A stretch of DNA of 64,000 bases, taken from contig JAQTYG010000001.1 in the NCBI GenBank assembly GCA_028688375.1, positions 183,420 to 247,419 of the forward strand. The letters are read 5' to 3'. Each line of letters opens with the position of its first letter. Position 1 is the first letter of the stretch. This stretch comes from Patescibacteria group bacterium (GTDB lineage Bacteria > Patescibacteriota > Patescibacteriia > Magasanikbacterales > GWA2-37-8). The translations under genes were made by a program, and so were the position numbers. The notes under the pieces were generated by a model that did not search any database, had not been told where the DNA came from, and saw only the letters and a list, made by a program, of their open reading frames with translations. Below are positions 1 through 64,000 of the stretch, one piece after another.

Positions 1-536
1 TGGCTGAGGGCTTTAACCGAATAAGCCCGATAACCTGAATGCCACTCAGATAAATGCCCGCCGGTCATCACGTTTTCAAAGAAAGTAAGGATTTTGTTAC
101 CGATAAATTTGTACAATGGCATGCCGCCCTTGCGCGCCGCGCCTTTAACCAGCATGCGCGAACCAAAAACCGCCTCTACCCTATCTTCCAAAAGCGGGCT
201 GATTATTTCCGGCAATGCTTCGGGCGCGTATTGTCCGTCGCCGTGCAGCATCACCACGATATCATAACCTCTTTTGATCGCGTAATCATAGCCGCGTTTT
301 TGATTGCCGCCATAACCCAAATTGGCATGATTGCGAAAAATTGACAGTTTTTCAAAACCGTTTTCTCTTTTCCATTCCTCGACCACTAAATTAGTATTAT
401 CCGGCGAATGGTTGTCAAAAACAAAAATTTCCTCCACCATTTCTTTGGTGTCAGCGGGAATTCTATCCAATACCTTGGTAATTGTTGATGCGGCATTATA
501 CGCGACAATCAGTAAGGCGATCCTTTTTTTATTCAT
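1..536 (-). CDS. Glycosyltransferase family 2 (dolichyl-phosphate mannosyltransferase-like), partial; N-terminal part only, runs off the window edge; tandem paralog of the next gene
   Basis: Manual minus-strand translation from ATG at 536..534 gives MNKKRIALLIVAYNAASTITKVLDRIPADTKEMVEEIFVFDNHSPDNTNLVVEEW..., about 80 percent aa identity to the 546..1337 product. Absent from the ORF track because there is no in-window stop. The 54..344 and 331..558 plus-strand ORFs are antisense to it. Confidence 0.7.
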   Translation of the reverse strand, partial: MNKKRIALLIVAYNAASTITKVLDRIPADTKEMVEEIFVFDNHSPDNTNLVVEEWKRENGFEKLSIFRNHANLGYGGNQKRGYDYAIKRGYDIVVMLHGDGQYAPEALPEIISPLLEDRVEAVFGSRMLVKGAARKGGMPLYKFIGNKILTFFENVMTGGHLSEWHSGYRAYSVKALS

Positions 537-545
537 AATAAAAGA

Positions 546-1337
546 CTATTTTTGTTGATAAATAGAAGCAGAAGTATTTTTTTCGAATTTCGCGTACTTT
601 TTTATTCCGAACTTGTGCAATTTATATTGGCAAATAATCTTAAAAAGATTAGCGGCGTATTTCATACCATTCACATAACAAATTTCGTCACCGTAATATG
701 TCGGAACCGGTACTTCCACTATTCTGAAATTATGATCCAAAAACTGGATAATTATTTCACTGTCAAAATGAAAATCGTTCGTGTTCTCTTGCAAGGGAAC
801 CGCGGCCAAGGCCTTGGTGGCGTAAGCTCGATAACCGGAGTGCCATTCGGATAGATGCGCGCCGGTCGCCCAATTTTCAAAAAAAGTCAGCACTTTGTTA
901 CCTACATATTTATATAGGGGCATGCCACCGCGCCGCGCCGCGCCTTTAACCAACATACGCGAACCAAAGACGGCTTCGGCCCGATCGGCGATCAACGGCG
1001 CCAAAATTTCCGGCAATGCTTCGGGCGCGTATTGTCCGTCGCCGTGCAGCATCACCACGATGTCATAACCTCTTTTGACCGCGTAATCATAGCCGCGTTT
1101 TTGATTGCCGCCGTAACCCAAATTAACTGGGTTGCGGAAAACAGTCAACTTTTCCAAGCCGGTTTTTCTCTTCCACTCTTCAGCTACTAAGTGGGTATCA
1201 TCTTTGGAAGCATCGTCAAAAACAAAAATTTCTTCCACCATTTCTTTAACTTCCGTCGGAATACGGTCCAGTACCCGGCTGATGGTGGTGGTGGCGTTAT
1301 AAGCGATAACAAAAATGGCAATTTTCTTTTTGTCCAT
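546..1337 (-). CDS. Glycosyltransferase family 2 (DPM1/GtrB-like)
   Basis: N-terminal GT-A signature IAIFVIAYNATTTISRVLDRIP...FVFDDASKDDT; 263 aa; typical DPM1-like length. Confidence 0.75.
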   Translation of the reverse strand: MDKKKIAIFVIAYNATTTISRVLDRIPTEVKEMVEEIFVFDDASKDDTHLVAEEWKRKTGLEKLTVFRNPVNLGYGGNQKRGYDYAVKRGYDIVVMLHGDGQYAPEALPEILAPLIADRAEAVFGSRMLVKGAARRGGMPLYKYVGNKVLTFFENWATGAHLSEWHSGYRAYATKALAAVPLQENTNDFHFDSEIIIQFLDHNFRIVEVPVPTYYGDEICYVNGMKYAANLFKIICQYKLHKFGIKKYAKFEKNTSASIYQQK

Positions 1338-1350
1338 ACGACTATTTTAT

Positions 1351-2253
1351 TTAAAATAACTGCTTTTTTTTTACTCGACAAATTATTTCGTAAGAATCGA
1401 AAAGATTCAGCGGGATAATTATTTTTTTCAATATCGCCGGGGGTTTGAATCTTAAGATTTTCGGCAGATATTGGCCCGCTCTCTCCAAAAAATAACTCAG
1501 AGTAAAATACCAATTCGGCCGACTCGTCTTCACCAATTCAAAACCGGCTTTATCCAACAATAATTTAAGCGTCTGTAAATTAAAATAATTAATGTGCGCG
1601 ATACGGTAATCCCACCATTTCCAACCCATAATTTTTGCAAAAAATGAACCCACATCCGGTGTCGTCAAAAGCAGGAACCCGTCGTCTTTTAAAACAGCTT
1701 TGACGTTTAACAATACACCGACCGGATCATCCACGTGCTCAATTACATCAACTAGAGTCGCGACATCATATCCGGTCCCCGCGTCCGGATGCGGTAGGGT
1801 GCCCAAAAGTACCGGCAATTTAAGTTCAACCGCTCTTTGTTGCAGCCAAACCGATGGTTCTACGCCGACGGCGTTATAACCAACCCTCTGCGCCTTTTCC
1901 ACTAAAATGCCGCTACCGGCGCCAATATCAATCAACCGGCCGGCTGGCACATATTTTTTTAAACCAGCGAGAATTTTTTTAGCTTGAAGGCCCCGCGGTT
2001 CTCTGGTATTTTCGTATTCCACATCTTCCAGCCCTTCGTAATAACGTCCGATTTCAGCCGTGTCCAAATTTTGTAAAAACCCGCAATCACCGCAACTAAA
2101 CAAATCCAGCGACTGACCATAGTGGGAATCGGTGATAGAAAAATTAACGCTGCTCAACTCGGTTGTCAGGTCGGATTTTTTGGCTAAAACCAGTTTATTA
2201 GAGCCGCATAACCGGCACTTTTTATCGCTCGGTGGCGAGGCCATATCGTTCAT
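1351..2253 (-). CDS. Class I SAM-dependent methyltransferase with N-terminal Cys4 zinc ribbon
   Basis: CRLCGS...CGDCGF zinc-ribbon pair followed by a SAM-binding glycine loop LIDIGAGSGILVEKA and an acidic residue; common in O-antigen/glycan clusters. Confidence 0.65.
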   Translation of the reverse strand: MNDMASPPSDKKCRLCGSNKLVLAKKSDLTTELSSVNFSITDSHYGQSLDLFSCGDCGFLQNLDTAEIGRYYEGLEDVEYENTREPRGLQAKKILAGLKKYVPAGRLIDIGAGSGILVEKAQRVGYNAVGVEPSVWLQQRAVELKLPVLLGTLPHPDAGTGYDVATLVDVIEHVDDPVGVLLNVKAVLKDDGFLLLTTPDVGSFFAKIMGWKWWDYRIAHINYFNLQTLKLLLDKAGFELVKTSRPNWYFTLSYFLERAGQYLPKILRFKPPAILKKIIIPLNLFDSYEIICRVKKKQLF

Positions 2254-2255
2254 AT

Positions 2256-4166
2256 TTATTTTTTTACCGATAGATCTAACATGAAATTCTTACCATCATC
2301 ATATAATACTTTTCGGTTTTTGTATAATTCCATTAAATTATCTTGGAAATCAAAACTATGCTCAGTTTCGGCCCGAAGCCAGGGATTAACATGGACCCGC
2401 AACATGCCGCTGTTCGCCTCTTTGGTAAAATTAGCTTCATTGCCGTAGGAATAAGCCACATATTTCACCCCGACCGACAATAAATAATCGGCCATTTTTT
2501 CACTCCCTTCTCTAAAAGGCAACCCCGGCGGCAAACTGGACCCTCCGGGTAAATCAATTATAAAAATGTTATTCCTCTTAAAATCAAACAAGAAATTTCT
2601 GTCTAATCTGGCTAAAATAATTTCCTGAGGCGGCACAGAGTTTTGCAGACTTTTATATTGACCCAATTCCTCGGCGCTAATCATCTCCGTGTTCAACAGG
2701 CCGATTTTTACGCCATTATCAAAACTAATGTTCCTTTCAAATTCACCCTCCCAAACAATCGCCTTCTGAATATAAACACCGAGCATAAAAACGGCCACCA
2801 TCATGGCATAAATGGAATATTTACCAACGTCATTGAGGACGCTCTTGTTTTCTTTTAACAAAGAGACTAGGAGAATTAAAATGGTGGGCACGACAAAAGA
2901 AAATATATAATAACCCAGCGAATAAGCGCCGACACCATAAATCACAGCCGCGATACCGACTAAGGAACTGACAAAAATGCACAGCAACATCCGCCTGTTG
3001 ACGTTGGTATTTTTAAATGTCAAATAACCTAAAATAATAAGGGGTAAAGTAACATTCAAGCAAGCGAAAATTTCCACTGCGACCCTAATAATGCTATACA
3101 CGTTGAGGGTCAAGTGTGGCCCGGCAAAATTGCCGTAACTCGCGCCGTGATATCCCGCGCCCAAAAACGGATAAAATAAAGTACCGGAAGATTCAAGCAT
3201 GGAAATCATCCAGGGTACCAGGGCGACGGCAAAAAGCGCCAAAACTAACAACGCGTTAAGCAGAATAATTTTTTTATTCTGACGATAAAAAGTCAGGCAA
3301 AAAAAGCAGCAGAACAAGAAGGCCGCCGGAATAATTAGGTTTGTTTTAAGAACAACCAGAGCGGATACCGTCAAACAAAGAACGGCGGTCAATTGCGACC
3401 TGCTTAAATCCCGGGTAAAACACAGTATTCTAAAAATGGCAAAGAAGAAAGCCGCGGCCAATAAAAAGCAGGTTGCATTAACGCTCGGACTGGGTATGAT
3501 GGACACTAAAAAGATAATCAGCAAAGACGCGTTTTTATTTAATTTAGCGTCTTTAAAACATTCGAGTAACAATATTATCAGTAACAAGAGGCCGATGCCG
3601 TTATCCACCAAATGGAGATTTTTAAACGAAGCGAAAGATAACACGGTCGCGTTTAGCAGGTGGCCGCCGCCCAAAGATGGAGCTATTCTTCTCTCGCTAA
3701 AAGGATCCTCGCCTAAATGGCCGGTTTGAATCATCTTCGCCGGAAAAACCAAATAGCCGTGATAGTCGTCGCTCCCGTGAAAAGGAAAAAATGACACAGC
3801 CGTGGCGTATCTGGCTAAAATTATCAGAAAGACAACGGCCGCCACGGCGGCAAATTTTTTATTATTCTTAATAAAGGCCCAGACACCGATTAAATAACCG
3901 ACGGTTGTTTTTATATTTTTTATAAACAAACCAAGCGTTACCAATAAACCAAGAGACAAAAGGCTCCAAAGCGTTGTTCTTGAAATCATTTCAAAAAGAT
4001 TGAGGTAACCGCCGATAATCATAAAAATGGCCACGCCCAAAATAACATATAAACCGAAATCAAGACGCTTTTTATTAAAAAATAAAAAAGTTACTATCTG
4101 ACCAAGGCCGGCAAAAGCCAGGAGTAGCGCCAGGCCGGCGAAAAATACGAGGAAATATGATGACAT
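2256..4166 (-). CDS. Large polytopic membrane protein (at least 12 predicted TM helices) with a C-terminal soluble domain; possible glycan polymerase or membrane glycosyltransferase
   Basis: Translation is dominated by hydrophobic helices (FLVFFAGLALLLAFAGL, LYVILGVAIFMIIGGYL, etc.) and ends in a roughly 180 aa hydrophilic tail; lies inside the glycan cluster. Confidence 0.4.
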   Translation of the reverse strand: MSSYFLVFFAGLALLLAFAGLGQIVTFLFFNKKRLDFGLYVILGVAIFMIIGGYLNLFEMISRTTLWSLLSLGLLVTLGLFIKNIKTTVGYLIGVWAFIKNNKKFAAVAAVVFLIILARYATAVSFFPFHGSDDYHGYLVFPAKMIQTGHLGEDPFSERRIAPSLGGGHLLNATVLSFASFKNLHLVDNGIGLLLLIILLLECFKDAKLNKNASLLIIFLVSIIPSPSVNATCFLLAAAFFFAIFRILCFTRDLSRSQLTAVLCLTVSALVVLKTNLIIPAAFLFCCFFCLTFYRQNKKIILLNALLVLALFAVALVPWMISMLESSGTLFYPFLGAGYHGASYGNFAGPHLTLNVYSIIRVAVEIFACLNVTLPLIILGYLTFKNTNVNRRMLLCIFVSSLVGIAAVIYGVGAYSLGYYIFSFVVPTILILLVSLLKENKSVLNDVGKYSIYAMMVAVFMLGVYIQKAIVWEGEFERNISFDNGVKIGLLNTEMISAEELGQYKSLQNSVPPQEIILARLDRNFLFDFKRNNIFIIDLPGGSSLPPGLPFREGSEKMADYLLSVGVKYVAYSYGNEANFTKEANSGMLRVHVNPWLRAETEHSFDFQDNLMELYKNRKVLYDDGKNFMLDLSVKK

Positions 4167-4167
4167 A

Positions 4168-5103
4168 TTAATTTGGTTGAATTAGTTTAATAAAATTTTC
4201 GGCGCATTTACGGTCGATCAAATTTTCCCGCACATAATCACGCGCGGAAAAATTATCCAAACTATCCATAAAAATTTGTAAACGCTTTTTGAAATCGTCA
4301 GTACCGGAAAAAAACATTCCCGATCGCGCGCTTAAATACGGCGCGCTAATCACCGGATCGCGCCATCGATAGTGTTCGAACCGACAACTTCCGCCATTCC
4401 ATACGAGAGTCGGCACGTTTCTCGCCCAGGCCTCTTGCAGAGCCAATCCCTGGCTTTCCGATTCGGAAACATAGACCATGAATTTAGCTCCGGCCAGTAA
4501 TCTATGATAGTCTTTTTGTTTAAAATGTCCATAGGTAAGGACATCTATTTTAATGGGTAAATTCTTCAATTCTTTCAAAATATGGCCGGGCAATTTGTCA
4601 TCCGAACAATTCTTAAAATATACCACGGCGCCGACCCGGTCGGTTTCATTCAAATTTTCCGGTAAGGCCACTCCCGCCGGCCACACCTTAATTTTATCCG
4701 CTAAAAAAGGGCTGATTGATAAATAAAAATCTCTGACCCAATCGGATGGCTGTAATATCAAATCAATTTCCGGGGTGTTAATTATGCCGTTAAAATCATC
4801 GGGCCCCACGACTAGATTCGGCCCGGCCACCAATTTTTTAAATTTGCCCGCCTTTTTTTCTTTAATCGCCCACTGCAGTGCCACGATACTACCGTTCACA
4901 AAAACCGTATCCCCCGTTTTAATCTCTGCAATTTTAGGATTGATCAGATATGGATATTTTAATTCGTTTAAACCACGCAGCAAACTTCTCAGAACTGCTT
5001 CCGGCCCCCTATTTTTATTTAATAATTTTTTAATCACGCCACGATAGACTTCTTGAGAAAAAAATCCGGCGCTTGGTGATTTTGTTAAAATAATTAAAGA
5101 CAT
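4168..5103 (-). CDS. Glycosyltransferase, GT-B fold (GT4/GT1-like)
   Basis: C-terminal E-x7-E donor-binding motif ESESQGLALQEAWARNVPTLVW is typical of GT4 retaining glycosyltransferases. Confidence 0.5.
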   Translation of the reverse strand: MSLIILTKSPSAGFFSQEVYRGVIKKLLNKNRGPEAVLRSLLRGLNELKYPYLINPKIAEIKTGDTVFVNGSIVALQWAIKEKKAGKFKKLVAGPNLVVGPDDFNGIINTPEIDLILQPSDWVRDFYLSISPFLADKIKVWPAGVALPENLNETDRVGAVVYFKNCSDDKLPGHILKELKNLPIKIDVLTYGHFKQKDYHRLLAGAKFMVYVSESESQGLALQEAWARNVPTLVWNGGSCRFEHYRWRDPVISAPYLSARSGMFFSGTDDFKKRLQIFMDSLDNFSARDYVRENLIDRKCAENFIKLIQPN

Positions 5104-5122
5104 TTTGAGTGGCTCAAATAAA

Positions 5123-6193
5123 TTAGGCCCGCGATTTTTTAGTCTTACTTTTTACAAAATATCTAATTTTAAAATCTTCTAAAAATTTAATCATTTTAAA
5201 TGGACGATATAATCTCGCCAAAAATTTCTTTATGGCGTTTCGCCTTTTAATATATTTTGCTACAATTTTCTCGTATTTTTCCAATTCAACTGCTTTCGCG
5301 GGATTGATATTTCTCCGCCCGGCCGAATTAAACGGTTGATCTATGATGTGTTTTAAAAATTCCTCGAAACCCATTCTCACGGCGGCAAAATTATAGCCCG
5401 GTACAGTTACCGGCTCATTAATAATGCTCAAATATAAGTCATCATTATTATCGACTTCCTTAACTCGTTCTACTACTTGATCGAAAGTAGCATAACGGTG
5501 ACAATTGATAAAGCGTTTTTCGTTAAACTCTTTACCTATTTCAGGATTACCCCAATAAATCGGGATCGTTCTTGCCGCCAATGAACTAACTATTTTTTCT
5601 GTGGTATATCCAAAATTGGAAGAATTTTCGAAAGCAACGGAAAATTTATGTTTTGTCTCAAATTCTAATTTATTCTCCACTCTACGACCAATATTATTCA
5701 GACAGCGACCGCCAGCATTTACTTTTTTATAGTTACTTAGTTTATCGAAAAAAATTTTTCGGGCTGGACCGGCGAGATAATTTGAATAAACAAAACTGCA
5801 AAAATCCGTTTTCTTTAATAAATCCTGTTTAGTAAACCGATTCGTTTCTTTAAAATCGGTATCAATACCCAAAGCCAGCTCATCCCTGTGGTAAAAAACA
5901 TCTATTAAATACCACGGCAGCCTATAATATCTATCTCGAAAATTTAAATAATCATAGCCAACGGCGTAGTCACACAAATTAAAATTGGGGTGAACATTCT
6001 CTCCGGTATAAAATATTTTTATACAACCATCATATTTTAAGTGTTGAAAAGATGAATCATTAAAAAATACATATTCCGGTTTTTCTGAAAATTCAACATC
6101 GTAATATTTTTTTAATATTTTATAAATAAAATGCTCTCGTAACTCATCGTCGCGCTTATTAAATTCGCAAATTTTGATTCGAATTTTTTTCAT
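5123..6193 (-). CDS. Alpha-1,3-fucosyltransferase-like glycosyltransferase (GT10)
   Basis: HKFSVAFENSSNFGYTTEKIVSSLAARTIPIYWG matches the conserved GT10 FucT motif FxxAFENSxxxxYxTEK followed by the PVxxG block. Confidence 0.6.
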   Translation of the reverse strand: MKKIRIKICEFNKRDDELREHFIYKILKKYYDVEFSEKPEYVFFNDSSFQHLKYDGCIKIFYTGENVHPNFNLCDYAVGYDYLNFRDRYYRLPWYLIDVFYHRDELALGIDTDFKETNRFTKQDLLKKTDFCSFVYSNYLAGPARKIFFDKLSNYKKVNAGGRCLNNIGRRVENKLEFETKHKFSVAFENSSNFGYTTEKIVSSLAARTIPIYWGNPEIGKEFNEKRFINCHRYATFDQVVERVKEVDNNDDLYLSIINEPVTVPGYNFAAVRMGFEEFLKHIIDQPFNSAGRRNINPAKAVELEKYEKIVAKYIKRRNAIKKFLARLYRPFKMIKFLEDFKIRYFVKSKTKKSRA

Positions 6194-6194
6194 A

Positions 6195-7154
6195 TTATTT
6201 TATAATCGCGATAATTTGGTTCAAATATTTTTCGTCCCGGCACTCTTCGGGGTTGCGCTCGTTAATTTCATTAAAATATTTAAACGGCACTTTTACTTGT
6301 TTATCCGCTTTGCGCGAAAACATTTCATACTCCATATCTATGTGGCCGATATCAATCACGCGATACCCTAATTTAAACAAATCATAAGCCAAAACTTTAG
6401 CCGTAGGTCCCAATGAAATTAATATCAATTTATCTTTACCGATTTTTATTACCTCATTTTTTATGGCTTCATACTTATCGTAAGCGTCGGTTGGCGGACA
6501 CAATATCCGTTGCAAGGATTTAACATTATCAAATAAATTGTTCCCCACACCCAAACGGCTTTTCTCGCCTTCAATCAAAACCACATCCTTATCTTCCCAA
6601 ATGGAGAATAATTTTTTAAATCTTTCCGCGGCTTTGGATTTATCTTTGAACGCCAAATAAAAGCGCGTCATTCCGGTATTGCCATATGTTCGATCAAACG
6701 ATAACGCACTTTTCCAGGCCGGCCCGTATCTATATATATGATGTACGCCAAACCGATAAGCGTAATATTCCTGCCAATCCTGTCTTTCCCACATATCCGG
6801 AAGCGTAAATAAAAGGCCGTTAACATCGGTTTTTAAAATCATTTCCAACTTTGCCGCCAAATCGGCATCGTATCGTTGGAAACCTAAATCCAAACCGTCG
6901 ATCAAAGAAATCTCACCGTCGCCAAAGCGTATCACGGAGAGATTTTTCTGAATTATTAGATCAATGGTGTCATCCACTGACAATACACGGGGGCGTTTAC
7001 GATTCGGCCGAAAATAGATATTGAAATAATATAAAGCAAAAGCCAGACGCCAACCGATTATTTGGCGAATTTTTAACGGCGTGACGCCTCTTATTGTCTG
7101 AACAATTGATTGGATTAACGTTCTTTTCATAAAATACCCGGAACTTCTAATCAA
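6195..7154 (-). CDS. Putative glycosyltransferase (DUF1792/GT-D-like)
   Basis: RFGDGEISLIDG (DXE-containing) motif and about 320 aa size resemble GT-D/DUF1792 proteins; overlaps neighbours in an operon. Low certainty without an HMM search. Confidence 0.35.
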   Translation of the reverse strand: MIRSSGYFMKRTLIQSIVQTIRGVTPLKIRQIIGWRLAFALYYFNIYFRPNRKRPRVLSVDDTIDLIIQKNLSVIRFGDGEISLIDGLDLGFQRYDADLAAKLEMILKTDVNGLLFTLPDMWERQDWQEYYAYRFGVHHIYRYGPAWKSALSFDRTYGNTGMTRFYLAFKDKSKAAERFKKLFSIWEDKDVVLIEGEKSRLGVGNNLFDNVKSLQRILCPPTDAYDKYEAIKNEVIKIGKDKLILISLGPTAKVLAYDLFKLGYRVIDIGHIDMEYEMFSRKADKQVKVPFKYFNEINERNPEECRDEKYLNQIIAIIK

Positions 7155-7977
7155 AATCTTTTAACATTTTTTCCTTTAACACGCTGTAATTTCCCTCTAT
7201 TGATTCTAAAGAAATTCCTCTCTCCAATTCATACAATCTCGCGTAAGACATTAATCTGAAAAAGGAATAACTTAAAACAATAATCAAGCCCAGAGAGCCA
7301 TTTTTTAAACTTTTTCTATATATCCACCAATATCTGATCATGCCCGCCAACATTCTAAGAACACTAAACTTTTTACCGCGACGATACTTCTCCAGCGCTT
7401 CCTCCTCAGCATAGCGCCAGTGGCTACCGACAAACTTACCTATATTATAAACACTGAAATGCTTTAAAGCGAATTCTTCTTTATCCGGCAACTTCAAGAT
7501 TTGCTTTTTAGTGCCTAAAAATTTCCCCATGCCGTGGATATTATTCTGACTGTAGTCCATAAAATCTTTATGGTAAAAGAAGGGCGAATATCCTTTATGC
7601 GCGTAATGTCGCGTATTGCCCCAAAGATAGGTATAAAGCGGGATCAGCACCATTTTTACTTTATTCTGCATCGAAATTTCCGTCAGTTTTTCTAATAAAC
7701 TTTTCGGTGCCAAATTATCAACATAGCCCCAATAAATCCAATCGGTCTGAATTTTTCTTTTAATAAATTCGAAATTTTCTTGTGTTTCCACCTGAGGCTT
7801 GTCACTGAACGGACGCAAAACAAACTGCGCCCCGGCCTTTTCGCATAGTTCCTTAGTTTGGTCGGTGCTACCGCCATCCAAAACGATAACCGCCCCATAA
7901 TTTTTAAGGTTCCTGATAGCGTATAAAATTCTTTTCTCTTCGTTGCGCGCGAAAAGCACAAAAGTAATATTACTCAT
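7147..7977 (-). CDS. Glycosyltransferase family 2
   Basis: N-terminal ITFVLFARNEEKRILYAIRNL...VLDGGSTDQT GT-A fold signature (DGGSTD = DxD-type motif). Confidence 0.65.
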   Translation of the reverse strand: MSNITFVLFARNEEKRILYAIRNLKNYGAVIVLDGGSTDQTKELCEKAGAQFVLRPFSDKPQVETQENFEFIKRKIQTDWIYWGYVDNLAPKSLLEKLTEISMQNKVKMVLIPLYTYLWGNTRHYAHKGYSPFFYHKDFMDYSQNNIHGMGKFLGTKKQILKLPDKEEFALKHFSVYNIGKFVGSHWRYAEEEALEKYRRGKKFSVLRMLAGMIRYWWIYRKSLKNGSLGLIIVLSYSFFRLMSYARLYELERGISLESIEGNYSVLKEKMLKDFD

Positions 7978-7981
7978 AAAG

Positions 7982-8884
7982 TTAGTTAAAAATATCGCGA
8001 AAAAAATCTACCGTTTGACGGAATCCTTCGCGCCAATTAGTAGCGGCTTGCCAATCAATTTTTTTATTATTTGACAAATCCGCGTGAGAATCCATTATTT
8101 CATCTTTTCGGTAGTCCAATTTACCGAATTGTAAAGACGTTCCACTGTTCGTAATTTCTTTCAAATATTCCACGGCTTCCTTAATAGAAACAGAGCCGCC
8201 GCTGCCGATGCCGAATTCTTCAAAATTTGATAAATTGCTTTGGTGGGTATGCGCGTTAAAAAACGCTTGAGCCACATCGTTAACGAACACGAAGTCGCGT
8301 TTTTGTTCACCGTTTGTTAACGGAATATTTTCAACTTCATTCAACAACTCTTTAACAATGGAGGGGACAAATTTTTTCAGGCCATCATTCGGTCCATACA
8401 TCTGTTCTATTCTTAAATTAAAAAATTTCATTTTGAGATATCTCGTGGCGCGTTTCGCAATGACTAAAAAATTTTTCTTAGTTTCAACATAATAATTTTC
8501 GTTATTCTCAAAAAGTATTTTTTCGTTAAAAAAAGTGTCGGCATTTATAAAACAGCCCACCTTCGCTTTTTCGCCAGCTACTAAAAGGCGGAGGGGAAGA
8601 AGTAAATTTGCTTCTGCTATCTCCGACCACGCCTCCCTCTCCCTGCCATAACAGGTGGCTACGTGAATAATAGTACTGACATCGTATTGGGAAAAACATT
8701 TTTCCACCTCAAATTTATCTAAAGATACCACAACTAACCCAGGGTGATTGGCAAACTTTTTAAGACGCGACGACGAAGAATCGTCGCGAGCCAAAATAAC
8801 CGTGCGATAGCCGTTGGCCAAAAATAATTCCACTATTTTCGAACCAAGGAAGCCGGTGCCGCCAGTTATTAAAATGGTTTGCAT
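7982..8884 (-). CDS. NAD(P)-dependent epimerase/dehydratase family (extended SDR)
   Basis: Rossmann motif ILITGGTGFLGSKIV at the N-terminus and YVETKK catalytic YxxxK. Confidence 0.65.
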   Translation of the reverse strand: MQTILITGGTGFLGSKIVELFLANGYRTVILARDDSSSSRLKKFANHPGLVVVSLDKFEVEKCFSQYDVSTIIHVATCYGREREAWSEIAEANLLLPLRLLVAGEKAKVGCFINADTFFNEKILFENNENYYVETKKNFLVIAKRATRYLKMKFFNLRIEQMYGPNDGLKKFVPSIVKELLNEVENIPLTNGEQKRDFVFVNDVAQAFFNAHTHQSNLSNFEEFGIGSGGSVSIKEAVEYLKEITNSGTSLQFGKLDYRKDEIMDSHADLSNNKKIDWQAATNWREGFRQTVDFFRDIFN

Positions 8885-8893
8885 ATAATAAAA

Positions 8894-9778
8894 TTATTTT
8901 CTTAATCCAATTACTCGTAAAGTGGCCTTGGCTAATTCTTTAAAGGCTACCCAGCAACTGTGCCACAAAAAAAACGCCTCTACTCGATAACGCGGTATAT
9001 CTAAGTCGTAAAAATCGCTGATCCATAGAATACTTTTAATAGTCGCGCGGTTACGCTTTAAATTGGTTTCCAACCCCGTATACGAATCCCAGCGCAAGTT
9101 GTCATTTCGTGTTTTGATTAATGGCTCCGCTAATAACGCAAACCTGCTATCTTTAAAAACATTTAACAAAATAAAAAAATGAACAATGTTGGTGCCAATA
9201 AAAATTTCTTTATTGGCAAAATTTGTCCAAGCTTTTCGGAAAAAAAGCTGCGTAGACATGCTGCTAAAAAATCCCACTAAATCCATATAATTTTTAATGG
9301 ATTTAACAAAATCTGACAAATTGGGATAGACGATATCTTGAGTGATCTGATGATTAGGGAAGGGTAGGACGGGGTTTTTCAGCCAATGGTCATAGCCCCA
9401 ACAATTAAGCATGAGGTACGGAGCTCTGATCGTTTTAATTTTTTGAATTATGACTGAAAAACTTTCCGGGAAAAAAGCGTCGTCGTCGCCAATGGTTAGA
9501 CAATATTCTCCCGAACTTTTCTCTACTGCTTTTAATAAATTGCGATCAAAACCTATATTTTTTTCATTTCTAAAAAATTTAATATTACTAAATTTCTTTT
9601 GGAAACTTTCTACCAGGGAGGCGGTTCCGTCCGTACTGGCGTTGTCGCAAATCACAACTTCGACCTGTTCGAACAGATCTCTGTCTTTAAACTGAGAAAC
9701 GATACTTTCTAAATTTTCTTTTAGGCACTCCGCCCGATTAAGGGTGGGTATACAGATGCTTAAGACCGGATTTTCCAT
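8894..9778 (-). CDS. Glycosyltransferase family 2
   Basis: LSICIPTLNRAECLKENLESIVSQ...VVICDNASTDGT is a classic GT2 N-terminus. Confidence 0.75.
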   Translation of the reverse strand: MENPVLSICIPTLNRAECLKENLESIVSQFKDRDLFEQVEVVICDNASTDGTASLVESFQKKFSNIKFFRNEKNIGFDRNLLKAVEKSSGEYCLTIGDDDAFFPESFSVIIQKIKTIRAPYLMLNCWGYDHWLKNPVLPFPNHQITQDIVYPNLSDFVKSIKNYMDLVGFFSSMSTQLFFRKAWTNFANKEIFIGTNIVHFFILLNVFKDSRFALLAEPLIKTRNDNLRWDSYTGLETNLKRNRATIKSILWISDFYDLDIPRYRVEAFFLWHSCWVAFKELAKATLRVIGLRK

Positions 9779-9831
9779 AAATATTATAAAATTGATTGCA
9801 TAAATTTCGAAAAATGACCATTATGATAAAT

Positions 9832-11784
9832 TTATTCAATATATCGTTCTTTAATTTTATGCTGGCCGTGAAAAAATTTCCCCCCTTTTCTTCCATACCA
9901 AATAATTTCTCTGGCATAAGAGGGTAAATCTCCGCCGAATTCTTCAATATCATGAAAAAGGAGCTTATTTTTTTTATAAACCAAACTGGGTTTATCGGTT
10001 CCACGATAAAACTCATTAAAATACTTGTTGAAATCCCAATTTAAATCCAATTCCGAGGCAGAACGGCGAAAAGGATCAATCAACATTTTGGCGGAATATT
10101 TTATGAGATCGGAAATTTTTTCCTCTTCCTCTTTTCCAAAGTACGATGACAGATATTTTTTTAATTCTTCATAAAATCTTTCTTTGGCTACGATGATATT
10201 GAGAAATGAGCCTTCTTCCGTGGGCCAGCTAATGGCGCCAAATTTTTCAATCACGAATTCCCAGCTTCCACCGTTTATAACACCGTCGATAATACGGGAA
10301 ATTAGGTTCACTTCACGGCCAATAATAGACCCCGGAGAATTCTCGCCGTGTTTTATTAAATCATTATAAAATTGCGCATAAGAAATAGAGCGCTCATTGT
10401 GAGCGAATATGGCGGCGTGTTGCGTTAAGCCTAAACAATGAAAGCACTGAACGGCCCAAGAAAAAATACACGATTTTTTCCAATCTTCCGTAGACATCGC
10501 ATTTGTGCCAATCACAATTTCATCATACTCCTGAATATTATTCGCGCTGGGCACGGAATGAGAGAGGACGGCGGGTACACGCACGGATTTGATGCCGTAA
10601 AATTCTTTATATTTTTTATCACCCATCAAAGAATTGGGTAAAATTTCGCAATTATACACGTTGATTGAGCTGTGTTGTCCGTTTACCAAAAGAGTATCGA
10701 GCCCGGCGCAAAAAGTATCGCGAGATTCGTTAGGTAATCCTAAAATAATTTCCGTGTAAGTTGAGATATTCTCGTTGTTATATTGCCGGAGTAGCTCCTT
10801 GAAATTGTCTATGCGCAAGTTGATTCTTCCCACCGCCTTTAGAGTTTCGGCGTTTAAACTCTGAAATGACAGAGTGACACCCTTGCACATTTTATTTTCA
10901 TTAAGCTTTTTATTCATTTCAAAAATAGCCTGATTGCTATTTTTAGCATAAGCGGTTCTAAATTTCTTCGGAAAATCGTATTTATTTTTAATTTCAATAA
11001 ACTTATCAACAAAATCGTTGTCTCGTTGCAAAATACCGAAATTCGAATCACACCCCATAACAAATTCAATTTTATTTTTACCGAACCACTCTATTTCGTC
11101 CTTCACTCGCTGTTCGTCAAAAGGGACGATGGTTTTGCAATTTGTTAGGGGCGACCCCCAATCACAATAGGCGCAGCCATATGGGCAGCCCCGATTGGTT
11201 TCCAAACTGGCGGTAAAAGAATAAGGTAGTTTTATTATGCCATCAAAAACTCCGCTTAAATACGGGGACGGAATTTTATTGATATTAATTTTTTTCTGTT
11301 CTTTCTTAGTTTTAAAGGTTTCTCCACCCAAGTTAACGCTCAAATTGCTAATTCTGCGAAAATCTTTACCGGGCGAGAGAAGAGCTAATAATATTTCAGC
11401 GAAAGCAACCTCTCCATCACCATGTACTAAAATATCAACATAATTATGCCGCGCGAAAAAATTTTCTGATTCAAAAGGAATCTGGTGGCCGCCAAACACC
11501 ACCAAACAGCTCGGATATTTGGATTTTACCGCCTCTGCTAATTTTTTATTATACTCGAAATTCCAAATATACGAAGATAGGCCCAGAACCTTCGGATCGT
11601 TCAATTTCTTCACCACAATCTCAATATCTTCTTTTAAAAATAAAGGGGGGTTAAATTCGAAATTCTCTCTCAAACCATCAATCGAGAGGCAATAGCTCGC
11701 AATCATGCCGACAGAATAAGGCAAAAAGACGTTGTTGCCGTATTTGTCGCCAACCTGTCCCAAATAAACGTTTCTTTTTTCCAT
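9832..11784 (-). CDS. B12-binding domain radical SAM protein (class B radical SAM, likely C-methyltransferase or related)
   Basis: N-terminal cobalamin-binding-like segment (VVFGGHQIPFE...DILVHGDGEVAF) followed by NRGCPYGCAYCDWGS (CxxxCxxC radical SAM cluster motif); 650 aa. Confidence 0.7.
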   Translation of the reverse strand: MEKRNVYLGQVGDKYGNNVFLPYSVGMIASYCLSIDGLRENFEFNPPLFLKEDIEIVVKKLNDPKVLGLSSYIWNFEYNKKLAEAVKSKYPSCLVVFGGHQIPFESENFFARHNYVDILVHGDGEVAFAEILLALLSPGKDFRRISNLSVNLGGETFKTKKEQKKININKIPSPYLSGVFDGIIKLPYSFTASLETNRGCPYGCAYCDWGSPLTNCKTIVPFDEQRVKDEIEWFGKNKIEFVMGCDSNFGILQRDNDFVDKFIEIKNKYDFPKKFRTAYAKNSNQAIFEMNKKLNENKMCKGVTLSFQSLNAETLKAVGRINLRIDNFKELLRQYNNENISTYTEIILGLPNESRDTFCAGLDTLLVNGQHSSINVYNCEILPNSLMGDKKYKEFYGIKSVRVPAVLSHSVPSANNIQEYDEIVIGTNAMSTEDWKKSCIFSWAVQCFHCLGLTQHAAIFAHNERSISYAQFYNDLIKHGENSPGSIIGREVNLISRIIDGVINGGSWEFVIEKFGAISWPTEEGSFLNIIVAKERFYEELKKYLSSYFGKEEEEKISDLIKYSAKMLIDPFRRSASELDLNWDFNKYFNEFYRGTDKPSLVYKKNKLLFHDIEEFGGDLPSYAREIIWYGRKGGKFFHGQHKIKERYIE

Positions 11785-11801
11785 AGTTTAACTTGCGCAA
11801 T

Positions 11802-13115
11802 CTAAATTTTTACGGACAACTCAATAAAATCGTTCAAATTATCCGCGATATAATCAATCATTTCTCGATTAATCAACGGACCGACACCGATCCAAAAACT
11901 GTTCGCCATGATAAAATCGGTGTTTTGCAGCGCTTCAGCGATCCGATGACCGCAATTATCGCCAATAAAATACGGTTGTTTAGTAATATTCCCCGCAAAA
12001 AGTAATCTGGTGCCGATTTTTTTATCATTTAAATATTTCAATAATTTCGTTCTGTCAATCCCTGTGTTTTCTTTGATGGTTAATATAAATCCGAACCAAC
12101 TGGGATTAGCGCTCGGTAGACATCGGGGTAAAATAAAATAGTTATTAAACCTGCTTAACTGTTCTGATAAAAATTTAAAATTTTCACGTCGCTTGCTAAC
12201 AAAAGTGTTTATTTTTTTCATTTGGGCCAAACCCAACGCCGCCTGGATATCGGTCATTTTTAAATTATATCCCATCTCGCTATAAATATACTTGTGGTCA
12301 TAGCCGTGAGGTAAATTACCCAATTGCCAATTAAATCTGTTTTTGCAGGTGTCATCTTTTCCGGTTGGACACCAGCAATCTCTCCCCCAATCTCTAAAAG
12401 ATCTGATGATTTTATTTAGCAAAGCATCGTTCGTCAGCACCGCTCCGCCTTCGGCGGTAGTGATATGGTGGGCGGGATAAAAACTCAGGGTTGAAATATG
12501 GCCATAACTACCGGTTTTTTTCTGTTTATATTCCGAACCCAAAGCATCGCAGTTGTCTTCGATGAGCCACAACTTTTTTTCTTCGCAGAATTTAGCGACG
12601 CTATCGATTTCGTATGGATTACCCAGAGTATGAGCGATGAAGACGGCTTTTGTTTTTTCAGAAAAAGCTTTTTTGATAGATTCTAAACTTGGATTATAGG
12701 AACCGATTTCCACGTCTACAAATACCGGAATCAACCCGTTCTGTATAATCGGATTAATCGTCGTGGGAAAACCGGCGGCGACGGTAATCACTTCGTCACC
12801 CGGTTTTAATCTTTTGCTTTCCGGTAACTTTTTCGAGGTGAGCGCGGTTAAGGCCAATAGATTCGCCGATGATCCGGAATTAACCAAGGAACAAAAATTA
12901 ACTCCAACGTAGGAAGCCAGCTCCGATTCTAACCTCGCCGAATACTCGCCTTCCGTCCACCAACCTTCCAATACCGCTTCAATCGCCAGAATTAACTCCT
13001 GCTCATCGAAAACCTTACCTGAAATAGGCACGGCCGATTGTCCGGGGATAAATTTTTTTTCGGGAAACCTTTCTTTAAATTCCTGAATTATGTTTTTTTT
13101 CAATTCGTCTCTCAT
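11802..13115 (-). CDS. rfbH: CDP-6-deoxy-D-xylo-4-hexulose 3-dehydrase (E1, RfbH/DdhC family; PMP-dependent DegT/AHBA-synthase fold with [2Fe-2S] motif)
   Basis: 437 aa (canonical RfbH length); SLVNSGSSANLLAL and the Lys-containing region; C-x-C-x7-C iron-sulfur motif DCWCPTGKDDTC characteristic of E1. Confidence 0.75.
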   Translation of the reverse strand: MRDELKKNIIQEFKERFPEKKFIPGQSAVPISGKVFDEQELILAIEAVLEGWWTEGEYSARLESELASYVGVNFCSLVNSGSSANLLALTALTSKKLPESKRLKPGDEVITVAAGFPTTINPIIQNGLIPVFVDVEIGSYNPSLESIKKAFSEKTKAVFIAHTLGNPYEIDSVAKFCEEKKLWLIEDNCDALGSEYKQKKTGSYGHISTLSFYPAHHITTAEGGAVLTNDALLNKIIRSFRDWGRDCWCPTGKDDTCKNRFNWQLGNLPHGYDHKYIYSEMGYNLKMTDIQAALGLAQMKKINTFVSKRRENFKFLSEQLSRFNNYFILPRCLPSANPSWFGFILTIKENTGIDRTKLLKYLNDKKIGTRLLFAGNITKQPYFIGDNCGHRIAEALQNTDFIMANSFWIGVGPLINREMIDYIADNLNDFIELSVKI

Positions 13116-13123
13116 ATTATTTA

Positions 13124-14005
13124 TCAGATAAAAAATTTATTAATATCCAACTTTTGGCATATCTTTTCGTAGTATGCGAACATCTCGGCAATCGCCTCTC
13201 GAAAATCAGTATAATCAATCGGGCCAAATTCATTCATAAATTTCTTGATATCACCGGAGTACTCACGGTTCAGCCCGTTTTCTATAATTTTGATGTCTGT
13301 TTTATTGCCACCATATTCGTTGATAATATTGGCTAAAGACAAAAGATCGATCGTTTGCCCGCGGCCGATATTATAACAGATGCTGGCTGGCTTTACGGTT
13401 ATGAACCGTTCTAAAATTTTTACCAAATCTTTGATAAAGATATAATCGAAATAAACGTTTTTTTTAATCACAATCGGCAAACCAAGAATTTTTCTACAAA
13501 TTGCGTTAGAAATAAATCTAGTTTCATAATCTTCATATTTACCGAAGATGCCAAAAAAACGGAGATGGGTAATCTTATGGTTATTTTCGGCAATTTTTGC
13601 CATTACAAATTTTGCCAAACCATATTCATCAACCGGAATACTTCGGCCAAAACATTCTTCAGAAATTAGATGCAGATCTTTTCTCTTGTCGTATTCTGCT
13701 CCGGAGCCAAAAACAATCATCCGTTTAAAGTATGCCTCGGTATTTAACAAATTAAAATACATTAATAAATTCTTTTGCAAAATACCGGGAAGATTATTCG
13801 TATTTCTATTTCCCCCAACAGTGGCAGCGTGGATAACCAGATCTGGCTGATTTATTTTCATAAAATTCAACACCGCCTCGGTATCTAGCAAATCCAGAGC
13901 GTCTTCATCGGGTGATAAAAATTCGTATTTAGCCCCTAAAATTTCTAATATATTTTTCCCTAAAAAGCCGCTTCCACCGGTTAGAAAAATTTTTAATTTA
14001 GGCAT
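13124..14005 (-). CDS. NAD(P)-dependent sugar 4-ketoreductase/epimerase (extended SDR; RfbJ/RfbS/Rmd-like)
   Basis: KIFLTGGSGFLGKNI Rossmann motif and YGLAK catalytic motif; 293 aa; position between E1 and the transketolase-like genes. Confidence 0.55.
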   Translation of the reverse strand: MPKLKIFLTGGSGFLGKNILEILGAKYEFLSPDEDALDLLDTEAVLNFMKINQPDLVIHAATVGGNRNTNNLPGILQKNLLMYFNLLNTEAYFKRMIVFGSGAEYDKRKDLHLISEECFGRSIPVDEYGLAKFVMAKIAENNHKITHLRFFGIFGKYEDYETRFISNAICRKILGLPIVIKKNVYFDYIFIKDLVKILERFITVKPASICYNIGRGQTIDLLSLANIINEYGGNKTDIKIIENGLNREYSGDIKKFMNEFGPIDYTDFREAIAEMFAYYEKICQKLDINKFFI

Positions 14006-14928
14006 AGAGGTATGATTTTTTGTTCAATTTTTTGAGCGGATAACCCGGCTTGATCGCGCATGTAATCCTGCGTGCCAATAAAATTAAAATACTTATCTTC
14101 GACACCCAATCGTACCAATTTAATATTAAGATTTTCTTCAGCGATAATTTCCGCCATGGTCGAACCTAACCCCCCCAAAATAGTGTGTTCTTCAACCGTG
14201 ATCACCGAGTGGCGATTTCGCAAAATATCTACTATTTTTTCTCTGTTAATCGGTTTTAAAAAGGGACAACTATAAAGTGCCACATTCTCCCCTCTTTCGA
14301 CTAAATCGCTGGCGGCCCTATAGGCTTCTGACAATATGCTACCGCAAGAAAAAATCGCCACGCCGCCGTTCTTTTTATTCTTATAAATCTCCACCAAATC
14401 TCCTAATTTGATACTCTCATAATCCAAATTACTAATAACATTTTTTTCTCCGCCACGATTTAGCCTGATATAACTTGGCCCGCCGGTTATCACCGCTTTT
14501 TTTATTACTTGGACTGCTTCGTTCGGATCGGCCGGACACATTACCTTCATGTTAGGCAGGGCTCTCATGATAGCCAGATCCTCCACGGCGTTATGGGTCG
14601 TGCCTGAAGTGCCATAAGCGAAACCGCCTCCTACGCCAAGAATCGTCACATCCAAATTCTGATAACACAAATCCACTCTAATCTGTTCAAAGCATCTCAT
14701 GATGGCGAACGGAGCGATACTATAAAGAAACACTTTTTTACCACTTAATGCTAAGCCGGCCGCTACACCGATCATATTTTGTTCAGCGATTCCAATATTA
14801 AAAAACCTATCCGGAAATTCCATTTTAAATTTCTCCACCACCGAATAACCCAAATCGGCGGTTATTAAAATAATATCCTGATTCTTCCGCGCTTCTCCAA
14901 TAATATATTCTACGACAGTATTTCTCAT
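13993..14928 (-). CDS. Transketolase-like protein, C-terminal (pyrimidine-binding/C-terminal domain) subunit of a split transketolase
   Basis: 311 aa; ILITADLGYSV...GIAEQNMIGVAAGLALSGKK resembles the transketolase Pyr/C-terminal half; overlaps upstream partner; a canonical full-length tkt exists at 49248..51491. Confidence 0.7.
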   Translation of the reverse strand: MRNTVVEYIIGEARKNQDIILITADLGYSVVEKFKMEFPDRFFNIGIAEQNMIGVAAGLALSGKKVFLYSIAPFAIMRCFEQIRVDLCYQNLDVTILGVGGGFAYGTSGTTHNAVEDLAIMRALPNMKVMCPADPNEAVQVIKKAVITGGPSYIRLNRGGEKNVISNLDYESIKLGDLVEIYKNKKNGGVAIFSCGSILSEAYRAASDLVERGENVALYSCPFLKPINREKIVDILRNRHSVITVEEHTILGGLGSTMAEIIAEENLNIKLVRLGVEDKYFNFIGTQDYMRDQAGLSAQKIEQKIIPLCLN

Positions 14929-14930
14929 AA

Positions 14931-15743
14931 TTAAGATTCGAGCTCTTTTAAAGCTTGCCTATATTGTTCATCGGAAGGGCTCTTGTAATGCCAATCGACT
15001 GAGTTTTCCATAAAACTCACGCCTTTGCCTTTTGTTGTTTTGGCAATTATTACTAAGGGGCGAGAACTATTATTAGACCGGCCCAAAGCGGTCGTTAATT
15101 CCATATAATCATGACCGCTAGTTTCGCGCACTTCGCAGCCAAAAGCCCTGAATTTATCCGCTAAATTATCTTGCGAAATAATCTCTCTTGATTCGCCCAT
15201 ACCCTGTTGATTATTAAAATCAATAATTATTGTTAAATTATCCAATCGCTTCTGCACTGCAAACATTGTCGCCTCCCACACGGAGCCCTCGTCGCACTCG
15301 CCATCACCCATCAAACAAAATATTTTTCTGTTACTATTTTTATCAATTTTCGCCCCTAAGGCCAGTCCGGTGGCGATCGGGAGTCCATGACCCAATGAAC
15401 CGGAAGAGATTTCAATTCCCGGGATACTGCCTCTAATTACATGGCCGGCAAATTGCGTTCCATCAGCGGCGTACTTGTCAATAACGGTGGTATCGCAGAA
15501 ACCGGACTCGACTAAAATTGCATAAAGCGCTACAGCCGCATGGCCCTTACTTAAAATAAAAATATCGCGGTTGTGCGCTTCCGTGTTGTTCGGGTTGATG
15601 TTCATCACTTCAAAATATAGAGCTACAAGTATTTCCACAATGCTAAAACACGAACCGATGTGTGAATTTTTCGTACGATAAATCGCCCGCAAAATATTTT
15701 TTCGGATATTCACCGCTCTTTTTTTAAAATCATCGTACGGCAT
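14931..15743 (-). CDS. Transketolase-like protein, N-terminal (thiamine diphosphate-binding) subunit of a split transketolase
   Basis: GHIGSCFSIVEILVALY, LSKGHAAVALYA, GSLGHGLPIATGLALG and GDGECDEGSVWEA (ThDP/Mg binding GDG...E...N-like block). Confidence 0.7.
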   Translation of the reverse strand: MPYDDFKKRAVNIRKNILRAIYRTKNSHIGSCFSIVEILVALYFEVMNINPNNTEAHNRDIFILSKGHAAVALYAILVESGFCDTTVIDKYAADGTQFAGHVIRGSIPGIEISSGSLGHGLPIATGLALGAKIDKNSNRKIFCLMGDGECDEGSVWEATMFAVQKRLDNLTIIIDFNNQQGMGESREIISQDNLADKFRAFGCEVRETSGHDYMELTTALGRSNNSSRPLVIIAKTTKGKGVSFMENSVDWHYKSPSDEQYRQALKELES

Positions 15744-15759
15744 AATTTAAAATACCATG

Positions 15760-16833
15760 TTATTCGCCGAAATATTCCGCGATCTGGCTGTCCGTAAATT
15801 TACTCGGATCTTCTTTCCCGCCATAAAATTTCTCATACCAACTAAAAGTCTTTTCCAAACTCTGGGTCAAACTCCACTTAGGATGCCAGTCTAATAAAAT
15901 ACCCGCCTTGCTCGCGTCTAATTTAAGCAAATTAGCTTCATGCTTAGAGGCATCTTCAGCAACTTCGAAAACGCCTTGTTGTAATATGGAAATGCCTTTT
16001 TCGACTAATTCTTCAACACGCACGAGGCCGTCCTCTCCGGGACCAAAATTCCAGGCGCCGGACAAGTCTCCATGACCGACAAACATTTTTTTGCCAAGCA
16101 ACAAATAACCGCCCAGCGGTTCTAACACATGTTGCCACGGTCTAACCGCTTTAGGATTTCTAATTATCACCGATTCTTTACGCTCAAAAATTGCTCTAAC
16201 CATATCAGGAATCAATCGATCTCTGGCCCAATCACCCCCGCCGATAACATTGCCGGCTCTGGCGACAGCCACTAAAGTGTCGTGCTTTTGGCCAAAGTCG
16301 CTTGGATTAAAAAACGATCTTATATAGGAGCTCGTCACAATGTCCGCCGCGGCCTTACTCGCACTATATGGGTCATAACCCCCAAGCGCATCCGTTTCTT
16401 TATAAGGATAGTCCTGCTCTTTATTTTCATAAACTTTATCAGTGGTAATAATTACTGCCGATTTCACTCCGCCGGCTTCTTTAATCGCCTGTAAAATATT
16501 AGCCGTACCAATAATATTGGTGGAGAAGGTGGCTAGCGGGTCATCGTAGCTATCCCGAACAATTGGCTGAGCCGCCAGATGAAAAACTATTTCCGGTTTT
16601 TCTATCTCAAAAATATTCTTGATTTTGTTAAAATCACGGATATCGGTAAAATAATTTTTCTTTATTTTTCCAGCCAATTCTAATGTTTCAAACAAGTTAG
16701 GCGCAGTGTCTGGCGGTAAAGAAACACCGACGACTGTCGCGCCCCAATTGACAAGAATCCGGGTTAACCACGAACCTTTGAATCCCGTGTGACCGGTGAT
16801 TAAGATTTTTTTACCACAATAAAATTCTTTCAT
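15760..16833 (-). CDS. rfbG: CDP-glucose 4,6-dehydratase
   Basis: FYCGKKILITGHTGFKGSWLTRILVNWGATVVGVSLPPDT is the hallmark RfbG/DdhB N-terminus; 357 aa. Confidence 0.8.
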   Translation of the reverse strand: MKEFYCGKKILITGHTGFKGSWLTRILVNWGATVVGVSLPPDTAPNLFETLELAGKIKKNYFTDIRDFNKIKNIFEIEKPEIVFHLAAQPIVRDSYDDPLATFSTNIIGTANILQAIKEAGGVKSAVIITTDKVYENKEQDYPYKETDALGGYDPYSASKAAADIVTSSYIRSFFNPSDFGQKHDTLVAVARAGNVIGGGDWARDRLIPDMVRAIFERKESVIIRNPKAVRPWQHVLEPLGGYLLLGKKMFVGHGDLSGAWNFGPGEDGLVRVEELVEKGISILQQGVFEVAEDASKHEANLLKLDASKAGILLDWHPKWSLTQSLEKTFSWYEKFYGGKEDPSKFTDSQIAEYFGE

Positions 16834-16843
16834 ATTATTTATA

Positions 16844-17635
16844 CTAATCCCAAATTTTCCAAAAAGGGTCCTTATGCCAATGTTCGTTCATTTCCTCAAC
16901 TTCTTTATGCGTATCCATGCACTTCCATTTTCCGTCATGACAAAAGACAGATAATTGGCCGGATTTAGCCAGTTTTGGGAATACGCTTTCAATCATGCTA
17001 TCCGGTTCGATCATATCCAATACCTCTCGCTTAAAAACCATAAAACCGCCGTTAATCAAATTTTTTTCCGCGGAGGGCTCCTCTTCAGCGGTTACTTTAT
17101 GTTGAGAAAAATCAACCACTTTCTTGGCCTCACGATCGATATCTAAATAGCCAAAACGGCTAGCCGGTCGAACCGCAGTTATGGTGGCAATAGTATTTTG
17201 GTTTTGATGAAATTTTACTAATTCGGGTATATTTACATCCGCCACCCCATCCCCATAAGTAACCATAAAATAATCGTCGGAGCCGATATAGTTTTTTAAA
17301 CGTCTAATTCTTTCACCGGTTAAACTATCCGTACCGGTTTCAGCGAACACTATCCTAAAGTCATCGCAATCATTGTTGTGGAATGTCGTAGCGCCGGTTT
17401 TAGTATCAAGTGTAAAATCGTTCACAAATGCCCGCCAGTTCAAAAAATAATCTTTAATCATGTTGCTCTTGTAGCCGAGCGCTAAAATAAAATCATTAAA
17501 GCCGTAATGCGCGTATATCTTCATGATATGCCAAAGGATCGGCTTTCCGCCGACTTCCACCAAAGGCTTGGGTTTAAATTCCGTTTCCTCCTTCATACGA
17601 GTGCCCGTGCCGCCACAAAGTATAATGGTTTTCAT
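16844..17635 (-). CDS. rfbF: Glucose-1-phosphate cytidylyltransferase
   Basis: MKTIILCGGTGTRMKEETEFKPKPLVEVGGKPILWHIMKIY is the hallmark RfbF/DdhA N-terminus; 263 aa. Confidence 0.8.
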   Translation of the reverse strand: MKTIILCGGTGTRMKEETEFKPKPLVEVGGKPILWHIMKIYAHYGFNDFILALGYKSNMIKDYFLNWRAFVNDFTLDTKTGATTFHNNDCDDFRIVFAETGTDSLTGERIRRLKNYIGSDDYFMVTYGDGVADVNIPELVKFHQNQNTIATITAVRPASRFGYLDIDREAKKVVDFSQHKVTAEEEPSAEKNLINGGFMVFKREVLDMIEPDSMIESVFPKLAKSGQLSVFCHDGKWKCMDTHKEVEEMNEHWHKDPFWKIWD

Positions 17636-18516
17636 ATGATAGATAACTTCTTTTTAATAAATAAATTAATATTTTTTATCATTATGATCAAGCCAATGAG
17701 CGCTCTGTTGAATACGAATAATGTGCTTGTTCTTTGGTGCAAATATTTTATTTTTAAATTATCCAAATGCGTATAGCTCAACCTTAATTGCCAAATATAC
17801 TGTTCTGAAGAACGGTTGTTCTCGCCATGATACAAATCTAACGGCTGAATCTTGACTTCATTATTAAAATATTTTCTAAAAAATATATTTACTAGAGTCA
17901 TATCGTGTCGAAAAATCTCGCAATCTCTACTAAATATATTTTTATCCTTACCTTTATTTCTCCACTGATCGTTTGGTGAAAAACCAAGAGCCAGGCCCGC
18001 TCGAGCTGAATCGTAAATTTTTTTAAATATTTCGCTAATCCTGGGAGTGTTTTTAAAACCAATTATGCCCGCGTGAACTACAGTTAGACCATCATACCGT
18101 TCATCCAAATCAAAAATCGATTTATAACTGGTTGGCACAATTTTTTTAAACAATTGTTCTTGATCAATCAAAAGCACGTCTTCCTGTTCAATGACGGAGA
18201 AAACCTCGTCTAATGATCTTAAAACTTGGCACCCAGCATCGAGATAAAAATTTAACCGCGCTAAAGGATGGGCAAAAATATAGGCCTTCCAAGTATAGCA
18301 GCCTCGCCAATGATGGCAAAATTCCGGCATTTTTACTACCTTGACATTATCAACCGACTCAAGTTCTCGGCGAAAAATCGGCAATAAGCCGAGGTCATAA
18401 ACAAAAATAGTCGGGTGATTCGGATAAATCAATTTTATCGAGGATAACAAATTTATTACTGAGGGAAAAAATTTGTTTGAAGCAGAAGTTATAATCGCTT
18501 TTTCTAACATAAACAA
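17632..18516 (-). CDS. Hypothetical protein, possibly a nucleotide-diphospho-sugar transferase-like glycosyltransferase
   Basis: ATGA overlap with rfbF start (translational coupling); no confident motif. Confidence 0.3.
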   Translation of the reverse strand: MFMLEKAIITSASNKFFPSVINLLSSIKLIYPNHPTIFVYDLGLLPIFRRELESVDNVKVVKMPEFCHHWRGCYTWKAYIFAHPLARLNFYLDAGCQVLRSLDEVFSVIEQEDVLLIDQEQLFKKIVPTSYKSIFDLDERYDGLTVVHAGIIGFKNTPRISEIFKKIYDSARAGLALGFSPNDQWRNKGKDKNIFSRDCEIFRHDMTLVNIFFRKYFNNEVKIQPLDLYHGENNRSSEQYIWQLRLSYTHLDNLKIKYLHQRTSTLFVFNRALIGLIIMIKNINLFIKKKLSII

Positions 18517-18526
18517 TTTTTTAGAA

Positions 18527-19873
18527 TTACTTGAAAAACATCCCTCTCAAAATTAAAACGCCCTGTCTCCGTGTTGATTTAAATAAAAGGGCGCAAAAAG
18601 GAATGAGGGAATAAGAAATCAGAGTGGCAAAAGCCGCGCCGTTAATCCCGAACCGGGGAATGAAAATAAAATTCAATACAATATTAATCGTCATGCCCAG
18701 TAAATTTATTAAAAAAGATATTTTTGTCTTTTTTTCTCCGATTAAAGCCTGGTTAAGGACCGTGCTTATCGCCACGGCGATGCCGGCCCAAACATAAATC
18801 GACAGAACCGCGGCAGCGGATAAATAATTTTGACCGTAAGCGATTTGGATGATTATTTTAGAAAATAGCGCCATCGGTACCACAAAAATTAAAGACAGAT
18901 AAAACGCTAAACCATATAATCGAGAGAGTCTTTCCTCGTATCTTTCATGGCTAACTGCAACCGCGTTAAGCACCGCTGGAAAAATCGATCCGACGATAAT
19001 AGTGGGAAAAAAATACCATAATTCTGATAAGCGAACCGCCACATCGTAAAATCCGACCGCCGCATTGTCTAAAAGATGTTTGATCATCACCTGATCGATT
19101 CTGGAAAAAATACCCGCGAAGGCAGAGGAAAAAATTAACGGCCAAGAATGCGCTAACAAATCTTTACAGGTTTGTCCGGAAAATTTCCAACTAAATTGAC
19201 CTAATTTATTTCCAACAAAGATAATTACATAGCCTATGGCGTAAAAAACGCTTTCTAAAAAGAAAATGGCGACAAAATAAATCAAATCAAATTTTAAATA
19301 AACGCAGAAAATTTTAAGTGCGGACAAAACCAGACTAACAACTAAGGAGGTGATCACCACCGGTTTGGAAAAAACTTTGGCTTGAAAAAAAGTATTGATT
19401 ATGCCGAAAGACTGAAAGATAAAAGACAAGGAGACGATAAAAATCAAAAAATTAGTATAAAAATCATTGTGATTAAATAAAAAAGTAATTAAAACCAAAA
19501 CGATAGTTAGACAGGCGCCCATTATTTTAAGAACAAAAGCGGACCCCATCAATTCTTTCTTTTTCTCCGGCTCTTTAATTAAATCAACATACAGTATGGC
19601 TTCAATCCCCAAGCCGGCTAAAAAAGAAAATAGGCCAACATAACTAATGACATAACTTACCAAACCATATTTATCCGGACCCAAAGAGCGCACGATATAT
19701 ATATTTACCAAAAAAGCCACGGCGCTAGCCAAAACTTTACCAATCAGATTCCAACCGCTATTAGAAAAATAGCGTTTTAAACCCTGCGATCTCAATTCGA
19801 ATAACCAGCTTTCCGGTAAAAAAAAGCGCGCTATTTTTTTAACAAGTAATTTAATTGGCTTGACAATATTCAT
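18527..19873 (-). CDS. Polysaccharide biosynthesis protein / Wzx-like flippase (MOP superfamily)
   Basis: 448 aa with about 12 TM helices, N-terminal KR-rich cytoplasmic segment; typical Wzx architecture and cluster context. Confidence 0.6.
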   Translation of the reverse strand: MNIVKPIKLLVKKIARFFLPESWLFELRSQGLKRYFSNSGWNLIGKVLASAVAFLVNIYIVRSLGPDKYGLVSYVISYVGLFSFLAGLGIEAILYVDLIKEPEKKKELMGSAFVLKIMGACLTIVLVLITFLFNHNDFYTNFLIFIVSLSFIFQSFGIINTFFQAKVFSKPVVITSLVVSLVLSALKIFCVYLKFDLIYFVAIFFLESVFYAIGYVIIFVGNKLGQFSWKFSGQTCKDLLAHSWPLIFSSAFAGIFSRIDQVMIKHLLDNAAVGFYDVAVRLSELWYFFPTIIVGSIFPAVLNAVAVSHERYEERLSRLYGLAFYLSLIFVVPMALFSKIIIQIAYGQNYLSAAAVLSIYVWAGIAVAISTVLNQALIGEKKTKISFLINLLGMTINIVLNFIFIPRFGINGAAFATLISYSLIPFCALLFKSTRRQGVLILRGMFFK

Positions 19874-19889
19874 AAATATTTTCCACGAT

Positions 19890-20825
19890 TCACTTTTGTT
19901 GTTTTAAAAAATATTCAATGGTTTTCTTTAAACCGTCTTCAAAATTAACAACCGGTTGCCACCCTAAGTACATTTTGGCTTTGGTGTTATCCAGCCGATT
20001 ACGCAACATCTCGCCGGGTCTATCCGGATTATATTCCGGGACAGCCTCGGGCTTCCCTAACAAGTCGGCGATTTTTTTATATAAAACATTCAGACTAATT
20101 TCATTGCTGTTGCCTAAATTAAATATCGGAATAATTTTCTCATCGCTCTCATAATCTAAAGCCAATAAATTAGCTCTTATCACGTCCCCGACATAAGTAT
20201 AATCTCTAGTCTTGGTGCCGTCGCCATAAATAGCCGCTCTCTTCCCGACATTAATAGACCGGATGTAATCAGCCATCGCGCCTCCCGTTTGACGCGGACC
20301 AAAAATGGTGGCAAATCTAAAAATTACGCAATTTAGCCCAAAAACATGACTATAAAATTGGACATAATTTTCTACGGCAAATTTTGAAATGATATATGGG
20401 TTATCCGGCATCACGGGCTCTGTTTCTTTGGTCGGTAAATTATTGGTGTTGCCATAAACAAAACCGGTGGAAGAAAAAATCACCTTCTTGGCTCCATACT
20501 GTTTTGAAAACTCCAGAGTTTTCAAACTACCCGTGATGCTACGAGAATCAAATATCGGATCTTCTACAGATTTTGGCACATTGGTATTGAAACCGAACAT
20601 ATACACAATCTCCGGCCGTTCTTTTTTAAAAACGTCTTCAAAATTTGGGTCATTCATATCTAATTCGTAAAACTCGGCTTTCAAATTTATGTTTTCGCGC
20701 TTGCCGGTGCTCAAATTATCAACCACGACGACTTTCGCTCCTTTCTCCAACAGAGCGTCTACCAAATGCGAACCGATAAATCCGGCTCCTCCGGTAACTA
20801 AAATTGTCTTGTTCTCTAAATTCAT
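19890..20825 (-). CDS. NAD-dependent epimerase/dehydratase (GalE/UDP-sugar epimerase-like SDR)
   Basis: ILVTGGAGFIGSHLV Rossmann motif and YIISK catalytic motif; 311 aa. Confidence 0.65.
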   Translation of the reverse strand: MNLENKTILVTGGAGFIGSHLVDALLEKGAKVVVVDNLSTGKRENINLKAEFYELDMNDPNFEDVFKKERPEIVYMFGFNTNVPKSVEDPIFDSRSITGSLKTLEFSKQYGAKKVIFSSTGFVYGNTNNLPTKETEPVMPDNPYIISKFAVENYVQFYSHVFGLNCVIFRFATIFGPRQTGGAMADYIRSINVGKRAAIYGDGTKTRDYTYVGDVIRANLLALDYESDEKIIPIFNLGNSNEISLNVLYKKIADLLGKPEAVPEYNPDRPGEMLRNRLDNTKAKMYLGWQPVVNFEDGLKKTIEYFLKQQK

Positions 20826-20827
20826 AA

Positions 20828-21487
20828 TTATTTTTTTCTAAACACTGACAATGAATCCTGAACTTCTAAAAATTCTAACGCCGGACTATTTTTTAATTCA
20901 GCAACTAACTTAATCGGTCCGGGCCAACCAATGAACCCGCCCGGTATAGTGGATGTCACCGGCGCGGAATCGTGAAAAGCCACCGTACCGCCTGACTGTA
21001 ATAAAGGAAACCATTGTAAAAAATCCTGTCTAACCGCTTCGTAGGTATGATCGCCATCGATAAAAATAAAATCGAATGGCTGTCGCCAGTTTTTCACCAC
21101 ATTAAAACTATAATCTTTAAAAAAATAAAATTTCGGATAAAAATTTAGGTTTTGCTTTATTTTTTCTTCATTTCCGATTAACCTCTCGTTCATACTGTCT
21201 GGAATAATCGGGTCAATTCCGTAAATGGGCGCTTGGGCCACTTTCGCCATTTCACGGGTGGTTAGGCCATCTAAAACACCTACCTCTACGATACCCACCC
21301 TCGCAATACAGGCATATTTTTGTAAAGTTTTCACTTCTAAATCAGTACTGAAACGATTGCCTTCTTTCGGGGTTTTGGGGAACAAACCCAGCCTAGTTTT
21401 AACCACATTTTTTATCACATGCGCAAACAGGCGCGGGTTACGCTTTAAAATATCAATTTTGTCTATAATTTTTTCTTTCAAATTCAT
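20828..21487 (-). CDS. Class I SAM-dependent methyltransferase (TylF/CmcI-like O-methyltransferase fold)
   Basis: VGVLDGLTTREMAKV and DFIFIDGDHTYEAVRQDF ... VAFHD resemble macrocin-O-methyltransferase-like family members. Confidence 0.5.
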   Translation of the reverse strand: MNLKEKIIDKIDILKRNPRLFAHVIKNVVKTRLGLFPKTPKEGNRFSTDLEVKTLQKYACIARVGIVEVGVLDGLTTREMAKVAQAPIYGIDPIIPDSMNERLIGNEEKIKQNLNFYPKFYFFKDYSFNVVKNWRQPFDFIFIDGDHTYEAVRQDFLQWFPLLQSGGTVAFHDSAPVTSTIPGGFIGWPGPIKLVAELKNSPALEFLEVQDSLSVFRKK

Positions 21488-21497
21488 AAGCGATTTT

Positions 21498-22565
21498 TTA
21501 ATACAATCTCAGCCGTATCAATATCCATTTCAACGGCAATTTAATGTACTTAGAAATAAAATGAACACCAAAGGCCAAATGTCGTTTTCGATTGGTGTAA
21601 TATTTTTTTATAGCACTTTGCTTTTCTTCGGGCGAAATTGTGATGCCGGGTACTAAAAACGGACGCGATAATTTTAAACGGTAATATTCTTTTGATTCAC
21701 GAAATTGCCCCAAAAATATCTCGTGTTTTTTGTAAAGATAATGTACGTTGCGTGCATAAATTGCTTCAAGTCCCGGAGTACCGGTTGTTTTATTATGCAT
21801 AGTTCCCCATTCAACCTCGGATTGAAATTTTAAGGCGAACACATAATTACGCAATCCCGCCTCAAGACAACGCAATGAAATATCATGACAAGACCAACCA
21901 ACCGGAGCCAACTGTTCATCCATAATTCCAATTTTATTTACGACTTCGCATGATAAGCACTGCGGACTGCCGATCGCCACCATGCGTTCAATCATTTCAT
22001 GCGGCGATAAAGGAATTGGGGACATGCCGGTGCCGTAAGCGCTTTCAATAATATTCCGCTCTTCAATTACCGGCTTTCTGCTTCTAAAATATTCACAAAT
22101 TTCCGGTCTGTCTTTTAAATAAATATTTACTCCGTGTCGGAAACCGAGATAACCAATATTAGAATATCCAAAATGATTATAAATTTTGAAAACCAAATTT
22201 TCCAAATCATAATCTTTTATTATTACATCATCCTGCACAATGATATTACACCCCGGCTCATTCTGCGACGCCGCGCGCAATCCGGCATTAATCTTTCTAA
22301 GTTCATGCACATCGGGAGTCAAAACTTTTGTAATTGGAACTTGGGGGTTCTTTTGAATAATTTCATCTATAATTTTTTCTGTATCATCCGTAGGACGGTC
22401 AAATACCGGATAAATATAACTATTTTCTTTACAACAAGCAAGAACCCCCTCCAAAACTTTGCCGATAAGCTCTTCCTTGTTGTGGATTGTAATAATGTAA
22501 TTAAATCGAAAATTCTTCACATTGATAGATAATAAATATTTTAATTGTGAATTGATATTTACCAA
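21498..22565 (-). CDS. Hypothetical protein, possible GT2-like glycosyltransferase
   Basis: N-terminal pattern YIITIHNKEELIGKVLEGVL...FDRPTDDTEKII resembles GT-A N-termini; weak. Confidence 0.3.
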   Translation of the reverse strand: MVNINSQLKYLLSINVKNFRFNYIITIHNKEELIGKVLEGVLACCKENSYIYPVFDRPTDDTEKIIDEIIQKNPQVPITKVLTPDVHELRKINAGLRAASQNEPGCNIIVQDDVIIKDYDLENLVFKIYNHFGYSNIGYLGFRHGVNIYLKDRPEICEYFRSRKPVIEERNIIESAYGTGMSPIPLSPHEMIERMVAIGSPQCLSCEVVNKIGIMDEQLAPVGWSCHDISLRCLEAGLRNYVFALKFQSEVEWGTMHNKTTGTPGLEAIYARNVHYLYKKHEIFLGQFRESKEYYRLKLSRPFLVPGITISPEEKQSAIKKYYTNRKRHLAFGVHFISKYIKLPLKWILIRLRLY

Positions 22566-22810
22566 TCCTTTGTTTTCTCAATGGTTTTCATTTTAACTTT
22601 TTGATAGATATCTGTGGCCCTCACATCAATTTCCGACGAAAGCATTTTTAATAATTCGTGACCCAAAATACGATATTGCTTACCGATTTTATTTGCCTTG
22701 AGCAGGCCGCTTTTCAACATCCGTTTAACCGTACTTTTACTCACCTTGAGAAGGCGTTCGGTTTCTACCGGTGTATATACTTCATTTGGCTTAATTTCCA
22801 TATTCTGCAA
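22559..22810 (-). CDS. Helix-turn-helix DNA-binding protein (excisionase/MerR-like HTH_17 family)
   Basis: 83 aa; ETERLLKVSKSTVKRMLKSGLLKANKIGKQYRI matches the excisionase-family HTH; embedded in the glycan operon with a 7 nt overlap upstream. Confidence 0.55.
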   Translation of the reverse strand: MQNMEIKPNEVYTPVETERLLKVSKSTVKRMLKSGLLKANKIGKQYRILGHELLKMLSSEIDVRATDIYQKVKMKTIEKTKDW

Positions 22811-22827
22811 TATCTATAATCGCATAT

Positions 22828-23697
22828 TTAAACCATTTGGCCGCGAATAATTGCTAAATTGTGTTCCAAATTATTGAAATTAAAATCAAACTTTTCTACC
22901 GCTAATTTATTAATCGTGGAACAATTCATCGGGCGCTTCGCAATTTGACCGAGCGATTTCGTGCCAACCGGCACGAGCAAATTTTTATCCCAACCAAAAT
23001 AATCACAAATTTTTACGGCGAAATCATATCGTCCGAATATTTCATTGCCAGTAGCGACAAATTTACCGACGACATCACTGGCTATGGCTTTTTTTATTAG
23101 ACGACACAAATCTAGAACAAAAGTCGGATTGCTGATTTGGTCAGTCATTATTCGCATGGCTTTTCCATCTTTCATATTACGATATAATTGCATAAAAAAA
23201 TTCATACCATCCGGGTCCCAGCCGTAAATAACCGTTGGCCTAAATATGATGTAATTTTTTAAAGCGGACACGATTTTTTCCCCTTCAACTTTCGTTTCGC
23301 CGTAATACTGCGCGGGATTAACCGCGTCATTTTCATCATAGCCGCCTTTCTTCCCGTCATAAACGTAATCGGATGAAATGTAAATTATCTTTTTATCGTG
23401 GTGCGCCGACCAAGCGGCCAGTATTTTTGTCGGCAAGACGTTGCACTTGTCCGCGAGCTCTTTTTCCATTTCGCATTTTTCCACATTAGACAAAGCCGCG
23501 AGGTGAACGATGACATCGGGTTGAAAACCATCTAAGATGTTTTTCAGAGCCGCCCTGTCGCTCACGTCAATCACTTTATCCACGAATTCGTTTTTTACGA
23601 TATCTATTCCGCAAATTTCAAAATCCGGCTTCAAAATTGAATAAAGATTTTTGCCGACAAAACCGCCGGAGCCGGTAATTAAAATCTTTTTACTCAT
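22828..23697 (-). CDS. rfbD: dTDP-4-dehydrorhamnose reductase-like (RmlD family SDR)
   Basis: KILITGSGGFVGKNL; 289 aa; adjacent to a cupin 3,5-epimerase. Confidence 0.65.
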   Translation of the reverse strand: MSKKILITGSGGFVGKNLYSILKPDFEICGIDIVKNEFVDKVIDVSDRAALKNILDGFQPDVIVHLAALSNVEKCEMEKELADKCNVLPTKILAAWSAHHDKKIIYISSDYVYDGKKGGYDENDAVNPAQYYGETKVEGEKIVSALKNYIIFRPTVIYGWDPDGMNFFMQLYRNMKDGKAMRIMTDQISNPTFVLDLCRLIKKAIASDVVGKFVATGNEIFGRYDFAVKICDYFGWDKNLLVPVGTKSLGQIAKRPMNCSTINKLAVEKFDFNFNNLEHNLAIIRGQMV

Positions 23698-24217
23698 ATT
23701 TTATTTCCCAGTTATAGGGAATTTCTTTTGAAAACGGGTCCATTCTTTTTATTTCGTCCGGAGAATGGGGATGAGTGGCACAGTTAGCGACAATCGCCTC
23801 TTCAACGCCGATACCTTTGAAACCGTTCCAAACACCTGGCGGAATTGCCACCAAACTATAATTTTTATCACCAATGAATATCACTTGTAATTCGCCTTTA
23901 GTCGAAGAATCTTCCCGCGCGTCAAACAAAACGACTTTGATATTGCCCTTAACCACCGCGTAATTTAACGTCATTTCCGTATGCAGATGCCAACCCTTGA
24001 CTACCCCTGGATATACGGTAGAAAAATACATTTCACCAAATTGCTTAAATTCCGGGTCAGTGACTTTGAGCATATGCATAATGCTGCCACGTTCATCGGC
24101 AATCTTACGCAAAGGTTTAATAATAACTCCGTCTATCATATTTATTGTATTAATGTGATTAAAAGCCCAATAATTTGAATAAAAAATGACACATAGATAG
24201 TCTAACAGAGGTGTCAT
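23690..24217 (-). CDS. rfbC: dTDP-4-dehydrorhamnose 3,5-epimerase-like (RmlC cupin)
   Basis: MIDGVIIKPLRKIADERGS...YFSTVYPGVVKGWHLH matches the RmlC family; true start is probably the internal Met at 24139 (protein starting MIDGV), because the upstream extension is hydrophobic nonsense. Confidence 0.7.
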   Translation of the reverse strand: MTPLLDYLCVIFYSNYWAFNHINTINMIDGVIIKPLRKIADERGSIMHMLKVTDPEFKQFGEMYFSTVYPGVVKGWHLHTEMTLNYAVVKGNIKVVLFDAREDSSTKGELQVIFIGDKNYSLVAIPPGVWNGFKGIGVEEAIVANCATHPHSPDEIKRMDPFSKEIPYNWEIKYE

Positions 24218-24236
24218 TAGGTGTCAAAAGGTGTCA
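24210..24236. promoter_or_regulatory. Three phased direct repeats GGTGTCA (TGACACC on the coding strand) at exact 10 bp spacing, immediately upstream of rmlC
   Basis: ggtgtcattaggtgtcaaaaggtgtcagg read directly; helical-turn phasing suggests a transcription-factor operator. Confidence 0.4.
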
Positions 24237-24250
24237 GGAAGAGTTATCCA

Positions 24251-24288
24251 CAGGGCACTAGAGAAAGCTTCGCTTTCACAGTGCCCTG
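24251..24288. repeat. Perfect nested hairpin (CAGGGCACT ... AGTGCCCTG with inner GAAAGC-TTC-GCTTTC) between fcl and rmlC
   Basis: Inverted repeats read directly; sits at the boundary where GC content shifts from about 50 percent to AT-rich. Confidence 0.5.
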
Positions 24289-24320
24289 CAGGCAGGGCGG
24301 GGTATACACCACTTCCGGAC

Positions 24321-25277
24321 TTATGCGGGGCGAGGCGCTTTATACCACTCATAAACGGACTTAACCCCCTCTTTCAGCCCGATCTTTTGCTTCCAGCCCA
24401 AAGCATTAATTTTGGAGATGTCCAATAATTTTTGTGGGGTGCCGTCCGGTTTGGAATCGTCCCAGACTACTTCTCCCTTACAATCGACGACTTGCTTTAT
24501 CAATTCGGCCAGCTCTCTGATGGTCACATCATTACCGGCGCCCAAATTAAAATATATTTCCCCCTTCTCGCTTTGTTCTTTAGTCGGATTGAAATTGTTC
24601 ATTAAAAAAACACAACCATCGGCCATATCATCCACGTGTAAAAATTCTCGATGCGGAGCGCCGGTCCCCCAAACCTCTACTGTCGGCGCGTTATTTATTT
24701 TTGCTTCGTGAAATTTACGAATCAGCGCCGGAATGACGTGAGAGTTTTTTAAATCAAAATTATCGTTCGGACCGTATAAATTTGTCGGCATGACAGCGAA
24801 AAAATCGGTGCCGTATTGCCGATTATAGCTCTGGCACATTTTTATTCCGGCAATTTTAGCCAGAGCGTAAGAATCGTTGGTCGGCTCAAGTTTGCCGGTC
24901 ATTAAGTATTCCTCTTTAATCGGTTGGGGGCATTCGCGCGGGTAAATACAGGAAGAACCGAGAAATAATAATTTTTTTACGCCGTTTAGATAAGACTGGT
25001 GAATGATATTATTTTGGATCTGTAAATTTTCGTAAATAAACTGCGCCGGATAAGTGTTGTTGGCTAAAATTCCACCGACTTTGGCCGCGGCCAAGAAAAC
25101 ATACTCCGGTTTGGCTTCAGAAAAAAAATCGGCCACAGCTGATTGATTGGTCAAATCCAATTCGACCAAAGTACGGAATATCAAATTGGTATAGCCTTCG
25201 GCCTGAAGCCGGCGCACTAAAGCCGAGCCGACCAAGCCGGTATGCCCCGCCACATAAATTTTAGCGTTCTTCTCCAT
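24321..25277 (-). CDS. fcl: GDP-L-fucose synthase (GDP-4-keto-6-deoxy-D-mannose 3,5-epimerase/4-reductase)
   Basis: [31 protein letters not shown] is a near-canonical Fcl/WcaG N-terminus; 318 aa. Confidence 0.8.
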
Positions 25278-25282
25278 AATAT

Positions 25283-26347
25283 TTACTCCCTCCCCCTCTT
25301 ATTCTCCCCCTCTGGCAGGGGGAGAGAAGCGCCCTCCGCTTCACACATGATTTTCACCAGCTCTACGAACTTTACTTTCGGTTCCCAACCAAATGCTTGT
25401 TTGGCCTTGGTGGCGTCGCCCAACAGAAAATCCACTTCCGCCGGACGATAATACTCCGGATCAATGGCAATAATCACCTGGCCGGTTTTTTTATCCACGC
25501 CTTTTTCTTCCAGACCACTCCCCTGCCAAATCAATTCAAAACCGAAATATTTAGCCGCTTCTTCGGCGAACTCCCGCACGCTATGCGATTCGCCGGTGGC
25601 AATAACATAATCGTCCGGCTTATCTTGCTGGAGCATCTGCCACATCGCCTCCACATAATCTTTGGCGTAACCCCAATCGCGTTTGGCTTCCAAGTTGCCG
25701 AGGAATAATTTTTCTTGTTTACCGGCTTTTATTTGCGCTAAACCGTGAGTAATTTTTTTCGTAACGAAAGTTCCGCCTCGACGCGGTGATTCATGGTTGA
25801 AAAGAATGCCGTTGCAAATAAACATGCCGTAGGACTCCCGATAATTCACCGCGATATTATGCGCGTAAACCTTGGCGCAACCATACGGACTGCGGGGATA
25901 AAAAGGTGTAGTTTCTTTTTGCGGCGTCTCCAACACTTTACCAAACATTTCTGAAGAACCGGCTTGATAAAATTTTGTTTTAAAACCGGTGTCGCGAATG
26001 GCATCCAGCAAACGCAGGGTGCCCACCCCGTCGGCATCAGCCGTATACTCCGGTAATTCAAAACTGACTTTAACGTGGCTTTGCGCGCCCAAATTGTACA
26101 CCTCGTCCGGTTTAACTTTTTCTATAATGCGGTTGAGGTTACTGCCATCAGTTAAATCACCATAATGCAGGAACATTTTTGCGCCCTGGTTATGCGGGTC
26201 GCTATAAATATGGTCAATTCGTCCGGTGTTGAAACTGCTGGAGCGGCGGATAATACCGTGCACTTCATAACCCTTATCCAACAAAAACTCCGCTAGGTAA
26301 GAGCCATCTTGGCCGGTGATACCGGTGATAAGCGCTTTTTTAGGCAT
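25283..26347 (-). CDS. gmd: GDP-mannose 4,6-dehydratase with a C-terminal extension encoded by an inserted palindromic repeat
   Basis: [35 protein letters not shown] is the canonical Gmd N-terminus; the last 17 codons ([16 protein letters not shown]) derive from repeat family C. Confidence 0.8.
25286..25340. repeat. Intragenic palindromic repeat element family C, copy 1 (CTCCCTCCCCCTCTTATTCTCCCCCTCTGGCAGGGGGAGAGAAGCGCC)
   Basis: 45/48 nt identical to 31337..31384; contains the TCTCCCCCT/AGGGGGAGA inverted repeat; lies inside the gmd 3' end, in frame. Confidence 0.75.
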
Positions 26348-26360
26348 AAAATAATTATGA

Positions 26361-28511
26361 TTATTTTTTAGTCGCAGCGGCCGCGGTGGAGGTGCCGTTG
26401 GGGAATATTTGATTAATGTAATCTTTGTCTTGGTCCGTAAAAACCGCTTTATTCTTGTCGGCCAAAGTCCAAACCGACGGTATTTTTTCCGGCTGTCCGG
26501 TCAATTGGTAGATATAGGCTAAACGCCAGTAACCTTCTCCCGGACGCGGATTGTCAGCAATGGTTTGCAATAATAAACTAACCGCTTCATCCGGTTTATT
26601 TATCTGCGTATCCAACATGGCCAGCGCATAGATAATTTGCTGACGATGCGGAGAGTTAACTAGCGCTTGGCGTAAATAATTTTCCGATTCTTGAACGTAA
26701 AGTTGGTTATTTTCGATATACGCCTTGAATTGCGCCAATTGATAGAGGTTTAGATAGTTGCGCACATCTAAGGGATGGAGAATCGTATTCTTATTCAATT
26801 CGGCATAACAAAAATCCAAAACGCTTTTTATTATTTCATTGTTTAAGCTTTTCTGCTTTTCCGCGGCGTATAACATTTGCACGGCCGAACGACTCAAGTC
26901 GCTTCTAATATCATCAATATGAGGCGACCCGACAGAGACGGCGATTTTCATTTTTTCCAAACTGGCTGATGGATTAAGCGAAAGGGTTTTGATCGCATCC
27001 AACGTGGCCATGTTCGCCCGAGCCGGTTGGATATTAAAAATAAGGATGACGATAAAAGTCAGCAGGCCGACGGTGCAGACCGCGCCCAAACTAATCCGTT
27101 CGTTCGGTTCCGTTTTATAATTTTTATTTTTCTCGTTTCCCGCTATTTGCTCTTTATCGGTTGTAAGCTGATTAATCATCGCCAACCAACACATGAAATA
27201 TAGATACGAAGTAATATTTTCAAACACGGTAAGGTTACTGACAAAATGCGCGGCTAAAAATCCGCAACCAATCGCCAAAAGATGAACATCGATGCGTTCT
27301 CGCCGATAAGCTTGGATCAGCGCGATGGCCGCCACGATAAACAACGCGAAATACGTTAAAAAACCGACCGCACCCTGCACCGCTAATGTGTTCATGACAA
27401 TGTTGTGCGCGTTATCGAACCACGTTTCACTATAACCAAAATCCAGCGAGCGAGCGGTGTAATTGTAATTAAACGCGTAGAAATAATTATTCGGACCCCA
27501 GCCGAAAAACGGCCGTTGTAAAAAGCTTTCCCAAGCAATTTCCCAGGCCACCCAGCGCGGAGTCGCTTTGACATCTGTCCAGGAGGTATTTACCGCGCGG
27601 CCCACAGCCGGCATATTACTAACAAAATCAGTTTTGCGATAATTGTAAAGCAAGCCGACGATCAACACTACCAAAATCATTAAACCGAATAAAGAATATC
27701 GAGTTTTCGGATGTCCGCGAAGAGCCAGGGCGTAGGTAAAAATACACGCGCCGACGCCGGCCAGCAAACCCAATACCGCTCCTCTGGTACCACTGTAAAG
27801 GAGGCCGAGAAAAGCAAAGAACATCAAAAATAAATATATGCCTTGCCAAATTCTATTTTTATCTTTTACAAAAAGTAGAAACGCCAAAAACAAGAGGAAT
27901 AAACCATAGCCACCAACATAAATCGGGTTGCCTAGAGTACTGCCGACACGGCCGCTGCCCCCATTCAAAAGCAAATCCGGATTGGCGATTTGCAAAGCGC
28001 CGACAAACATAACGAGCGAGCCGGCTAAAAGAAGGACCCGCAACAACCATTTCCAATCAGTCCAAGTTTTAAAAAACTGGCTGGCCAATAAATAAAAAAC
28101 AAAGTAATGAAGGATGGTATAAAAGCCAAGCATTCTCTCGTGATTATCCCAAAAACTATGATAGGCGTCCGCGCCGACAAAAGTGGAGATGCCAAAACTA
28201 ATGACATAAAACGCGACCACGGCCGCGGTCAACGGCGTAAAACGCGGTTTGTATTCTTGCCAATTGATGATCAGAAGCAAAATATAAGCGCCGAGCATTA
28301 TTTCCACTAAAGAGCGGAACACCACTATTTTCGGCACGATAAAAGGGAAAATAAACGAACTGGGAATAACGATAAGCGGTACAAAAAAACTGACGTAAAT
28401 CAGGGCCTTGATAACAAATTCTAATTTCTTGCGATTCATATTAAATAAGGATAAAAAACCGGCCAGAACCCGGTTTATTCTTCTGGATCCCCGCCTGCGC
28501 GAGGATGACAA
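26361..28511 (-). CDS. O-antigen ligase/polymerase-like (Wzy_C-type) polytopic membrane protein with C-terminal TPR repeats
   Basis: Many TM helices; periplasmic loop [11 protein letters not shown] resembles the O-antigen ligase family motif; C-terminal about 250 aa TPR-like ([12 protein letters not shown]). Real start is probably the internal MNRKK. Confidence 0.5.
28478..28508. repeat. REP-like hairpin element family A (degenerate copy): CTGGATCCCCGCCTGCGCGAGGATGACA
   Basis: Matches the consensus CTGGATTCCCGCC-TKCGC-GGGAATGACA seen at 46637, 49256, 58753 and 42180. Confidence 0.55.
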
Positions 28512-28622
28512 ATTAATGATATTATTTTACGCAAAAACGGGCTAAACGTCAAATGGTAGTCGCGTATTGATTGTGCGGGGAAAATATGATACCCTAAGTA
28601 CTCGGACGACGAACAAAAAAAT

Positions 28623-29078
28623 ATGCAATACCGGACAAAAAATGAAAGTGAGACGGCGGAAGTTGGCAGAAAAACGGCAGCCGAACTCAACGGCGGTGAT
28701 ATCTTGTGTTTATACGGAGATCTGGGAGCCGGCAAGACAACCCTGGTAAAAGGGTTGGCCCGAGGGCTAGGACTTCGGCGCCGGATCACCAGCCCGACGT
28801 TCGCGCTAATGAATATATACGACGTACGAACCGCGAAAGACGCGGCGGTGCGCAAATTGGTTCACATCGACACCTACCGCTTGGAGAATGAGCGGGAATT
28901 AGTTGAAATCGGAATTGAAGATTATCTGGGCGCGCCGAACACGATTTGCGTGATTGAGTGGCCGGAAAAAATTAAGGGATTGCTTAAAAATAAAAAAACG
29001 CTCAATGTGCGGATTGAGCATACAAAAACCGGAAGGACGATCGTAGTAAACAGAAATTTGAAAACAGAAAACAGGTAA
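28623..29078 (+). CDS. tsaE: tRNA threonylcarbamoyladenosine biosynthesis ATPase TsaE
   Basis: GDLGAGKTTLVKGLARGLG Walker A and SPTFALMNIYD are typical of TsaE/YjeE; 151 aa. Confidence 0.8.
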   Translation: MQYRTKNESETAEVGRKTAAELNGGDILCLYGDLGAGKTTLVKGLARGLGLRRRITSPTFALMNIYDVRTAKDAAVRKLVHIDTYRLENERELVEIGIEDYLGAPNTICVIEWPEKIKGLLKNKKTLNVRIEHTKTGRTIVVNRNLKTENR

Positions 29079-29093
29079 GTGACGATTTTCTGT

Positions 29094-29648
29094 TTACTGC
29101 TTTCTAATTACTGTTTTCTTTTGGCTATACCGGCATCCACAATAATTCTGCCGATAAATGCCTCTCTCTTCGACTAGTTTCTTTGCCTTGATCTGTCGCC
29201 CAGATTTCTTCCAATCTTCCGGGTAAAACTTGATGCCAAATTCATCCGCCAGCGCCCAGCCGATCGGGTTTATCACCTCGGCTTTTTTGTTTCGGCCCAT
29301 GGTCAGTGAGGTGGCAAACAAACTAAAACCATGTTGCGCGGCGTATTCGGCCGTTCGGCGCAGGCGCAAACCAAAACAAACCGGACAGCGCTCCCCCATC
29401 TCAGGCTCATGTTCCAGCCCGGCGACAGCCTTATCCCATTTGGTCGACTCATAATCAGCGTCCACCATCGAGATTTGCCATTCGTCACACACGCGTACCA
29501 CTTCGGCCTTGCGTTTTAAATATTCCGCTTCGGGATAAATGTTGGGATTATAAAAAAAGACGGTCAGAACGTATTTTGACCGGAGCTCATCAATGACGGC
29601 AATGGAGCAGGGCGCACAGCAGACGTGCAACAATAATTTTATTGGCAT
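29094..29648 (-). CDS. queH: Epoxyqueuosine reductase QueH (DUF208)
   Basis: KLLLHVCCAPCS and CGCRYS cysteine motifs. The ORF track extends to 29681 with a TTG start; the ATG at 29648 (MPIKLLLHVCCAPC) is the more plausible start. Confidence 0.75.
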   Translation of the reverse strand: MPIKLLLHVCCAPCSIAVIDELRSKYVLTVFFYNPNIYPEAEYLKRKAEVVRVCDEWQISMVDADYESTKWDKAVAGLEHEPEMGERCPVCFGLRLRRTAEYAAQHGFSLFATSLTMGRNKKAEVINPIGWALADEFGIKFYPEDWKKSGRQIKAKKLVEERGIYRQNYCGCRYSQKKTVIRKQ

Positions 29649-29659
29649 AAAATTCTTAA

Positions 29660-29770
29660 AATCCCAATAACCAATTCCCAATGACCAAAAAATGACTAAA
29701 ATTCAAATGACCAATTGGATATTGGGATTTGTGATTTGATTGGTCATTGGACATTAGAGCTTGGTCATTA
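29660..29770. promoter_or_regulatory. Array of ATGACCAA / TTGGTCAT direct and inverted repeats in the queH upstream region
   Basis: atgaccaa (29681), aatgaccaat (29706), attggtcatt (29739), ttggtcatt (29761); palindromic half-sites suggest a dimeric regulator operator. Confidence 0.4.
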
Positions 29771-31006
29771 TCCTAAGTACTTCTTTCCTCGCAATTCCTT
29801 CGGAAGGTACTCTTGGTCTTCCTTATAATCAAACTCCGGAGAATATTTATAGTCCTTGCCGTAACCGATTTCTTTCATAAACTTGGTCGGCGCATTGCGC
29901 AAATGCAACGGCACACCGAGATGCGAGGTGGCGCGAGCGTCCTCGGCCGCCGCGCCGTAGGCCGTATATAACAAATTAGATTTTTTTGACTTGGCGCAAT
30001 AGACCACGGCCTGGGCCAAATGCACGGTGCACTCCGGATAACCGATTTTATGGCAAGCGTCGTAAGCGGCATTGGCCTGGATCATGGCCTCGCCGTTGGC
30101 CATACCGATATCTTCGCTGGCGAATCGCAATACTCGACGCGCCACGTAAAGCGGGTCGGCTCCGCCTTCCAGCATGCGCGCCAACCAATACAAAGCGGCG
30201 TCCGGATCGCTGCCGCGCATGGATTTGTGCAGAGCGGAAATGAGATTGTAAAACTCTTCGCCTTTTTTATCAAAAATCAAATGGGTTTTTTGCAAAGCCT
30301 CTTTGATATCCTCTTTGGTAATTTTAATAGACGACTTACCTCCTTTAACTTGCGCCTTCACCGCCAGCTCCAAACCGTTCAACGCCACGCGCGCGTCACC
30401 GCCGGCCAGCTCGGCTAATATTTCAATGACCTGGTCGTCAATTTTAATATTCAAATTTCCCAGACCGCTGTCTTTGTCGGCTAAAGCGCGCCGGATAATA
30501 GCCGTGATATCCGCCGGCGCGAGTGATTTTAAAATAAATACGCGCGACCGCGACAGCAGCGCGCCGATGATTTCAAACGACGGATTTTCCGTGGTGGCGC
30601 CGATTAAAATCAACGTCCCTTTTTCCACGTAAGGCAACAGCGCGTCTTGTTGGGCCTTATTCCAACGATGGATTTCATCAATAAACAAAACCGTGCGCCG
30701 GCCCTCGGCCAATTTTTCCTTGGCTTCTGCCACCACTCGGCGCAACTCTTCTTTACCGCTCATCACCGCGGAAATCTGCACAAAATGCGCGTGGGATTTT
30801 TCCGCCACAATGCCGGCTAAAGTGGTCTTCCCCACTCCGGGCGGACCCCAAAAAATAAGCGAGGAAACATCGTCGCTTTCCACTAATTTTCGCAGGAGAC
30901 GCCCCGCGCCGACCACCTCCTCCTGCCCGAAAAAATCTTCAAAATTTTTCGGCCGCATTCTGTCGGCGAGCGGCGCTGTATTTTTACTCGCTGGCCTCTC
31001 GCTCAT
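29768..31006 (-). CDS. rarA: Replication-associated recombination protein A (AAA+ ATPase)
   Basis: FWGPPGVGKTTLAGIVAEKS Walker A, LFIDEIHRWNKAQQDALLPYVE (Walker B/sensor), 412 aa; MgsA/RarA architecture. Confidence 0.8.
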   Translation of the reverse strand: MSERPASKNTAPLADRMRPKNFEDFFGQEEVVGAGRLLRKLVESDDVSSLIFWGPPGVGKTTLAGIVAEKSHAHFVQISAVMSGKEELRRVVAEAKEKLAEGRRTVLFIDEIHRWNKAQQDALLPYVEKGTLILIGATTENPSFEIIGALLSRSRVFILKSLAPADITAIIRRALADKDSGLGNLNIKIDDQVIEILAELAGGDARVALNGLELAVKAQVKGGKSSIKITKEDIKEALQKTHLIFDKKGEEFYNLISALHKSMRGSDPDAALYWLARMLEGGADPLYVARRVLRFASEDIGMANGEAMIQANAAYDACHKIGYPECTVHLAQAVVYCAKSKKSNLLYTAYGAAAEDARATSHLGVPLHLRNAPTKFMKEIGYGKDYKYSPEFDYKEDQEYLPKELRGKKYLG

Positions 31007-31015
31007 ATGATGATG

Positions 31016-33169
31016 TTATGTTTTTTCTTGTGGCGTCGAAGCGATTTGCTCTGCCAACTCCTGTAAAATTTCTTCACGCGTGCGCTCGAAACCGGCGTCA
31101 TCCAAAATCACGAACCCGCCGTCGGCCTCTTCTTTCACCACGAAAGAATCGGGCACAATATCGCTTAAAAATTTACGCGCCGCGCCGGCGGCCATCTCGG
31201 ACGACATCCCTTCGCTCTTAAAACGGTGGCTTAGCGACAATTCGGCCTGGCGCCGCGCCGTCTCAATCGCTTTAGAAACTTCCGCGCCCTGTTCGGCTCT
31301 TTTTATGGCGCCCAGATGTTCGCGCAAGCGTTGGTCCTCCCTCCCCCTCTTTTTCTCCCCCTCGGGCAGGGGGAGAGACGCGCCGTCTTCTCGCCCGCTT
31401 TCTCCGTCAGCTCGTTCCGCGCTACCGACCGCGGTTTTGACTACCCGGCTGTTGGTGGCTTTTTGCAATTCCAACAGCAAATCATTGATATCTTCTCCGT
31501 TCGGCAAAGCTACTGTCACTTCATCCCCGCCGACTAAAGTAAAAATTTTATCTTTAGAATAATATCGGCCACAAACCTCCGCCACCTTGGCGCGCACCTC
31601 GCGCATTCTTTTTGTGGTGCTGTCCCCGGCTTTCAACGAGGCCTCGGCTAAACTTATTTTACCCGCATCAATGTCGTTCAACAAACGCTCATATTCCAAA
31701 AGCAAATCCACGCCCAAATCCATCACGTCAATGGAGACATACACCGCGTCCGGCATTTTCATCGCCTCGGAATGAAAAATTTCCGGCGAGGCGCAGGTCG
31801 CGTCTTTTTGATCTACTTTCAAAATGGCCGCGACGGCTTGGCGGTCGGCTTGATTAAGGTCCTTCATTTTCGCCAAATCAATCAAGCGCCGGGTTTTATC
31901 GACTTTGTTTTTCAAGGTATCGTCGGCCGAACCAGGCAATGAATTTTTCCCGGCAATTTCATCGGCGGTAAGCGGTTTGAATAAATCTAACAAATTAACT
32001 CGGCGAATATATTGTTCAACTTTTTTTACCGCTTCTTCTTGGCCGGGCGCCGGTTCAAATTTATTTTTTCTGATCGCCCTGACTAAATCACGATTGATCG
32101 TCCGCCGGCCGTCCACGGTTTGCCAAACCTCAAACGGCAAGCCGTTTTTATCTTTAATTACACCGGCCAATTCTTTACCCGAAGCGATAATATTTCCGAT
32201 TTCAGCTTTAATAAATTTAGCGTCATATTCCCCGCCGTATTTTTTCTGCTCGCCATGCCGTAAAACCTGCGCCATCTGTTGGCTTTCGGCCACGGCCAAA
32301 GCGGCCGGGGTGTAGTCGCCGGATTTTGGCGAAGCGCCAACTTTGCTGGCGCCAAAAGTCGCTTTAAAACCCCACTGGCCGAGCTTGTTTTTAAAACTAT
32401 CCAATTTTTTTAATTTGGCTTCTTTGGCCGCCGGCGCCAGGGACGAATTTTTTAATTCTGTTTCTTTGGTTTTGATAGTTTCCAGAATCACTTTTACCAT
32501 GGCCTGATCCAATTGCCGACCGAGAGCGTTCATAATGTCGGCGGTTTTATCCGGGCCGCCCAATTCTTTTATTTTTTCTTGGTTCGGTTTCAAAATCCCA
32601 CTGCGAAAATCCTGATGCAAAATTTCCAGTCCATGGTGTTCGGCCAGCGAAGCCATGTAGTTTTTTCTGTGGTCAATAATTTCGTCAGTTAACTGTTGAC
32701 CGAATAATTCGTCGTTAAAATATTTGACGGAAAAAATACCGGCCGGCATGGAAAAATATATGGCCGTATCGCCCTGGCGCAATTCGCTAAAAATCTTTTG
32801 CCAGCTGCGCGACTCCAAGGACGAGGCGATATTGGCTGATTCGCGATCTGTCAGCTCTGCCATCTCTCCACCCGCCAATTTATTAATAAATTCCGCCCGC
32901 GCCAAAGCGCCACGAGTGCGTTCCAGCGTCGCCGAGTCAACCAATTCCGTTTCCACCCGCCGTTGATATTCGCGCGTTTTCTTTTTGTCCGGACTGACTA
33001 ATTCCACCACTGCTGCGCCCTCGTCAAGACCGTCAATCATCAGGCGGTCCACCGCGTTCTCCACATCCGCTTCAGATATTTCAATCTCCCGTCCTTGAGG
33101 GGCGATTTCCGGCGACTGGGGATAAATTTCTTTCTCAGGCAAAATTGCCGCGGCTTTGTTATTGGTCAT
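31016..33169 (-). CDS. Hypothetical 717 aa protein, coiled-coil/charged N-terminal region and a C-terminal degenerate GGDEF-like (nucleotide cyclase fold) domain; carries an in-frame repeat insertion
   Basis: VSIDVMDLGVD ... GDSTTKRMREV ... LVGGDEVTVALP parallels the DxD...GDE...GGDEF blocks of diguanylate cyclases (GGDEV instead of GGDEF); segment [16 protein letters not shown] comes from repeat family C. Confidence 0.35.
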   Translation of the reverse strand: MTNNKAAAILPEKEIYPQSPEIAPQGREIEISEADVENAVDRLMIDGLDEGAAVVELVSPDKKKTREYQRRVETELVDSATLERTRGALARAEFINKLAGGEMAELTDRESANIASSLESRSWQKIFSELRQGDTAIYFSMPAGIFSVKYFNDELFGQQLTDEIIDHRKNYMASLAEHHGLEILHQDFRSGILKPNQEKIKELGGPDKTADIMNALGRQLDQAMVKVILETIKTKETELKNSSLAPAAKEAKLKKLDSFKNKLGQWGFKATFGASKVGASPKSGDYTPAALAVAESQQMAQVLRHGEQKKYGGEYDAKFIKAEIGNIIASGKELAGVIKDKNGLPFEVWQTVDGRRTINRDLVRAIRKNKFEPAPGQEEAVKKVEQYIRRVNLLDLFKPLTADEIAGKNSLPGSADDTLKNKVDKTRRLIDLAKMKDLNQADRQAVAAILKVDQKDATCASPEIFHSEAMKMPDAVYVSIDVMDLGVDLLLEYERLLNDIDAGKISLAEASLKAGDSTTKRMREVRAKVAEVCGRYYSKDKIFTLVGGDEVTVALPNGEDINDLLLELQKATNSRVVKTAVGSAERADGESGREDGASLPLPEGEKKRGREDQRLREHLGAIKRAEQGAEVSKAIETARRQAELSLSHRFKSEGMSSEMAAGAARKFLSDIVPDSFVVKEEADGGFVILDDAGFERTREEILQELAEQIASTPQEKT
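31337..31384. repeat. Intragenic palindromic repeat element family C, copy 2
   Basis: tccctccccctctttttctccccctcgggcagggggagagacgcgcc; near-identical to 25286..25340; translated in frame within the 717 aa ORF. Confidence 0.75.
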
Positions 33170-33492
33170 AAATGTTTAATTTTTTTAACAAGATCTTTTA
33201 TCGCCGTTGAATCTACCGCTAATTTCTGCGCGGCCCGGGCGGATAAAACTTTCTGTCTCGCTCGCGCGCCGACAGCCAAGACTCGTTCCGCGAATTTCGG
33301 ATCTTCGGTCTGGCGTTTTTTAATCTCTTCTTTTTGGAAAGCGATCACTTCCAGCAAAATTTTTGCCAGATGCTCAAGGCCGGACGGCGGTAATTCTCCC
33401 GCCCGATTCAAAATTTCCGCCTTAAAGGACGGGGCAAAAATAAAGATTCGGCGCAATAATTCACCGATGTTTTTAGCTTTTTTTTCCTCCAT
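33166..33492 (-). CDS. Hypothetical small protein (108 aa), translationally coupled to the 717 aa gene
   Basis: ATGA stop/start overlap at 33166..33169; AGGAG Shine-Dalgarno 9 nt upstream; charged helical protein, no recognisable motif. Confidence 0.45.
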   Translation of the reverse strand: MEEKKAKNIGELLRRIFIFAPSFKAEILNRAGELPPSGLEHLAKILLEVIAFQKEEIKKRQTEDPKFAERVLAVGARARQKVLSARAAQKLAVDSTAIKDLVKKIKHL

Positions 33493-33533
33493 ACGTTATG
33501 CTCCTATTTTATCACTTTACACCAACGGGGTCA

Positions 33534-33575
33534 AAAAAACCCGCCCCGCATTTTGCGGGGCGGGGCGGGCTTTTT
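33534..33575 (-). terminator. Rho-independent terminator (GC hairpin CCCGCCCCGC-loop-GCGGGGCGGG followed by T7 on the minus strand) downstream of the FN3-repeat protein gene
   Basis: Read directly; a perfect 10 bp GC stem plus a U-tract. Confidence 0.8.
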
Positions 33576-33581
33576 CAGCAT

Positions 33582-36110
33582 TTATTGCGCTGTCTGAAAG
33601 TAATGGAAGCTGCGATAATCAGACCAGGGAGTATAGGTTGAATTATTTAATTTGGCGCGCACTCGGAAACGATAGGTGTTATCTGTGCCCGGCGCCCAAT
33701 AGCTGTAAGAATTACTACCGGTGATATAGGTATTAACAAGCGCCCACTGGCTGGAATAACCGTTGCAATAATCGCAGGCCACTTCCACGTCGTAATTTTG
33801 GGCGTTGCTGACCGAATACCAGCCCAGATTAACCGAGCGCGAACTTTGATTGATCGCCGCGTTGTTGGCCGGAGTATAAACTACCGGCGCATTGCCGTAA
33901 GAATTGCCGTTGGAAGAACCGCCGGCGTTAACCGAGAACTCTCGCCAATCAGACCAATTGGAATAAGCGCCATCGGAAAATTTCGTGCGCACGCGCATTC
34001 GATAATTATTATCGTACGAAAAATACATGGTGGCGAAATTGCTCCAGGCGGTCTGGGTGCGTTCCTCATACCAGCCGGTGCCGGATTTGTAATTGACGTT
34101 TATTTCGTAAGAAACAGAATGGCTATCATTTGACCAAGTGGCGTAAACATTGCGGCCGGTAAATGTCTGGCCGGCGTTCGGCATACTGATCAAAGGCGCG
34201 TCATCTAAATGATCATAACCGCCGCCATACGGCCCAACCATAAACTCTCGCCAATCAGACCAATCGCCGTAGGAATTATCCCAAAATTTAGCGCGAGCGC
34301 GCAAACGATAATAACCGTCATTGGTTACGTTGAAATTTAAACTATTTTGGATAGAGCCGTAAATACCGTCAGGCGTGCCATAGACATACCAGGTATTTCC
34401 AGATTTGTAATTAACCTCTACTGCATAAACATAAGCGCTGGGGACAGCGGTCCAACTGGAATAAACGGTGTGGTAGGTTAAGTACTGATCCTCGGTCGGA
34501 TTATATACGGAAATCCCGTTGGAATTGGAATTGTATTTATAATGGAAATAGCGATAATCAGACCAGGTGGTAAAATTGCCATTGCCTAAATTGGCGCGCA
34601 CGCGAAAATGGCACCAGGTATCGTCGCCGTGAACGGCATATAAATTATAGACGGCGCCGAACGGCAAATACGGATAAATAGTTTCAGTGCCATAGCCGTC
34701 GCAAGTCATTTCTATGATGTAACCGGTAACACCGGACACGCCGCTCCAACTTAAAGACACCATGCGACTGCCATTTTCAACCACGGCATTTTGCGCCGGA
34801 GTATAAATTACGGGGGCGGTAGTGTTATTATTGGTGCCGACGGTAAACTCTCGCCAGTCAGACCAATCGCTGTAGACAGAAGTGGTAAAATGGGCGCGGA
34901 CGCGGAAACGATATTTGTTATCGTCGCTAATATTCAGAGTGGGATTAACGTTGTAGACAGAGGTGTTGCTTTTGTTCACCCAAGCGCCATTGGAAAAATA
35001 ATCAAGATCCATTTCATAAGCCTGTGCGCCGGAATTGCTGGTCCAGCTGGCATTCACGAGATGATCATTGAAAACCTGGCCCTGCCACGGCGCGGTGATC
35101 ACCGGCGCGTCGTAATTGTGACTTCCGTTGTCATAATAAAAATGGTTGTATTCGCTCCACCCGCCGTAACTGCCGTTGCGGAAAGCGCGGACGCGGAAAC
35201 TGTATTGGCCAAAAACGCCGGAAGATAAAGTGACAGAAGTGTCGCTCGCGGTAATCGTGTTTTCCACCACCAAAACCCAAAATGAACCATTGTTTCTGGT
35301 CACTTGATATTGGTAAGCGGTGGCGCCGGCCACGACCGACCAATCCAAAGTTACATTATTACTTGTCAAATGGGCTTCATCAGTCGGCAAAAGAAGCGAC
35401 GGGACGGTTAAATCCGTGCCCGAATGCGTATCCACCTTAAAATACCGCCACTCAGACCAGTTGGTGTAGGTGTTGTTGGATAATTGCGCGCGAATTTTCA
35501 CGCGGTAACTGTTATCCCAAATGCCTTCGCCGATCACGTAATTATTGCTGGTTTGATAATCAACAAAATTTTTCCAAACGCCGTTGGAAGAATATTCCAC
35601 CGTAATAAAATAGGTTTGCGCGCTGACGACCGAGTTCCAATGGAAATCCGTGGAGTCCCAATCCATCGTTTGGTTGGCGCCTGGCACGGTAATCACCGGA
35701 GCGGTGGTCACCGGAGTTTGGGCGGAAGTATTAAATCTAAAATATTTATAATCAGACCAGTAACCGGCGGTAGCGCCATCATAAGCGCGGACACGCCAGC
35801 GGAATTGGTTGTCGCCCGGCATGGTTACGGTCAAAGTTCTGGCCGTAGTAGAATAGGTTTTAGCGCCCTGCCATTTGTTGGTTTTGCTGACGCAAACATC
35901 GCAGGTCACTTCCACTTCATACTTGGTGGCGTGGGAGACACTATCCCAGGTGAAGGTGGTTTGACGCGGATAATTAGTCAAGGTTTGATTGGACGCCGGA
36001 GCGGTCAAGTACGGAGCCGATAAAACCGAGGCCTTGGCCGTACCGACAGCAAAAAACGACGCCACAAAAATGACGGCGAGCCAAGCAACGATTTGGGGAT
36101 ATTTACGCAT
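33582..36110 (-). CDS. Secreted/cell-surface protein with about 8 tandem fibronectin type III-like repeats
   Basis: N-terminal signal peptide MRKYPQIVAWLAVIFVASFFAVGTAKA; recurrent about 95 aa units each ending Y/F-RFRVRA ... WSDWREF / WSDYRYF. Confidence 0.7.
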   Translation of the reverse strand: MRKYPQIVAWLAVIFVASFFAVGTAKASVLSAPYLTAPASNQTLTNYPRQTTFTWDSVSHATKYEVEVTCDVCVSKTNKWQGAKTYSTTARTLTVTMPGDNQFRWRVRAYDGATAGYWSDYKYFRFNTSAQTPVTTAPVITVPGANQTMDWDSTDFHWNSVVSAQTYFITVEYSSNGVWKNFVDYQTSNNYVIGEGIWDNSYRVKIRAQLSNNTYTNWSEWRYFKVDTHSGTDLTVPSLLLPTDEAHLTSNNVTLDWSVVAGATAYQYQVTRNNGSFWVLVVENTITASDTSVTLSSGVFGQYSFRVRAFRNGSYGGWSEYNHFYYDNGSHNYDAPVITAPWQGQVFNDHLVNASWTSNSGAQAYEMDLDYFSNGAWVNKSNTSVYNVNPTLNISDDNKYRFRVRAHFTTSVYSDWSDWREFTVGTNNNTTAPVIYTPAQNAVVENGSRMVSLSWSGVSGVTGYIIEMTCDGYGTETIYPYLPFGAVYNLYAVHGDDTWCHFRVRANLGNGNFTTWSDYRYFHYKYNSNSNGISVYNPTEDQYLTYHTVYSSWTAVPSAYVYAVEVNYKSGNTWYVYGTPDGIYGSIQNSLNFNVTNDGYYRLRARAKFWDNSYGDWSDWREFMVGPYGGGYDHLDDAPLISMPNAGQTFTGRNVYATWSNDSHSVSYEINVNYKSGTGWYEERTQTAWSNFATMYFSYDNNYRMRVRTKFSDGAYSNWSDWREFSVNAGGSSNGNSYGNAPVVYTPANNAAINQSSRSVNLGWYSVSNAQNYDVEVACDYCNGYSSQWALVNTYITGSNSYSYWAPGTDNTYRFRVRAKLNNSTYTPWSDYRSFHYFQTAQ

Positions 36111-36114
36111 AGGC

Positions 36115-36160
36115 TTGTTTATTAGTTTATTGGTTAATTGGTTTATTAGTAATTAGGAAT
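36115..36160. promoter_or_regulatory. AT-rich short direct repeats (TTTATTAGT / TTAATTGG) upstream of the FN3-protein gene, possible UP element or binding-site array
   Basis: gtttattagtttattggttaattggtttattagtaattagg read directly. Confidence 0.25.
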
Positions 36161-36202
36161 ACGCTTAGTTTAGCAAAAAGTGACTTACTAACATAGCACA
36201 TC

Positions 36203-36231
36203 TTGACAAAAATGTCAATACATGCTATATT
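36203..36231 (+). promoter_or_regulatory. Near-consensus sigma70 promoter (TTGACA-17-TATATT) whose -35 is embedded in the palindrome TTGACAAAAATGTCAA
   Basis: Read directly; drives the GC-rich two-gene cassette starting at 36304. Confidence 0.65.
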
Positions 36232-36303
36232 TCTCTGTTCTAGCTCTTTGCCCAATTCAAGGGAATCAGGCCGTTTTTACGGCTTTCAACAAAGGAGCGA
36301 GCC

Positions 36304-36546
36304 ATGAAAAGGGTTTATTACTACCACTTTCCTGGTGGTCCGGGCGGGATCTTCGGAGCCAGCCCCTACGGCCAGATCATGATCCGCGACCTGGCGGATG
36401 GCGGGAAGGAGACGTACAGCGAGTATCTCACTGATATCGAGCTCCTGATCCTCCTGCTGAATGAACTGGCGAAGGACCCGCGGTGCAACAAGAACGACAT
36501 CGCTCGGGCCAAGGCCGAGATCCAGCGGAAGCTGGGCAAGAAGTAG
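36304..36546 (+). CDS. Hypothetical small protein (80 aa), GC-rich cassette gene 1
   Basis: AAAGGAG Shine-Dalgarno 7 nt upstream of ATG; about 60 percent GC versus under 40 percent in flanks; no recognisable domain. Confidence 0.55.
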   Translation: MKRVYYYHFPGGPGGIFGASPYGQIMIRDLADGGKETYSEYLTDIELLILLLNELAKDPRCNKNDIARAKAEIQRKLGKK

Positions 36547-36548
36547 CC

Positions 36549-37016
36549 ATGGAGACCACGCACGCCCACACCAACTTGTGCGAATGCGGACTATGCTGTG
36601 AGGGCAACCCGCATGTCTACATCGAGCTCAAAAACAAAAAACAGCGCCATGGGCCATTCGAATCGGCCTTCGAGGCGCTGATATTCCTCTTCGGGCGAAC
36701 CGCCAGCAAGGTGGTCACCAAAGAGGAGACCGGAAAGGAGGTCCTGACCGCCGATCTGGACAAGAAAGAGGCGGTCGAGATCGGCCAGTGGATTCTGAAC
36801 ATCCTGCCCCACGGCCGGACCGACACCACCACCGCCGCCACCGAGCTCAAGCGCGAGCTCGAACGCCACCACAACGGACAGTCCGTCCGCCTGCTTGAAC
36901 TGGCGGACGCTATGTTCGCTCCCCTGTTGGAAGGGGAAAAGTCCTTTGATAAGCTCCCACCGCCCCGAGAGCGCGAGAAGCTCTCGCTACGATACGTCGT
37001 GGCTACCGGCGGTTGA
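36549..37016 (+). CDS. Hypothetical protein (155 aa) with N-terminal Cys cluster (CECGLCCEGNPH), GC-rich cassette gene 2
   Basis: ATG immediately after the gene 1 stop (the ORF track's longer 36483 start overlaps gene 1 and is less likely); followed by a terminator at 37040. Confidence 0.5.
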   Translation: METTHAHTNLCECGLCCEGNPHVYIELKNKKQRHGPFESAFEALIFLFGRTASKVVTKEETGKEVLTADLDKKEAVEIGQWILNILPHGRTDTTTAATELKRELERHHNGQSVRLLELADAMFAPLLEGEKSFDKLPPPREREKLSLRYVVATGG

Positions 37017-37039
37017 GCTTCCGACCCACCCGCACCCCC

Positions 37040-37077
37040 GGCCGTCCTGACACATGTTAGGACGGCCTTTCTCTTTT
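37040..37077 (+). terminator. Rho-independent terminator (GGCCGTCCT-loop-AGGACGGCC followed by TTTCTCTTTT)
   Basis: Read directly, 9 bp perfect stem plus a U-rich tract. Confidence 0.7.
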
Positions 37078-37086
37078 ATACACGGA

Positions 37087-37115
37087 TTGACTTTGGCCGA
37101 TTTTTACGCTATAAT
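37087..37115 (+). promoter_or_regulatory. Near-consensus sigma70 promoter TTGACT-17-TATAAT
   Basis: Read directly; no ORF follows, only a structured approximately 130 nt segment ending in a terminator. Confidence 0.6.
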
Positions 37116-37217
37116 TTTTTAGCTATTATAATCCGCCCGTTTAGGAACGGGCAACGAACATGGCCCGTTCGTCTATCAGTTAGGACACGGCCCTCTCAAG
37201 GCTGAAAGACGGGTGCG

Positions 37218-37236
37218 ATTCCCGTACGGGCTACAA
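37218..37236. repeat. 19 nt direct repeat ATTCCCGTACGGGCTACAA, copy 1 (tRNA-3'-end-like)
   Basis: Identical 19-mer recurs at 37449..37467. Confidence 0.6.
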
Positions 37237-37245
37237 AATTAAAAG

Positions 37246-37270
37246 GTCCAGCGCAAGCTGGGTTTTTTAA
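37246..37270 (+). terminator. Rho-independent terminator CCAGC-GCAA-GCTGG followed by GTTTTTTAATTTT
   Basis: Read directly (GNRA-like tetraloop hairpin plus U-tract). Confidence 0.65.
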
Positions 37271-37296
37271 TTTTGTAATTTGTCCAGGGAATCGCA

Positions 37297-37317
37297 CCTG
37301 CCTGCCGGCAGGCAGGC
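37297..37317. repeat. GC-rich palindromic repeat family D (CCTGCCTGCCGGCAGGCAGGC), left flank of the AT-rich defense island
   Basis: 20/21 identical to 42257..42277; core TGCCTGCCGGCAGGCA is a perfect palindrome. Confidence 0.55.
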
Positions 37318-37448
37318 GGGCAGGAGCGAGCAACGAAGTTTTTGCGGAAGCAAAAACGAGGAAGCGAGAGTCGGCGGACTTCCAGTGAAAGTCCGCCGCT
37401 GCCCAGGACAAGGAGCCGAGCCGATTGTGGTCGGCTCGGCGACGCGGA

Positions 37449-37467
37449 ATTCCCGTACGGGCTACAA
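37449..37467. repeat. 19 nt direct repeat ATTCCCGTACGGGCTACAA, copy 2
   Basis: Identical to 37218..37236; preceded by several GC hairpins (GGCGGACTT..AAGTCCGCC, GCCGAGCCGA..TCGGCTCGGC). Confidence 0.6.
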
Positions 37468-37544
37468 CTGGCTTTTTGCTGAGGTTCCAGTTCACCAGCA
37501 CACTTTTTGCCCACTCGCTTTTGGCGGGACGATTTCAAGTTTTT

Positions 37545-37925
37545 TTATTTTTTGACAACATTGTCCTTGTTAAACAAAAAACCCACTACTATCAATGCTA
37601 ACCCGATCGTTTTTAAAAAACTCTCTCCAACAAAAAATGGCACAATATAACCTTCGTTAAAGCTCATCCATTTAAATCCTACTGCCACTATAACAAAAAA
37701 ATCAAAAACAACAATTGAAATGATAACCCGTAATAACCAATCAGACCATGTCCTTCTCATGCCCATTATATCCAGTCTTTCGCGAGCCAAAATTTGCGCA
37801 ATTATTTTATCCTGCTCCAGCTGGCTCATTTTCCTTTGTGTTTCTAAATCAGGCCCAACAATATCGTAAGTCGTTTGTTCCTCCAATATCTTTTTGACTT
37901 CCTCAACTGTTACGCGATTTTCCAT
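37545..37925 (-). CDS. Small membrane protein (126 aa, soluble N-terminal domain plus 2 TM helices); holin-like or membrane anchor
   Basis: WLLRVIISIVVFDFFVIVAVGF and LKTIGLALIVVGFLF hydrophobic helices; overlaps the ImmA-like gene by 16 nt. Confidence 0.45.
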   Translation of the reverse strand: MENRVTVEEVKKILEEQTTYDIVGPDLETQRKMSQLEQDKIIAQILARERLDIMGMRRTWSDWLLRVIISIVVFDFFVIVAVGFKWMSFNEGYIVPFFVGESFLKTIGLALIVVGFLFNKDNVVKK

Positions 37926-38506
37926 AAATTCAGCTTCTTCATTCTGAAAGCCATCATTTCATTTGACACTCCGAACATTTTGGCCAGCAGATCAATATCA
38001 TCTTTTGTAATTTTGTATTTATTTATTATTTCTTCAGCCATGTTTTTAGGCACAAGAATATTAGCGGCAAAACAATTAGCCTCTTGCTCTACCGGGCTAT
38101 AATTTCCATTAATGATTGTTTGTCGCAATAACACATTGTAGTCGGAAGGCTTATGTTCCATTTTAAAGTGTCCCAACTCATGTGCTATAGTGAACATCTG
38201 ACGATTTGCTGGGTCGTCATTGTTAACAAAAATTATCTTCTTTTCAATATCTAAGAAACCAGCGACGGATTGAAGCTTCTCGGGCATTTTAATAAAACGC
38301 AATTCCAGCCCCTCGCCTTTGGCAATTTGAAAAACATTAACAACGGGTTCGGTTACACCATATTTTACCAACAAATCATTGGCTAATTCTTCACATTTTG
38401 GAAAATTTGCCTCGCCCATATAATAATGGTTAATTTTTACTTCTGCTGTTGGTAGTATAGCACAATAAAGAAATTTTGACGATTTTAAATTTTTCTTTAT
38501 GCACAA
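37910..38506 (-). CDS. ImmA/IrrE family zinc metallo-endopeptidase (DUF955)
   Basis: HEXXH motif FTIAHELGHFKMEH plus downstream EQEANCFAANILVP are typical of ImmA/IrrE; real start is probably the internal MGEANFP. Confidence 0.65.
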   Translation of the reverse strand: MCIKKNLKSSKFLYCAILPTAEVKINHYYMGEANFPKCEELANDLLVKYGVTEPVVNVFQIAKGEGLELRFIKMPEKLQSVAGFLDIEKKIIFVNNDDPANRQMFTIAHELGHFKMEHKPSDYNVLLRQTIINGNYSPVEQEANCFAANILVPKNMAEEIINKYKITKDDIDLLAKMFGVSNEMMAFRMKKLNLWKIA

Positions 38507-39289
38507 TCAAGTAAAATCTATAAATTTAGCCTGGTATTTATCCTTCCACTGACTTTTAGAGATAACCCTCTCAGAATAAACACCGGGAGGCGGCCAGTTC
38601 ACCTCCGAAATTTTAATACTACCATCTTGGTACACCTCTTCTACAAACGCAACATGACCTACTGCAGGATTTTTTAAACTTCCGACGAACGACATGGCAC
38701 AACCGGCCTTTGGTTCTTCCAGAATCCTGTACTGGGCACTTCTTTGAAAAATCCCTGCCCATAAGCCCCCATTACGCGGTCTTTCTGCTGGCCATTTGAT
38801 AGTGATGCCCATTTGCTGAATTTTATAATGAACATACTCTACGCACTGAAGATCGTCTCTTCGTGCTCCTCCACCAAACTCATCATTAATAATTTTGCGT
38901 AATTTTATGGAATTTGCATCAGTCGCGAGATTTTTTTCGTGATTATGAAAAGCTGGCACGACATCCTGAAATACTTCTTTTTTCTGCAAATTTTCCAATG
39001 CGATTGGAACGACTTCTACTAAATAAAATTTAGAAACCCAGCCGTTTTTCCCATCAGCATTGACCCTAAACCAGTCGCCATTTTCTTCAACAGCCTCAAC
39101 CTTAGTACTAAAAGCGAGTTTTGCGATAATATTATCGTTGTTAATCTTTTCCGGGCTGGAACGCATGCGTAACCCATCGGAAGCACTGACAAATAACTCT
39201 TTAGTGGAAAATTGTGGAGTTATATCTGCTACATTTGTTTTTTCTTCGAAGTCAAACGTTTGATTGCACTTAGGACAAGTTATCGGCAT
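38507..39289 (-). CDS. Zinc-ribbon - SH3-like - CHAP domain protein (putative peptidoglycan amidase/endopeptidase; endolysin-like, no signal peptide)
   Basis: N-terminal CPKCNQTF zinc ribbon; NGDWFRVNADGKNGWVSKFYL SH3b-like; C-terminal QCVEYVHYKI ... GHVAFVEEV consistent with CHAP Cys/His catalytic residues. Confidence 0.55.
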   Translation of the reverse strand: MPITCPKCNQTFDFEEKTNVADITPQFSTKELFVSASDGLRMRSSPEKINNDNIIAKLAFSTKVEAVEENGDWFRVNADGKNGWVSKFYLVEVVPIALENLQKKEVFQDVVPAFHNHEKNLATDANSIKLRKIINDEFGGGARRDDLQCVEYVHYKIQQMGITIKWPAERPRNGGLWAGIFQRSAQYRILEEPKAGCAMSFVGSLKNPAVGHVAFVEEVYQDGSIKISEVNWPPPGVYSERVISKSQWKDKYQAKFIDFT

Positions 39290-39335
39290 ATAATATTTTC
39301 GGGTTATTTATAATATCATTATACTAGAAAGAATC

Positions 39336-40427
39336 TTATTTTCCAGATTTGGTTCGATTATCTTGCTTACACAACATTTGGCAATTCTCGGCAACAGTTT
39401 TACCACCCTCGTGCCACGGCTTTATATGGTCGGCTTCCATTTCTTCTATTTCAAAACGCTTCTTGCATTTTTTACAAATTCCTTTTTGCCTCTCATACGC
39501 TTCGCGCTTCATTTTGTCCGTAAAAGCACGAATCGAAAGAAATTTTTCTTGTCCCGTTAAAACATACGGGTAAATACCGGATTTTTTTGTAACATCTTCA
39601 TCTTGCATTAACTCTTTGATCTCGGCTTCAAGTTTACCGGCGTTCAATTTCCTATCTTTGAATTGATTATACAGTTCACCCCATTGCACGCCACTCATTT
39701 CTCGGCGATAATTTGTAAAAATTTTACGCACCCACGCAATCACGTCTTGAAAATACTGCCACAATGCTTCCGCATCCTTTTTATTTTGATGTTTGGCCAT
39801 GTAATCTTCTATCTTGCCGTCGTTAATCCACGAAAGTGCTGTTTCTAAATACTCCTGGCGAATTGGCGAGCCGTTAACTAATTGCCCGCCGTCGTTCGCT
39901 AACAAATATGCCGCGCAATTTGATTTGCTGAATTTAAGTTTGGCGTCAGAGAGCCATGGCCCGGTATATACCGCGTTGCGTATTTCTTGGTCAGTCAATT
40001 TTTCACCGGCAATATTAATAATTCTAAACCAGTCCAGTCGTTCTTTGTCTGTACCCTCGCAGAAATATATCATCAGTTCATAATCCAAAATCTGTTTTTG
40101 TTCTTCGTTGGTCAAGTTGTGAAAAAAACGATCATTCAGCGAAAAATCGCCATTAATATATTGCCCGATACTAATGGTGCGCTGTTGGCCGTCCAAAACT
40201 TCGAAATTTCCTTGGTCGGTCTTGACCCAGTACATCACATTAAGCGGAAAGCTATTTTTAATCGTTTCAAGCACGGCATCCCGCTGTTTGCCGGTATAAA
40301 CAAATTCGCGCTGATATTTGGGGCGGATATCCAGCTTACCGCCATACGCGACCACGCCTTCTTCGGCGCTGTCTTTGTAACCAACGACCACTTTACGCAC
40401 CGAAATTTTATGTAATTCAATTTTCAT
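39336..40427 (-). CDS. DUF262 (ParB/GmrSD N-terminal-like) - HNH endonuclease fusion protein; candidate restriction/defense nuclease
   Basis: VLDGQQRT (DGQQR signature of DUF262); C-terminal CKKCKKRFEIEEMEADHIKPWHEGGKTVAENCQMLCKQDNRTK HNH motif. Confidence 0.7.
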   Translation of the reverse strand: MKIELHKISVRKVVVGYKDSAEEGVVAYGGKLDIRPKYQREFVYTGKQRDAVLETIKNSFPLNVMYWVKTDQGNFEVLDGQQRTISIGQYINGDFSLNDRFFHNLTNEEQKQILDYELMIYFCEGTDKERLDWFRIINIAGEKLTDQEIRNAVYTGPWLSDAKLKFSKSNCAAYLLANDGGQLVNGSPIRQEYLETALSWINDGKIEDYMAKHQNKKDAEALWQYFQDVIAWVRKIFTNYRREMSGVQWGELYNQFKDRKLNAGKLEAEIKELMQDEDVTKKSGIYPYVLTGQEKFLSIRAFTDKMKREAYERQKGICKKCKKRFEIEEMEADHIKPWHEGGKTVAENCQMLCKQDNRTKSGK

Positions 40428-40428
40428 A

Positions 40429-41382
40429 TTATTTTTTTACTTTCTTATTTTTAACTAAAATTCTAAAATATGTAAATTTCCCATTTATTGACAGGTCTTT
40501 ATCATCATCGCCCTTACGAAACTTCACAATTTCAAACTGGTCCGGATTATATTTATCAATAAAAGTTATCGGCACACCAATAACGCCGTTATAATCATAG
40601 GGAATATCCGTATATTTGTCTACGTTGATTGCATCATAATTATCATAATGTGGATATTCCTCGGGGTTGTATTTTTTATATAATGTTATAAATTCCTTAT
40701 GCTTTTCAACCTCAAGGCTTGTGAACCAACACGAAGTTGAAACTCGCGCGATTTTCTTACCGTTCTCATCAATATGGTGAAACAATTCCCAATCGTCTGG
40801 CACCATAAAGAACATACCGACGTTAAAATTGGTGTAACCTGTTCGAATTTTGTCTTCTTTGAATAACTTAAAAATTTCTTTATAAGTTATCGCATTGGTA
40901 TTGCCGATAATCAAAAACCTCTTATCGTACTCCATCAGCTGCGCCATATACTCACGAAATAGTGAAAATGGCGGGTTTGTTACTATGATGTCAGCTTGTT
41001 TGAGAAGGTCAATACATTCCTTGCTTCGGAAATCGCCGTCGCTTATCATTTCGGTCATAAATTCATCCGGGTCGGGCATGCGATTACCATTTTTATCCCC
41101 AGCGTATTCCAATTTATAAGGTTTTTTATTGGTAAATAAAGTTGCGCCTTTGAAATGGGTGGCAATCAATTTCTTCAATCCTAAATGTTCAAAATTTCTA
41201 CTGAAATATTTAACAAAGTTACTTTCTCTCGGGTCATCGCAATTACAAAATACCACCTTTCCTCGAAACTGATCTTTATAATGCTTGATTTCATTTTCAA
41301 TATCGGCAAGCTGGGTATAAAACTCGTCTTTCTTTTCTTTACTTGCCTTATGCAAACTTTTATTTGATGATTTAGTTACCAT
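40429..41382 (-). CDS. N6-adenine DNA methyltransferase of the M.EcoRI family
   Basis: KDEFYTQLADIENEIKHYKDQFRGKVVFCNCDDPRESNFVKYF and IIVTNPPFSLFREY (NPPF catalytic motif) closely parallel M.EcoRI-family methylases; 317 aa; 1 nt gap to the downstream gene and 2 nt to the upstream gene. Confidence 0.7.
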   Translation of the reverse strand: MVTKSSNKSLHKASKEKKDEFYTQLADIENEIKHYKDQFRGKVVFCNCDDPRESNFVKYFSRNFEHLGLKKLIATHFKGATLFTNKKPYKLEYAGDKNGNRMPDPDEFMTEMISDGDFRSKECIDLLKQADIIVTNPPFSLFREYMAQLMEYDKRFLIIGNTNAITYKEIFKLFKEDKIRTGYTNFNVGMFFMVPDDWELFHHIDENGKKIARVSTSCWFTSLEVEKHKEFITLYKKYNPEEYPHYDNYDAINVDKYTDIPYDYNGVIGVPITFIDKYNPDQFEIVKFRKGDDDKDLSINGKFTYFRILVKNKKVKK

Positions 41383-41384
41383 AA

Positions 41385-42134
41385 TTATCTTCTTGTTATC
41401 AAGTCATACGCCAAGCTGGCGAGTGATATATAATGAATTGCTAAATTTTTATCCAAATCTTGAGCGGGAGTATGCGCTTTTTCATTCCGCAAAAATTGGA
41501 TGGACATATGTAAAAATTTTACTCCCTCAAAAAAATCTTTTTCCGCGTCATTTTTCGGTTTCCGCCCAAAAATTATTTCTTGGTTCGATTCCGCAAACGC
41601 CTCGTGCGCTTTTTCTTTGCCGGTAATATCTCTGAGCTTTTGACGAACGATTTTATACGCTTCTTCTACGGCGTTAAAATAATGCCCACTATTCAGAAAT
41701 TTTTGAACATGGTCAAAAACTTCTTTTTGCAAAATTATATTGATATTACCGTTCTTAAAGGTGGCTTGGGATATATTTTCAACTTTCACTTTTACCCCAA
41801 GAAGTTTTTCGCCAATGTTTTTAGCGGCGGTCATTCTGTCGGCTGGAAAATCATCTCGTTTCAAATTATCCAATAAAATCTGATTTTCAATATATTCAAT
41901 GAGTTTCAAAATACTTTTTCCAACGATTTTATCGTCTGCGTTCGTCCATAGGCCACGGAGACGATTTGCTTTTGAACCGCTGGCATAATTGTACCTTTGA
42001 TTGTAAATATCAATGCCGATGTCATCTCTAAAAAATTCACCCATTGTTCGGTCGGAAAAATTCAAAACATAACCACTGCCCATCTGGAGTAGTTTTTCAA
42101 GTGTCTGTTTTTCGAGTGTAGTCAGTTCTGCCAT
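41385..42134 (-). CDS. HEPN domain protein (TIGR02391/Swt1-like, Rx4-6H motif); Abi-like RNase candidate
   Basis: C-terminal FLRNEKAHTP provides the HEPN R-x4-H motif; first gene of the three-gene operon; sigma70-like promoter (TTGCGA-16/17-TAGAAT) immediately upstream at about 42140..42175. Confidence 0.55.
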   Translation of the reverse strand: MAELTTLEKQTLEKLLQMGSGYVLNFSDRTMGEFFRDDIGIDIYNQRYNYASGSKANRLRGLWTNADDKIVGKSILKLIEYIENQILLDNLKRDDFPADRMTAAKNIGEKLLGVKVKVENISQATFKNGNINIILQKEVFDHVQKFLNSGHYFNAVEEAYKIVRQKLRDITGKEKAHEAFAESNQEIIFGRKPKNDAEKDFFEGVKFLHMSIQFLRNEKAHTPAQDLDKNLAIHYISLASLAYDLITRR

Positions 42135-42139
42135 AATCT

Positions 42140-42480
42140 TATTCTATTCTATACTTATTAGAAAGATTCGCAATATATTTCTGGATTCCCGCCAGAGTTT
42201 ATCCTCGCGAAAGCGGGGGCGGGAATGACAGGGCTTCGCCGCGACCTCACCCCAGCCCTGCCTACCGGCAGGCAGGCCTCTCCTTATCAAGGAGAGGGGC
42301 GCCGGAGGGATTCCTCCACTACGGTCGGAATGACAGGACTTCCCCTCGCCCCCTCTTTATATAAGAGGGGGAAAGATCCTTCGCTTCGCTCAGGATGACA
42401 AGTGGCGGGAATGACAGGGTGACGAGAAGATCCTTCTCTCCGCTCAGGGTGACACCGCAAATTGCGGTGTCACTTTCTCT
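42140..42480. repeat. Repeat-dense intergenic region: at least five REP-like elements (families A, B, D plus the CTCTCCTTATCAAGGAGAGG hairpin and the GTGACACCGC-AAATT-GCGGTGTCAC hairpin)
   Basis: Family A at 42180..42232, D at 42257..42277, B-type at 42371..42400 and 42424..42454, perfect 10 bp hairpin at 42451..42473. Confidence 0.6.
42257..42277. repeat. GC-rich palindromic repeat family D (CCTGCCTACCGGCAGGCAGGC), right flank of the defense island
   Basis: 20/21 identical to 37297..37317. Confidence 0.55.
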
Positions 42481-43762
42481 CCCACTCCCCCGTCTGCCTG
42501 ACTAAAAGTTCAGACGCGCGGAGCGGTTCGGCCATTAATTCTTTGACGATTTTTTCCATCCGTACACCCTGCGAGCCTTTGATTAAAACTACATCGCCTT
42601 CTTTGATGGCGTCTTGTAAAAATTTCCCGGCGCTGGCACTGTCGGCAAAAGTCACCACGCGGTGTTCTTCCATCCCAGCCTCGCGCGCCGCTTGGGCCGT
42701 TTGTTTGGACGCCTCCCCCACCGTCACCAAGACATCAACCCCCAATTCCGCCACGCGCCGGCCGATATCACGATGGGCGCTTTCCGTTTCCAAACCCAGC
42801 TCCAGCATATCGCCGAGCACGGCGTAACGTTCGGCGTCGGCCTTGATGTCAATATTTTTAAGCGTCTTCAGCGCCGAGATGGTCGGTTCGGGCGAAGAAT
42901 TATAGCTGTCATCAATCAGCATGGTTTTTTTAATGCCCGGAATCAAACACATATGCCCGGCCAATGGTTTCAAATCGCGCAACGCGCCGGCCGCTTCCAC
43001 AAAATTCACGCCGAAAATATGGCCGATGGCCAGACCGGCCAAAGCCGCCGGAATCAAATGTTCGGCCATGGCGCCGGGTAAAAATACCGGCACGATGTTG
43101 CCCCGAAAATTAACCTTGAAATTCAAACCGGTCGGCCAGTTGGTCTCCGGGTCGGGAATAATATTGACATCAGTCGCCTGAAAATCCGCACCGTCTTTAA
43201 AACCGAAAGTGACCACCTCGGCTTTAGTTTTGGCGTTTTGCATCACCAGGTCATTGTCATAATTCAGCACGGCAAAACCTTCTTCGGTCAGATGAGAAAC
43301 AATGACACGCTTCTCCTGAATAATTTTTTTGAGGGTTTTAAAAAATTCTATATGCACCGGCGCGATGTAGGTCAACACGCCGACTTTACACGGCGCGGTC
43401 TCCACCAAATATTGAATGTCGCCCGGCTTATCCGAGCCCATTTCCAACACTAAAATTTCCGGATAATTTTCCGTTTTCCCGCCAATTAATTTTAACGCCC
43501 GGCCAAAAACTTTCAACCAACCGAAAATCGACCGGCCCGGAGTTTTATCAACACCGATAACGGTCAAGGGCAAGCCGATTTCGTTATTATAATTTTTAAC
43601 ATTGGCGCGAACGTTGAAACGCGTCCGCAGCACCGCCACCGCCGCTTCTTTGGTGGAAGTTTTGCCGATGGAACCGGTGATGCCGACAACATCGGGGCGA
43701 TATTTTTTTAAAATCGCCTTTGCTAATAATTTTAGGATGAGTTGGAGAAGGGATTTTAACAT
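42470..43762 (-). CDS. murF: UDP-N-acetylmuramoyl-tripeptide--D-alanyl-D-alanine ligase
   Basis: DVVGITGSIGKTSTKE P-loop, Mur ligase middle/C-terminal conservation; 430 aa. Confidence 0.8.
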   Translation of the reverse strand: MLKSLLQLILKLLAKAILKKYRPDVVGITGSIGKTSTKEAAVAVLRTRFNVRANVKNYNNEIGLPLTVIGVDKTPGRSIFGWLKVFGRALKLIGGKTENYPEILVLEMGSDKPGDIQYLVETAPCKVGVLTYIAPVHIEFFKTLKKIIQEKRVIVSHLTEEGFAVLNYDNDLVMQNAKTKAEVVTFGFKDGADFQATDVNIIPDPETNWPTGLNFKVNFRGNIVPVFLPGAMAEHLIPAALAGLAIGHIFGVNFVEAAGALRDLKPLAGHMCLIPGIKKTMLIDDSYNSSPEPTISALKTLKNIDIKADAERYAVLGDMLELGLETESAHRDIGRRVAELGVDVLVTVGEASKQTAQAAREAGMEEHRVVTFADSASAGKFLQDAIKEGDVVLIKGSQGVRMEKIVKELMAEPLRASELLVRQTGEWERK

Positions 43763-43768
43763 AAATTA

Positions 43769-45502
43769 TTATTTATCCTTTTGGATATTGTAATATTTCA
43801 AAGCGAAATCGGCCACGTCTTTGAATACCACCGCGGCGGTGGATTCCGCCCATTGGCGTTCCGGTTTTTCAAACTTTACCACCATGACAAATTTTATATC
43901 ACTGCCGGTCGGGGCGTAACCGCAAAAAGTATGGTTGGTTTCTTCGGTGTAACCGCCCGGTCCGGGAATTTGCGCCGTGCCGGTTTTGCCGGCGACATAA
44001 TATCCGCCCATTTTCACCGTGGCCCGATAAGTTTTTTCCACCACCGAAGTAAGCATGCCGGTAATCAATTTGGAAGCGCGCGGAGAAATAGCTTGCGCCA
44101 CCACGGTCGGGTCTGTTTTTTCCACTTTGCCGTTGGAGTACCTAATTTCTTTAATCAAATATGGTTTAAGCACCTGCCCGCCGTTGGCTAGGGCCGAATA
44201 GGCTACCGCCAATTGCAACGGGGTCACGGTTATGCCTTGCCCGAACGATGCTTGGGCGGTGGAAAGAACGGACTTTTTTTCCAAAGAGGAAATGTTGCCC
44301 GGCATTTCCGTATCCAACGGAACGCCCGTTTGCTGGCCAAAGCCGAATTTTTCAATATACGATTTCATGGTCTCCTGCGGCATTTTCTCCGACACCCAAA
44401 TCATACCCGTATTGATGGAATTTTCCAAGACCTCGGTCATGGTGACGCGCGGACCGTAACATTTGCCCAGCGCGTTGTGAATGGTGTATTTGCCGAACTG
44501 GCGCTCGCACGGGTCGGAAAAAGTGGTATTAGGCGAGACCAGCCCCTGGTCCAAAACCGACGACATCACAATCGGTTTAAAAACCGAACCCGGTTCATAA
44601 GGCGTAAAAATCGCCGTGTTATTAAACGCCTCCATATTTTTAACCTCGGAAAAATTATTCGGGTCATAACCGGGCAAGCTACACATGGCGATAATGGCGC
44701 CGGTGGCCGGGTCCATCATCACCAGCGAAGCGCTTTGGGCGTTGAACGCTTTCAGGCCTTCGGCCAGCCGACTACAAGCTTTGTACTGAATGGCGCGGTC
44801 AATGGTCAACACTAAATCAGCGCCGTTCTCCGCTTCCACCGAAGTCAAGCCGGCCAAAGAAATCCAACCGCCACCTTCCGCTCTTTCCCCGGAAAAAAAG
44901 CCCGTTTTGCCGGCCAAGGTTTTATTCCAATAACCTTCCACGCCGTATTTACCGGCCAAATTGTCTTCCTGGTCAAAAGCGCAAAATCCGAGCGCGCCGG
45001 CGCTACTGGCGCCTTCCGGATAATAACGATAAATTTCCGTGGTGGCATAAATGCCAGTCAATTTCGCCGCCTCCAGCTGGCTCCATTGTTCTTCCGGAAT
45101 TTTCCGCGCGATTGGTTCATAGGGGTCGTCGGCCTTGCTTAATTTAGCGCGCAACTCTTCCAGCGCTTCGTCGGGTAAAGCGAGCACGGTTTTAATTTTT
45201 TGCGCCGTCGCGTCCACTGCCTCTTTTTTTATTTCTTTAGGCACGGCGTAAATTTTGTAATAGGCGCGATTAATCGCCGCCGGATAAGTGTCGCCGTTGC
45301 GCGAGTCGGAAAAATAAATTTGGCCTCGGGCCGGATGAATTTTTTGATAAATCTCGTGCGTGTCCAAAGCCATGGTGGCGTAATAATCATGTTGCAAAAT
45401 CTGCAACCGGAACAGCTGGATCACCACCAACAAAATCGCCAAGCCGAAAATCAGCGAGAGGTAGCGAATTTCACGATATTGTTCGGCGTGATGAGTGAAC
45501 AT
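43769..45502 (-). CDS. ftsI: Penicillin-binding protein 2/FtsI-type peptidoglycan D,D-transpeptidase
   Basis: N-terminal TM anchor; EPGSVFKP (SxxK), SINT (SxN) and KTGTA (KTG) active-site triad motifs. Confidence 0.8.
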   Translation of the reverse strand: MFTHHAEQYREIRYLSLIFGLAILLVVIQLFRLQILQHDYYATMALDTHEIYQKIHPARGQIYFSDSRNGDTYPAAINRAYYKIYAVPKEIKKEAVDATAQKIKTVLALPDEALEELRAKLSKADDPYEPIARKIPEEQWSQLEAAKLTGIYATTEIYRYYPEGASSAGALGFCAFDQEDNLAGKYGVEGYWNKTLAGKTGFFSGERAEGGGWISLAGLTSVEAENGADLVLTIDRAIQYKACSRLAEGLKAFNAQSASLVMMDPATGAIIAMCSLPGYDPNNFSEVKNMEAFNNTAIFTPYEPGSVFKPIVMSSVLDQGLVSPNTTFSDPCERQFGKYTIHNALGKCYGPRVTMTEVLENSINTGMIWVSEKMPQETMKSYIEKFGFGQQTGVPLDTEMPGNISSLEKKSVLSTAQASFGQGITVTPLQLAVAYSALANGGQVLKPYLIKEIRYSNGKVEKTDPTVVAQAISPRASKLITGMLTSVVEKTYRATVKMGGYYVAGKTGTAQIPGPGGYTEETNHTFCGYAPTGSDIKFVMVVKFEKPERQWAESTAAVVFKDVADFALKYYNIQKDK

Positions 45503-45534
45503 GGATTAAGGAGTAAGGAGTAAGGAATAACGGT

Positions 45535-45580
45535 TGCCGAAGGGATCCTTCCCCCGCATCTTGCGGGGTCAGGATGACAG
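45535..45580. repeat. REP-like element family B (CCGAAGGGATCCTTC-hairpin-TCAGGATGACA) preceded by tandem AGGAGTA repeats
   Basis: Shares its 5' block and 3' GGATGACA with copies at 42371, 42424 and intragenic 61280. Confidence 0.55.
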
Positions 45581-46624
45581 ACGGGTGACGACGGATTTGT
45601 TCGCCAGTTGACCGCAGGCGGCGGAAATATCGGCCCCTTGTGAAACGCGCATGGTGGCGATAAAACCTTTGGCCAGCAAGCGGTCGCGCCAATTTTTAAT
45701 CAGCGTTTCAGAGGCGCTGGTCCATTTTTTATCCGTGGCGTTATACGGAATTAAATTTATTCTCACCCGGCCGAGACGGGAGGCAAAATCGGCCAAGGCC
45801 TTAAAATGTTTAGCGTCGTCATTAATGCCGGCGAGAAATAAATATTCCAAACCGAGGAAATGCGTGCGATTGCCGAAACGAGCATGATATTTTTTCGCCC
45901 AATCAGTCATAAACTCAAAAAACTTCGGCGGTTGGGACGGAATAATTTTTTTGCGCTCGCCCTCAATGGCGCTGTGCAACGACAGAGCAAAACGCACGGC
46001 GGGAAAATCTTTATCTGCCACCATTTTCTCCATGCCGGCTATCACCCCGCCGGTGGAAATGGTGATTTTAGTCGGACCGACATCGGTATATTTTAAAATT
46101 AAATTAATCGCTTTTTTGACTTCATCGTAATTCAACAGCGGTTCGCCTTGGCCCATAAAAACAATGTTGTCCACTCGTCCGGCGCCCTGTTCGGTTAAAT
46201 ATTTTTGCCAAAAACGGTACTGGCCGACAATTTCTTCCGCCGTTAAATTTCTTTTAAACCCGAGCCGGCCGGTGGCGCAAAAAACGCATTTCATGGCGCA
46301 ACCGACTTGCGATGACACGCAAATGGTAAAACGATTCGTCCCGGCTTTGGTTTGTTTTTTGGAAGCCCGGCCGAGCAAAACGGTTTCCACCGCCAAACCG
46401 TCAGCCAAACGCAGGAGGGCTTTTTTCGTGTCATCAATCTTGCTTTCCTCAATCACTAACGGCGCCACGGCTTGCCACGGTATCTCCGCCAATTCTTGGC
46501 GTAAATCTTTGGGCAAGGTGGTGACGGTGGTAAAACCGGTGATGGCCGGATCAAACCAAGCGCGATAAATTTGGTCGCGCCGATAAGCCGGCTGGTCGCT
46601 TAAAATTGTGTCCAAATTTTTCAT
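45569..46624 (-). CDS. rlmN: 23S rRNA (adenine2503-C2)-methyltransferase / tRNA m2A37 methyltransferase
   Basis: Radical SAM motif GCAMKCVFCATG, 351 aa, conserved C-terminal Cys. Confidence 0.8.
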   Translation of the reverse strand: MKNLDTILSDQPAYRRDQIYRAWFDPAITGFTTVTTLPKDLRQELAEIPWQAVAPLVIEESKIDDTKKALLRLADGLAVETVLLGRASKKQTKAGTNRFTICVSSQVGCAMKCVFCATGRLGFKRNLTAEEIVGQYRFWQKYLTEQGAGRVDNIVFMGQGEPLLNYDEVKKAINLILKYTDVGPTKITISTGGVIAGMEKMVADKDFPAVRFALSLHSAIEGERKKIIPSQPPKFFEFMTDWAKKYHARFGNRTHFLGLEYLFLAGINDDAKHFKALADFASRLGRVRINLIPYNATDKKWTSASETLIKNWRDRLLAKGFIATMRVSQGADISAACGQLANKSVVTRLSS

Positions 46625-46636
46625 GATAAATAGTGT

Positions 46637-46664
46637 CTGGATTCCCGCCTGCGCGGGAATGACA
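46637..46664. repeat. REP-like hairpin family A: CTGGATTCCCGCCTGCGCGGGAATGACA
   Basis: Stem ATTCCCGC/GCGGGAAT; intergenic between the P-type ATPase and rlmN. Confidence 0.65.
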
Positions 46665-46675
46665 AGGTGAAAAAA

Positions 46676-49189
46676 TTAATTGTCTTCTCTACCCCGGATA
46701 ACCACAAAACCGGCGAAAACCGAAACGATAAACGAAACAACAAAAATCAGACCAAACGTTAGCCAAGAAATTGTCGCCAAATGAAATAACCCGCGCAAAA
46801 ACGGCACGAAAAAAATCACGGTTAAACCCAGAAAAGTGGCCAAAGAAATTATCGCCAAAGTTAAGTTGTTTTTTATCTGTTGCCATTCGCGCGTGGTGAA
46901 AATCAGCATAATCTGCGACACCACCAGCGAACCAAAAGCTAGAGTGGTGCCGGTAAAAAAGTCGTGGCGGATAAAGCCGAAATAACAGTACAGGCCAAAA
47001 CTGACGATAAAAATAGCCAGCGCCTGAACCACCACTTGTTTCCAAAGCCTGGGGTTGATGAGAGGTTCATCCACCGGACGCGGGGGCACGCGCATCACGT
47101 TGCGCGGAGCTTTTTCTTTTTCAAAACCCAGCACCGCCGCCGGATCGCAAATTAATTCTAAGAAAATTATATGGATGGGGAGAAAAATTAACGGCTGGCC
47201 AAAAAACAACGGGATGACGGCCAACCCGACAATCGGTAAATGAAAAGATAGCAAAAACATAAAAGCCTGTTGCATGTTGCGGTAGGTTTTTCGACCCTCT
47301 TTGACCGCGCGGGCGATGGTGGCAAAATTATCGTCCATCAGTACGATACCGGCCGCCTGGCGCGCCACTTCCGTGCCTTTCTGACCCATGGCCACGCCGA
47401 TGTTGGCCTTTTTCAAAGCCGGCGCGTCATTGACGCCGTCGCCGGTCATGGCCACTACTTCGCCGTTTTTTTGCAAGGCTTCCACGATTAAAAATTTTTG
47501 GTCCGGCCGAACGCGGGCGAAAATGTTATGTTCCGCCACGGTTTTTCGCAAAGCGGACGGCGACATTTTTTCCAGTTCATCCCCGCTGATAATCATGTCG
47601 TCGTGCTTCAGACCGACCTGTTCCGCCACATTGTGCGCTGTCATTTTGTTATCACCGGTAATCATCATCACCCGAATGCCGGCTTCCTGGCACATCTGGA
47701 TCGCCTCGCGCACGCGTGAACGCGGGGGGTCGCTCATGGCCAGCAGGCCGACGAAATTCATGGCGGTCGGGGCGATGATTGACTCACGGTCGCAATTTTT
47801 TACCGCCAAAGCGATGACGCGCAAACCGGCCGCGGCAAATTCTTCATAAACGGCCAATTTTTGTTTTTTCTCCGCTTCGGATAACGCGCAATTACCGATG
47901 ATCACTTCCGGCGCGCCGACCGAATATTGGGCGCAAGCGCCGGTAATTTTATCGCGCCAAATATGGTGGACCATTTTGGTGTGGGCGTCAAAAGGACTGT
48001 CTTTAAGCAGTTCAAAACCATCAAAAAATTCCTGGACATTGACGCCAATTTTGGCGGTAAAATTTTGCGCTTCAATTTCCAGCGGGTCGGTGGCGATGCG
48101 TTCCAACGAAAGAATCGCCGGCTTCATCAAATCAACCAGCGCCGTCGGGTCGGACATGGTTTTTATCTCAAACGCCTTGTGGTTGTAGAAAACCCGCTCC
48201 AATGACATGCGGCCTTCGGTCAGTGTGCCGGTTTTGTCGGTACAAATTACCGTGGCCGAACCAAGGGTTTCCACCATCGCCATTTCGCGCACCAAGGCGT
48301 TTTTCTTAGCCAAACGCCAGACGCCCAGAATCAAGAAAACGCTGAAAACAACGGGAAATTCCTCGGGAATCAAGGACATGGCCATGGTCAAAGCGCCCAG
48401 AGTCGCTTCTTTCCAGCCCTGAGCCAACGCTAAAATTAAACCGACGGTGCCGGACGAGAGCATGGCGACGATGGCGATGCTCCGGATTAAATGATTAATT
48501 TTTTTCTGCAACGGGGTTTTTTCTTTAATGATTTTTTCCAACAACGAACCGAGCCGGCCGTATTGGGTGTGCAGGCCGGTGGAATCAACAAATAATTCAC
48601 CCCCACCTTGAGTCACCAGCGTGCCTTGAAATAATTTATGCTCGCCGGCAATGTCGGCCGGTTTGTCCGGCAAAGATTTTTTCGTGGCCGGGGATGATTC
48701 GCCGGTCAGAACCGCTTCATCCACCAGCAGGCCGGGTCCGGAAAACAAAAAGCCATCGGCCGGCAATTTATCTCCGGCGGTCAGATGCACCAGATCGCCG
48801 GGCACGAGATTTTTTATATCTAAAGTAATAAGACGACCACCACGATAAACTTTGCATTGTTCGCTGATCATTTTATCCAATTCGGCCACGGCTTGGTCGG
48901 TTCTCTTTTGTTGAAAATATTGCATCAAACCGATTGGGATAATGGACAGAAAGAAAACCGCCGTTTCCACCAGATCGCCGATGAAATAATAAACCACGGC
49001 GGTGATGATGATTAGCAGCATCATCGGTTCGGAAAAAATATCCCAGAGCATTTTCAGGCGGGTTTTTCTTTTTATTCTCGGCCGTTCATTGGGGCCGTAT
49101 TTGACAGCGAGTTCGGCGGCCTGCTTAACTGACAAACCGCGGTAGGTGTTTTTCTCGCTCCAAATTGATTGAATAATTTCTGTGTTCAT
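46676..49189 (-). CDS. P-type cation-transporting ATPase (P2-type, Ca2+/Mg2+-like)
   Basis: ICTDKTGTLTEG phosphorylation motif, MTGDGVNDAPAL hinge motif, 10 TM architecture, 837 aa. Confidence 0.8.
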   Translation of the reverse strand: MNTEIIQSIWSEKNTYRGLSVKQAAELAVKYGPNERPRIKRKTRLKMLWDIFSEPMMLLIIITAVVYYFIGDLVETAVFFLSIIPIGLMQYFQQKRTDQAVAELDKMISEQCKVYRGGRLITLDIKNLVPGDLVHLTAGDKLPADGFLFSGPGLLVDEAVLTGESSPATKKSLPDKPADIAGEHKLFQGTLVTQGGGELFVDSTGLHTQYGRLGSLLEKIIKEKTPLQKKINHLIRSIAIVAMLSSGTVGLILALAQGWKEATLGALTMAMSLIPEEFPVVFSVFLILGVWRLAKKNALVREMAMVETLGSATVICTDKTGTLTEGRMSLERVFYNHKAFEIKTMSDPTALVDLMKPAILSLERIATDPLEIEAQNFTAKIGVNVQEFFDGFELLKDSPFDAHTKMVHHIWRDKITGACAQYSVGAPEVIIGNCALSEAEKKQKLAVYEEFAAAGLRVIALAVKNCDRESIIAPTAMNFVGLLAMSDPPRSRVREAIQMCQEAGIRVMMITGDNKMTAHNVAEQVGLKHDDMIISGDELEKMSPSALRKTVAEHNIFARVRPDQKFLIVEALQKNGEVVAMTGDGVNDAPALKKANIGVAMGQKGTEVARQAAGIVLMDDNFATIARAVKEGRKTYRNMQQAFMFLLSFHLPIVGLAVIPLFFGQPLIFLPIHIIFLELICDPAAVLGFEKEKAPRNVMRVPPRPVDEPLINPRLWKQVVVQALAIFIVSFGLYCYFGFIRHDFFTGTTLAFGSLVVSQIMLIFTTREWQQIKNNLTLAIISLATFLGLTVIFFVPFLRGLFHLATISWLTFGLIFVVSFIVSVFAGFVVIRGREDN

Positions 49190-49247
49190 GTGGTTTTAAA
49201 TAGCTCTCGTTGTCACCCCCGACCCGATCGGGGGTCCAGGAACTCGC

Positions 49248-51491
49248 TTACTTTTCTGGATTCCCGCCTTCGCGGGAATGACAAATATGTACATTTTTTT
49301 TAACGAGGCTCTCCGTGTCCAAACCAGCTTGACCGTAGACTTCCGTCGCTCGGCCGGATTTAAGAAAATGATCCACGCCGATGAGGCGGTTCTGATAACC
49401 GGCCGGTTGGATAAACTCGCGGGTAAATTCATTCCAGCCGTTGTGCAGAGCGATAACAGTGGCCCTTTCTTCATCGGATAAAATGGCTTGCGCTTTTTTC
49501 GGATCGGTTTTTTCCAGTTCCACAAATAATTCCGGCGAAGTGACGACAACGATTTTTACGTCCAATTTTTGTTTGGCTAAATCGGGCAGGGCTAGTAAAA
49601 CATTTTGCAGAAGCGTGGCGCCACAAACCGCCAGCGCGATTTTTTTGCCGGCGCCGGTGTATTCTTTATAGATGTAAGCGCCATCGCAGGCGGATGAGGC
49701 CGGCGTATTTTTTCTGTCTAACACCGGAGTCTCCGAACGGGACAGGGCCAAAACAATCGGCTCGCCTTTCTCCAAAGCGAAAAACAGCATCTCAATTACT
49801 TCATTGGCATCGGTCGGCTTGTAAACTTTTATCCCGGGATAAGCGTCAAACAAAGACATCCAATACATGCCCTGGTGGGTCGGGCCGTCTTCGCCTGTTT
49901 CCGGGCCGTCATGTGTGGCCAGAGCGATAAAAAAGCCCTGTGTAGCCGGATTGGCGGCATTGGCCACCAGCGCCAAATGCACGGCGTGACCATACATAGC
50001 GGTAAAAACGCCGTAAGTGCCGAACACTGATACCGGCCGGAAACCGCCGGGTAAAACATCCTGCGTCAAGGCCATAGACATCATGGCCATATTTTGTTCA
50101 GCGATGCCAAAACGAATGCCCCGGCCGAACTTATTTTGCGCGTTGATGATGCCATAAACATGCTCCGACTGGCCGAGCAAAACCGATTTGCTCAAATCCC
50201 CCGCTCCGGCGTAAAAAAACGCGGTCTGCTCCATCAACCATTTGCACCAGAGCTCGGAGGCCTGGCGCATGCTAATTTTGTCGCCGGGCTTGAAGGCAAG
50301 TTCGGGCGGGAGGTTTTTCGGACGCTTGATGCCACGCGGATTTATCAGCGGACGATTGGGCAAAGTTTTTTTCATCCGCGCTATCAGTTCAGATTCCGGT
50401 TCAATTTTGTCCGCGCCTTTTTCCAATTGCCAATCAATAAACGAAGCATCGTCTTCAGTCAACGCGTCCAAAATCTTTTGAATATCACGGGCGACATTTC
50501 CCTTTTCTCCGGGCGCGCTAAAACCAAGCTGTTTCAAAATTTTTACATAATCTTCATGGTCGGTCGGCGAACCATGCGAGGCAGTGGTGTTTTCTTTGGC
50601 GCCGTATTCTTTGCCTTTGATAGTGTGGGCGATAATTGCTGTCGGCCGGCTGTTGTCAAAACCTTGGCGGGCGATGGCGTAGGCGTAAAGAAGTTCGTTG
50701 ACATTGTGGCCATTTGCTTCAATCACATTCCAACCAAAACCGAGCCAATAATTCAAATACGGCGCGCTCATGGCTTCTTCAATCGGGCCGTCAATACCAA
50801 AATGATTGTAATCAAGTGAGACGATAATATTGTCGGTGGCGGTGGCGACCAAAACATTGCGCGCTTCAAAAGTCATGCCCTCTTCGCTCTCGGCATCGCC
50901 CATCATCACCCAAACTTTGGTCGGCAGACCGCAACTGGCGTGCGCGATAGCCATACCGCCGGCGGCGGAAAAACCATGGCCGGACGGACCGGTGCAATAG
51001 TCGGCATAGGGATATTGGCTTTCGGCATGACCGGGCGGACCGTCCAAACGGCGGAATTGCGACAAGTGTTCGGGCAGAACGCAATTAACCACGGCTTCAG
51101 AAAATTGGCGACCGGCTCGGCGCATGGCTTCATAGTATAGCGCCTGTCCGCCGTACAAAAGCGGGGTGCAGTGGCCGGCGCTCCAAATCAACCGGTCTCG
51201 GCCGGGATGTTTGGGGTCGGCCGGATCAAAGGCCAGCGAACCGCCCAGGGTAAGCGCTAAAAATTGTTCCACTTTGGAGCTACTGCCCCCGGGATGGCCG
51301 GACCGGGCGCCTTCCACGGTGGCAAAAATAAGGCCACGGAGAATTTTGGCCAGACGGTCTAAACGAGAAATGTCTAGGCCGTTATATGGCTCCAATTCAG
51401 CGTCTTGCAATTTAATATATGTAGCGCCGTCGTTTTTTCCGTTTACTGTCAATTTTTTCAGGTCTTTGGCAACAAGGGGGTTAAGGGGCAT
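49248..51491 (-). CDS. tkt: Transketolase (full length, with an approximately 60 aa N-terminal extension)
   Basis: GHPGGS ThDP motif, GDG..EG block, FGIAEQNMAMM pyrimidine-binding region; 747 aa. Confidence 0.8.
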   Translation of the reverse strand: MPLNPLVAKDLKKLTVNGKNDGATYIKLQDAELEPYNGLDISRLDRLAKILRGLIFATVEGARSGHPGGSSSKVEQFLALTLGGSLAFDPADPKHPGRDRLIWSAGHCTPLLYGGQALYYEAMRRAGRQFSEAVVNCVLPEHLSQFRRLDGPPGHAESQYPYADYCTGPSGHGFSAAGGMAIAHASCGLPTKVWVMMGDAESEEGMTFEARNVLVATATDNIIVSLDYNHFGIDGPIEEAMSAPYLNYWLGFGWNVIEANGHNVNELLYAYAIARQGFDNSRPTAIIAHTIKGKEYGAKENTTASHGSPTDHEDYVKILKQLGFSAPGEKGNVARDIQKILDALTEDDASFIDWQLEKGADKIEPESELIARMKKTLPNRPLINPRGIKRPKNLPPELAFKPGDKISMRQASELWCKWLMEQTAFFYAGAGDLSKSVLLGQSEHVYGIINAQNKFGRGIRFGIAEQNMAMMSMALTQDVLPGGFRPVSVFGTYGVFTAMYGHAVHLALVANAANPATQGFFIALATHDGPETGEDGPTHQGMYWMSLFDAYPGIKVYKPTDANEVIEMLFFALEKGEPIVLALSRSETPVLDRKNTPASSACDGAYIYKEYTGAGKKIALAVCGATLLQNVLLALPDLAKQKLDVKIVVVTSPELFVELEKTDPKKAQAILSDEERATVIALHNGWNEFTREFIQPAGYQNRLIGVDHFLKSGRATEVYGQAGLDTESLVKKNVHICHSREGGNPEK
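49256..49283. repeat. REP-like hairpin family A: CTGGATTCCCGCCTTCGCGGGAATGACA
   Basis: Between the tkt stop and the ATPase start; preceded by an 8 bp GC hairpin ACCCCCGA..TCGGGGGT. Confidence 0.65.
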
Positions 51492-51723
51492 ATTTTGTTT
51501 GAATAATACAAAAAAGTCAGCTATTTAGCTGCTTATATTTTACCATTTTTCCGGGCGGACAACAAGAAAAACCGGGTTGCCAATTGACGACGAACTGTAT
51601 ATAATGATATCCACCAAGTATAATTGACAGCCGTCGCCTTTTATGTTAAATTTTAATGTCAGTTTTAGCCGTTCTTTGACAGAATATTTTTAGAAGGAAC
51701 AACCAAAAAAGGAGGGAAATGAA

Positions 51724-52251
51724 ATGAAAGAGGAAAAAACAGTGGTAAGGGCCTACCTGGCCAATCAGTTTGGGTTCTCGGAAACCGGCCGGTACGTGCT
51801 TGACAGCCTCATCAAGCCGAGGATCACGGCCATGGGCATTGTGATTCTCGACCCGTTTGAGGAGTGCGGAAAGGAACTGGACTTCGCCCATCTTGCCCGC
51901 TTGAAGCGCCATGATAAGGTGACGGCCTATTGGACGGAATTCAACGCGAAAGTGACGCACATAAACAACGCGCTGATGCGCGACTCCAACTGCCTCCTGG
52001 CCGTCTTGGACGGCGGGCACGCGATTGACGACGGCGTCGCAAGCGAAATCGGCTACTACGCCGGCATTCGACAGGGAAAAATTTTCGCCGTCAGAAGCGA
52101 TTTTCGCTGTGGCGAAAACATGGCGGCGGCCATCAACCCCCAAATTCTCGGCTACATCCAACAAAGCGGCGGTTCTCTGTCCGTCTGTCCCGATGCCATG
52201 AAAAAATGGTTCGCGGCCATTCAGACGTGGAAAGAGATGCTCGCGCGGTAG
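51724..52251 (+). CDS. Nucleoside 2-deoxyribosyltransferase family protein
   Basis: AAGGAGGG Shine-Dalgarno; VLDGGHAIDDGVASEIGYYAG matches the NDT family D-x-G-x-x-x-E-x-G-Y-A motif. The opposite-strand 218 aa ORF is rejected. Confidence 0.65.
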   Translation: MKEEKTVVRAYLANQFGFSETGRYVLDSLIKPRITAMGIVILDPFEECGKELDFAHLARLKRHDKVTAYWTEFNAKVTHINNALMRDSNCLLAVLDGGHAIDDGVASEIGYYAGIRQGKIFAVRSDFRCGENMAAAINPQILGYIQQSGGSLSVCPDAMKKWFAAIQTWKEMLAR

Positions 52252-52352
52252 CATGCCGGCTAGAAATCCCCTCCTCATTTCATTCGCCCTTTCGCGAGGC
52301 AAAACGAGCCTTCTCGCCTTGCCTCCTTCTAAAAATATTTTGTATTAAAAGT

Positions 52353-52388
52353 CCGCCACGTGCGTAGTTATGCGTGGCGGGTTTTTTG
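52353..52388 (+). terminator. Rho-independent terminator CCGCCACG-loop-CGTGGCGG followed by GTTTTTT
   Basis: Read directly; downstream of the NDT gene. Confidence 0.65.
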
Positions 52389-52391
52389 TGT

Positions 52392-52427
52392 AAAAAAATG
52401 AGCCCGCGACGGACGACGTCGGAGCTC
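52392..52427 (-). terminator. Rho-independent terminator (GAGCTCCGACG..CGTCGCGGGCTC hairpin followed by a U-tract on the minus strand) after small paralog A
   Basis: Same element recurs at 52907..52943 after paralog B. Confidence 0.55.
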
Positions 52428-52456
52428 GAGAGAAAGAACGGGGGTGTGGCGGTAGG

Positions 52457-52840
52457 CTACTTGGCGAGGTCGGCGGGCACGGGAGGACCTTCGACGACAG
52501 GGAGACCGAGAAGGCGCTGCTGTTCGGGCGTGAGCAGGCTGAGAGCTTTCTTGACCGCTTCGGCCCGGATCGCTTCCTGGTCGCTGAGTTCGACCGGAGT
52601 GTTGTTGAGAACATATCCAGTCTTGCCGTCTTTCGTCAGGACGGACACCTCCACCACATTGCCGTCTCTACCGTACCAGGCCCTCCCCCTACCTTCCGCT
52701 GTGGCCAGGTCTTTGTCGGAGAAATATCCTCCGATATTCCAGCTGTTGCCCATCTCGTTATCGGAGAGTTGTAACATATACCATGTTTCAACTCGCCAAC
52801 CAGCCAGACCTTCTTTGAGCAGTTCCGGCACCATGTTCAT
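52457..52840 (-). CDS. Hypothetical small protein, paralog A (127 aa) of a tandem duplicated cassette
   Basis: AAGGAGG Shine-Dalgarno; shares GWRVETWY, VLTKDGKTG and LLGLP blocks with paralog B; TTGACA-17-TAAAGT promoter at about 52880..52908. Confidence 0.55.
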   Translation of the reverse strand: MNMVPELLKEGLAGWRVETWYMLQLSDNEMGNSWNIGGYFSDKDLATAEGRGRAWYGRDGNVVEVSVLTKDGKTGYVLNNTPVELSDQEAIRAEAVKKALSLLTPEQQRLLGLPVVEGPPVPADLAK

Positions 52841-52906
52841 TCCCTCCTTTTGGGTTGTTGCTGTTTTAGGTTCGAATGCACTTTACTATGAGTGTATTTT
52901 TTTGTC

Positions 52907-52943
52907 AAAAAAAATGAGCCCGCGACGGACGACGTCGGAGCTC
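52907..52943 (-). terminator. Rho-independent terminator after small paralog B (duplicate of 52392..52427), immediately followed by the TTGACA -35 of the paralog A promoter
   Basis: Read directly. Confidence 0.55.
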
Positions 52944-52973
52944 TGAAAGAAGGAGCGGGGGTATGGCGGTAGG

Positions 52974-53345
52974 CTATCTGAGGAAAGGCAGGCCGAGAAG
53001 CTGACACTCTTCGGCGGTGAGTACGGTTCCGATTTTTTTGAGGGCTTCGGCTTTTCTGGCGGCGAGCCGGTTTTCCTCGTCTTCGATCTCGATTACTTCC
53101 CCGCGGAGAGTCCAGCCAGTCTTGTCGTCTTTGGTCAGGACGTGAACCGCTTCCACGACCGCGTCCGAACAAGCTGAGCAGGAACCTCGTTCGTCCCCGT
53201 GTGCGAGGCGAGCCTGATTCTCGCTGGGAAAATACCTCACCTTATCTCCGGCAGGAACCGCGCCGGCAGATAAGGTCATCAGTCCGTACCAGGTTTCCAC
53301 TCGCCAACCGACCTTTTTCAGGTCCTCCATGAGTTCTTCCCACAT
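52974..53345 (-). CDS. Hypothetical small protein, paralog B (123 aa); Cys-containing variant (CSACSD)
   Basis: AAGGAGGG Shine-Dalgarno; TTGACA-17-TAGAGT promoter at about 53395..53425; paralogous to 52457..52840. Confidence 0.55.
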   Translation of the reverse strand: MWEELMEDLKKVGWRVETWYGLMTLSAGAVPAGDKVRYFPSENQARLAHGDERGSCSACSDAVVEAVHVLTKDDKTGWTLRGEVIEIEDEENRLAARKAEALKKIGTVLTAEECQLLGLPFLR

Positions 53346-53431
53346 TTTTCCCTCCTTTTGGGTTGTTACTATTTTGAGTCCGGATTTATTCGCACTCTAA
53401 CCTAAAAAAATGTTTTTGTCAAAAAAAAACG

Positions 53432-55693
53432 CTATTTCTTTAAATACCACAGTCTCCCCTCTTCAAACATTTGGCGCTTCCATTGAAAATAGTTAAAATA
53501 TTCGCACAGCGTGAGCGGAGTCGCGGGGTCGGCGGAAATATTCTCGGCGTCGCAATTCAAATCCGCCGGCAAAGAATAACTCATCCGGCGCGTACCCGAT
53601 ACGTCTTCGTTGATCCAAAGTCCAAACTCGTGCATGCCGAGCAAATCGGGATATTGGTCGCGATCGTCAAAAATGGAATGCCCTTCAAAAGTGTTCGGCC
53701 CATTTAGCCCCAGCAGCTGCAAAATCGTCGGCGCGAAATCCATGGCCGACGCGTAAGTATCCACGTCTTTAGGCAAAATATTCCCCGGCACATACATCAT
53801 AAAAGCCAGCTCGTCGTAAAAATTCATCTTGCCGGTTTCGGCCGGAAAATAATCTTTGGTGTAAGCGGCGGGAAAAACCGCGTGGTCGGCGATGGCCACC
53901 ACGATGGTATTATTCGCGAATTCGCTCGCTTTAAATTGTTCCCAGAATTTTTTGAAAGCGTTGTCAGTGGTGTAAATAGTGTTGAGCAAACGATTTTTTC
54001 CTGCTTCGTATTTTATTTCATCTTTTACCAAATCAAACGGCGGATGCGTGTCCACAGTGGAAAGCATCATCAAGAACGGCTGGGCGCGTTTGGATAATTC
54101 ATCAAAAAATACGGGAAACATTTGGTGGTCGGAATAACCCCAAGCCAATGGCTCGCCGGATATTTTTTTCGCCAGTTCATCCGTGCCCCAAAATTCTTTC
54201 ACGCCCATACTGGCCAAAATCGTATCTTTATTGGCGTAATCTTTATCCACCGCCGTCATATAAAAATTATCGCGCCAGCCGGCCTCATTCAGCGCCTCCG
54301 GCAGACAAAACAAGTGGAGATTCTGTAAATGTTTTTCCATTTCAATTTCATTGTGGCCGGTGGGTGGCAAAAACGAACAAAGCTCGGCCATCAAACCGGT
54401 GACGGTCGGCGTGGAGGGATTATAAACATGGTGGAAAATCGTGGTGGACGAATCCTCGGCCATGGCTTTGAGGCCGGGAGTCAGACCGGCCAAACGCGGA
54501 TTGTAAACTTCGGTCAGCCGGCTGGAAAATGACTCCAAAAAAACAATGATAATGTTCGGTGGCTCGGCCAACAACTTATCGGGTAATAATTTTTTATCGG
54601 ATTGATAAATTTTTTCTTTTTGATTGATGTAAAAATTGTCAGCATTGTAATTCAGGCCGAACCGTTTTAATTTTTCTCTGACTACCGGCGATAATTCCAC
54701 ATTTTTTTCCGCGCCCTTAAAATACGAGTAAAAAGATTTGATGATGGCCGCTTCCGGCGTATTGCGCAGGGAGGCGACGGCGAAAAAAGACAAAACCGCC
54801 AGGCCGATGATGGCAGCGTCAAAAAAATACCAATAGCGGGCGCCGGTCAGACGATGCGAAGCGAGAAATTTTTTGAAAATTAAAACAAACGCGACGCCGG
54901 TGGCTAAAAATAGCGCCGCCGATACCACGGCTGATTTCCAAAAAATAAAGAAGCCCCCGCCCTCGGCGTGCTCCAACATCACCGGACTTAAATAGAGCCC
55001 GGAATTGTAAATGATGCTGGCGTTGGCGAAACTGACCAACAGGGCCAGGACGAACGCCGTTAACCAAAAAATCCAAAACAAATGACGCCAACGATTTTTT
55101 AATCGTAAATACAAAAAACTGGCCAGAGCAAAACCGCCCAGCCAAAACATAGTGAGGGCGAAAGAGCGAAACAGGACGATGTTAAAAAATTTAACATTAG
55201 AATCAAGGATGTAATATTTATAGGCGAAATACTGAAAAACGGCGCTGGTGATAAAAATAAAAACCGACAGAACGAATTGACTGCGGGCGACGACACGCCA
55301 ATTTTGGGTGGCTGGATGTTGACCGAGATAATAATCCAAACGCCAAAATAACAGGCCGAGCACGGCGCCGAACCAAAGCAAACTGATAATTTCCGAACGA
55401 CTGAAAAAAATCAGGAAAAAAAGCGAAGCGATGAAAAAAAATTCATTCAAAAAATTGAAAAACTCGTTGGACCAATAAGCGTGCCGGCCGAAACGGATCA
55501 CCAGATAACGGTAAACTTTTTTAGCGATAAACCAAACCAGCCAGATCGCCAACCAAACCGCCAGCCAGACAATAATAAAACGAACCCGCGGATGGCGCGG
55601 GAAATGATACCATTGCCAGCCGGAGGCGATGATAATACTGGCCGCGGGCGCTAACAGCCGCGGGATTATTTTGTTAAACCAATCAAATTTCAT
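53432..55693 (-). CDS. LTA synthase family protein / phosphoglycerol (sulfatase-type) transferase with N-terminal polytopic membrane domain
   Basis: Multiple N-terminal TM helices; C-terminal alkaline-phosphatase-superfamily blocks IIIVFLESFSS and STVDTHPPF. Confidence 0.65.
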   Translation of the reverse strand: MKFDWFNKIIPRLLAPAASIIIASGWQWYHFPRHPRVRFIIVWLAVWLAIWLVWFIAKKVYRYLVIRFGRHAYWSNEFFNFLNEFFFIASLFFLIFFSRSEIISLLWFGAVLGLLFWRLDYYLGQHPATQNWRVVARSQFVLSVFIFITSAVFQYFAYKYYILDSNVKFFNIVLFRSFALTMFWLGGFALASFLYLRLKNRWRHLFWIFWLTAFVLALLVSFANASIIYNSGLYLSPVMLEHAEGGGFFIFWKSAVVSAALFLATGVAFVLIFKKFLASHRLTGARYWYFFDAAIIGLAVLSFFAVASLRNTPEAAIIKSFYSYFKGAEKNVELSPVVREKLKRFGLNYNADNFYINQKEKIYQSDKKLLPDKLLAEPPNIIIVFLESFSSRLTEVYNPRLAGLTPGLKAMAEDSSTTIFHHVYNPSTPTVTGLMAELCSFLPPTGHNEIEMEKHLQNLHLFCLPEALNEAGWRDNFYMTAVDKDYANKDTILASMGVKEFWGTDELAKKISGEPLAWGYSDHQMFPVFFDELSKRAQPFLMMLSTVDTHPPFDLVKDEIKYEAGKNRLLNTIYTTDNAFKKFWEQFKASEFANNTIVVAIADHAVFPAAYTKDYFPAETGKMNFYDELAFMMYVPGNILPKDVDTYASAMDFAPTILQLLGLNGPNTFEGHSIFDDRDQYPDLLGMHEFGLWINEDVSGTRRMSYSLPADLNCDAENISADPATPLTLCEYFNYFQWKRQMFEEGRLWYLKK

Positions 55694-56053
55694 CTAGCTT
55701 TCAAAATTGTAAGTTTTTTCCTCCCGAACGCGACGCTTATCTTTTTTAATTTTTTCGCGCTGGAGAATTTTGTGTTTCTTCAATTCGCCTTCCAGATAAT
55801 CGCGCACCTTGTCAATCGCTTTGTAGAGATTTTTTTCGTTTTTGGAGGCAAACAAATCCACGCCCGGCACGTCCAGCCGGCATTCGGCGATAAACACCTC
55901 GCCTTTCAGGTGGTGGTCGGTTTCCTTGCCGACTTTTACTTCCGCTTTAATGATTTGATCGTAAAATTTTTCCAAACCACCGATTTTTTTATCCACGTAA
56001 GCCTTGATCGCTTCGGTTAAATCCATGCCCTTGCCACTGATGATGATTTTCAT
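55694..56053 (-). CDS. hpf: Ribosome hibernation promoting factor (RaiA/HPF family)
   Basis: MKIIISGKGMDLTEAIKAYVDKKIGGLEKF matches the YfiA/HPF family; 119 aa. A 12 nt direct repeat ATTGAAGATTTA x2 lies upstream (56058..56082). Confidence 0.75.
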   Translation of the reverse strand: MKIIISGKGMDLTEAIKAYVDKKIGGLEKFYDQIIKAEVKVGKETDHHLKGEVFIAECRLDVPGVDLFASKNEKNLYKAIDKVRDYLEGELKKHKILQREKIKKDKRRVREEKTYNFES

Positions 56054-56098
56054 AAAATTGAAGATTTAGGATTGAAGATTTATGATTAAATTTGGAAT

Positions 56099-57043
56099 TT
56101 ATGGCATGATGATTTCTACTTCCGGTTCAAGCCAGACCCTATACTTATCATACACTCTTCCTTTTATTTCTTCAACCAGAGCGACGACATCGGCTTGAGT
56201 AGCATTGCCGGCGTTGATAATAAAATTGCCGTGTTGCGGAGAAACCTGCGCGCCGCCGATTTTCACGCCTTTTAGGCCGGCTTGTTCCACCAACCAACCG
56301 GCCGGAATCATGCCTCGTTCGCGATAAATCTCCGGTAAGTTGCCGGGCAAAGCGCCCGGCCAATCGCCGGTTTTGATATTTTTAAAAAAACTGCCGGCCG
56401 AAGGCACCGTCGGCAATTTCTGCGACCGACCGAGTAAAATCTCCTGCATTTTTTTAACCACCGACGCTTGGTCGGATGGGATAAGTTTGAAGGTCGCGCG
56501 CAAAACCACTCCCCCATCGCGCTTGAAAATACTATCGCGATAACCGAAGGCGCACTCGGCCGAGGTGAGCGCCGTTGTTTCGCCGTTACGCCACGCTTCA
56601 ACCTGTTTAATATTTTGGGCCATATCCGAACCGTGCGCGCCAGCGTTGCCACGAACCGCTCCGCCGACCGTACCCGGGATGCCGGTCGCCCATTCCAATC
56701 CGGACAAACCGCGCGCCGCGGCTTCGTTGACCGCCGTGGATAACAGCGCGCCAGCTTCAATAATAATTTCGTCTTTGTCCGTCCGACATTTGGCGCAGTC
56801 AATTTTAATCACCACGCCACTAAACCCTTCATCCGGCGCCAGCACGTTTGACCCGCCACCGAGAATAAAAAAATCCTCACCCGCGCCGGATAGGAAATTT
56901 AATAAAGCGGGCAGTTTATCCGCCTCGCTGACTGTCACCACATATTTGGCCGGTCCGCCGATTTTAAAAGTGGTGTGCCGGGATAACAACACGTTAGTCT
57001 TGGTTTTTCCGTATTTTTTCAGCTCGGGATAGAGCAGATCCAT
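56099..57043 (-). CDS. murB: UDP-N-acetylenolpyruvoylglucosamine reductase
   Basis: LSRHTTFKIGGPAKYVV FAD-binding N-terminus and GGSN motif; 314 aa. Confidence 0.8.
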   Translation of the reverse strand: MDLLYPELKKYGKTKTNVLLSRHTTFKIGGPAKYVVTVSEADKLPALLNFLSGAGEDFFILGGGSNVLAPDEGFSGVVIKIDCAKCRTDKDEIIIEAGALLSTAVNEAAARGLSGLEWATGIPGTVGGAVRGNAGAHGSDMAQNIKQVEAWRNGETTALTSAECAFGYRDSIFKRDGGVVLRATFKLIPSDQASVVKKMQEILLGRSQKLPTVPSAGSFFKNIKTGDWPGALPGNLPEIYRERGMIPAGWLVEQAGLKGVKIGGAQVSPQHGNFIINAGNATQADVVALVEEIKGRVYDKYRVWLEPEVEIIMP

Positions 57044-57045
57044 AC

Positions 57046-58743
57046 TTGCTTTTTTCCTTATTTCCAGGTATTATTACCCCATTATATGGGAAAAATATGG
57101 TCTTGGCAAATGAAGTAAAAACAACGCTAAAAAAGAAACTCGGCCGGAAGCGGCTTTTTTATGTCTGCCGAGACGCGGAGCGCGCCGAAGCCGGACTTTT
57201 GCTTGGCCTGGCGAACTTTTTTATCGTGACCAACGACGGCCCCTATAGCCGCCAGCTGGCAAAGAAATACCGGAATATTTTGATTGTCCGAGGAAAGAAA
57301 ATTTTAGGCACGCATGAAATTCTGGCTAATTCCGCGATTAAGAAAAAAATTCGCCGAGGTGATTTTATTTTACTCTTTAAGCAGATGGAAAAAATTGAAA
57401 AAATCTGCGCCGAGCGCGGCTGGGTTTTGCTGAACCCGCCGACGGCGCTGGCCACGCGAGTGGAAGAAAAAATCTCGCAAGTGAAGTGGCTGGGCGCGTT
57501 AAAAAAATATTTGCCGTTGATTAAAATTGATATTTTAAAAAATATTTCCTGGGGCGGAAAAAAATTCATTTTACAATTTAATCGCGCTCACACCGGCGGT
57601 GGCACCATGTTGATTGACACGGCCAAAAAACTGAACGATTTAAAAAAGAAATTTCCGGCGCGCGAGGCGCGACTGGCCAAATTCGTGGCGGGGCCGAGTT
57701 TTACGGCCAACTGCGTTGTGTCGGGCAAAAAGGTTTTGCTTGGCAATATCAGCTACCAAATCACCGGCTTACGGCCGTTTACTGACAATCCCTTCGCCAC
57801 TATCGGCAATGACTGGGCTTTGCCGAAGAAAATTTTGAATAAAGAACAGCTGGGCGCGATTGAAACTATCGCCCGGGCCGTGGGCGCGAAATTAGCGCGT
57901 GATGGTTGGCGCGGACTGTATGGCATTGACGTTTCCATAGACGAAAAAACCGGGCGCGTCTATTTGATTGAAATCAACGCCCGACAACCGGCTTCCACCA
58001 GTTGGGAATCAATCTTACAGAATGAACACCGGATAATGGGTGGATTGACCGTGTTCGAAGCGCACTTATTAGCTTTACTGAAATGCGCCAGCGGACAAAA
58101 AATTATTCCGATTAGCAACGGCGCGCAAATTATTCAACGGGTAACCAAGGATACGCCACGATTGCCGGAGCCGAAACTTTTTAAACCGATTGAATTCCAT
58201 TACATCCGCTACGAAAATACAGAAATTGATAACGATCTTTTGCGGTTGCAGACCGGGTGCGGGGTAATGGCCAAGCATAGTCAGTTAAATCCGCACGGGG
58301 AAGAACTTTCCGTTTTTGTCCGTTTTACCCGAAGCCGACGGGCTTCTAACTGCCCGCGGGCCGGCGCGATCATTACACGGAACGGGCGCATCCTTTTGCT
58401 GAAACGCCACCGTTACGGGTATAATTACTGGGTGGTGCCGGGCGGAACACCCGAAAAAAACGAGAATATGGCCACGACCGCCAGACGAGAAATCCTGGAA
58501 GAAACCGGTTTGCGCGCGATACTTGATACCCAACAACCGCCGCTTCGTATTAACGGTACCCGCGATGAAACTTACTATTTTACGAAATCATTCAACGGGC
58601 GGGCGCGGTTGGGCGGACCGGAAAGAAAAAGTAGTTGTCCGGAAAACCACTACACTTTGAAGTGGGTGCCGATTAAAGAACTTAAAAAAATAAATTTGTT
58701 GCCGGTAGAATTAAAGGAAAAATTGATAAAAATATTGTGTTAA
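57046..58743 (+). CDS. Fusion protein: N-terminal ATP-grasp ligase domain plus C-terminal NUDIX hydrolase domain
   Basis: ATP-grasp-like core ending RVYLIEINARQ; Nudix box GGTPEKNENMATTARREILEETGL (Gx5Ex7REUxEExGU). Start could alternatively be the ATG at 57097 (MVLANEV), which has a GGGAAA RBS. Confidence 0.55.
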   Translation: MLFSLFPGIITPLYGKNMVLANEVKTTLKKKLGRKRLFYVCRDAERAEAGLLLGLANFFIVTNDGPYSRQLAKKYRNILIVRGKKILGTHEILANSAIKKKIRRGDFILLFKQMEKIEKICAERGWVLLNPPTALATRVEEKISQVKWLGALKKYLPLIKIDILKNISWGGKKFILQFNRAHTGGGTMLIDTAKKLNDLKKKFPAREARLAKFVAGPSFTANCVVSGKKVLLGNISYQITGLRPFTDNPFATIGNDWALPKKILNKEQLGAIETIARAVGAKLARDGWRGLYGIDVSIDEKTGRVYLIEINARQPASTSWESILQNEHRIMGGLTVFEAHLLALLKCASGQKIIPISNGAQIIQRVTKDTPRLPEPKLFKPIEFHYIRYENTEIDNDLLRLQTGCGVMAKHSQLNPHGEELSVFVRFTRSRRASNCPRAGAIITRNGRILLLKRHRYGYNYWVVPGGTPEKNENMATTARREILEETGLRAILDTQQPPLRINGTRDETYYFTKSFNGRARLGGPERKSSCPENHYTLKWVPIKELKKINLLPVELKEKLIKILC

Positions 58744-58752
58744 TTTTAATAA

Positions 58753-58780
58753 CTGGATTCCCGCCTTCGCGGGAATGACA
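58753..58780. repeat. REP-like hairpin family A: CTGGATTCCCGCCTTCGCGGGAATGACA, overlapping the start codon of the next gene
   Basis: The ATGACA of the repeat supplies the ATG at 58775. Confidence 0.65.
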
Positions 58781-59602
58781 ATGATTATGTTATCCGCGCG
58801 AGCTGAAAAAGTTATCCGCGATTATTTCAACCTTCCTTTTGAGGGTTTGACTGGCGTGCGCTGTCCTTATTTTAACAACGCCCGGCGCAATCGGCGCGGA
58901 CAACTGCGCGGGCTGATCGGTAAAGGCACACCGGAAGAAATCGCGGAGGAGGCGCGAATCATTTCCACTCAATATCGCCATAATATTTTTGATAAAGATG
59001 GCCACTGCTGTGTGCACGCGACGCATAATGACGAAGAAAAAATTGAAGACGTGAGAAAATTTTTGATTGATAATGATCTGGGAATTGATTGTTCCGGATT
59101 TGTCAGCCATGTCCTGATTGAACATTACAAAGAAACCAGGGGCGTGGATATCGCCCGCCGGTTTCACTTTTGGCCGATAAAAAATTTCTGGCGCTGGCTG
59201 GTGGCGCGTTTGCGTCCGGTGGAAAACATGTCGGTCCGCGTAATGGCTAAGGACGCTAACACTAACAAGATCGCCGATGGGCGAAGCGGTTTTGATTGGT
59301 CGCGCTTAGAATCGGCGGATTTAGTGATCATGATGGAAACCGGACCGAACAAAAAAAGAAACCACGTGTTGCTGATTGAAGACAACGAGGGCTCGGTGAT
59401 TAGATACACGCACGCCCGCGCCTGGTCGGCTGAAGGCAAATACGGACATGGGGTGGCGCGCGGAGAGATCCGTCTAACCAAACCGGGCGGTAATTTGTTG
59501 GAACAAGCCTGGGAAGAACTGGGCCGAGCCGGAGAAGATAATGAAACATTTTTAGAAGCAACAGGGGCTAAACTGTTGGAAGTAAGACGGATAAGAATAT
59601 AG
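58775..59602 (+). CDS. Hypothetical protein with NlpC/P60-like papain-fold cysteine peptidase motif
   Basis: GIDCSGFVSHVL resembles the NlpC/P60 catalytic Cys block; a downstream His (NHVLLI) is present. Weak. Confidence 0.35.
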   Translation: MTMIMLSARAEKVIRDYFNLPFEGLTGVRCPYFNNARRNRRGQLRGLIGKGTPEEIAEEARIISTQYRHNIFDKDGHCCVHATHNDEEKIEDVRKFLIDNDLGIDCSGFVSHVLIEHYKETRGVDIARRFHFWPIKNFWRWLVARLRPVENMSVRVMAKDANTNKIADGRSGFDWSRLESADLVIMMETGPNKKRNHVLLIEDNEGSVIRYTHARAWSAEGKYGHGVARGEIRLTKPGGNLLEQAWEELGRAGEDNETFLEATGAKLLEVRRIRI

Positions 59603-59676
59603 AAGCTGGAAGTTGGAAGATGGAAGAATGACAGGCCGATTAAAAATTAAAAATTACAAAATTAAAAATTTTCACT

Positions 59677-60810
59677 ATGATGTCTTGCCAGCCATTTTCA
59701 CCGGAATTATTGGAGCAGGCATTTTTGTATCTTTTGTGCGCGACCATTGGCGCGTTTATTTTAGCGCCGTTACTAACCAAATTTTTATACAAATTTAAAA
59801 TTACCCGCCGAAGCGAATATGACTTCACTTTGCAGGGCGCGGATCGAGCGGGAAAAGTCGGCACGCCGATCATGGGTGGTTTATTAGTCATTGTGGTGGT
59901 CACGATCATTACTTTACTTTTTAATTGGGAACGCAGTTATACCTATGTGCCGATCGGTGTGATGGGTCTGTCGGCCTTGCTCGGCGCGGCTGATGATTTG
60001 ATGAACATTTTCGGGGCAAAAAGACGCTCTCGTTCGTTCGCTAATACTTGGCTTCTGGTAAGAATACACCGACATTGGTACGCGCGAATTTTTTATTTTT
60101 GCAGTCTGCCCTGGGTGGCTTTTCGCCAGCTGGCCAGCGCGCTCGGTTCACATCCGGGGCGCGGAATTCAGGTGCACGAAAAACTGCTGATGCAATTTAT
60201 CGCCGGCGGAGTGACGGCTTGGTGGATCTATTTTAAACTGGGAGAAAATTGGCGCTCGCTTTGGGTGCCGTTTGACGGCGTGATTAATCTCGGCTGGTGG
60301 ATTATTCCTTTGGTGATTTTACTGGTGATGTTCACGGCCAACGCGGTCAACATCGCCGACGGCTTGGACGGTCTGGCCGGCGGAGCGTTGATTATGACCT
60401 TTCTCGGCCTGATGATTATCAGTTGGATTGAGGGCCGGGTGGCGTTTACTTTGCTCAATGGTACGGTGGTGGGGGCGCTGATTGCTTATACTTACTTTAA
60501 TATCAAACCGGCGCGATTCCAAATGGGCGATGTCGGCACACTGGGATTAGGCGCGCTTTTTGCCATCAACGCCATTGCCGTTAATAAAACCATTCTGATT
60601 CCCCTACTCGGCTTTATTTTTTACGTGGAAGCGATTTCTGTGCTGATCCAAATTTTCTGCCGCCGAATGTTGGGCAAAAGATTTTTCAAAATGGCCCCCA
60701 TTCATCATCACTTTGAGTTTCGCGGTTGGAGTGAGGAAAAAATTGTGATGCGCTTTTGGCTGATTCACTCTTTCTTTGTGATTGTGGCCGTGTGGCTGGC
60801 GTTACATTAA
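59677..60810 (+). CDS. mraY: Phospho-N-acetylmuramoyl-pentapeptide transferase
   Basis: NAVNIADGLDGLAGG and QMGDVGTLGLGA motifs of the MraY/WecA family; 10 TM; 377 aa. Confidence 0.8.
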   Translation: MMSCQPFSPELLEQAFLYLLCATIGAFILAPLLTKFLYKFKITRRSEYDFTLQGADRAGKVGTPIMGGLLVIVVVTIITLLFNWERSYTYVPIGVMGLSALLGAADDLMNIFGAKRRSRSFANTWLLVRIHRHWYARIFYFCSLPWVAFRQLASALGSHPGRGIQVHEKLLMQFIAGGVTAWWIYFKLGENWRSLWVPFDGVINLGWWIIPLVILLVMFTANAVNIADGLDGLAGGALIMTFLGLMIISWIEGRVAFTLLNGTVVGALIAYTYFNIKPARFQMGDVGTLGLGALFAINAIAVNKTILIPLLGFIFYVEAISVLIQIFCRRMLGKRFFKMAPIHHHFEFRGWSEEKIVMRFWLIHSFFVIVAVWLALH

Positions 60811-60895
60811 AACAGTTCTCGGTGCACAGTTCACAGTACACAGTACGCAGTACACGGAAAAAAATGTCATCTGTAAACTGAGAACTGTGAACTCC
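60811..60895. repeat. Long imperfect inverted repeat (CAGTTCTC..GAGAACTG; CACAGTTCACAG..CTGTGAACTGTG) enclosing tandem heptamers CACAGTA-CACAGTA-CGCAGTA
   Basis: Read directly between the mraY stop (60810) and the next gene start (60902). Confidence 0.55.
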
Positions 60896-60901
60896 ATAAT
60901 T

Positions 60902-61591
60902 ATGGACAGATACTTAACCTGGGACGAAAAAACAATCACGGATTTTTCCGATGCCAATGTCAGCGCCCTGTATGAGCGCGGTTTTGTTTTTACGCGCCTG
61001 GGCAAGGGGCAGATGGCGCAGACTAGAAGCGTGCGTGTCGACTTGAACAAATTTGAATTAACCAGCGAAAATCGCCGAGTGTTGAAAAAAACAGAAAACG
61101 TGCGGTTAAATGTTGTGTCGCTCCCCCATCCGAATTATGACTGGCGGATACATAAAATGGGCTTTGATTTTTATACGACAAAATTCGGGCCCGGAACTTT
61201 TTCCGCCAATAAGATCAAGGAACTTTTGATCAGCGAAAATAGTAATTTTAATTTGCTTTTTAAGTACTCTCTCGATGCCCCGAAGGGATCCCTCGACTCC
61301 GCTCGGGATGACAAAAATGAGCCGGTCGGCTACTGTATTTGCTATACCAATTCCGATTGGCTACATTACGCTTATCCGTTTTATGATTTGAATGTCGACG
61401 CGCCGAATTTAGGTATCAGCATGATGACCAAGGCGATTGTCTGGGCCAAGGAAAACGGAAAAAAATATGTTTGTCTCGGTAGCGCGAAAGATGCCGCAGC
61501 GATTTACAAGTTTCAATTTTCCGGCGTGGAATGGTTTGACGGTAAAGAATGGAAAACGGATGTTGAAGAACTAAAAAAAATATTAAAATAA
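60902..61591 (+). CDS. GNAT-fold aminoacyl-tRNA-dependent transferase-like protein (FemAB/DUF2156-like), carrying an in-frame REP insertion
   Basis: C-terminal AAAIYKFQFSGVEW resembles the Fem-family G..YRFK.GFG ending; start chosen at 60902 rather than 60782 to avoid overlap with mraY and the hairpin. Weak. Confidence 0.4.
   Translation: MDRYLTWDEKTITDFSDANVSALYERGFVFTRLGKGQMAQTRSVRVDLNKFELTSENRRVLKKTENVRLNVVSLPHPNYDWRIHKMGFDFYTTKFGPGTFSANKIKELLISENSNFNLLFKYSLDAPKGSLDSARDDKNEPVGYCICYTNSDWLHYAYPFYDLNVDAPNLGISMMTKAIVWAKENGKKYVCLGSAKDAAAIYKFQFSGVEWFDGKEWKTDVEELKKILK
61280..61313. repeat. REP-like element family B inserted in frame within a CDS (CCGAAGGGATCCCTCGACTCCGCTCGGGATGACA, encoding PKGSLDSARDD)
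   Basis: The 5' 15 nt and 3' GGGATGACA match the intergenic copies at 45535 and 42371/42424. Confidence 0.6.
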
Positions 61592-61614
61592 CTATAAAAA
61601 TTGCACTTTGCCAT

Positions 61615-62421
61615 ATGGAAAAATTTAACTCATCCAAACACGGGCATCTTACCAAAGATTTGCCGCTTAGCTTTCTTTCTCTGCCGGTCTATCTTGATTT
61701 TTGCGCGCATATTCTTGAAAGAAACGGCGAGCCAATAATAGTCCGGCAGGACGCTTTATATGAGCACGAATTTCCTTCAATCTTTTTGCCCAAGAACCCT
61801 CAAAATTGGCAACGGGCTTCAATGGCAATGATAACAAAGCATGATATTGAGAAGATTAAAGCACACAGCATCGAAGTTGGCATTGAAACTCCGACGGAAA
61901 CCGAGTTTTTTTATAACACAAATGATTTTGTGAATCCGCGCGGGAAATTAAAGGAGCGCATTAATCAATTTGAAAATAATTACGATTTTGTTTTAAAAAA
62001 TACTTACAGTAAAGATGCGCTCGCAACGTTTTTTAAAACGTGGGAAGGGCAAAAAGAATGCGCCAACGATTGGTTTGAAAAAGAAAGCGCCGACTTTTTC
62101 TTTTATTGTTTGGAAAATCTTGAAAAATATGGCATTGCCCAAGTGTATGTAGAAGTGGAAAACAAATTAGTCGGTTTTGCGTGGGGAGTAAAACATTTAG
62201 GAAATAATTGGGCGGGGTTGCACATGAAGGTTGACTATAACTACAAAGGGCTGAGCCGTTTTATTCATCACGAGAGAGCAAAAATATTTTCCGGGTATGA
62301 TATGTTTACTTTGGGCACGGGTTGCGAGGACCCCGGACTGATTCAGTTCAAAAAAGAACTGAAACCGGTTAAAGAGCAGGAATATTTTTACGTATTCACT
62401 CGCGGAATAATCACTTCATGA
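61615..62421 (+). CDS. GNAT-fold aminoacyl-tRNA-dependent transferase-like protein (DUF2156 / MprF C-terminal-like)
   Basis: 268 aa; the GLIQFKKELKPV ending and central VGFAWGV block resemble DUF2156/Fem family members. Weak. Confidence 0.4.
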   Translation: MEKFNSSKHGHLTKDLPLSFLSLPVYLDFCAHILERNGEPIIVRQDALYEHEFPSIFLPKNPQNWQRASMAMITKHDIEKIKAHSIEVGIETPTETEFFYNTNDFVNPRGKLKERINQFENNYDFVLKNTYSKDALATFFKTWEGQKECANDWFEKESADFFFYCLENLEKYGIAQVYVEVENKLVGFAWGVKHLGNNWAGLHMKVDYNYKGLSRFIHHERAKIFSGYDMFTLGTGCEDPGLIQFKKELKPVKEQEYFYVFTRGIITS

Positions 62422-62422
62422 T

Positions 62423-63283
62423 ATGAAAAATAATTTGGAGCAAAGACTTCTCTCCGATAAAATTGAACAGGAGAAACACATGGAGGAGCTGATTAGAAAT
62501 TTGGACGTTCTGTCTTCAATAGACAGTTTTTCGACACATGAAGACGAGATTAGAGCATATTTAAAAGAAATTTTGGAAAAATTCGAGATGAAATGCGAGG
62601 TGGACGAAAAAGGCAATCTCTGGGGAGAATCGGAAAAAGGAAAACAAAAAAATATCTTAGTGTCGGCACATATGGATAAGGTCGGAGCGGGAAATCCGGT
62701 AGCACATATTGGAAACCGACTAAAGGGACGGCTGGATAACGCGCTCGGTTTATCAATTATCATTGAATTATTAAAAAACGGCTTAAAACCGTCGGTACTT
62801 TTTACCGTTGAAGAAGAATCAGATTACGAAGTTGTAAGAGAGGGTCTGCCCGCGTTTGAAGAGCGAGAGCTCCCGAATGGCCTTTATCATGCCGGCGCAC
62901 GATTCGCGGCGGAACAACTGGTTAAACAACTTGAAAAACCAAGCCTGGCAATAGTGGTGGATGTTACAAGAATGGGAAAGGTGGGCGACGGGCCGATTAT
63001 TTATACTTCTTCCGGCTATAAAAAGCCGGGAACACAATCTTATTTCTCTCCAAAAATTCTAAAAAAGATAGCGAAAATTATAAACCCACTTGGTATCGGC
63101 GTCAGCTATCAGGAGGGAAATCCCAACGATGCCACAGAGATGGCTAGTGTTCCAGGAATGGAGATTCTTGCCGTTGAGATTCCTGTTATAAATAACCATA
63201 CCGCGAATGAAGAAGCCGACCTTGGAGACGTTGAGAAAACAATAAAAATCTTAACTAGTATTATAGAAAATTTTGAATTTTAA
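62423..63283 (+). CDS. M42/M20-like metallopeptidase family protein (short form)
   Basis: SAHMDKVG resembles the M42 (FrvX/glutamyl aminopeptidase) HMDEIG metal-binding block; 286 aa is shorter than canonical. Confidence 0.4.
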   Translation: MKNNLEQRLLSDKIEQEKHMEELIRNLDVLSSIDSFSTHEDEIRAYLKEILEKFEMKCEVDEKGNLWGESEKGKQKNILVSAHMDKVGAGNPVAHIGNRLKGRLDNALGLSIIIELLKNGLKPSVLFTVEEESDYEVVREGLPAFEERELPNGLYHAGARFAAEQLVKQLEKPSLAIVVDVTRMGKVGDGPIIYTSSGYKKPGTQSYFSPKILKKIAKIINPLGIGVSYQEGNPNDATEMASVPGMEILAVEIPVINNHTANEEADLGDVEKTIKILTSIIENFEF

Positions 63284-63324
63284 GTTGTAATTTTGATTTT
63301 TGCCTTTTGCCTTTTGATTTATTT

Positions 63325-64000
63325 ATGAAGCACATCCACTTTATTGGCATTTGCGGGGTCGGCATGAGCGCGCTGGCCATTCTTTGGAAAAAGAAAGGGT
63401 TCAAAGTAACCGGCTCGGACGCGGGATTTTATCCGCCTGTTTCCACTCATCTGGAGGAAAATGGGATTGATTTTTATGCCGGCTGGCATCCGGAAAAAAT
63501 GTCTACGCCGGATTTGGTGGTGGTCGGCAATGTGGCCGGTTCGGTCAATCCGGAGTGGCTCTATGTGCAGGAACATAATATCCCGTATGTTTCCTATCCG
63601 GAATTAATCGCGCAAAACTTAGTGCGTAAAAATTCTATAGTCTGCGCCGGCACTTGGGGTAAAACTTCCACTACCGCGCTCCTCGCCTACATTTTAAAAA
63701 CAGCGAATTTTAAGCCGGCCTATATGTTTGGGGGCTTGTCCCTGAGCCTGCCATATGCCGCCGATGACGAGGGTGGCGACTGGAGTGTGTTGGAAGGAGA
63801 TGAATACAAAACAGGTAAAGACCATCCGGAAGCGAAATTTTTTTCTTACAAACCGACTCATTTGCTCCTGACCGGCCTGGCTTGGGATCACTTTGATATG
63901 TATCCGACCGAGGAATCTTACTACGAAGCTTTTACCAAGCTTTTAGGCGGCATGCCGACAGACGGACTGGCGGTGGTGTGCGCGGACGATGAGAATATCA
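63325..64000 (+). CDS. murC: UDP-N-acetylmuramate--L-alanine ligase, N-terminal part (runs off the window)
   Basis: MKHIHFIGICGVGMSALAIL matches the MurC N-terminus (HFIGIGGxGMSGLA); GTWGKTSTTALLAYIL P-loop; not in the ORF track because there is no stop in the window. Confidence 0.75.
   Translation, partial: MKHIHFIGICGVGMSALAILWKKKGFKVTGSDAGFYPPVSTHLEENGIDFYAGWHPEKMSTPDLVVVGNVAGSVNPEWLYVQEHNIPYVSYPELIAQNLVRKNSIVCAGTWGKTSTTALLAYILKTANFKPAYMFGGLSLSLPYAADDEGGDWSVLEGDEYKTGKDHPEAKFFSYKPTHLLLTGLAWDHFDMYPTEESYYEAFTKLLGGMPTDGLAVVCADDENI

Follow-up and report, generated by a model that had tools for sequence, protein, structure and literature searches.

The genes at the 3' end of a small defence island in a Patescibacteria genome are best described as two independent cassettes lying side by side, one consisting of a restriction-linked CHAP gene and the other of the genes for an ImmA peptidase and a protein with two transmembrane (TM) helices. 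We give this reading a probability of about 0.55. The CHAP protein has the fold and the intact catalytic triad of its family and no leader, and its gene has definite cassette boundaries and a neighbourhood enriched in restriction genes.

The island and its surroundings

The island is 4.6 kb long, has a low GC content (about 37%, compared with about 50% in its flanks) and is set between housekeeping genes of the Patescibacteria genome. It is horizontally acquired and lies beside a tRNA-Glu gene. Its features and those of its borders are listed below, with the coordinates of the window, that is, the whole stretch of 64,000 nt that was analysed.

37162..37234, plus strand: tRNA-Glu(CTC), bordering the island (ARAGORN; Rfam tRNA, 50.9 bits)
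37297..37316, no strand: GC-rich palindrome CCTGCCTGCCGGCAGGCAGG, 20 nt, its other copy lying across the island at 42257-42276
37449..37467, plus strand: exact 19-nt repeat of the tRNA-Glu 3' end (repeat search; source copy 37218-37236)
37545..37925, minus strand: two-TM protein with a cytoplasmic N-terminal helix, 126 aa, its gene overlapping that of ImmA by 16 nt
37910..38419, minus strand: stand-alone ImmA/IrrE-type M78 metallopeptidase, 169 aa (a TTG at 38506 would give 198 aa)
38420..38506, minus strand: spacer of 87 nt from the CHAP stop to the ImmA ATG, holding an extended -10 promoter-like site
38507..39289, minus strand: leaderless SH3b and CHAP cysteine amidase/peptidase with a CxxC knuckle, 260 aa, last gene of the Ymh-methyltransferase-endonuclease operon
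39290..39335, minus strand: spacer of 46 nt from the endonuclease stop to the CHAP start, mostly spanned by the promoter-like site 39345..39318
39336..40427, minus strand: DUF262/GmrSD_N and HNH type II restriction endonuclease (PADLOC REase_II 1.5e-136, full length)
40429..41382, minus strand: EcoRI-family N6-adenine DNA methyltransferase (Pfam EcoRI_methylase 1.4e-123; PADLOC MTase_II 6.5e-120)
41385..42134, minus strand: Hypoth_Ymh/TIGR02391 protein, first gene of the operon (TIGR02391 1.5e-29; Pfam Hypoth_Ymh 8.1e-17)
42257..42276, no strand: second copy of the palindrome CCTGCCTGCCGGCAGGCAGG, on the far side of the island

The host operon is a type II restriction-modification system by PADLOC, with a cognate MTase_II and a full-length REase_II; the endonuclease also matches Pfam GmrSD_N (3e-16) and HNH (2.3e-12). 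Its Ymh gene is absent from the closest relative (L025), to which the blastn homology begins at 41385, and the chromosomal position of the island differs between the window and L025. The three consecutive minus-strand open reading frames of the initial annotation (38507-39289, 37910-38506 and 37545-37925) are all present.

The repeat at 37449..37467 is the sole further copy of the tRNA-Glu 3' end in the window, where none is expected by chance, and at 78 nt ahead of the first gene of the island it looks like an att-type scar. We also considered whether att repeats bound the island, and this is not established: a third copy of the tRNA end, sought at the far end of the island, was not found, and the two flanks share the 20-nt palindrome (two copies in the window, 0 expected by chance) with no wider homology between them. 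The only structured RNA that Rfam finds in the intergenic flanks is the tRNA. The genes examined in the flanks, over about 8 kb to one side of the island and 4.5 kb to the other, include MgsA/RarA, a Mur ligase, a PBP and a radical-SAM protein.

The SH3b-CHAP protein

The 260-aa protein matches Pfam CHAP (PF05257) with an E-value of 4.7e-13 (49.9 bits, cut-off 26) and SH3_3 with 2.4e-8, and its AlphaFold2 (AF2) model (pLDDT 89) agrees, so that the proposed CHAP and SH3 identity stands. Foldseek gives a probability of 1.0 to 5t1q, 9eum, 2k3a, 4olk and 4csh; these neighbours are staphylococcal and phage CHAP domains and SH3b, including the phi812 hub CHAP, LysK and LysGH15, and the closest structures are murein hydrolases without exception. 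The catalytic residues are C149 (in QCVEYV), H212 (in GHVAFVE) and E229/N231 (in SEVNW). In a family alignment of 32 sequences Cys149 is nearly invariant (Ser in 2 of the 32), and His212, Glu229 and Asn231 are invariant. The catalytic residues are therefore in place on alignment, where their loss would have spoken against the identification.

The protein has no hydrophobic leader and neither has any of the 32 aligned family members, in agreement with the absence of a signal peptide claimed initially. How a murein hydrolase without a leader would get to its substrate is not obvious, a point that counts against reading the protein as an accessory. The zinc ribbon of the initial annotation, on the other hand, has to be given up. 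The N-terminus carries one CxxC knuckle (C5, C8) and no second one to complete four zinc ligands, and the Zn_ribbon_4 match (E=0.008, 16.5 bits against a cut-off of 30.3) covers profile positions 1-17 of 36; a CxxC...CxxC pattern is present in one distant family member (P0087).

Ahead of the gene, the site at 39345..39318 reads TGGAAA-16-TATAAT with 10 of 12 positions matching (a match to the consensus only), in keeping with the candidate promoter suggested for 39290..39335, and the spacer has no terminator-like site. PADLOC-DB v2 has no family for the CHAP protein or for the two-TM protein at E<=0.01. Assignment to a known defence system was tried and rejected, PADLOC holding no model for the CHAP or the two-TM protein.

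The ImmA peptidase and its membrane partner

The middle protein matches Peptidase_M78 (7.3e-21, 74.7 bits, cut-off 22), and its translation has the HExxH motif as HELGH with an E..AN.FA motif downstream, which confirms the ImmA/IrrE peptidase proposed before. The 169-aa protein contains no HTH or GAF domain. In PADLOC it matches generic M78 models (CapP, PDC-M69B and RmrA), the top match being CapP (5.1e-27, over profile positions 4-154 of 242 only). The start of the gene is most likely the ATG at 38419, because the NCBI call (P0099) is 169 aa long and homologues have about 169-171 aa (165-171 aa over all those compared); homologues form 353 clusters, of which those listed are mostly 160-175 aa. 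The 0-nt gap between the CHAP and ImmA genes described initially depends on the TTG start, and with the ATG supported by homologues it becomes 87 nt. A promoter-like site in this spacer, at 38482..38454, reads TCGTCA-17-TATACT with a TG.

Hydropathy places hydrophobic helices at 60-89 and 94-118 of the 126-aa protein, and its homologues conserve both, so the TM prediction bears out the two-TM description. The family has 495 representatives at E<=1e-3 with the conserved motifs MRxxWSxWLL, FD and ES..K..GLA.IVV.FLFNK, and its N-terminal 60 residues include a conserved ER.DI..MR..WS segment. It matches no model of Pfam, NCBIfam, PHROG or PADLOC, and it was not found in IMG/VR viral contigs. Its AF2 model is a helical hairpin with a mean pLDDT of 68, too weak for a fold search.

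How constant is the pairing of the two genes? The M78 gene lies directly upstream of the TM gene in all seven contexts that have upstream DNA. The 16-nt overlap noted for the window is real, and homologous pairs overlap by 22-31 nt; the ImmA (169 aa) and two-TM genes are translationally coupled. No HTH repressor gene adjoins ImmA in the window, L121, L125, L127, L128 or L129, which extends to other genomes the initial remark that no XRE-type partner is visible nearby. The ImmA and TM genes make up a widespread, self-standing cassette with its own promoter-like site.

Genomic settings of the CHAP family

We turn to the 52 non-redundant loci with a related leaderless SH3-CHAP gene; the family counts at least 89 clusters. 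The gene recurs across operon types, as a restriction-linked accessory should: it lies at the end of, or inside, restriction-modification operons of types I, II, IIG and III, and also in two CBASS operons. Representative arrangements are the following.

L001: LexA-MTase(Eco57I), DUF3644, CHAP
L003: type III Mod/Res, a 73-aa protein, a 344-aa protein, CHAP
L005: Mod, WYL, NYN, Res, a 157-aa protein, CHAP
L007: LexA-MTase and HNH, then further on a CHAP-TIR fusion (P0077)
L008: Res, HTH-M78, CHAP
L009: BsaWI and LexA-MTase, divergent from CHAP
L060 and L052: HsdM, DUF3800, CHAP, HsdS (4-nt overlap), then further on HsdR
L031: HsdR, HsdM, HsdS, CHAP
L016: SAVED effector, SMODS, E2, CHAP (CBASS)
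L055: SMODS/AGS_C, CHAP (CBASS)

The 73-aa and 344-aa pair, the 157-aa ORF of L005 and a 480-aa ORF of L025 have no Pfam or PADLOC match. SH3b is fused to CHAP in most family members, and a holin-like gene is missing from most of the loci. By blastn, the DNA homology of the window to L010, L027 and L001 covers the CHAP gene alone and ends about 0-33 nt past its stop. By these boundaries the SH3-CHAP gene is a discrete cassette, and it appears to be a self-contained add-on that moves between different systems. The initial annotation had placed the three genes adjacent to the defence operon; the locus is indeed no ordinary housekeeping one and the link itself holds, and 'adjacent' falls short of it, the CHAP gene being a recurrent part of such operons.

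Genes of restriction-modification clusters make up 34 of the 228 genes within three genes of CHAP and 6 of the 312 farther away (odds ratio 8.9, Fisher p=1.3e-8), in a cluster set that includes some stand-alone LexA-like genes, each with an adjoining methyltransferase. Among the 49 loci with at least two neighbours, 24 have such a gene within three genes of CHAP. No recognised restriction gene lies that close in roughly half of the non-redundant loci, many of which are cut contigs or have unannotated genes. The BLAST cluster labelled as methyltransferase (c1) takes in stand-alone LexA-like proteins because LexA-MTase fusions exist; the restriction counts therefore rest on cluster membership with spot Pfam checks and not on per-gene annotation. 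The commonest upstream Pfam families are LexA_DNA_bind/Peptidase_S24 (10), N6_Mtase (6), ResIII (6) and Eco57I (5). In 11 loci CHAP has a LexA-like gene no more than three genes away, and in six this gene is immediately upstream and divergent, with 6-123 nt between the two.

Several of the islands carry serine or tyrosine recombinases, so that the association could be with mobile islands generally and not with defence. Taken further, the CHAP gene would be general cargo of small integrative islands, serving for instance in cell-wall remodelling for DNA transfer or uptake or in the fratricidal lysis of neighbours, whose DNA would be released, and its link to restriction would reflect shared elements. 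In L001, L003, L008 and L009 serine recombinases or an integrase are encoded no more than a few kb away, which fits such cargo, as do the differing positions of the island in the window and L025 and the case of CbpD, a fratricide lysin of pneumococcus with CHAP and SH3b. We regard this as unlikely, however, since type I hsd operons enclose the gene, which overlaps hsdS by 4 nt, the promoter regions shared by divergent LexA-MTase and CHAP genes measure merely 6-123 nt, the restriction enrichment drops beyond three genes within the same loci, and a fratricide lysin would need the export signal that the family lacks. If both cassettes were passive cargo, the locus would be an ordinary type II restriction island with passengers.

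One module or two cassettes

The next question is whether the CHAP, ImmA and TM genes belong together. The order of the three is found in one close relative (L024/L025, about 85% nucleotide identity) and in none of the remaining 50 non-redundant CHAP loci, and the window and this relative alone have the TM gene next to CHAP. The ImmA and TM pair, in turn, occurs without CHAP in at least five contexts (L121/L122, L125/L126, L127, L128 and L129). Because related genomes split the three genes into two units in this way, we do not take them as one phage-like lysis module; as far as the sequences tell, the adjacency of CHAP and ImmA/TM seems to be a property of the window's lineage only.

Could they nevertheless form one protease-gated module for programmed lysis or abortive infection, with CHAP as endolysin, the two-TM protein as holin and ImmA, between the two, as the gate? 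Contiguous and co-oriented, the three genes are co-inherited as one block of 1766 nt (84.8% identity between the window and L024/L025), the TM protein resembles a holin in its size, its two TM helices and its charged C-terminal tail, and CHAP, being leaderless, needs a route across the membrane. Three independent lineages, moreover, have an M78 gene no more than three genes from CHAP, M78 genes neighbour CHAP in L054 and L068/L069, and a functional link of some kind between M78 proteases and CHAP may exist. In L054 and L068, however, the M78 gene comes with an XRE/HTH partner or fusion and without a TM partner. With the triad confined to one lineage among 52 loci, the pair living without CHAP elsewhere, the CHAP cassette boundary (blastn) falling ahead of the ImmA promoter-like site and the TM family missing from viral contigs, we judge the single module rather improbable and set aside the endolysin/holin pairing of the initial annotation; a protease-gated lysis triad is possible for this one lineage only.

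Other readings of the CHAP protein

About equally improbable, in our estimate, is that the CHAP domain here is an intracellular isopeptidase or protease, for example a deconjugating enzyme similar to Cap3 of CBASS or a protease whose targets are proteins of phages or of defence systems. The CHAP gene of L016 comes immediately after one for an E2-like protein (PADLOC E2 3.9e-53) in a SAVED-SMODS-E2 operon, at the post-E2 position that a JAB isopeptidase usually holds in type II CBASS. The cytoplasmic location of the protein is conserved, one member is the CHAP-TIR fusion P0077, and the NlpC/P60-CHAP superfamily has a papain-like fold that is catalytically versatile. Against this, E2 adjacency is seen in that one locus only, most members carry a fused SH3b, a domain typical of proteins that bind the cell wall, one member (P0088) is an Amidase_3-CHAP fusion with the classic two-domain architecture of a lysin, and the closest structures are all murein hydrolases.

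Very improbable is the prophage lysis-cassette remnant (endolysin and holin) also proposed initially, which would have stayed behind next to the restriction operon. In its favour, the CHAP domain has staphylococcal phage lysins as its nearest solved structures and as its GenBank phage matches, a PHROG amidase match (8.9e-4) falls on the SH3 part and an att-like repeat accompanies the tRNA beside the island, but the flanks examined (about 8 kb and 4.5 kb) have no phage structural, terminase or integrase genes and so no surrounding prophage, the neighbours of the family are restriction and CBASS genes and not phage late genes, and no full-length relative was found among 2.9 million IMG/VR contigs (no close relative; best 39%, CHAP domain only) or 50,697 GenBank phages (tblastn; no better than 35-37%, with staphylococcal tail lysins and over 45% of the query). 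We therefore reject it on the neighbours scanned, the searches of IMG/VR with the CHAP and TM families and that of the GenBank phages.

Proposed explanation and its meaning

Returning to the two cassettes, we propose that the CHAP protein would be a restriction-linked lysis or suicide accessory, as PrrC is for a type I system. Such a hydrolase of the cell wall, retained intracellularly, would bring about lysis or arrest growth once it is induced or reaches its substrate. Candidate substrates are muropeptide precursors in the cytoplasm and, once the membrane is damaged, murein. Members of the family are often beside LexA-like (S24) or XRE/M78 repressor-protease genes, and in many relatives CHAP may be under a control of the DNA-damage type. 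Since a LexA-like gene is missing from the locus in the window, this regulatory inference does not carry over to it directly. The partner or substrate of ImmA would be the two-TM protein and not a repressor, and the pair could be a toxin-antitoxin-like unit or a protease-controlled membrane effector.

A bolder version, which we hold only tentatively and think doubtful as it stands, is that leaderless SH3b-CHAP peptidases make up a class of defence-operon accessory not recognised before, cell-wall suicide or 'guardian' effectors of all restriction-modification types and of CBASS, controlled by LexA-like or XRE/M78 proteins, and that ImmA with the TM protein is a new protease-controlled membrane toxin module. 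The CHAP promoter would then be shared with a self-cleaving LexA-like or XRE/M78 repressor in many genomes, and DNA damage or failed restriction would lead to lysis from within.

To our knowledge, every suicide effector tied to restriction that has been described is a nuclease, PrrC and RloC among them, and we found nothing relevant in the literature tying CHAP to restriction-modification, defence islands, abortive infection, CBASS or defence in Patescibacteria. A murein hydrolase in this role would, if true, be a new logic, that of lysis from within. It would also shed light on self-defence in Patescibacteria, which abound in restriction systems and, as far as we know, mostly do without CRISPR. 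The recurrent arrangement of LexA-like, methyltransferase and CHAP genes provides a directly testable regulatory hypothesis. Two-gene units of ImmA and the two-TM protein are common and unannotated, and they make good candidates for a new toxin-antitoxin or abortive-infection module.

Comparison with known systems

The CHAP protein shares with the phage endolysins LysK and LysGH15 (and their holins) the CHAP fold and triad, the SH3b domain, the lack of a signal peptide and a two-TM protein nearby. Unlike in LysK and LysGH15, the domain order is reversed, with SH3b before CHAP, and unlike an endolysin/holin pair it has no phage context and no close relative found among the viral sequences searched, while the two-TM protein, itself not found in viral contigs, is coupled to ImmA and not to CHAP. 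Host murein hydrolases offer another comparison. LytA of Streptococcus pneumoniae serves programmed lysis without a signal peptide, and CbpD of the same species combines CHAP and SH3b with choline-binding; both are under competence or autolysis control and are not in restriction operons. The CHAP and SH3b make-up is common to CbpD and our protein, with no sequence relationship past the domain level.

With RosmerTA (RmrT/RmrA) and other toxin-antitoxin pairs that have an M78 component the ImmA cassette has in common a two-gene unit with an M78 peptidase, which matches RmrA profiles in PADLOC at 3.3e-15 and weaker. Unlike RosmerTA, the match falls in the C-terminal half of these profiles (from about 125 onward of 357-400), the N-terminal part of RmrA being the site of its HTH, which the window's ImmA lacks. 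The TM partner, furthermore, matches no PADLOC model. The M78 fold and the HExxH motif are shared with ImmA/ImmR, IrrE/DdrO and CapP/CapH. Such repressor-cleaving pairs are tied to mobile elements and defence operons (10.1101/2022.04.27.489752). Unlike CapP and IrrE, the 169-aa ImmA is without their HTH-like linker and GAF domain (10.1101/2022.04.27.489752), and unlike all three pairs it has no adjoining HTH repressor, its conserved partner being the two-TM protein.

Suicide effectors embedded in restriction-modification loci have a precedent (PMC12707154). Like the 'RM guardians' PrrC and RloC, CHAP is a non-restriction effector inside or at the end of restriction operons, including the gap between hsdM and hsdS. 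This likeness is one of gene placement. Unlike PrrC and RloC, which are anticodon nucleases, CHAP is an amidase/peptidase of papain fold with SH3b, and it also accompanies CBASS.

The low-GC island

We begin with the segment 37545-42134 of the window, where ORF calling finds six co-oriented genes, all on the minus strand, with a GC content of 0.36-0.40 versus 0.46-0.54 in the flanks. In transcription order, and followed by the adjacent tRNA gene, these are:

41385-42134 (-), Hypoth_Ymh/TIGR02391 protein (profile match), first
40429-41382 (-), EcoRI-family methyltransferase (Pfam 1.4e-123, PADLOC MTase_II 6.5e-120), second
39336-40427 (-), DUF262/GmrSD_N + HNH endonuclease (PADLOC REase_II 1.5e-136, full length), third
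38507-39289 (-), CHAP protein, 260 aa
start most likely at 38419 (-), ImmA peptidase
37545-37925 (-), TM protein, 126 aa
37162-37234 (+), tRNA-Glu(CTC), directly bordering the island

The CHAP, ImmA and TM genes are thus the last three, after the endonuclease. Proteins identical to those encoded here are on deposit from a Patescibacteria MAG. The 3'-terminal 19 nt of the tRNA-Glu (37218-37236, ATTCCCGTACGGGCTACAA) have an exact second copy 231 nt downstream (37449-37467), just before the island, which looks like an integration scar; there is no third copy at the island's far end. The 64-kb window has exactly two copies of a 20-nt GC-rich palindrome (CCTGCCTGCCGGCAGGCAGG), one to either side of the island (37297-37316 and 42257-42276), and the compared flanks have nothing else in common. 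The GC-rich intergenic region 42180-42460, between the Ymh gene and murF, holds short repeats (GGAATGACAGG three times, AAGATCCTTC..GCTCAGG.TGACA twice) that resemble miniature repeat elements.

Elsewhere in the window, 33582-36110 (-) encodes a protein of 842 aa whose N-terminus is signal-like and which repeats a module of ~100 aa about eight times in tandem, with a recurring W..V..A..Y...RVRA motif; its only Pfam match is a weak Ig-like one. A long stretch at ~5000-24000 has a GC of 0.34-0.43, below that of the right half of the window, and may be another acquired region.

The CHAP protein

The 260-aa protein contains an SH3_3 (2.4e-8) and a CHAP domain (4.7e-13), each over the Pfam cut-off. 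The zinc ribbon of the initial annotation is reduced to a single CxxC knuckle, with a sub-threshold Pfam profile match that covers half of the profile. The catalytic residues Cys149, His212, Glu229 and Asn231 are intact by alignment and conserved across 32 relatives. The absence of a signal peptide is borne out as well: hydropathy reveals no hydrophobic leader in the protein or in any of the 32 relatives, so that residence in the cytoplasm is conserved throughout the family. An AlphaFold model from the same alignment (mean pLDDT 89) finds its top PDB matches in CHAP domains from staphylococcal amidases and from phage lysins, together with bacterial SH3 domains.

Within the family, the homologues P0018, P0033 and P0034 (L005:6001-7185) share a conserved N-terminal extension of ~130 aa that matches nothing in Pfam or PADLOC; in P0077 CHAP is fused to TIR, and in P0088 Amidase_3 is fused to CHAP.

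The CHAP gene as a cassette

In what company is the CHAP gene found elsewhere? The homology search gives 89 CHAP-family clusters, most of them Patescibacteria and the rest Omnitrophota and other MAGs, and no PADLOC model matches the family protein. For the neighbourhoods, ORFs were called in 14 genomic and 57 metagenomic loci (L-numbers), reduced to 52 non-redundant ones. The gene closes an operon of a LexA-fused Eco57I-type enzyme and DUF3644 (L001) and type III Mod/Res operons (L003, L005, L008), accompanies a BsaWI/LexA-MTase pair (L009) or, fused to a TIR domain, a LexA-MTase/HNH pair (L007), follows hsdR-hsdM-hsdS (L031), and is placed between hsdM and hsdS of type I operons with a 4-nt overlap with hsdS (L060, L052). 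It also comes directly after a SAVED-effector/SMODS/E2 CBASS operon (L016:5234-8801), in the position usually occupied by a JAB isopeptidase, and 16 nt after a SMODS/AGS_C gene (L055:2353-4399).

Among the three upstream genes the leading Pfam families are LexA_DNA_bind/Peptidase_S24 (10), N6_Mtase (6), ResIII (6), SWI2_SNF2 (5) and Eco57I (5); Methylase_S, HEPN_AbiV and NotI are among those on the downstream side. Counted by membership in BLAST clusters that include some stand-alone LexA-like genes, restriction genes make up 34/228 within three positions of CHAP versus 6/312 farther away in the same loci (odds ratio 8.9, p=1.3e-8), and one lies within three positions in 24 of the 49 loci with at least two neighbours. 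When L010, L027 and L001 are compared with the window, nucleotide homology covers the CHAP gene alone (39299/39310 to 38474/38506), and its upstream gene differs in each. We regard the CHAP gene as a mobile cassette of restriction operons; that it is generic island cargo we consider unlikely.

An isopeptidase with a non-murein role would be in keeping with the E2 adjacency in L016 and the TIR fusion of P0077, but the SH3b domain, the Amidase_3 fusion of P0088 and the structural neighbours of the model speak against it, and we give it a small chance.

LexA-like genes, free or methyltransferase-fused, lie no more than three genes from CHAP in 11 loci, and in 6 of these one is directly upstream and divergent (intergenic 6-123 nt). 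Methyltransferases with an N-terminal module that has GDSM/GNSM motifs and consists of a full LexA DNA-binding domain and an S24 self-cleaving peptidase are found at L001:2989-4920(-), L007:1730-3163, L009/L037:6399-7844(-) and L014:6312-7877(-), and other loci have a separate LexA-like gene immediately before the methyltransferase. Such restriction systems may be subject to proteolytic control of the SOS type. A conserved gene pair of 73-87 aa and 344-355 aa, neither matched by Pfam or PADLOC, adjoins CHAP on either side (L003/L034:6607-7907, L009/L037:8754-10012, L035, L036, L073).

ImmA and the TM protein

The middle protein matches Peptidase_M78 (7.3e-21) and contains HELGH. Because it is 165-171 aa long in the NCBI annotation and in all homologues, its start is most likely ATG 38419 rather than TTG 38506; instead of the 0-nt gap annotated initially, the CHAP stop is then followed by a spacer of 87 nt, which holds an extended -10 promoter-like site. 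Other details stand: hydropathy gives two hydrophobic helices in the 126-aa ORF, which has a 16-nt overlap with the end of ImmA, and no HTH gene that could be an XRE-type partner is nearby among the window ORFs searched with Pfam.

Close homologues of the TM protein are few, yet a profile search gives 495 representatives; Pfam, NCBIfam, PHROG and PADLOC have no model that matches it. In every context that includes upstream DNA, the gene before it encodes an M78 protein of 165-171 aa, and the two genes overlap by 16-31 nt (20 nt apart in one case). CHAP-free copies of the pair lie between pheT and a DsbA-like gene (L121/L122), in L125/L126, after rbfA (L127), next to an MmeI-like enzyme (L128) and between CoA-transferase and thioredoxin genes (L129); these surroundings are unrelated to one another, and none of the cassettes has an HTH gene. 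Three motifs are retained in the TM partners, which share 33-42% identity: MRxxWSxWLL where the protein meets the membrane, an FD pair within helix 1, and ES..K..GLA within helix 2. ImmA and the two-TM protein thus form a cassette that stands by itself, separate from CHAP.

All three genes are together only in the window and in L024/L025, which are 79-85% identical in nucleotides over a stretch that begins at the methyltransferase and ends 17 nt beyond the TM gene. The initial description of the genes is largely correct, but its reading of them as one module is only partly supported, and a functional triad seems quite improbable. CHAP and the ImmA-TM pair might act together in this one lineage, the TM protein serving as holin, though the comparative data do not require it. 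L024/L025 also carry an extra 480-aa ORF between endonuclease and CHAP (6478-7920; no Pfam or PADLOC match) and a small HTH gene where the window has the Ymh gene.

A prophage remnant is highly improbable: over about 8 kb on one side and 4.5 kb on the other, the flanking genes are housekeeping ones (MgsA/RarA, Mur ligase, PBP transpeptidase, radical-SAM enzyme) and not the complete prophage that the initial annotation named as its counter-case, and the CHAP family has no close relative in IMG/VR or GenBank phages.

Proposed mechanism and comparison with known systems

The anatomy of the locus, its modularity, the lack of a leader, the intact active sites and the context statistics are observed; beyond these, we infer from genomic context that CHAP is a restriction- and defence-linked accessory, whose product would be harmless in the cytoplasm until it is induced or reaches its substrate. 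Induction could follow DNA-damage-type control, as the LexA-like and XRE/M78 neighbours suggest for many relatives; the substrate could be murein, once the membrane is damaged, or muropeptide precursors in the cytoplasm, and the outcome lysis or growth arrest. In the other pair, the peptidase may act on the N-terminal segment of the TM protein, which is cytoplasmic, or be held by it; ImmA and TM would then make up a unit of the toxin-antitoxin kind or a membrane effector gated by the protease.

A full-text literature search found no paper on a tie between CHAP proteins and restriction-modification, CBASS or defence islands. Each component is of a known kind (restriction-linked accessory, leaderless lysin, M78 protease); the present combinations are not described. 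Only the catalytic part of CapP (PADLOC profile) aligns with the 169-aa peptidase, which is without the HTH-like and GAF domains of CapP and IrrE (10.1101/2022.04.27.489752). For PrrC in type I restriction loci the logic of an accessory effector is established (PMC12707154), and we propose the same logic for CHAP, with a different effector.

Follow-up and report, generated by a model that had tools for sequence, protein, structure and literature searches.

An EcoRI-family methyltransferase and a DUF262-HNH nuclease, preceded by a HEPN rider gene, in an AT-rich island of a Patescibacteria genome

Introduction

The EcoRI system is a two-gene Type II restriction-modification (R-M) system found on mobile DNA, in which the nuclease has a PD-(D/E)XK fold and its gene precedes that of the methyltransferase. 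In other R-M systems, C proteins time the expression of the restriction gene. A second line of defence has its conceptual model in PrrC and RloC, HEPN-type RNases encoded within Type Ic (hsd) loci; PrrC carries an N-terminal ABC-ATPase and RloC a Rad50-like ATPase, and both are kept latent by the R-M proteins of the Type I locus. The characterised DUF262 enzymes GmrSD, BrxU and SspE are modification-sensing, and consist of an N-terminal ParB-like DUF262 domain with the motif DGQ(Q/H)R followed by a His-Me-finger nuclease of the DUF1524 type. Reviews present DUF262 mainly as a detector of modified DNA; to date, its ParB-like NTP-binding domain is known from modification-dependent enzymes only. 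The PADLOC catalogue contains a Type II pair represented by the profiles PDLC03418 (REase_II) and PDLC03297 (MTase_II). Finally, the HEPN survey of Anantharaman et al. 2013 lists the Ymh family, with its catalytic motif conserved, as "In operon with R-M" and highlights forms fused to paraMORC, AbiJ-NTD and AbiTii (PMC3710099).

Here we describe a locus in a 64,000-nt stretch of a Patescibacteria genome (the window), in which a Ymh-type HEPN gene heads an EcoRI-family methyltransferase gene and a gene for a DUF262-HNH protein. A first-pass annotation had proposed an undescribed three-component system. Our analysis indicates that the locus is very probably an ordinary defence island, composed of a conventional mobile Type II-style pair and an accessory Ymh rider, and not a new three-part system.

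Results

Gene organization of the locus

Three minus-strand genes follow one another head to tail in the order Ymh, methyltransferase (M) and nuclease (R), downstream of a promoter candidate:

42146–42173, minus strand: sigma-70-like promoter candidate TTGCGA-N16-TAGAAT, 11 nt 5' of the Ymh ATG
41385–42134, minus strand: Ymh/TIGR02391 HEPN protein, 249 aa
40429–41382, minus strand: EcoRI-family N6-adenine DNA methyltransferase M, compact variant with catalytic NPPF, 317 aa
39336–40427, minus strand: restriction endonuclease R (predicted), DUF262 + HNH, 363 aa

The ORF calls give spacers of 2 nt between Ymh and M (41383–41384) and of 1 nt between M and R (40428), in agreement with the gaps reported in the first-pass annotation. 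The start codons are credible: the N-terminus of M aligns with the start of M.EcoRI, and those of R and Ymh agree with the N-termini of their homologues. Specifically, the translations contain DEFYT and NPPFSLFREY in M, DGQQR and an HNH block (DH...N...N, CxxC...CxxxC) in R, and RNEKAH (Rx4H) in Ymh, and all of these motifs are invariant across 33–35 homologues. Profile searches also bear out the domain identities previously assigned to the three proteins, namely a TIGR02391/Ymh HEPN protein, an EcoRI-family methyltransferase and a DUF262 + HNH protein. The Ymh gene is flanked by the M gene and by a non-coding GC-rich repeat region. The TTGCGA/TAGAAT promoter noted earlier is present as a site with an N16 spacer (42173–42146, minus strand), but its standing as a promoter is less secure: it scores 9/12, and 28 promoter-like sites were found in the 5.6-kb region against 14 expected from shuffles. 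Because of this score, and because such sites are common in an AT-rich stretch, the candidate is weak evidence by itself and suggestive only.

The operon lies with unrelated cargo in an island next to a tRNA gene:

37468–42200, no strand: AT-rich, horizontally acquired island carrying the operon and unrelated cargo (composition profile)
37162–37234, plus strand: tRNA-Glu(CTC) at the island border (ARAGORN)
38507–39289, minus strand: SH3 + CHAP peptidoglycan hydrolase-like protein (Pfam CHAP 4.7e-13, SH3_3 2.4e-8)
37910–38506, minus strand: M78/ImmA-IrrE-type metallopeptidase (Pfam Peptidase_M78 7.3e-21, PADLOC capP 5.1e-27)
37545–37925, minus strand: 126-aa protein with a hydrophobic C-terminal half (ORF call)

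The composition profile agrees with the claimed island, with a GC content of 0.34–0.42 at about 37.5 to 42.0 kb versus 0.46–0.61 in the flanks. The last 19 nt of the tRNA-Glu (37218–37236) are exactly duplicated at 37449–37467 (repeat D12; two matches versus none expected), and this second copy of the tRNA 3' end forms the left edge of the island. Additionally, a 20-nt palindrome stands on both sides of it (37297–37316 and 42257–42276). The operon probably arrived within a 4.7-kb AT-rich island adjoining the tRNA-Glu of this Patescibacteria genome. As for the cargo, the 126-aa protein has no family match in Pfam, PADLOC or NCBIfam profile searches. The CHAP, M78 peptidase and membrane-protein genes were considered as parts of the system and rejected, since none recurs beside R (0/82 related loci).

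The methyltransferase and the nuclease

M matches Pfam PF13651 (1.4e-123) and, over its full length, PADLOC MTase_II (PDLC03297, 6.5e-120). The parallel with M.EcoRI drawn in the first-pass annotation is confirmed by full-length alignment to the genuine enzyme (54.4% identity over 327 aligned positions), and DEFYT and NPPF are common to both. The PF13651 match, the NPPF motif and the 54% identity to M.EcoRI identify M as an AdoMet-dependent N6-adenine methyltransferase; it has no sequence match in PDB. With 317 aa, M is a compact variant with deletions in three segments. Across related loci the M genes are variable (45–85% identity) beside a nearly constant R, which is thus the more conserved of the two, and the variation of M is confined to three indel-prone segments while its core is conserved. 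We considered that this variability might reflect swapped M specificities, but found no sign of exchanged target-recognition modules. By its kinship with M.EcoRI, the target site of M would be GAATTC or close to it. Palindrome avoidance in the window and in 734 kb of system-bearing loci is generic, with GAATTC at 0.63 and 0.82 of expectation, values that are not distinctive.

R consists of an N-terminal DUF262/ParB-like domain (residues 34–154) that contains DGQQR, a middle region for which profile searches matched no family, and a C-terminal zinc-ribbon HNH domain (residues 318–361). The best N-terminal Pfam match is GmrSD_N (3e-16) and the C-terminus matches HNH (PF01844, 2.3e-12), so that the earlier statement that a DUF262-HNH protein replaces the EcoRI-type nuclease holds. 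The locus differs from EcoRI in the nuclease fold and in its gene order, M then R. The PADLOC profile REase_II (PDLC03418) aligns with residues 1–363 of R over profile positions 1–372 of 372 (E = 1.5e-136), and homologues of R fall into 514 clusters at 50% identity (E<=1e-30). An AlphaFold model of R reached a pLDDT of only 40, a consequence of an alignment limited to homologues at >=85% identity.

The PADLOC matches place both proteins in a known class, so that the pair would be typed as RM type II, which counts against the novelty claimed for the three-gene locus; the catalogued pair has the same adjacency and order, and the present locus differs in its compact M and in the Ymh gene in front. 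The full texts searched, the PADLOC papers among them, contain no characterised DUF262-HNH Type II enzyme and do not describe the provenance of PDLC03418, and the literature searched yielded no biochemistry for Ymh, M or R. In RefSeq, R homologues are called just "DUF262 domain-containing protein", and NCBIfam has no model that gives them a name. Given this naming and the untraced origin of PDLC03418, the "Type II" label of R may rest on gene context instead of an assayed enzyme.

The HEPN gene

The HEPN protein scores 102.6 bits against TIGR02391 (curated cut-off 39.45) and 61.6 bits against PF09509 (cut-off 25). Its C-terminal HEPN domain (about residues 135–248) has the four-helix fold and an invariant R216-x4-H221, which conforms to the conserved Rx4-6H pattern. 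For the N-terminal ~115 aa, profile searches matched no family, and the protein has no sequence match in PDB. From the HEPN motif, Ymh is predicted to be a metal-independent RNase. This predicted activity, encoded within an R-M locus, is what it shares with PrrC and RloC. However, Ymh has only 249 aa and is without an ABC-ATPase or Rad50-like domain (no ATPase family matched in Pfam, NCBIfam or PADLOC), and it heads a Type II pair where those proteins belong to Type Ic loci. We found no evidence of tRNA cleavage by Ymh or of its silencing by R-M proteins. Like the Ymh proteins recorded in R-M operons, it lies above the curated cut-offs, carries Rx4H and sits in an R-M operon, but it is a solo form and not one of the fused forms highlighted there (PMC3710099).

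Ymh might act not as a defence effector but as a regulatory or addiction element, either timing R expression as C proteins do or keeping the island stable as a toxin. We consider this unlikely: ORF calls and profile searches reveal no MNT or other antitoxin gene adjoining Ymh, as a HEPN-MNT toxin-antitoxin pair would have, the protein has no HTH domain, and the gene is absent from most M-R loci.

A stronger role was implied by the first-pass annotation, in which the HEPN RNase would serve as a fail-safe dedicated to this particular R-M pair, making an obligate and undescribed three-component system. The spacers of 2 and 1 nt are compatible with this idea, and the same gene order, Ymh-M-R, is found again in loci L003, L083 and L085–L087 and on at least 20 metagenome contigs. 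Ymh homologues of 69–91% identity sit 3–10 nt upstream of EcoRI-family M genes, and such an M lies directly downstream of 19 of the 27 Ymh genes at >=83% identity, though of only 4/39 below that value. The linkage in this one sub-clade suggests that a functional partnership with this R-M family is possible in that lineage. As an obligate arrangement it is nevertheless very unlikely. Of 80 genome loci with R, just two also have Ymh, so that the proposed check of neighbourhood conservation shows the HEPN gene not to be co-conserved, whereas the M-R pair is (80/82). Where the gene after Ymh is not an EcoRI-family M, it is HsdS (12/31), an N6_N4 methyltransferase (11/31), or another methyltransferase or restriction enzyme; near-identical Ymh genes (86–90%) also precede unrelated methyltransferases, and those at 71–80% identity Type I specificity genes. 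The order also varies, being M-Ymh-R in L088 and M-R-Ymh in L162. Furthermore, Ymh at 90% identity is found paired with an R of only 34–38% identity, and therefore the Ymh cassette moves independently of the M-R pair. The general association of Ymh with R-M operons was, moreover, already published in 2013 (PMC3710099), and the claim of an undescribed system does not survive. Together, these data show Ymh to be a rider that joins Type I, other-methyltransferase and Type II R-M operons promiscuously.

Linkage of the methyltransferase and nuclease genes

The relation between M and R is of a different kind. We collected 82 related loci from plasmids and from chromosomes of many phyla, with representatives in Patescibacteria, Omnitrophota, Elusimicrobiota, Atribacterota and Flavobacteriaceae. 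In 80 of them, M and R share a strand and M comes immediately before R. The M-less loci, L023 and L027, have 463 and 983 nt of upstream sequence only, and no locus among the 82 with sufficient upstream sequence is without M. The two genes overlap or lie <=10 nt apart in 67/88 complete pairs, and plasmid annotations in Bacillota, Bacteroidota, Pseudomonadota and Actinomycetota include the same pair. Fusions of M to R also occur: P0263 joins EcoRI_methylase, GmrSD_N and HNH, and P0377 is partly similar. The locus thus has the separate, adjacent M and R genes of a classical Type II system, with a 1-nt spacer and the labels MTase_II and REase_II, and a dependence of R on its cognate M is indicated by the absence of M-less loci among those with enough upstream sequence, by the fusions and by L088, where M is intact and R broken. 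The adjacency, the fusions and the PADLOC labels point to a conventional mobile R-M unit and not to a paradoxical Type IV enzyme. Co-expression with a methylase, which the first-pass annotation had regarded as paradoxical, is what a full-length REase_II match lying downstream of M in nearly all loci leads one to expect.

That R is a GmrSD-like Type IV, modification-dependent nuclease, with M marking self DNA differently or being merely a defence-island neighbour, is highly improbable: the GmrSD_N match, the secondary PADLOC matches to NsnA and PD-T4-2_A and the view of DUF262 taken in reviews speak for it, but R has no DUF1524 match at E<=0.1 and ends in a PF01844 HNH with four zinc cysteines, its matches among PDB sequences are weak HNH matches only, with none to GmrSD-type chains at E<=1, its full-length PADLOC label is REase_II and not REase_IV, and its constant pairing with M, in overlapping, abutting or fused frames, fits a toxic nuclease that needs its methylase, whereas a stand-alone Type IV enzyme needs none.

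Discussion

We favour the reading of the locus as a conventional mobile Type II-style pair with an accessory Ymh gene. In such a system, M would methylate an adenine within a short recognition sequence of the host DNA, and R would use a beta-beta-alpha-metal HNH site to cut DNA that lacks the mark of M, with DNA or nucleotide binding probably supplied by the DUF262 and middle regions. Ymh would be not an obligate third subunit but an accessory cassette, inserted in front of or within R-M operons of several types, and most plausibly serves as a second layer of the abortive-infection or addiction type. The gene structure, the family memberships, the HEPN fold, the M-R linkage and the promiscuity of Ymh are direct results of the analysis, whereas the RNase activity of Ymh and its trigger, the target site of M and the protection of host DNA by methylation are inferred.

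A bolder proposal, which we regard as speculative and rather doubtful, is that the R-M-linked Ymh sub-clade is a PrrC-like fail-safe, and/or that R represents a biochemically uncharacterised, methylation-blocked class with a ParB-like NTP-binding domain. M or R would then hold Ymh inactive, and phage anti-restriction that disables M or R would release it; if true, this would be a compact Type II R-M system combined with an abortive-infection module. R is unusually well conserved, more so than M, a hint that it is under constraints other than site recognition alone.

On the favoured reading of a Type II-style pair with a rider, no new category is opened, as the pair is catalogued by PADLOC and the HEPN/R-M operon association has been known since 2013. 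The M-R pair is, however, extremely widespread and highly conserved in Patescibacteria (CPR) and neighbouring phyla, and its organization would place a DUF262 nuclease on the "protective methylation" side of restriction. As sensing of modified DNA is the main role that current reviews give to DUF262, R merits biochemical attention.

R-M operons of this family also appear as landing pads for accessory genes, among them Ymh, T5orf172, RhuM and DUF2130. The neighbours of the pair form 242 clusters, 213 of them singletons, with T5orf172, RhuM, DUF2130, DUF3800 and Bro-N as recurrent alternative cargo; the first three occupy, at other loci, the same positions as Ymh here.

An R-M pair of a catalogued family with a HEPN rider

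The operon, from a Patescibacteria MAG, represents an ordinary case of a catalogued and very widespread restriction-modification (R-M) family, joined by a known type of HEPN rider: the R-M pair is present in PADLOC, and the association of Ymh with R-M was listed in a 2013 survey. The features described in the first-pass annotation are real, and its domain calls for the HEPN, methylase and DUF262/HNH proteins are correct, yet the locus falls into this catalogued family. Three minus-strand ORFs lie exactly where they had been placed, with spacers of 2 nt (Ymh/M) and 1 nt (M/R), and all quoted motifs are readable in the translations and show no variation across 33-35 homologues.

Features of the operon
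41385-42134 (-), Ymh gene, TIGR02391/Ymh-family HEPN protein, 249-aa ORF; Rx4H motif RNEKAH
40429-41382 (-), M gene, EcoRI-family N6-adenine methyltransferase, 317-aa ORF; DEFYT, NPPFSLFREY
39336-40427 (-), R gene, DUF262 + HNH nuclease, 363-aa ORF; DGQQR and HNH block
42173-42146 (-), promoter candidate TTGCGA-N16-TAGAAT, 11 nt ahead of the Ymh ATG

The proposed promoter was found at this position as a site, but it is only suggestive, since it scores 9/12 and 28 such sites occur in the region versus 14 in shuffles.

M matches Pfam EcoRI_methylase (1.4e-123) and PADLOC MTase_II (6.5e-120), and shares 54.4% identity across 327 aligned positions with an E. coli plasmid methylase adjoining a 'type-2 restriction enzyme EcoRI'. 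R comprises GmrSD_N/DUF262 at residues 34-154 (3e-16) and HNH at residues 318-361 (2.3e-12), while the PADLOC model PDLC03418 ('Type II restriction enzyme') spans residues 1-363 with profile positions 1-372 of 372 (E = 1.5e-136). R shares DUF262 with GmrSD-type enzymes but carries HNH in place of DUF1524; since the profile search gave no DUF1524 match and the sequence search did not detect resemblance to any solved GmrSD-type chain, R by its sequence lies outside the GmrSD family in the strict sense. The predicted structure of R had a pLDDT of 40. The family carries no functional name in RefSeq or NCBIfam, the source enzyme(s) of PDLC03418 could not be traced, and we found no paper characterising a DUF262-HNH restriction enzyme; gene context, rather than an assay, may thus underlie the 'Type II' label.

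M and R as a probable classical R-M unit

Scanning a single genome from each species returned 547 R relatives. The best 80, with identities of 80-89%, represent many Patescibacteria classes as well as Omnitrophota, Elusimicrobiota, Atribacterota and Flavobacteriaceae MAGs. Among 82 loci (two of them plasmids), 80 have an EcoRI-family methylase upstream of R on the same strand; the other two are uninformative because their contigs reach just 463 and 983 nt upstream, and in one of them (L027) a J-domain gene occupies that space. The M and R frames overlap or lie at most 10 nt apart in 67 of 88 complete pairs. Additionally, the pair, annotated as 'adenine-specific methyltransferase EcoRI family protein' plus 'DUF262 domain-containing protein', is present on plasmids of Staphylococcaceae, Lactobacillales, Bacteroidota, Proteobacteria and Actinomycetota. 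The R family forms 514 clusters (50% identity, E<=1e-30), of which at least one representative (P0263, 688 aa) combines EcoRI_methylase, DUF262 and HNH in a single polypeptide, and in another (P0377, 515 aa) DUF262 follows an incomplete methylase; both would be naturally fused M-R proteins, provided that they do not reflect read-through in gene calling. In the related locus L088 (3960-6869), R is a pseudogene in three fragments, while M and Ymh are intact. Together, these data are the signature of a toxic nuclease needing a protective methylase, namely a classical R-M unit.

The presence of a methylase beside a DUF262 nuclease had been regarded as paradoxical, as it would be if R were a stand-alone modification-dependent enzyme. 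The near-universal upstream methylase, the overlapping frames and the single-polypeptide forms argue against such an enzyme, and the paradox dissolves. Full-length R homologues also occur in an uncultured human-gut phage genome (MT835503.1, 63% identity) and in Flavobacterium phage vB_FspS_laban6-1 (NC_048834.1, 37%), so the family is also phage-borne.

As a classical R-M unit, family membership and strict gene linkage suggest that M would methylate an adenine within a short site and that R would cleave DNA without this mark. Since M is 54% identical to M.EcoRI, its target may reasonably be guessed to be GAATTC or a similar sequence; palindrome statistics over the window and 734 kb of related loci were not diagnostic.

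Unlike the usual pattern of Type II systems, R is more conserved than M. Across 3828 pairwise comparisons (loci L003-L169 plus window 39336-41382), mean identity is 75% for R and 59% for M, with R exceeding M in 88% of the pairs; where R is at least 80% identical, the median M identity is 61%. R is free of indels, and M variation is limited to three indel-rich segments, the window's M being a short variant (317 aa).

Ymh is a mobile accessory of R-M operons

The three genes had been proposed as an undescribed three-component system. Seen from R, an obligate role of Ymh is rejected, since co-conservation of the trio is confined to 2 of 80 R-bearing genome loci, a full copy in L003 and a fragment at a contig end in L078. 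Moreover, Anantharaman et al. 2013 included Ymh (PF09509) among the HEPN families, recording its catalytic motif as conserved and its context as 'In operon with R-M' (PMC3710099). The same survey (PMC3710099) proposed PrrC/RloC-like roles for ATPase-fused Ymh forms, and reported that operons of other HEPN families also encode ParB and HNH nucleases as well as DNA methylases.

Seen from Ymh, which has 1694 homologues, we examined 80 metagenome loci at 69-91% identity. Of the 27 informative, non-redundant Ymh copies at >=83% identity, 19 have an EcoRI-family methylase 3-10 nt downstream, versus 4 of 39 copies below 83%. Where another gene comes next, it almost always still encodes part of an R-M system: a Type I specificity subunit (12/31), an N6_N4 methylase (11/31), or else another methylase or REase. 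Ymh copies 90% identical precede M-R pairs whose R is just 34-38% identical to that of the window, and gene order differs between loci, L088 having M-Ymh-R and L162 M-R-Ymh. Thus, Ymh is a mobile accessory of R-M operons generally, with one sub-clade biased to the EcoRI-family pair. To judge only by its HEPN motif and fold, Ymh is a predicted RNase that would most plausibly provide an extra abortive-infection or addiction layer.

Accessory cargo and the surrounding island

In this family, the R-M operon acts as a landing pad for cargo of an accessory or defence type. Clustering by sequence divides the neighbours of the pair into 242 clusters, 213 of them singletons, and cargo can precede M, separate M from R (19 loci) or follow R. 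Recurrent types are T5orf172 (10 loci), DUF2130 (5), RhuM (4), DUF3800, Bro-N and HTH-SocA/Panacea; an SDH-type protease is a further example. Cargo-bearing loci include L007, L033, L048, L059, L062, L065, L067 and L069.

The operon lies within a 4.7 kb island, whose reported AT-richness is evident from a GC content of 0.34-0.42 at ~37.5 to 42.0 kb versus 0.46-0.61 on either side.

Features of the island
37162-37234, tRNA-Glu(CTC) gene, island border
37545-39289, island cargo: SH3+CHAP cell-wall hydrolase, M78/ImmA-type peptidase, 126-aa membrane protein

The last 19 nt of the tRNA gene, ATTCCCGTACGGGCTACAA (37218-37236), recur as an exact second copy at 37449-37467, directly after which the island begins. 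This duplication looks like an att-type integration scar; no integrase was found within the island. The far edge is a GC-rich repeat region followed by a mur/fts gene cluster. The M78 peptidase is capP-like in PADLOC (5e-27), with no HTH partner adjacent, and its gene is overlapped by 16 nt by that of the membrane protein. These three cargo genes were dismissed as unrelated to the R-M pair, since they never lie beside R in the 82 related loci.

A 20-nt GC-rich perfect palindrome, CCTGCCTGCCGGCAGGCAGG, flanks the island at 37297-37316 and, with one mismatch, at 42257-42276. Upstream of the operon, 42200-42460 is non-coding, GC-rich and made of short repeats resembling a small dispersed repeat element, with GGAATGACAGG at 42222, 42327 and 42408, and the 28-nt unit AAGATCCTTC.CT.CGCTCAGG.TGACA at 42373 and 42427. 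Outside the island, 33582-36110 (-) encodes an 842-aa secreted-looking protein built from some nine tandem repeats. Each repeat is ~90 aa long and closes with a W..W/Y..F..RVRA-like motif.

Follow-up and report, generated by a model that had tools for sequence, protein, structure and literature searches.

What are the two small genes that stand one behind the other on the minus strand of this Patescibacteria contig, and why is there a pair of them? In the window (the whole analysed stretch of DNA, 64,000 nucleotides), the initial annotation had recognised two tandem, self-contained cassettes of promoter, SD sequence, gene and terminator, encoding paralogous proteins of unknown function. This was borne out by the anatomy of the locus and by BLASTP, which aligned 110 aa of proteins A and B with an identity of 40% (E 1e-19). 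The units are arranged head-to-tail about 515 nt apart, and their direct-repeat families have spacings of 499-516 nt. Blocks common to both proteins are GWRVETWY, VLTKD.KTG and LLGLP. Further copies of the cassette genes were not found in the 64-kb window.

Gene A (PHD72_01220 in NCBI) is an ORF of 127 aa at 52457..52840 on the minus strand. Its SD sequence AAGGAGG (52843..52849, minus strand) favours the second ATG (52834) as start, because this codon lies 8 nt after GGAGG and the first ATG (52840) only 2 nt; the protein is thus probably 125 aa long, as in the NCBI annotation. Gene B (52974..53345, minus strand; PHD72_01225) encodes 123 aa, while NCBI has 118 aa from an internal Met. The start of B at M1 is supported by the N-terminus MWEELM, which is kept in its orthologue P0002, and by a dN/dS of 0.11 over residues 1-20. 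The SD sequence of unit B, again AAGGAGG (53351..53357, minus strand), is 5 nt 5' of the ATG at 53345.

Each gene is preceded by a promoter-like sequence with 10/12 consensus matches: TTGACA, a 17-nt spacer and TAGAGT in unit B (53394..53422, minus strand), and TTGACA, a 17-nt spacer and TAAAGT in unit A (52880..52908, minus strand). The -35, the -10 and their spacing are kept across unit B, unit A and the orthologous locus L014. The 2.5-kb region holds eight promoter-like sites against 1.5 expected from shuffles. The 5'UTR of unit B is A-rich and unstructured, folding no better than shuffles.

Behind each gene lies a conserved C/U-rich tract, at 52944..52973 in unit B (unpaired, with CUCCUU) and at 52428..52456 in unit A (both minus strand), followed by a predicted intrinsic terminator. 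That of unit B (52907..52943, minus strand) consists of a stem-loop (52943..52916) and then A and 8 T (-17.2 kcal/mol), and that of unit A (52392..52427, minus strand) of a stem-loop (52427..52400) and then 7 T (-18.7 kcal/mol, z -3.0). The 28-nt stem-loop, GAGCTCCGACGTCGTCCGTCGCGGGCTC, is the same in both units; its stem of 11 bp carries one bulge, its loop measures 5 nt, and the predicted folding energy is -17 to -19 kcal/mol. The T-run of the unit B terminator overlaps the -35 of unit A. Tract and stem together (about 68 nt) are 91% identical between the units; the tract alone is about 83% identical and holds five of the six differences. Overall, the regulatory flanks are 81-91% identical, whereas synonymous sites differ at pS 0.37-0.61. 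An Rfam scan of the cassette region gave no match and thus placed the conserved UTRs in none of the known RNA families. The outcome of the duplication is two monocistronic genes with expression signals that, judged by their consensus matches, are predicted to be strong.

A tandem duplication of a unit of about 515 bp, comprising promoter, SD, gene and terminator, took place in this Patescibacteria lineage before it parted from the organism carrying locus L014. Apart from its orthologue, the best match of B is A, and B is merely the 31st among the matches of A, which argues that the duplication was local and the divergence asymmetric. It was an A-like copy that gave rise to B, in a duplication specific to the lineage. 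The junction motif, T-run+GACAAAAA, is a candidate for the short repeat used in unequal crossing-over. It forms a repeat family (D4) of three copies with spacings of 516 and 514 nt, and the third, degenerate copy (TTTTTTTACACAAAAAA) marks the array end at 52380..52398 (minus strand). We also considered an integron-like or mobile-cassette origin and rejected it, since the direct repeats (19 nt here and 63 nt in L013) are more simply taken as what unequal crossing-over used or left behind; no recombinase was seen near the cassettes. The layout is an ordinary tandem duplication, well documented and functionally anonymous.

The outer boundary of the array is the terminator hairpin (52359..52376, plus strand) of the convergent Nuc_deoxyrib_tr gene (51724..52251), which lies outside the cassettes. 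An opposite-strand ORF of 190 aa (52374..52946), already regarded as an artefact in the initial annotation, indeed has neither an SD sequence nor a Pfam match. It starts inside the hairpin of the neighbour, and its frame runs across the terminator copies, so that KKMSPRRTTSEL is translated at either end.

The neighbours of the locus are Nuc_deoxyrib_tr and the housekeeping genes for transketolase, LtaS-like sulfatase, HPF and MurB. The cassettes lie outside any prophage, and phage genes were not seen up to about 10 kb from them. In a relative, too, the locus is found downstream of the sulfatase gene, so it has long been resident and was not imported recently. The base composition of the cassettes is unlike that of the window: each CDS has 57.0% GC against 44.1%, about 2.3 sd above 52 long ORFs. 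The high GC content claimed at first stands for the coding sequences (the whole cassette interval has 53.7%), and the claim that it exceeds that of the neighbours holds only in part, as one of them, the Nuc_deoxyrib_tr gene, has 56%. The L014 orthologue shows the excess as well, and family members elsewhere are 1-7 points above their own genome background, so it is partly a property of the family.

A and B are real proteins, as about 52 family representatives exist and the AF2 models have a pLDDT of 88.8 (A) and 83.3 (B). Both are cytoplasmic proteins of the alpha+beta type, about 120 aa long and with an acidic pI (4.7-5.0); a pI below 6 is found in 32 of 39 family members. The two models have the same topology, with the predicted secondary-structure order b-b-a-b-b-b-a-a. 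The N-termini, MNMVPELLKEGLAGW and MWEELMEDLKKVGW, are hydrophilic, and no signal peptide or leader was seen on reading the translations. Scans of A and B against Pfam, NCBIfam and PADLOC gave nothing significant, and a Pfam scan of the aligned family members matched 0 of 39 at E<0.01. In the PDB, the profile search by sequence returned chance matches only (E>0.3), among them a lectin whose motif GWRVEK is a coincidence, and Foldseek gave a best E of 0.12, with no solved relative of the predicted fold. A match to a well-known housekeeping family, which would have contradicted the initial annotation, was not among the results.

The relatives of A and B came to light by an exhaustive approach. 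Word-indexed protein searches gave almost solely the query's own records, while an exhaustive HMMER search of 1.84 billion cluster representatives gave 58 at E<1e-3. Six of them (P0025, P0035, P0036, P0045, P0047 and P0054) are not homologues: they are large, Cna-B-like or tail-fibre-like repeat proteins that matched only through VLTK(T)DDKTG or TNNDKTGY repeats. After their removal, about 52 true representatives of 105-161 aa are left. Collection scans with a narrow pattern added three genome, three metagenome and two viral loci. The hosts are Patescibacteria/Saccharibacteria MAGs, T4-like phages and jumbo phages; members lie on a 435-kb viral contig and, on a phage-like contig, adjoining RNase H and primase. 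The phage branch occurs in 208 phage records and is annotated as hypothetical every time.

This rare family, whose function is uncharacterised, is homologous to PHROG 5370, also of unknown function. The phrog_5370 profile was matched by 25 of 39 members (best E 4.8e-14), A itself matching at E 3.7e-8 with residues 19-113 on profile positions 9-111 of 112, and hhalign gave a probability of 96.9% against the protein of Citrobacter phage Ci1. PHROG 5370 has members in T4-like Straboviridae of Klebsiella, Enterobacter, Salmonella, Aeromonas and Citrobacter; the homology is full-length and the sizes are alike, with phage members of about 110-116 aa. Both sides share GY(F/Y), a G.G..YG.(D/N)G loop and a C-terminal KLTxEEkxxLGL. 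The phage proteins are without the N-terminal dLaGWrvEtWY strand and the VLTKDGKTGY hairpin that are conserved in the cellular clade, and they are embedded in operons of the early, replication or nucleotide-metabolism regions of lytic phages, whereas each CPR member is a monocistronic gene on the chromosome, with a promoter and a terminator to itself. At the level of structure, Foldseek against BFVD matched uncharacterised phage proteins of 99-116 aa (E 1.6e-6 to 1.5e-5), including those of phages Atu_ph07, CcrColossus and PN09; the fold match is loose, with TM-scores of 0.41-0.61 and high rmsd. In the papers found, PHROG 5370 was not mentioned, and nothing specific was found on small tandem paralogues of CPR.

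Protein A is a canonical member of the family. It carries all four hallmark motifs, in the order GYFxDxxLA, G(K/R)GxGWYGxDG, VLTKDGKTGY and C-terminal KLTPEERxLLGL, and its Gly-rich aromatic loop reads GRGRAWYGRDG. This loop is the most widely conserved motif of the family, phage members included. Protein B belongs to the same family (E 2.6e-28 against the family profile by hmmsearch); on its own it matches the PHROG model only below threshold. It keeps the N-terminal GWRVETWY, VLTKDDKTGW and LTAEECQLLGL, but the loop is replaced by ERGSCSACSD, so that the hallmark set is only partly present. The extra Cys residues noticed in B from the start form a real CSAC (CxxC) motif, but this motif is absent from the orthologue P0002.

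We consider that the whole is best explained as duplicated cassettes encoding binding or modulator proteins of phage origin, not enzymes, that would probably act in phage-host conflict, and we give this explanation as a whole a probability of roughly 45%, somewhat below even; its functional part we hold with low confidence. The host would have retained A and B as constitutively expressed accessory genes, in the manner of phage morons, and the proteins might act on a component of nucleic-acid or nucleotide metabolism, binding and blocking it or serving as its decoy. Superinfection exclusion is one conceivable outcome, or A and B could be domesticated takeover or anti-defence proteins. Loop-less B may have diverged into a partner of A or into a variant with another specificity, and the two may form a heteromer.

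Phage morons, a concept from work on lambdoid phages, are autonomous promoter-gene-terminator units inserted between prophage genes. The cassettes resemble them in having a single accessory gene between its own sigma-70-type promoter and intrinsic terminator (here consensus matches and predicted hairpins), in their atypical base composition (57% versus 44% GC) and in belonging to a phage-related gene family. They differ in lying outside a prophage, between chromosomal housekeeping genes at a position conserved in a relative, and in being present as two tandem copies. Anti-CRISPR proteins and mimics of the Ocr/ArdA type are likewise small, acidic, fast-evolving and without enzymatic motifs, and are encoded in accessory or early phage genome regions; in the PDB sequence and fold searches, homology of A or B to a validated anti-defence inhibitor was not found. 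The genomes of CPR/Patescibacteria are small, with many genes of unknown function, and the interactions of these bacteria with phages are poorly understood. The locus ties a chromosomal gene pair of CPR to a family that is present in hundreds of T4-like and jumbo phages and has no assigned function, Pfam entry or solved structure. If conflict is indeed its role, the cultivable T4-like phages of Klebsiella and Enterobacter would offer an experimental handle on a protein that CPR kept and duplicated.

The family may also be read in metabolic terms: A would be an accessory protein of the host that serves nucleotide or nucleic-acid metabolism, small and with a regulatory or ligand-binding role in which its Gly-rich loop binds, for example, phosphate or a nucleotide, the phage copies would be auxiliary metabolic genes, and B a ligand-blind regulatory paralogue. 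Nucleotide-related genes are indeed frequent around the family. The cellular cases are Nuc_deoxyrib_tr here, a PRPP-synthetase-like gene (L008), HIT (L009), OMP decarboxylase and a phosphoribosyltransferase 2-3 kb away (L003), and a phosphoribosyltransferase only in L019, where the contig ends. Those in phages are dUTPase, exonuclease, primase and topoisomerase in Ci1, the nrdC region in Mineola, RNase H and primase (L018), and exonuclease and DNA methylase (L011). The wide conservation of the Gly-rich aromatic loop, in phages too, fits such a role. The neighbourhoods are, however, not conserved gene by gene, and the association could be a chance one, since nucleotide genes are common both in the reduced genomes of CPR and in the early regions of phages. 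The family is also much too rare, and too patchily distributed, to have a core function, and it shows no similarity to any known nucleotide-binding fold, so we regard the metabolic role as possible but unlikely.

How B has evolved bears on a second alternative, namely that the duplication was neutral, that B is decaying under relaxed selection towards a pseudogene and that the cassette layout has no special meaning. Between B and P0002, dN is 0.34 and dS 0.50, a dN/dS of 0.68 from a single pairwise comparison in which diversifying selection and relaxed constraint are inseparable. The adjacent sulfatase gene of the identical genome pair has dN 0.06, dS 0.70 and dN/dS 0.09, so the non-synonymous rate of B is about six times higher. 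The loss of the hallmark loop, the dN/dS of about 0.95 over residues 21-64, the lower AF2 confidence in that region and the non-conserved CxxC motif speak for decay. But the ORF of B is intact in two lineages separated by a dS of about 0.5-0.7, and the changes are concentrated in variable patches (about 0.95 or more), while the scaffold has a dN/dS of 0.26 and the first 20 residues still less, as given above for its start. The promoter, SD and terminator of unit B are 86-87% conserved with the orthologous locus L014. An independent tandem pair (P0061/L019b) exists at L019 in another CPR lineage, again with one canonical copy that has the loop and one without it, each with its own promoter and terminator. 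B retains its scaffold (the N-terminal strand, the VLTKD.KTG hairpin and the C-terminal helices), has lost the Gly-rich loop and evolves fast in that part, and we consider decay distinctly unlikely.

From the two pairs one may go further than the preferred reading of phage-derived conflict proteins. A and B would then represent a new fold class of such proteins, domesticated by CPR as a minimal anti-phage or superinfection-exclusion system in which a canonical subunit, whose Gly-rich loop would bind a ligand or target, works with a fast-evolving, loop-less heteromer partner that sets specificity, and such pairs would have arisen independently at least twice (A/B in the window and P0061/L019b). 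In this complete form we hold the proposal to be quite improbable.

The initial annotation had likened the layout to immunity, antitoxin or bacteriocin-related cassettes. Polymorphic toxin systems are known for arrays of diverged immunity genes, and A and B might accordingly be orphan immunity or antitoxin proteins that neutralise polymorphic toxins coming from competitors, or a cognate toxin whose gene lies elsewhere. The tandem arrangement of strongly diverged paralogues, each with a promoter of its own, the small, acidic, cytoplasmic proteins and the patchy fast evolution are all in keeping with this, and such evolution, typical of conflict genes, remains compatible with an immunity-type role. 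The resemblance did not hold beyond that, as there is no toxin partner, matching family or export signal. No toxin, bacteriocin or export gene adjoins the cassettes here or in about ten other genomic contexts; the Pfam scan of the 39 members covered the Imm and antitoxin families, and A and B were also without a PADLOC match. The homologues in operons of lytic T4-like and jumbo phages, beside replication genes, would be unexpected for immunity or antitoxin genes, and we give this explanation very little credence. A bacteriocin precursor or bacteriocin immunity protein, suggested by nothing but the small genes and the self-contained tandem layout, is effectively refuted by the anatomy: there is no leader or signal peptide, no double-glycine motif and no transporter, modification gene or immunity membrane protein nearby, and the proteins are about 120 aa, predicted to be folded, acidic and with homologues in lytic phages.

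Across the contexts of the family no conserved gene neighbour was found. A 77-aa gene upstream of the members at L003 and L019 was considered as a conserved partner, but it reflects lineage-local synteny only. A Fic protein is encoded 1.1 kb upstream in L009 only.

Two units are arranged head-to-tail on the minus strand within positions 52340-53431 of the window, each composed of a promoter, an SD, a small gene and a terminator. ORF A (52457..52840, minus strand; PHD72_01220 in NCBI) and ORF B (52974..53345, minus strand; PHD72_01225) encode proteins with 40% identity across 110 residues (E 1e-19) and with GWRVETWY, VLTKD.KTG and LLGLP blocks in common, and are therefore paralogues. The promoters, TTGACA-17-TAAAGT in unit A (52908..52880, minus strand) and TTGACA-17-TAGAGT in unit B (53422..53394, minus strand), are both 10/12 sigma-70-type matches, and the cassette region contained 8 promoter-like sites against 1.5 expected. 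Both units have a perfect AAGGAGG and an A-rich, unstructured leader, and both end with the same 28-nt stem-loop followed by 7-8 U (predicted -17 to -19 kcal/mol); the T-run of the B terminator overlaps the -35 of A. The self-contained cassettes, the identical GC-hairpin terminators and the paralogous proteins described in the initial annotation were thus confirmed, and the 190-aa ORF on the opposite strand, which it had regarded as an artefact, was also judged to be an antisense artefact. The cassettes are real, independently signalled paralogous genes which arose by tandem duplication, and no further copies were found in the 64-kb window.

In A, SD spacing favours the second ATG (52834), in agreement with the 125-aa call of NCBI, and in B the first ATG is backed by MWEELM, which is kept in its orthologue. 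The direct-repeat families have a spacing of 499-516 nt. The T-run+GACAAAAA junction (direct-repeat family D4) recurs in a third, degenerate copy 3' of unit A, so short direct repeats, a type that permits unequal crossing-over, delimit the array.

No significant match for A or B was found in Pfam, NCBIfam or PADLOC, while the full length of A matched PHROG 5370, a group of unknown function (E 3.7e-8). An A+B profile, run exhaustively with HMMER against 1.84 billion cluster representatives, yielded only 58 proteins at E<1e-3; six of them were rejected as unrelated repeat proteins, and the remainder are 105-161 aa long. The family consensus is dLaGWrvEtWYeL...GYFtDkdLA..GkGkGWyG.DG.V.eV.VLTkDGkTGy...L.dEe...A...A..KLTPEERrLLGL. 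PHROG 5370 was matched by 25 of the 39 aligned members and Pfam by none (0/39), and hhalign against a Citrobacter phage Ci1 protein gave 96.9% probability. The phage branch was found in 208 phage records, chiefly T4-like phages of Klebsiella, Enterobacter, Salmonella and Aeromonas, always annotated as hypothetical; on the cellular side, members stem from MAGs of Saccharibacteria and Patescibacteria and from similar contigs, and further members from a 435-kb viral contig and phage-like contigs. The PHROG 5370 family was mentioned in no paper in the literature. A and B belong to a rare family common to CPR bacteria and phages, without known function or solved fold.

In a 74-kb phage-like contig (L018, 5001-7295) the stop of the family member directly precedes the start of a DnaG-type primase gene; the primase sequence includes a LAGLIDADG/Hom_end intein, with an RNase H gene located upstream. 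The members P0005 and P0043 have Cys-rich C-terminal extensions resembling zinc ribbons (CSCGFEECPHCG; CLNCG...FCGKH), the sole domain fusions seen in the family.

The history of the pair could be followed with L014, a 1.1-kb contig from SRR33452766 in synteny with the window: after the end of the same sulfatase gene comes a B-type gene (encoding P0002) with promoter pattern, SD and terminator as in the window. The sulfatase C-terminus had 89% amino acid identity between the two organisms (dN 0.06, dS 0.70, dN/dS 0.09), and B had 59% with P0002 (dN 0.34, dS 0.50, dN/dS 0.68). The scaffold of B is constrained (residues 1-20, 65-80 and 99-123 together, dN/dS 0.26) and residues 21-64 are near-neutral (0.95); the nominal dN/dS >1 of residues 81-98 is given no weight because the segment offers few sites and is gapped in the alignment. 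Where B evolves fast, the remaining family is at its most conserved. B evolution is asymmetric, patchy and fast. Besides its orthologue, B has its best match in A, whereas the best matches of A are proteins of other lineages and B ranks 31st. This ranking marks a local duplication after which the divergence of B accelerated; the duplication took place before the L014 organism split off. Between A, B and L014 the regulatory flanks have 81-91% identity, but synonymous sites differ more (pS 0.37-0.61), so the expression signals have been maintained by selection, gene conversion, or both. In the terminator stem of L014, a G to A change opposite U replaces a G-U wobble with an A-U pair.

A C/U-rich tract, about 30 nt long, lies between stop codon and terminator stem (window 52428-52456 and 52944-52973; L014 1000-1030). 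No base pairing is predicted for it, B and L014 carry an anti-SD-like CUCCUU or CCUCC in it, and Rfam gave no match; the 3' flank holding it is 86-91% identical among A, B and L014, exceeding synonymous-site conservation. REP-like palindromic elements of the 'gtcattcccgcg...gggaatc' type occur at window 49248-49290, the 3' end of the transketolase ORF, whose C-terminus ...HSREGGNPEK resembles a translated element, and at L014 411-575 and 1065-1125, where they occupy the spacer from sulfatase gene to cassette and also lie 3' of the cassette terminator.

A second, independent tandem pair was identified in an AT-rich CPR-like contig (L019 3497-4370; also L020 1305-2178), where a 116-aa paralogue with 32% identity (profile E 7e-19) comes after P0061 (125 aa). 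Each gene has a separate promoter, SD and hairpin terminator, and one promoter is a perfect TTGACA-17-TATAAT. The second copy is without the Gly-rich loop, as is B of the window, with which it does not group. In the close relative L003 there is a single copy only. In L013 a single gene (P0060) is flanked by a 63-nt direct repeat (1133-1195 and 1712-1774; 86% identity, spacing 579 nt), of which a third, weaker copy lies at 308-335. Unequal crossing-over may use this repeat as a substrate or have left it as a remnant; alternatively, it may be a local repeat element of the intergenic region. Cellular members thus tend to be monocistronic, locally duplicating units.

The AlphaFold2 model of A, built from the 39-sequence alignment, was confident (pLDDT 88.8, pTM 0.68) with the element order b-b-a-b-b-b-a-a. 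B has the same order (pLDDT 83.3), with low confidence exactly at the replaced Gly-rich loop. Seven matches were found in BFVD (E about 1e-6 to 1e-5), and those with a UniProt name are all uncharacterised phage proteins (Atu_ph07, CcrColossus, PN09). The family is mostly acidic (median pI 5.3; A 4.74, B 4.98), and its sequences contain no conserved polar residues of catalytic look, no transmembrane or signal segment and no hydrophobic N-terminus. These properties, with the phage-linked distribution and the strong expression signals, tentatively suggest, as the most likely role, that the proteins are of phage origin and act in phage-host conflict as cytoplasmic binders or modulators, a reading to which we would give a probability of about 0.3; the loop-less copy may be a diverged partner or a specificity variant. 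In the main rival reading the protein would be a small accessory factor of nucleotide metabolism that binds a ligand or nucleic acid, since nucleotide and replication genes are often neighbours in cellular and phage contexts, but these neighbours are not conserved. B is less likely to be a decaying duplicate, given that in two lineages its ORF is intact, its scaffold is constrained and its signals are conserved. The resemblance to immunity, antitoxin or bacteriocin-related cassettes, proposed initially, lacks support, as every defining feature open to test is missing. The earlier observation was correct. As a layout, this is an ordinary tandem duplication, the duplicated accessory gene being uncharacterised; what is new is limited to the anonymous family, its fold without solved relative, the CPR-phage link and the recurrent loop/loop-less pairs.

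The cassettes are located in a 281-kb contig of a 'Patescibacteria group bacterium' MAG among ordinary chromosomal genes: P-type ATPase, transketolase, a convergent nucleoside 2-deoxyribosyltransferase, an LtaS-like sulfatase-domain membrane protein, a hibernation factor and MurB. No prophage, toxin, transporter or recombinase genes were seen among these neighbours. The units had been described as GC-richer than their neighbours, which holds against the window (57.0% for the A and B CDSs vs 44.1%; z about 2.3 among 52 long ORFs) but not against the adjoining Nuc_deoxyrib_tr gene (51724-52251, plus strand), with 56% GC and GC3 0.73 (window gene means 43% and 0.47), so a compositional island may span about 51.7-53.4 kb. 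The L014 orthologue shows the excess too (57.9% vs 45.5% for its sulfatase fragment), and elsewhere family genes are just 1-7 points over background, the one exception being a GC-rich viral contig whose family gene lies slightly under; GC is therefore weak evidence of recent transfer. The highest GC in the window (60%, GC3 0.73) belongs to a 177-aa ORF (36483-37016, plus strand) without Pfam match. It adjoins the only tRNA gene of the window (tRNA-Glu, 37162-37234) and a Peptidase_M78 gene (IrrE-like, ImmA/IrrE-type metallopeptidase; 37910-38506), and may represent a small island or a spurious ORF.
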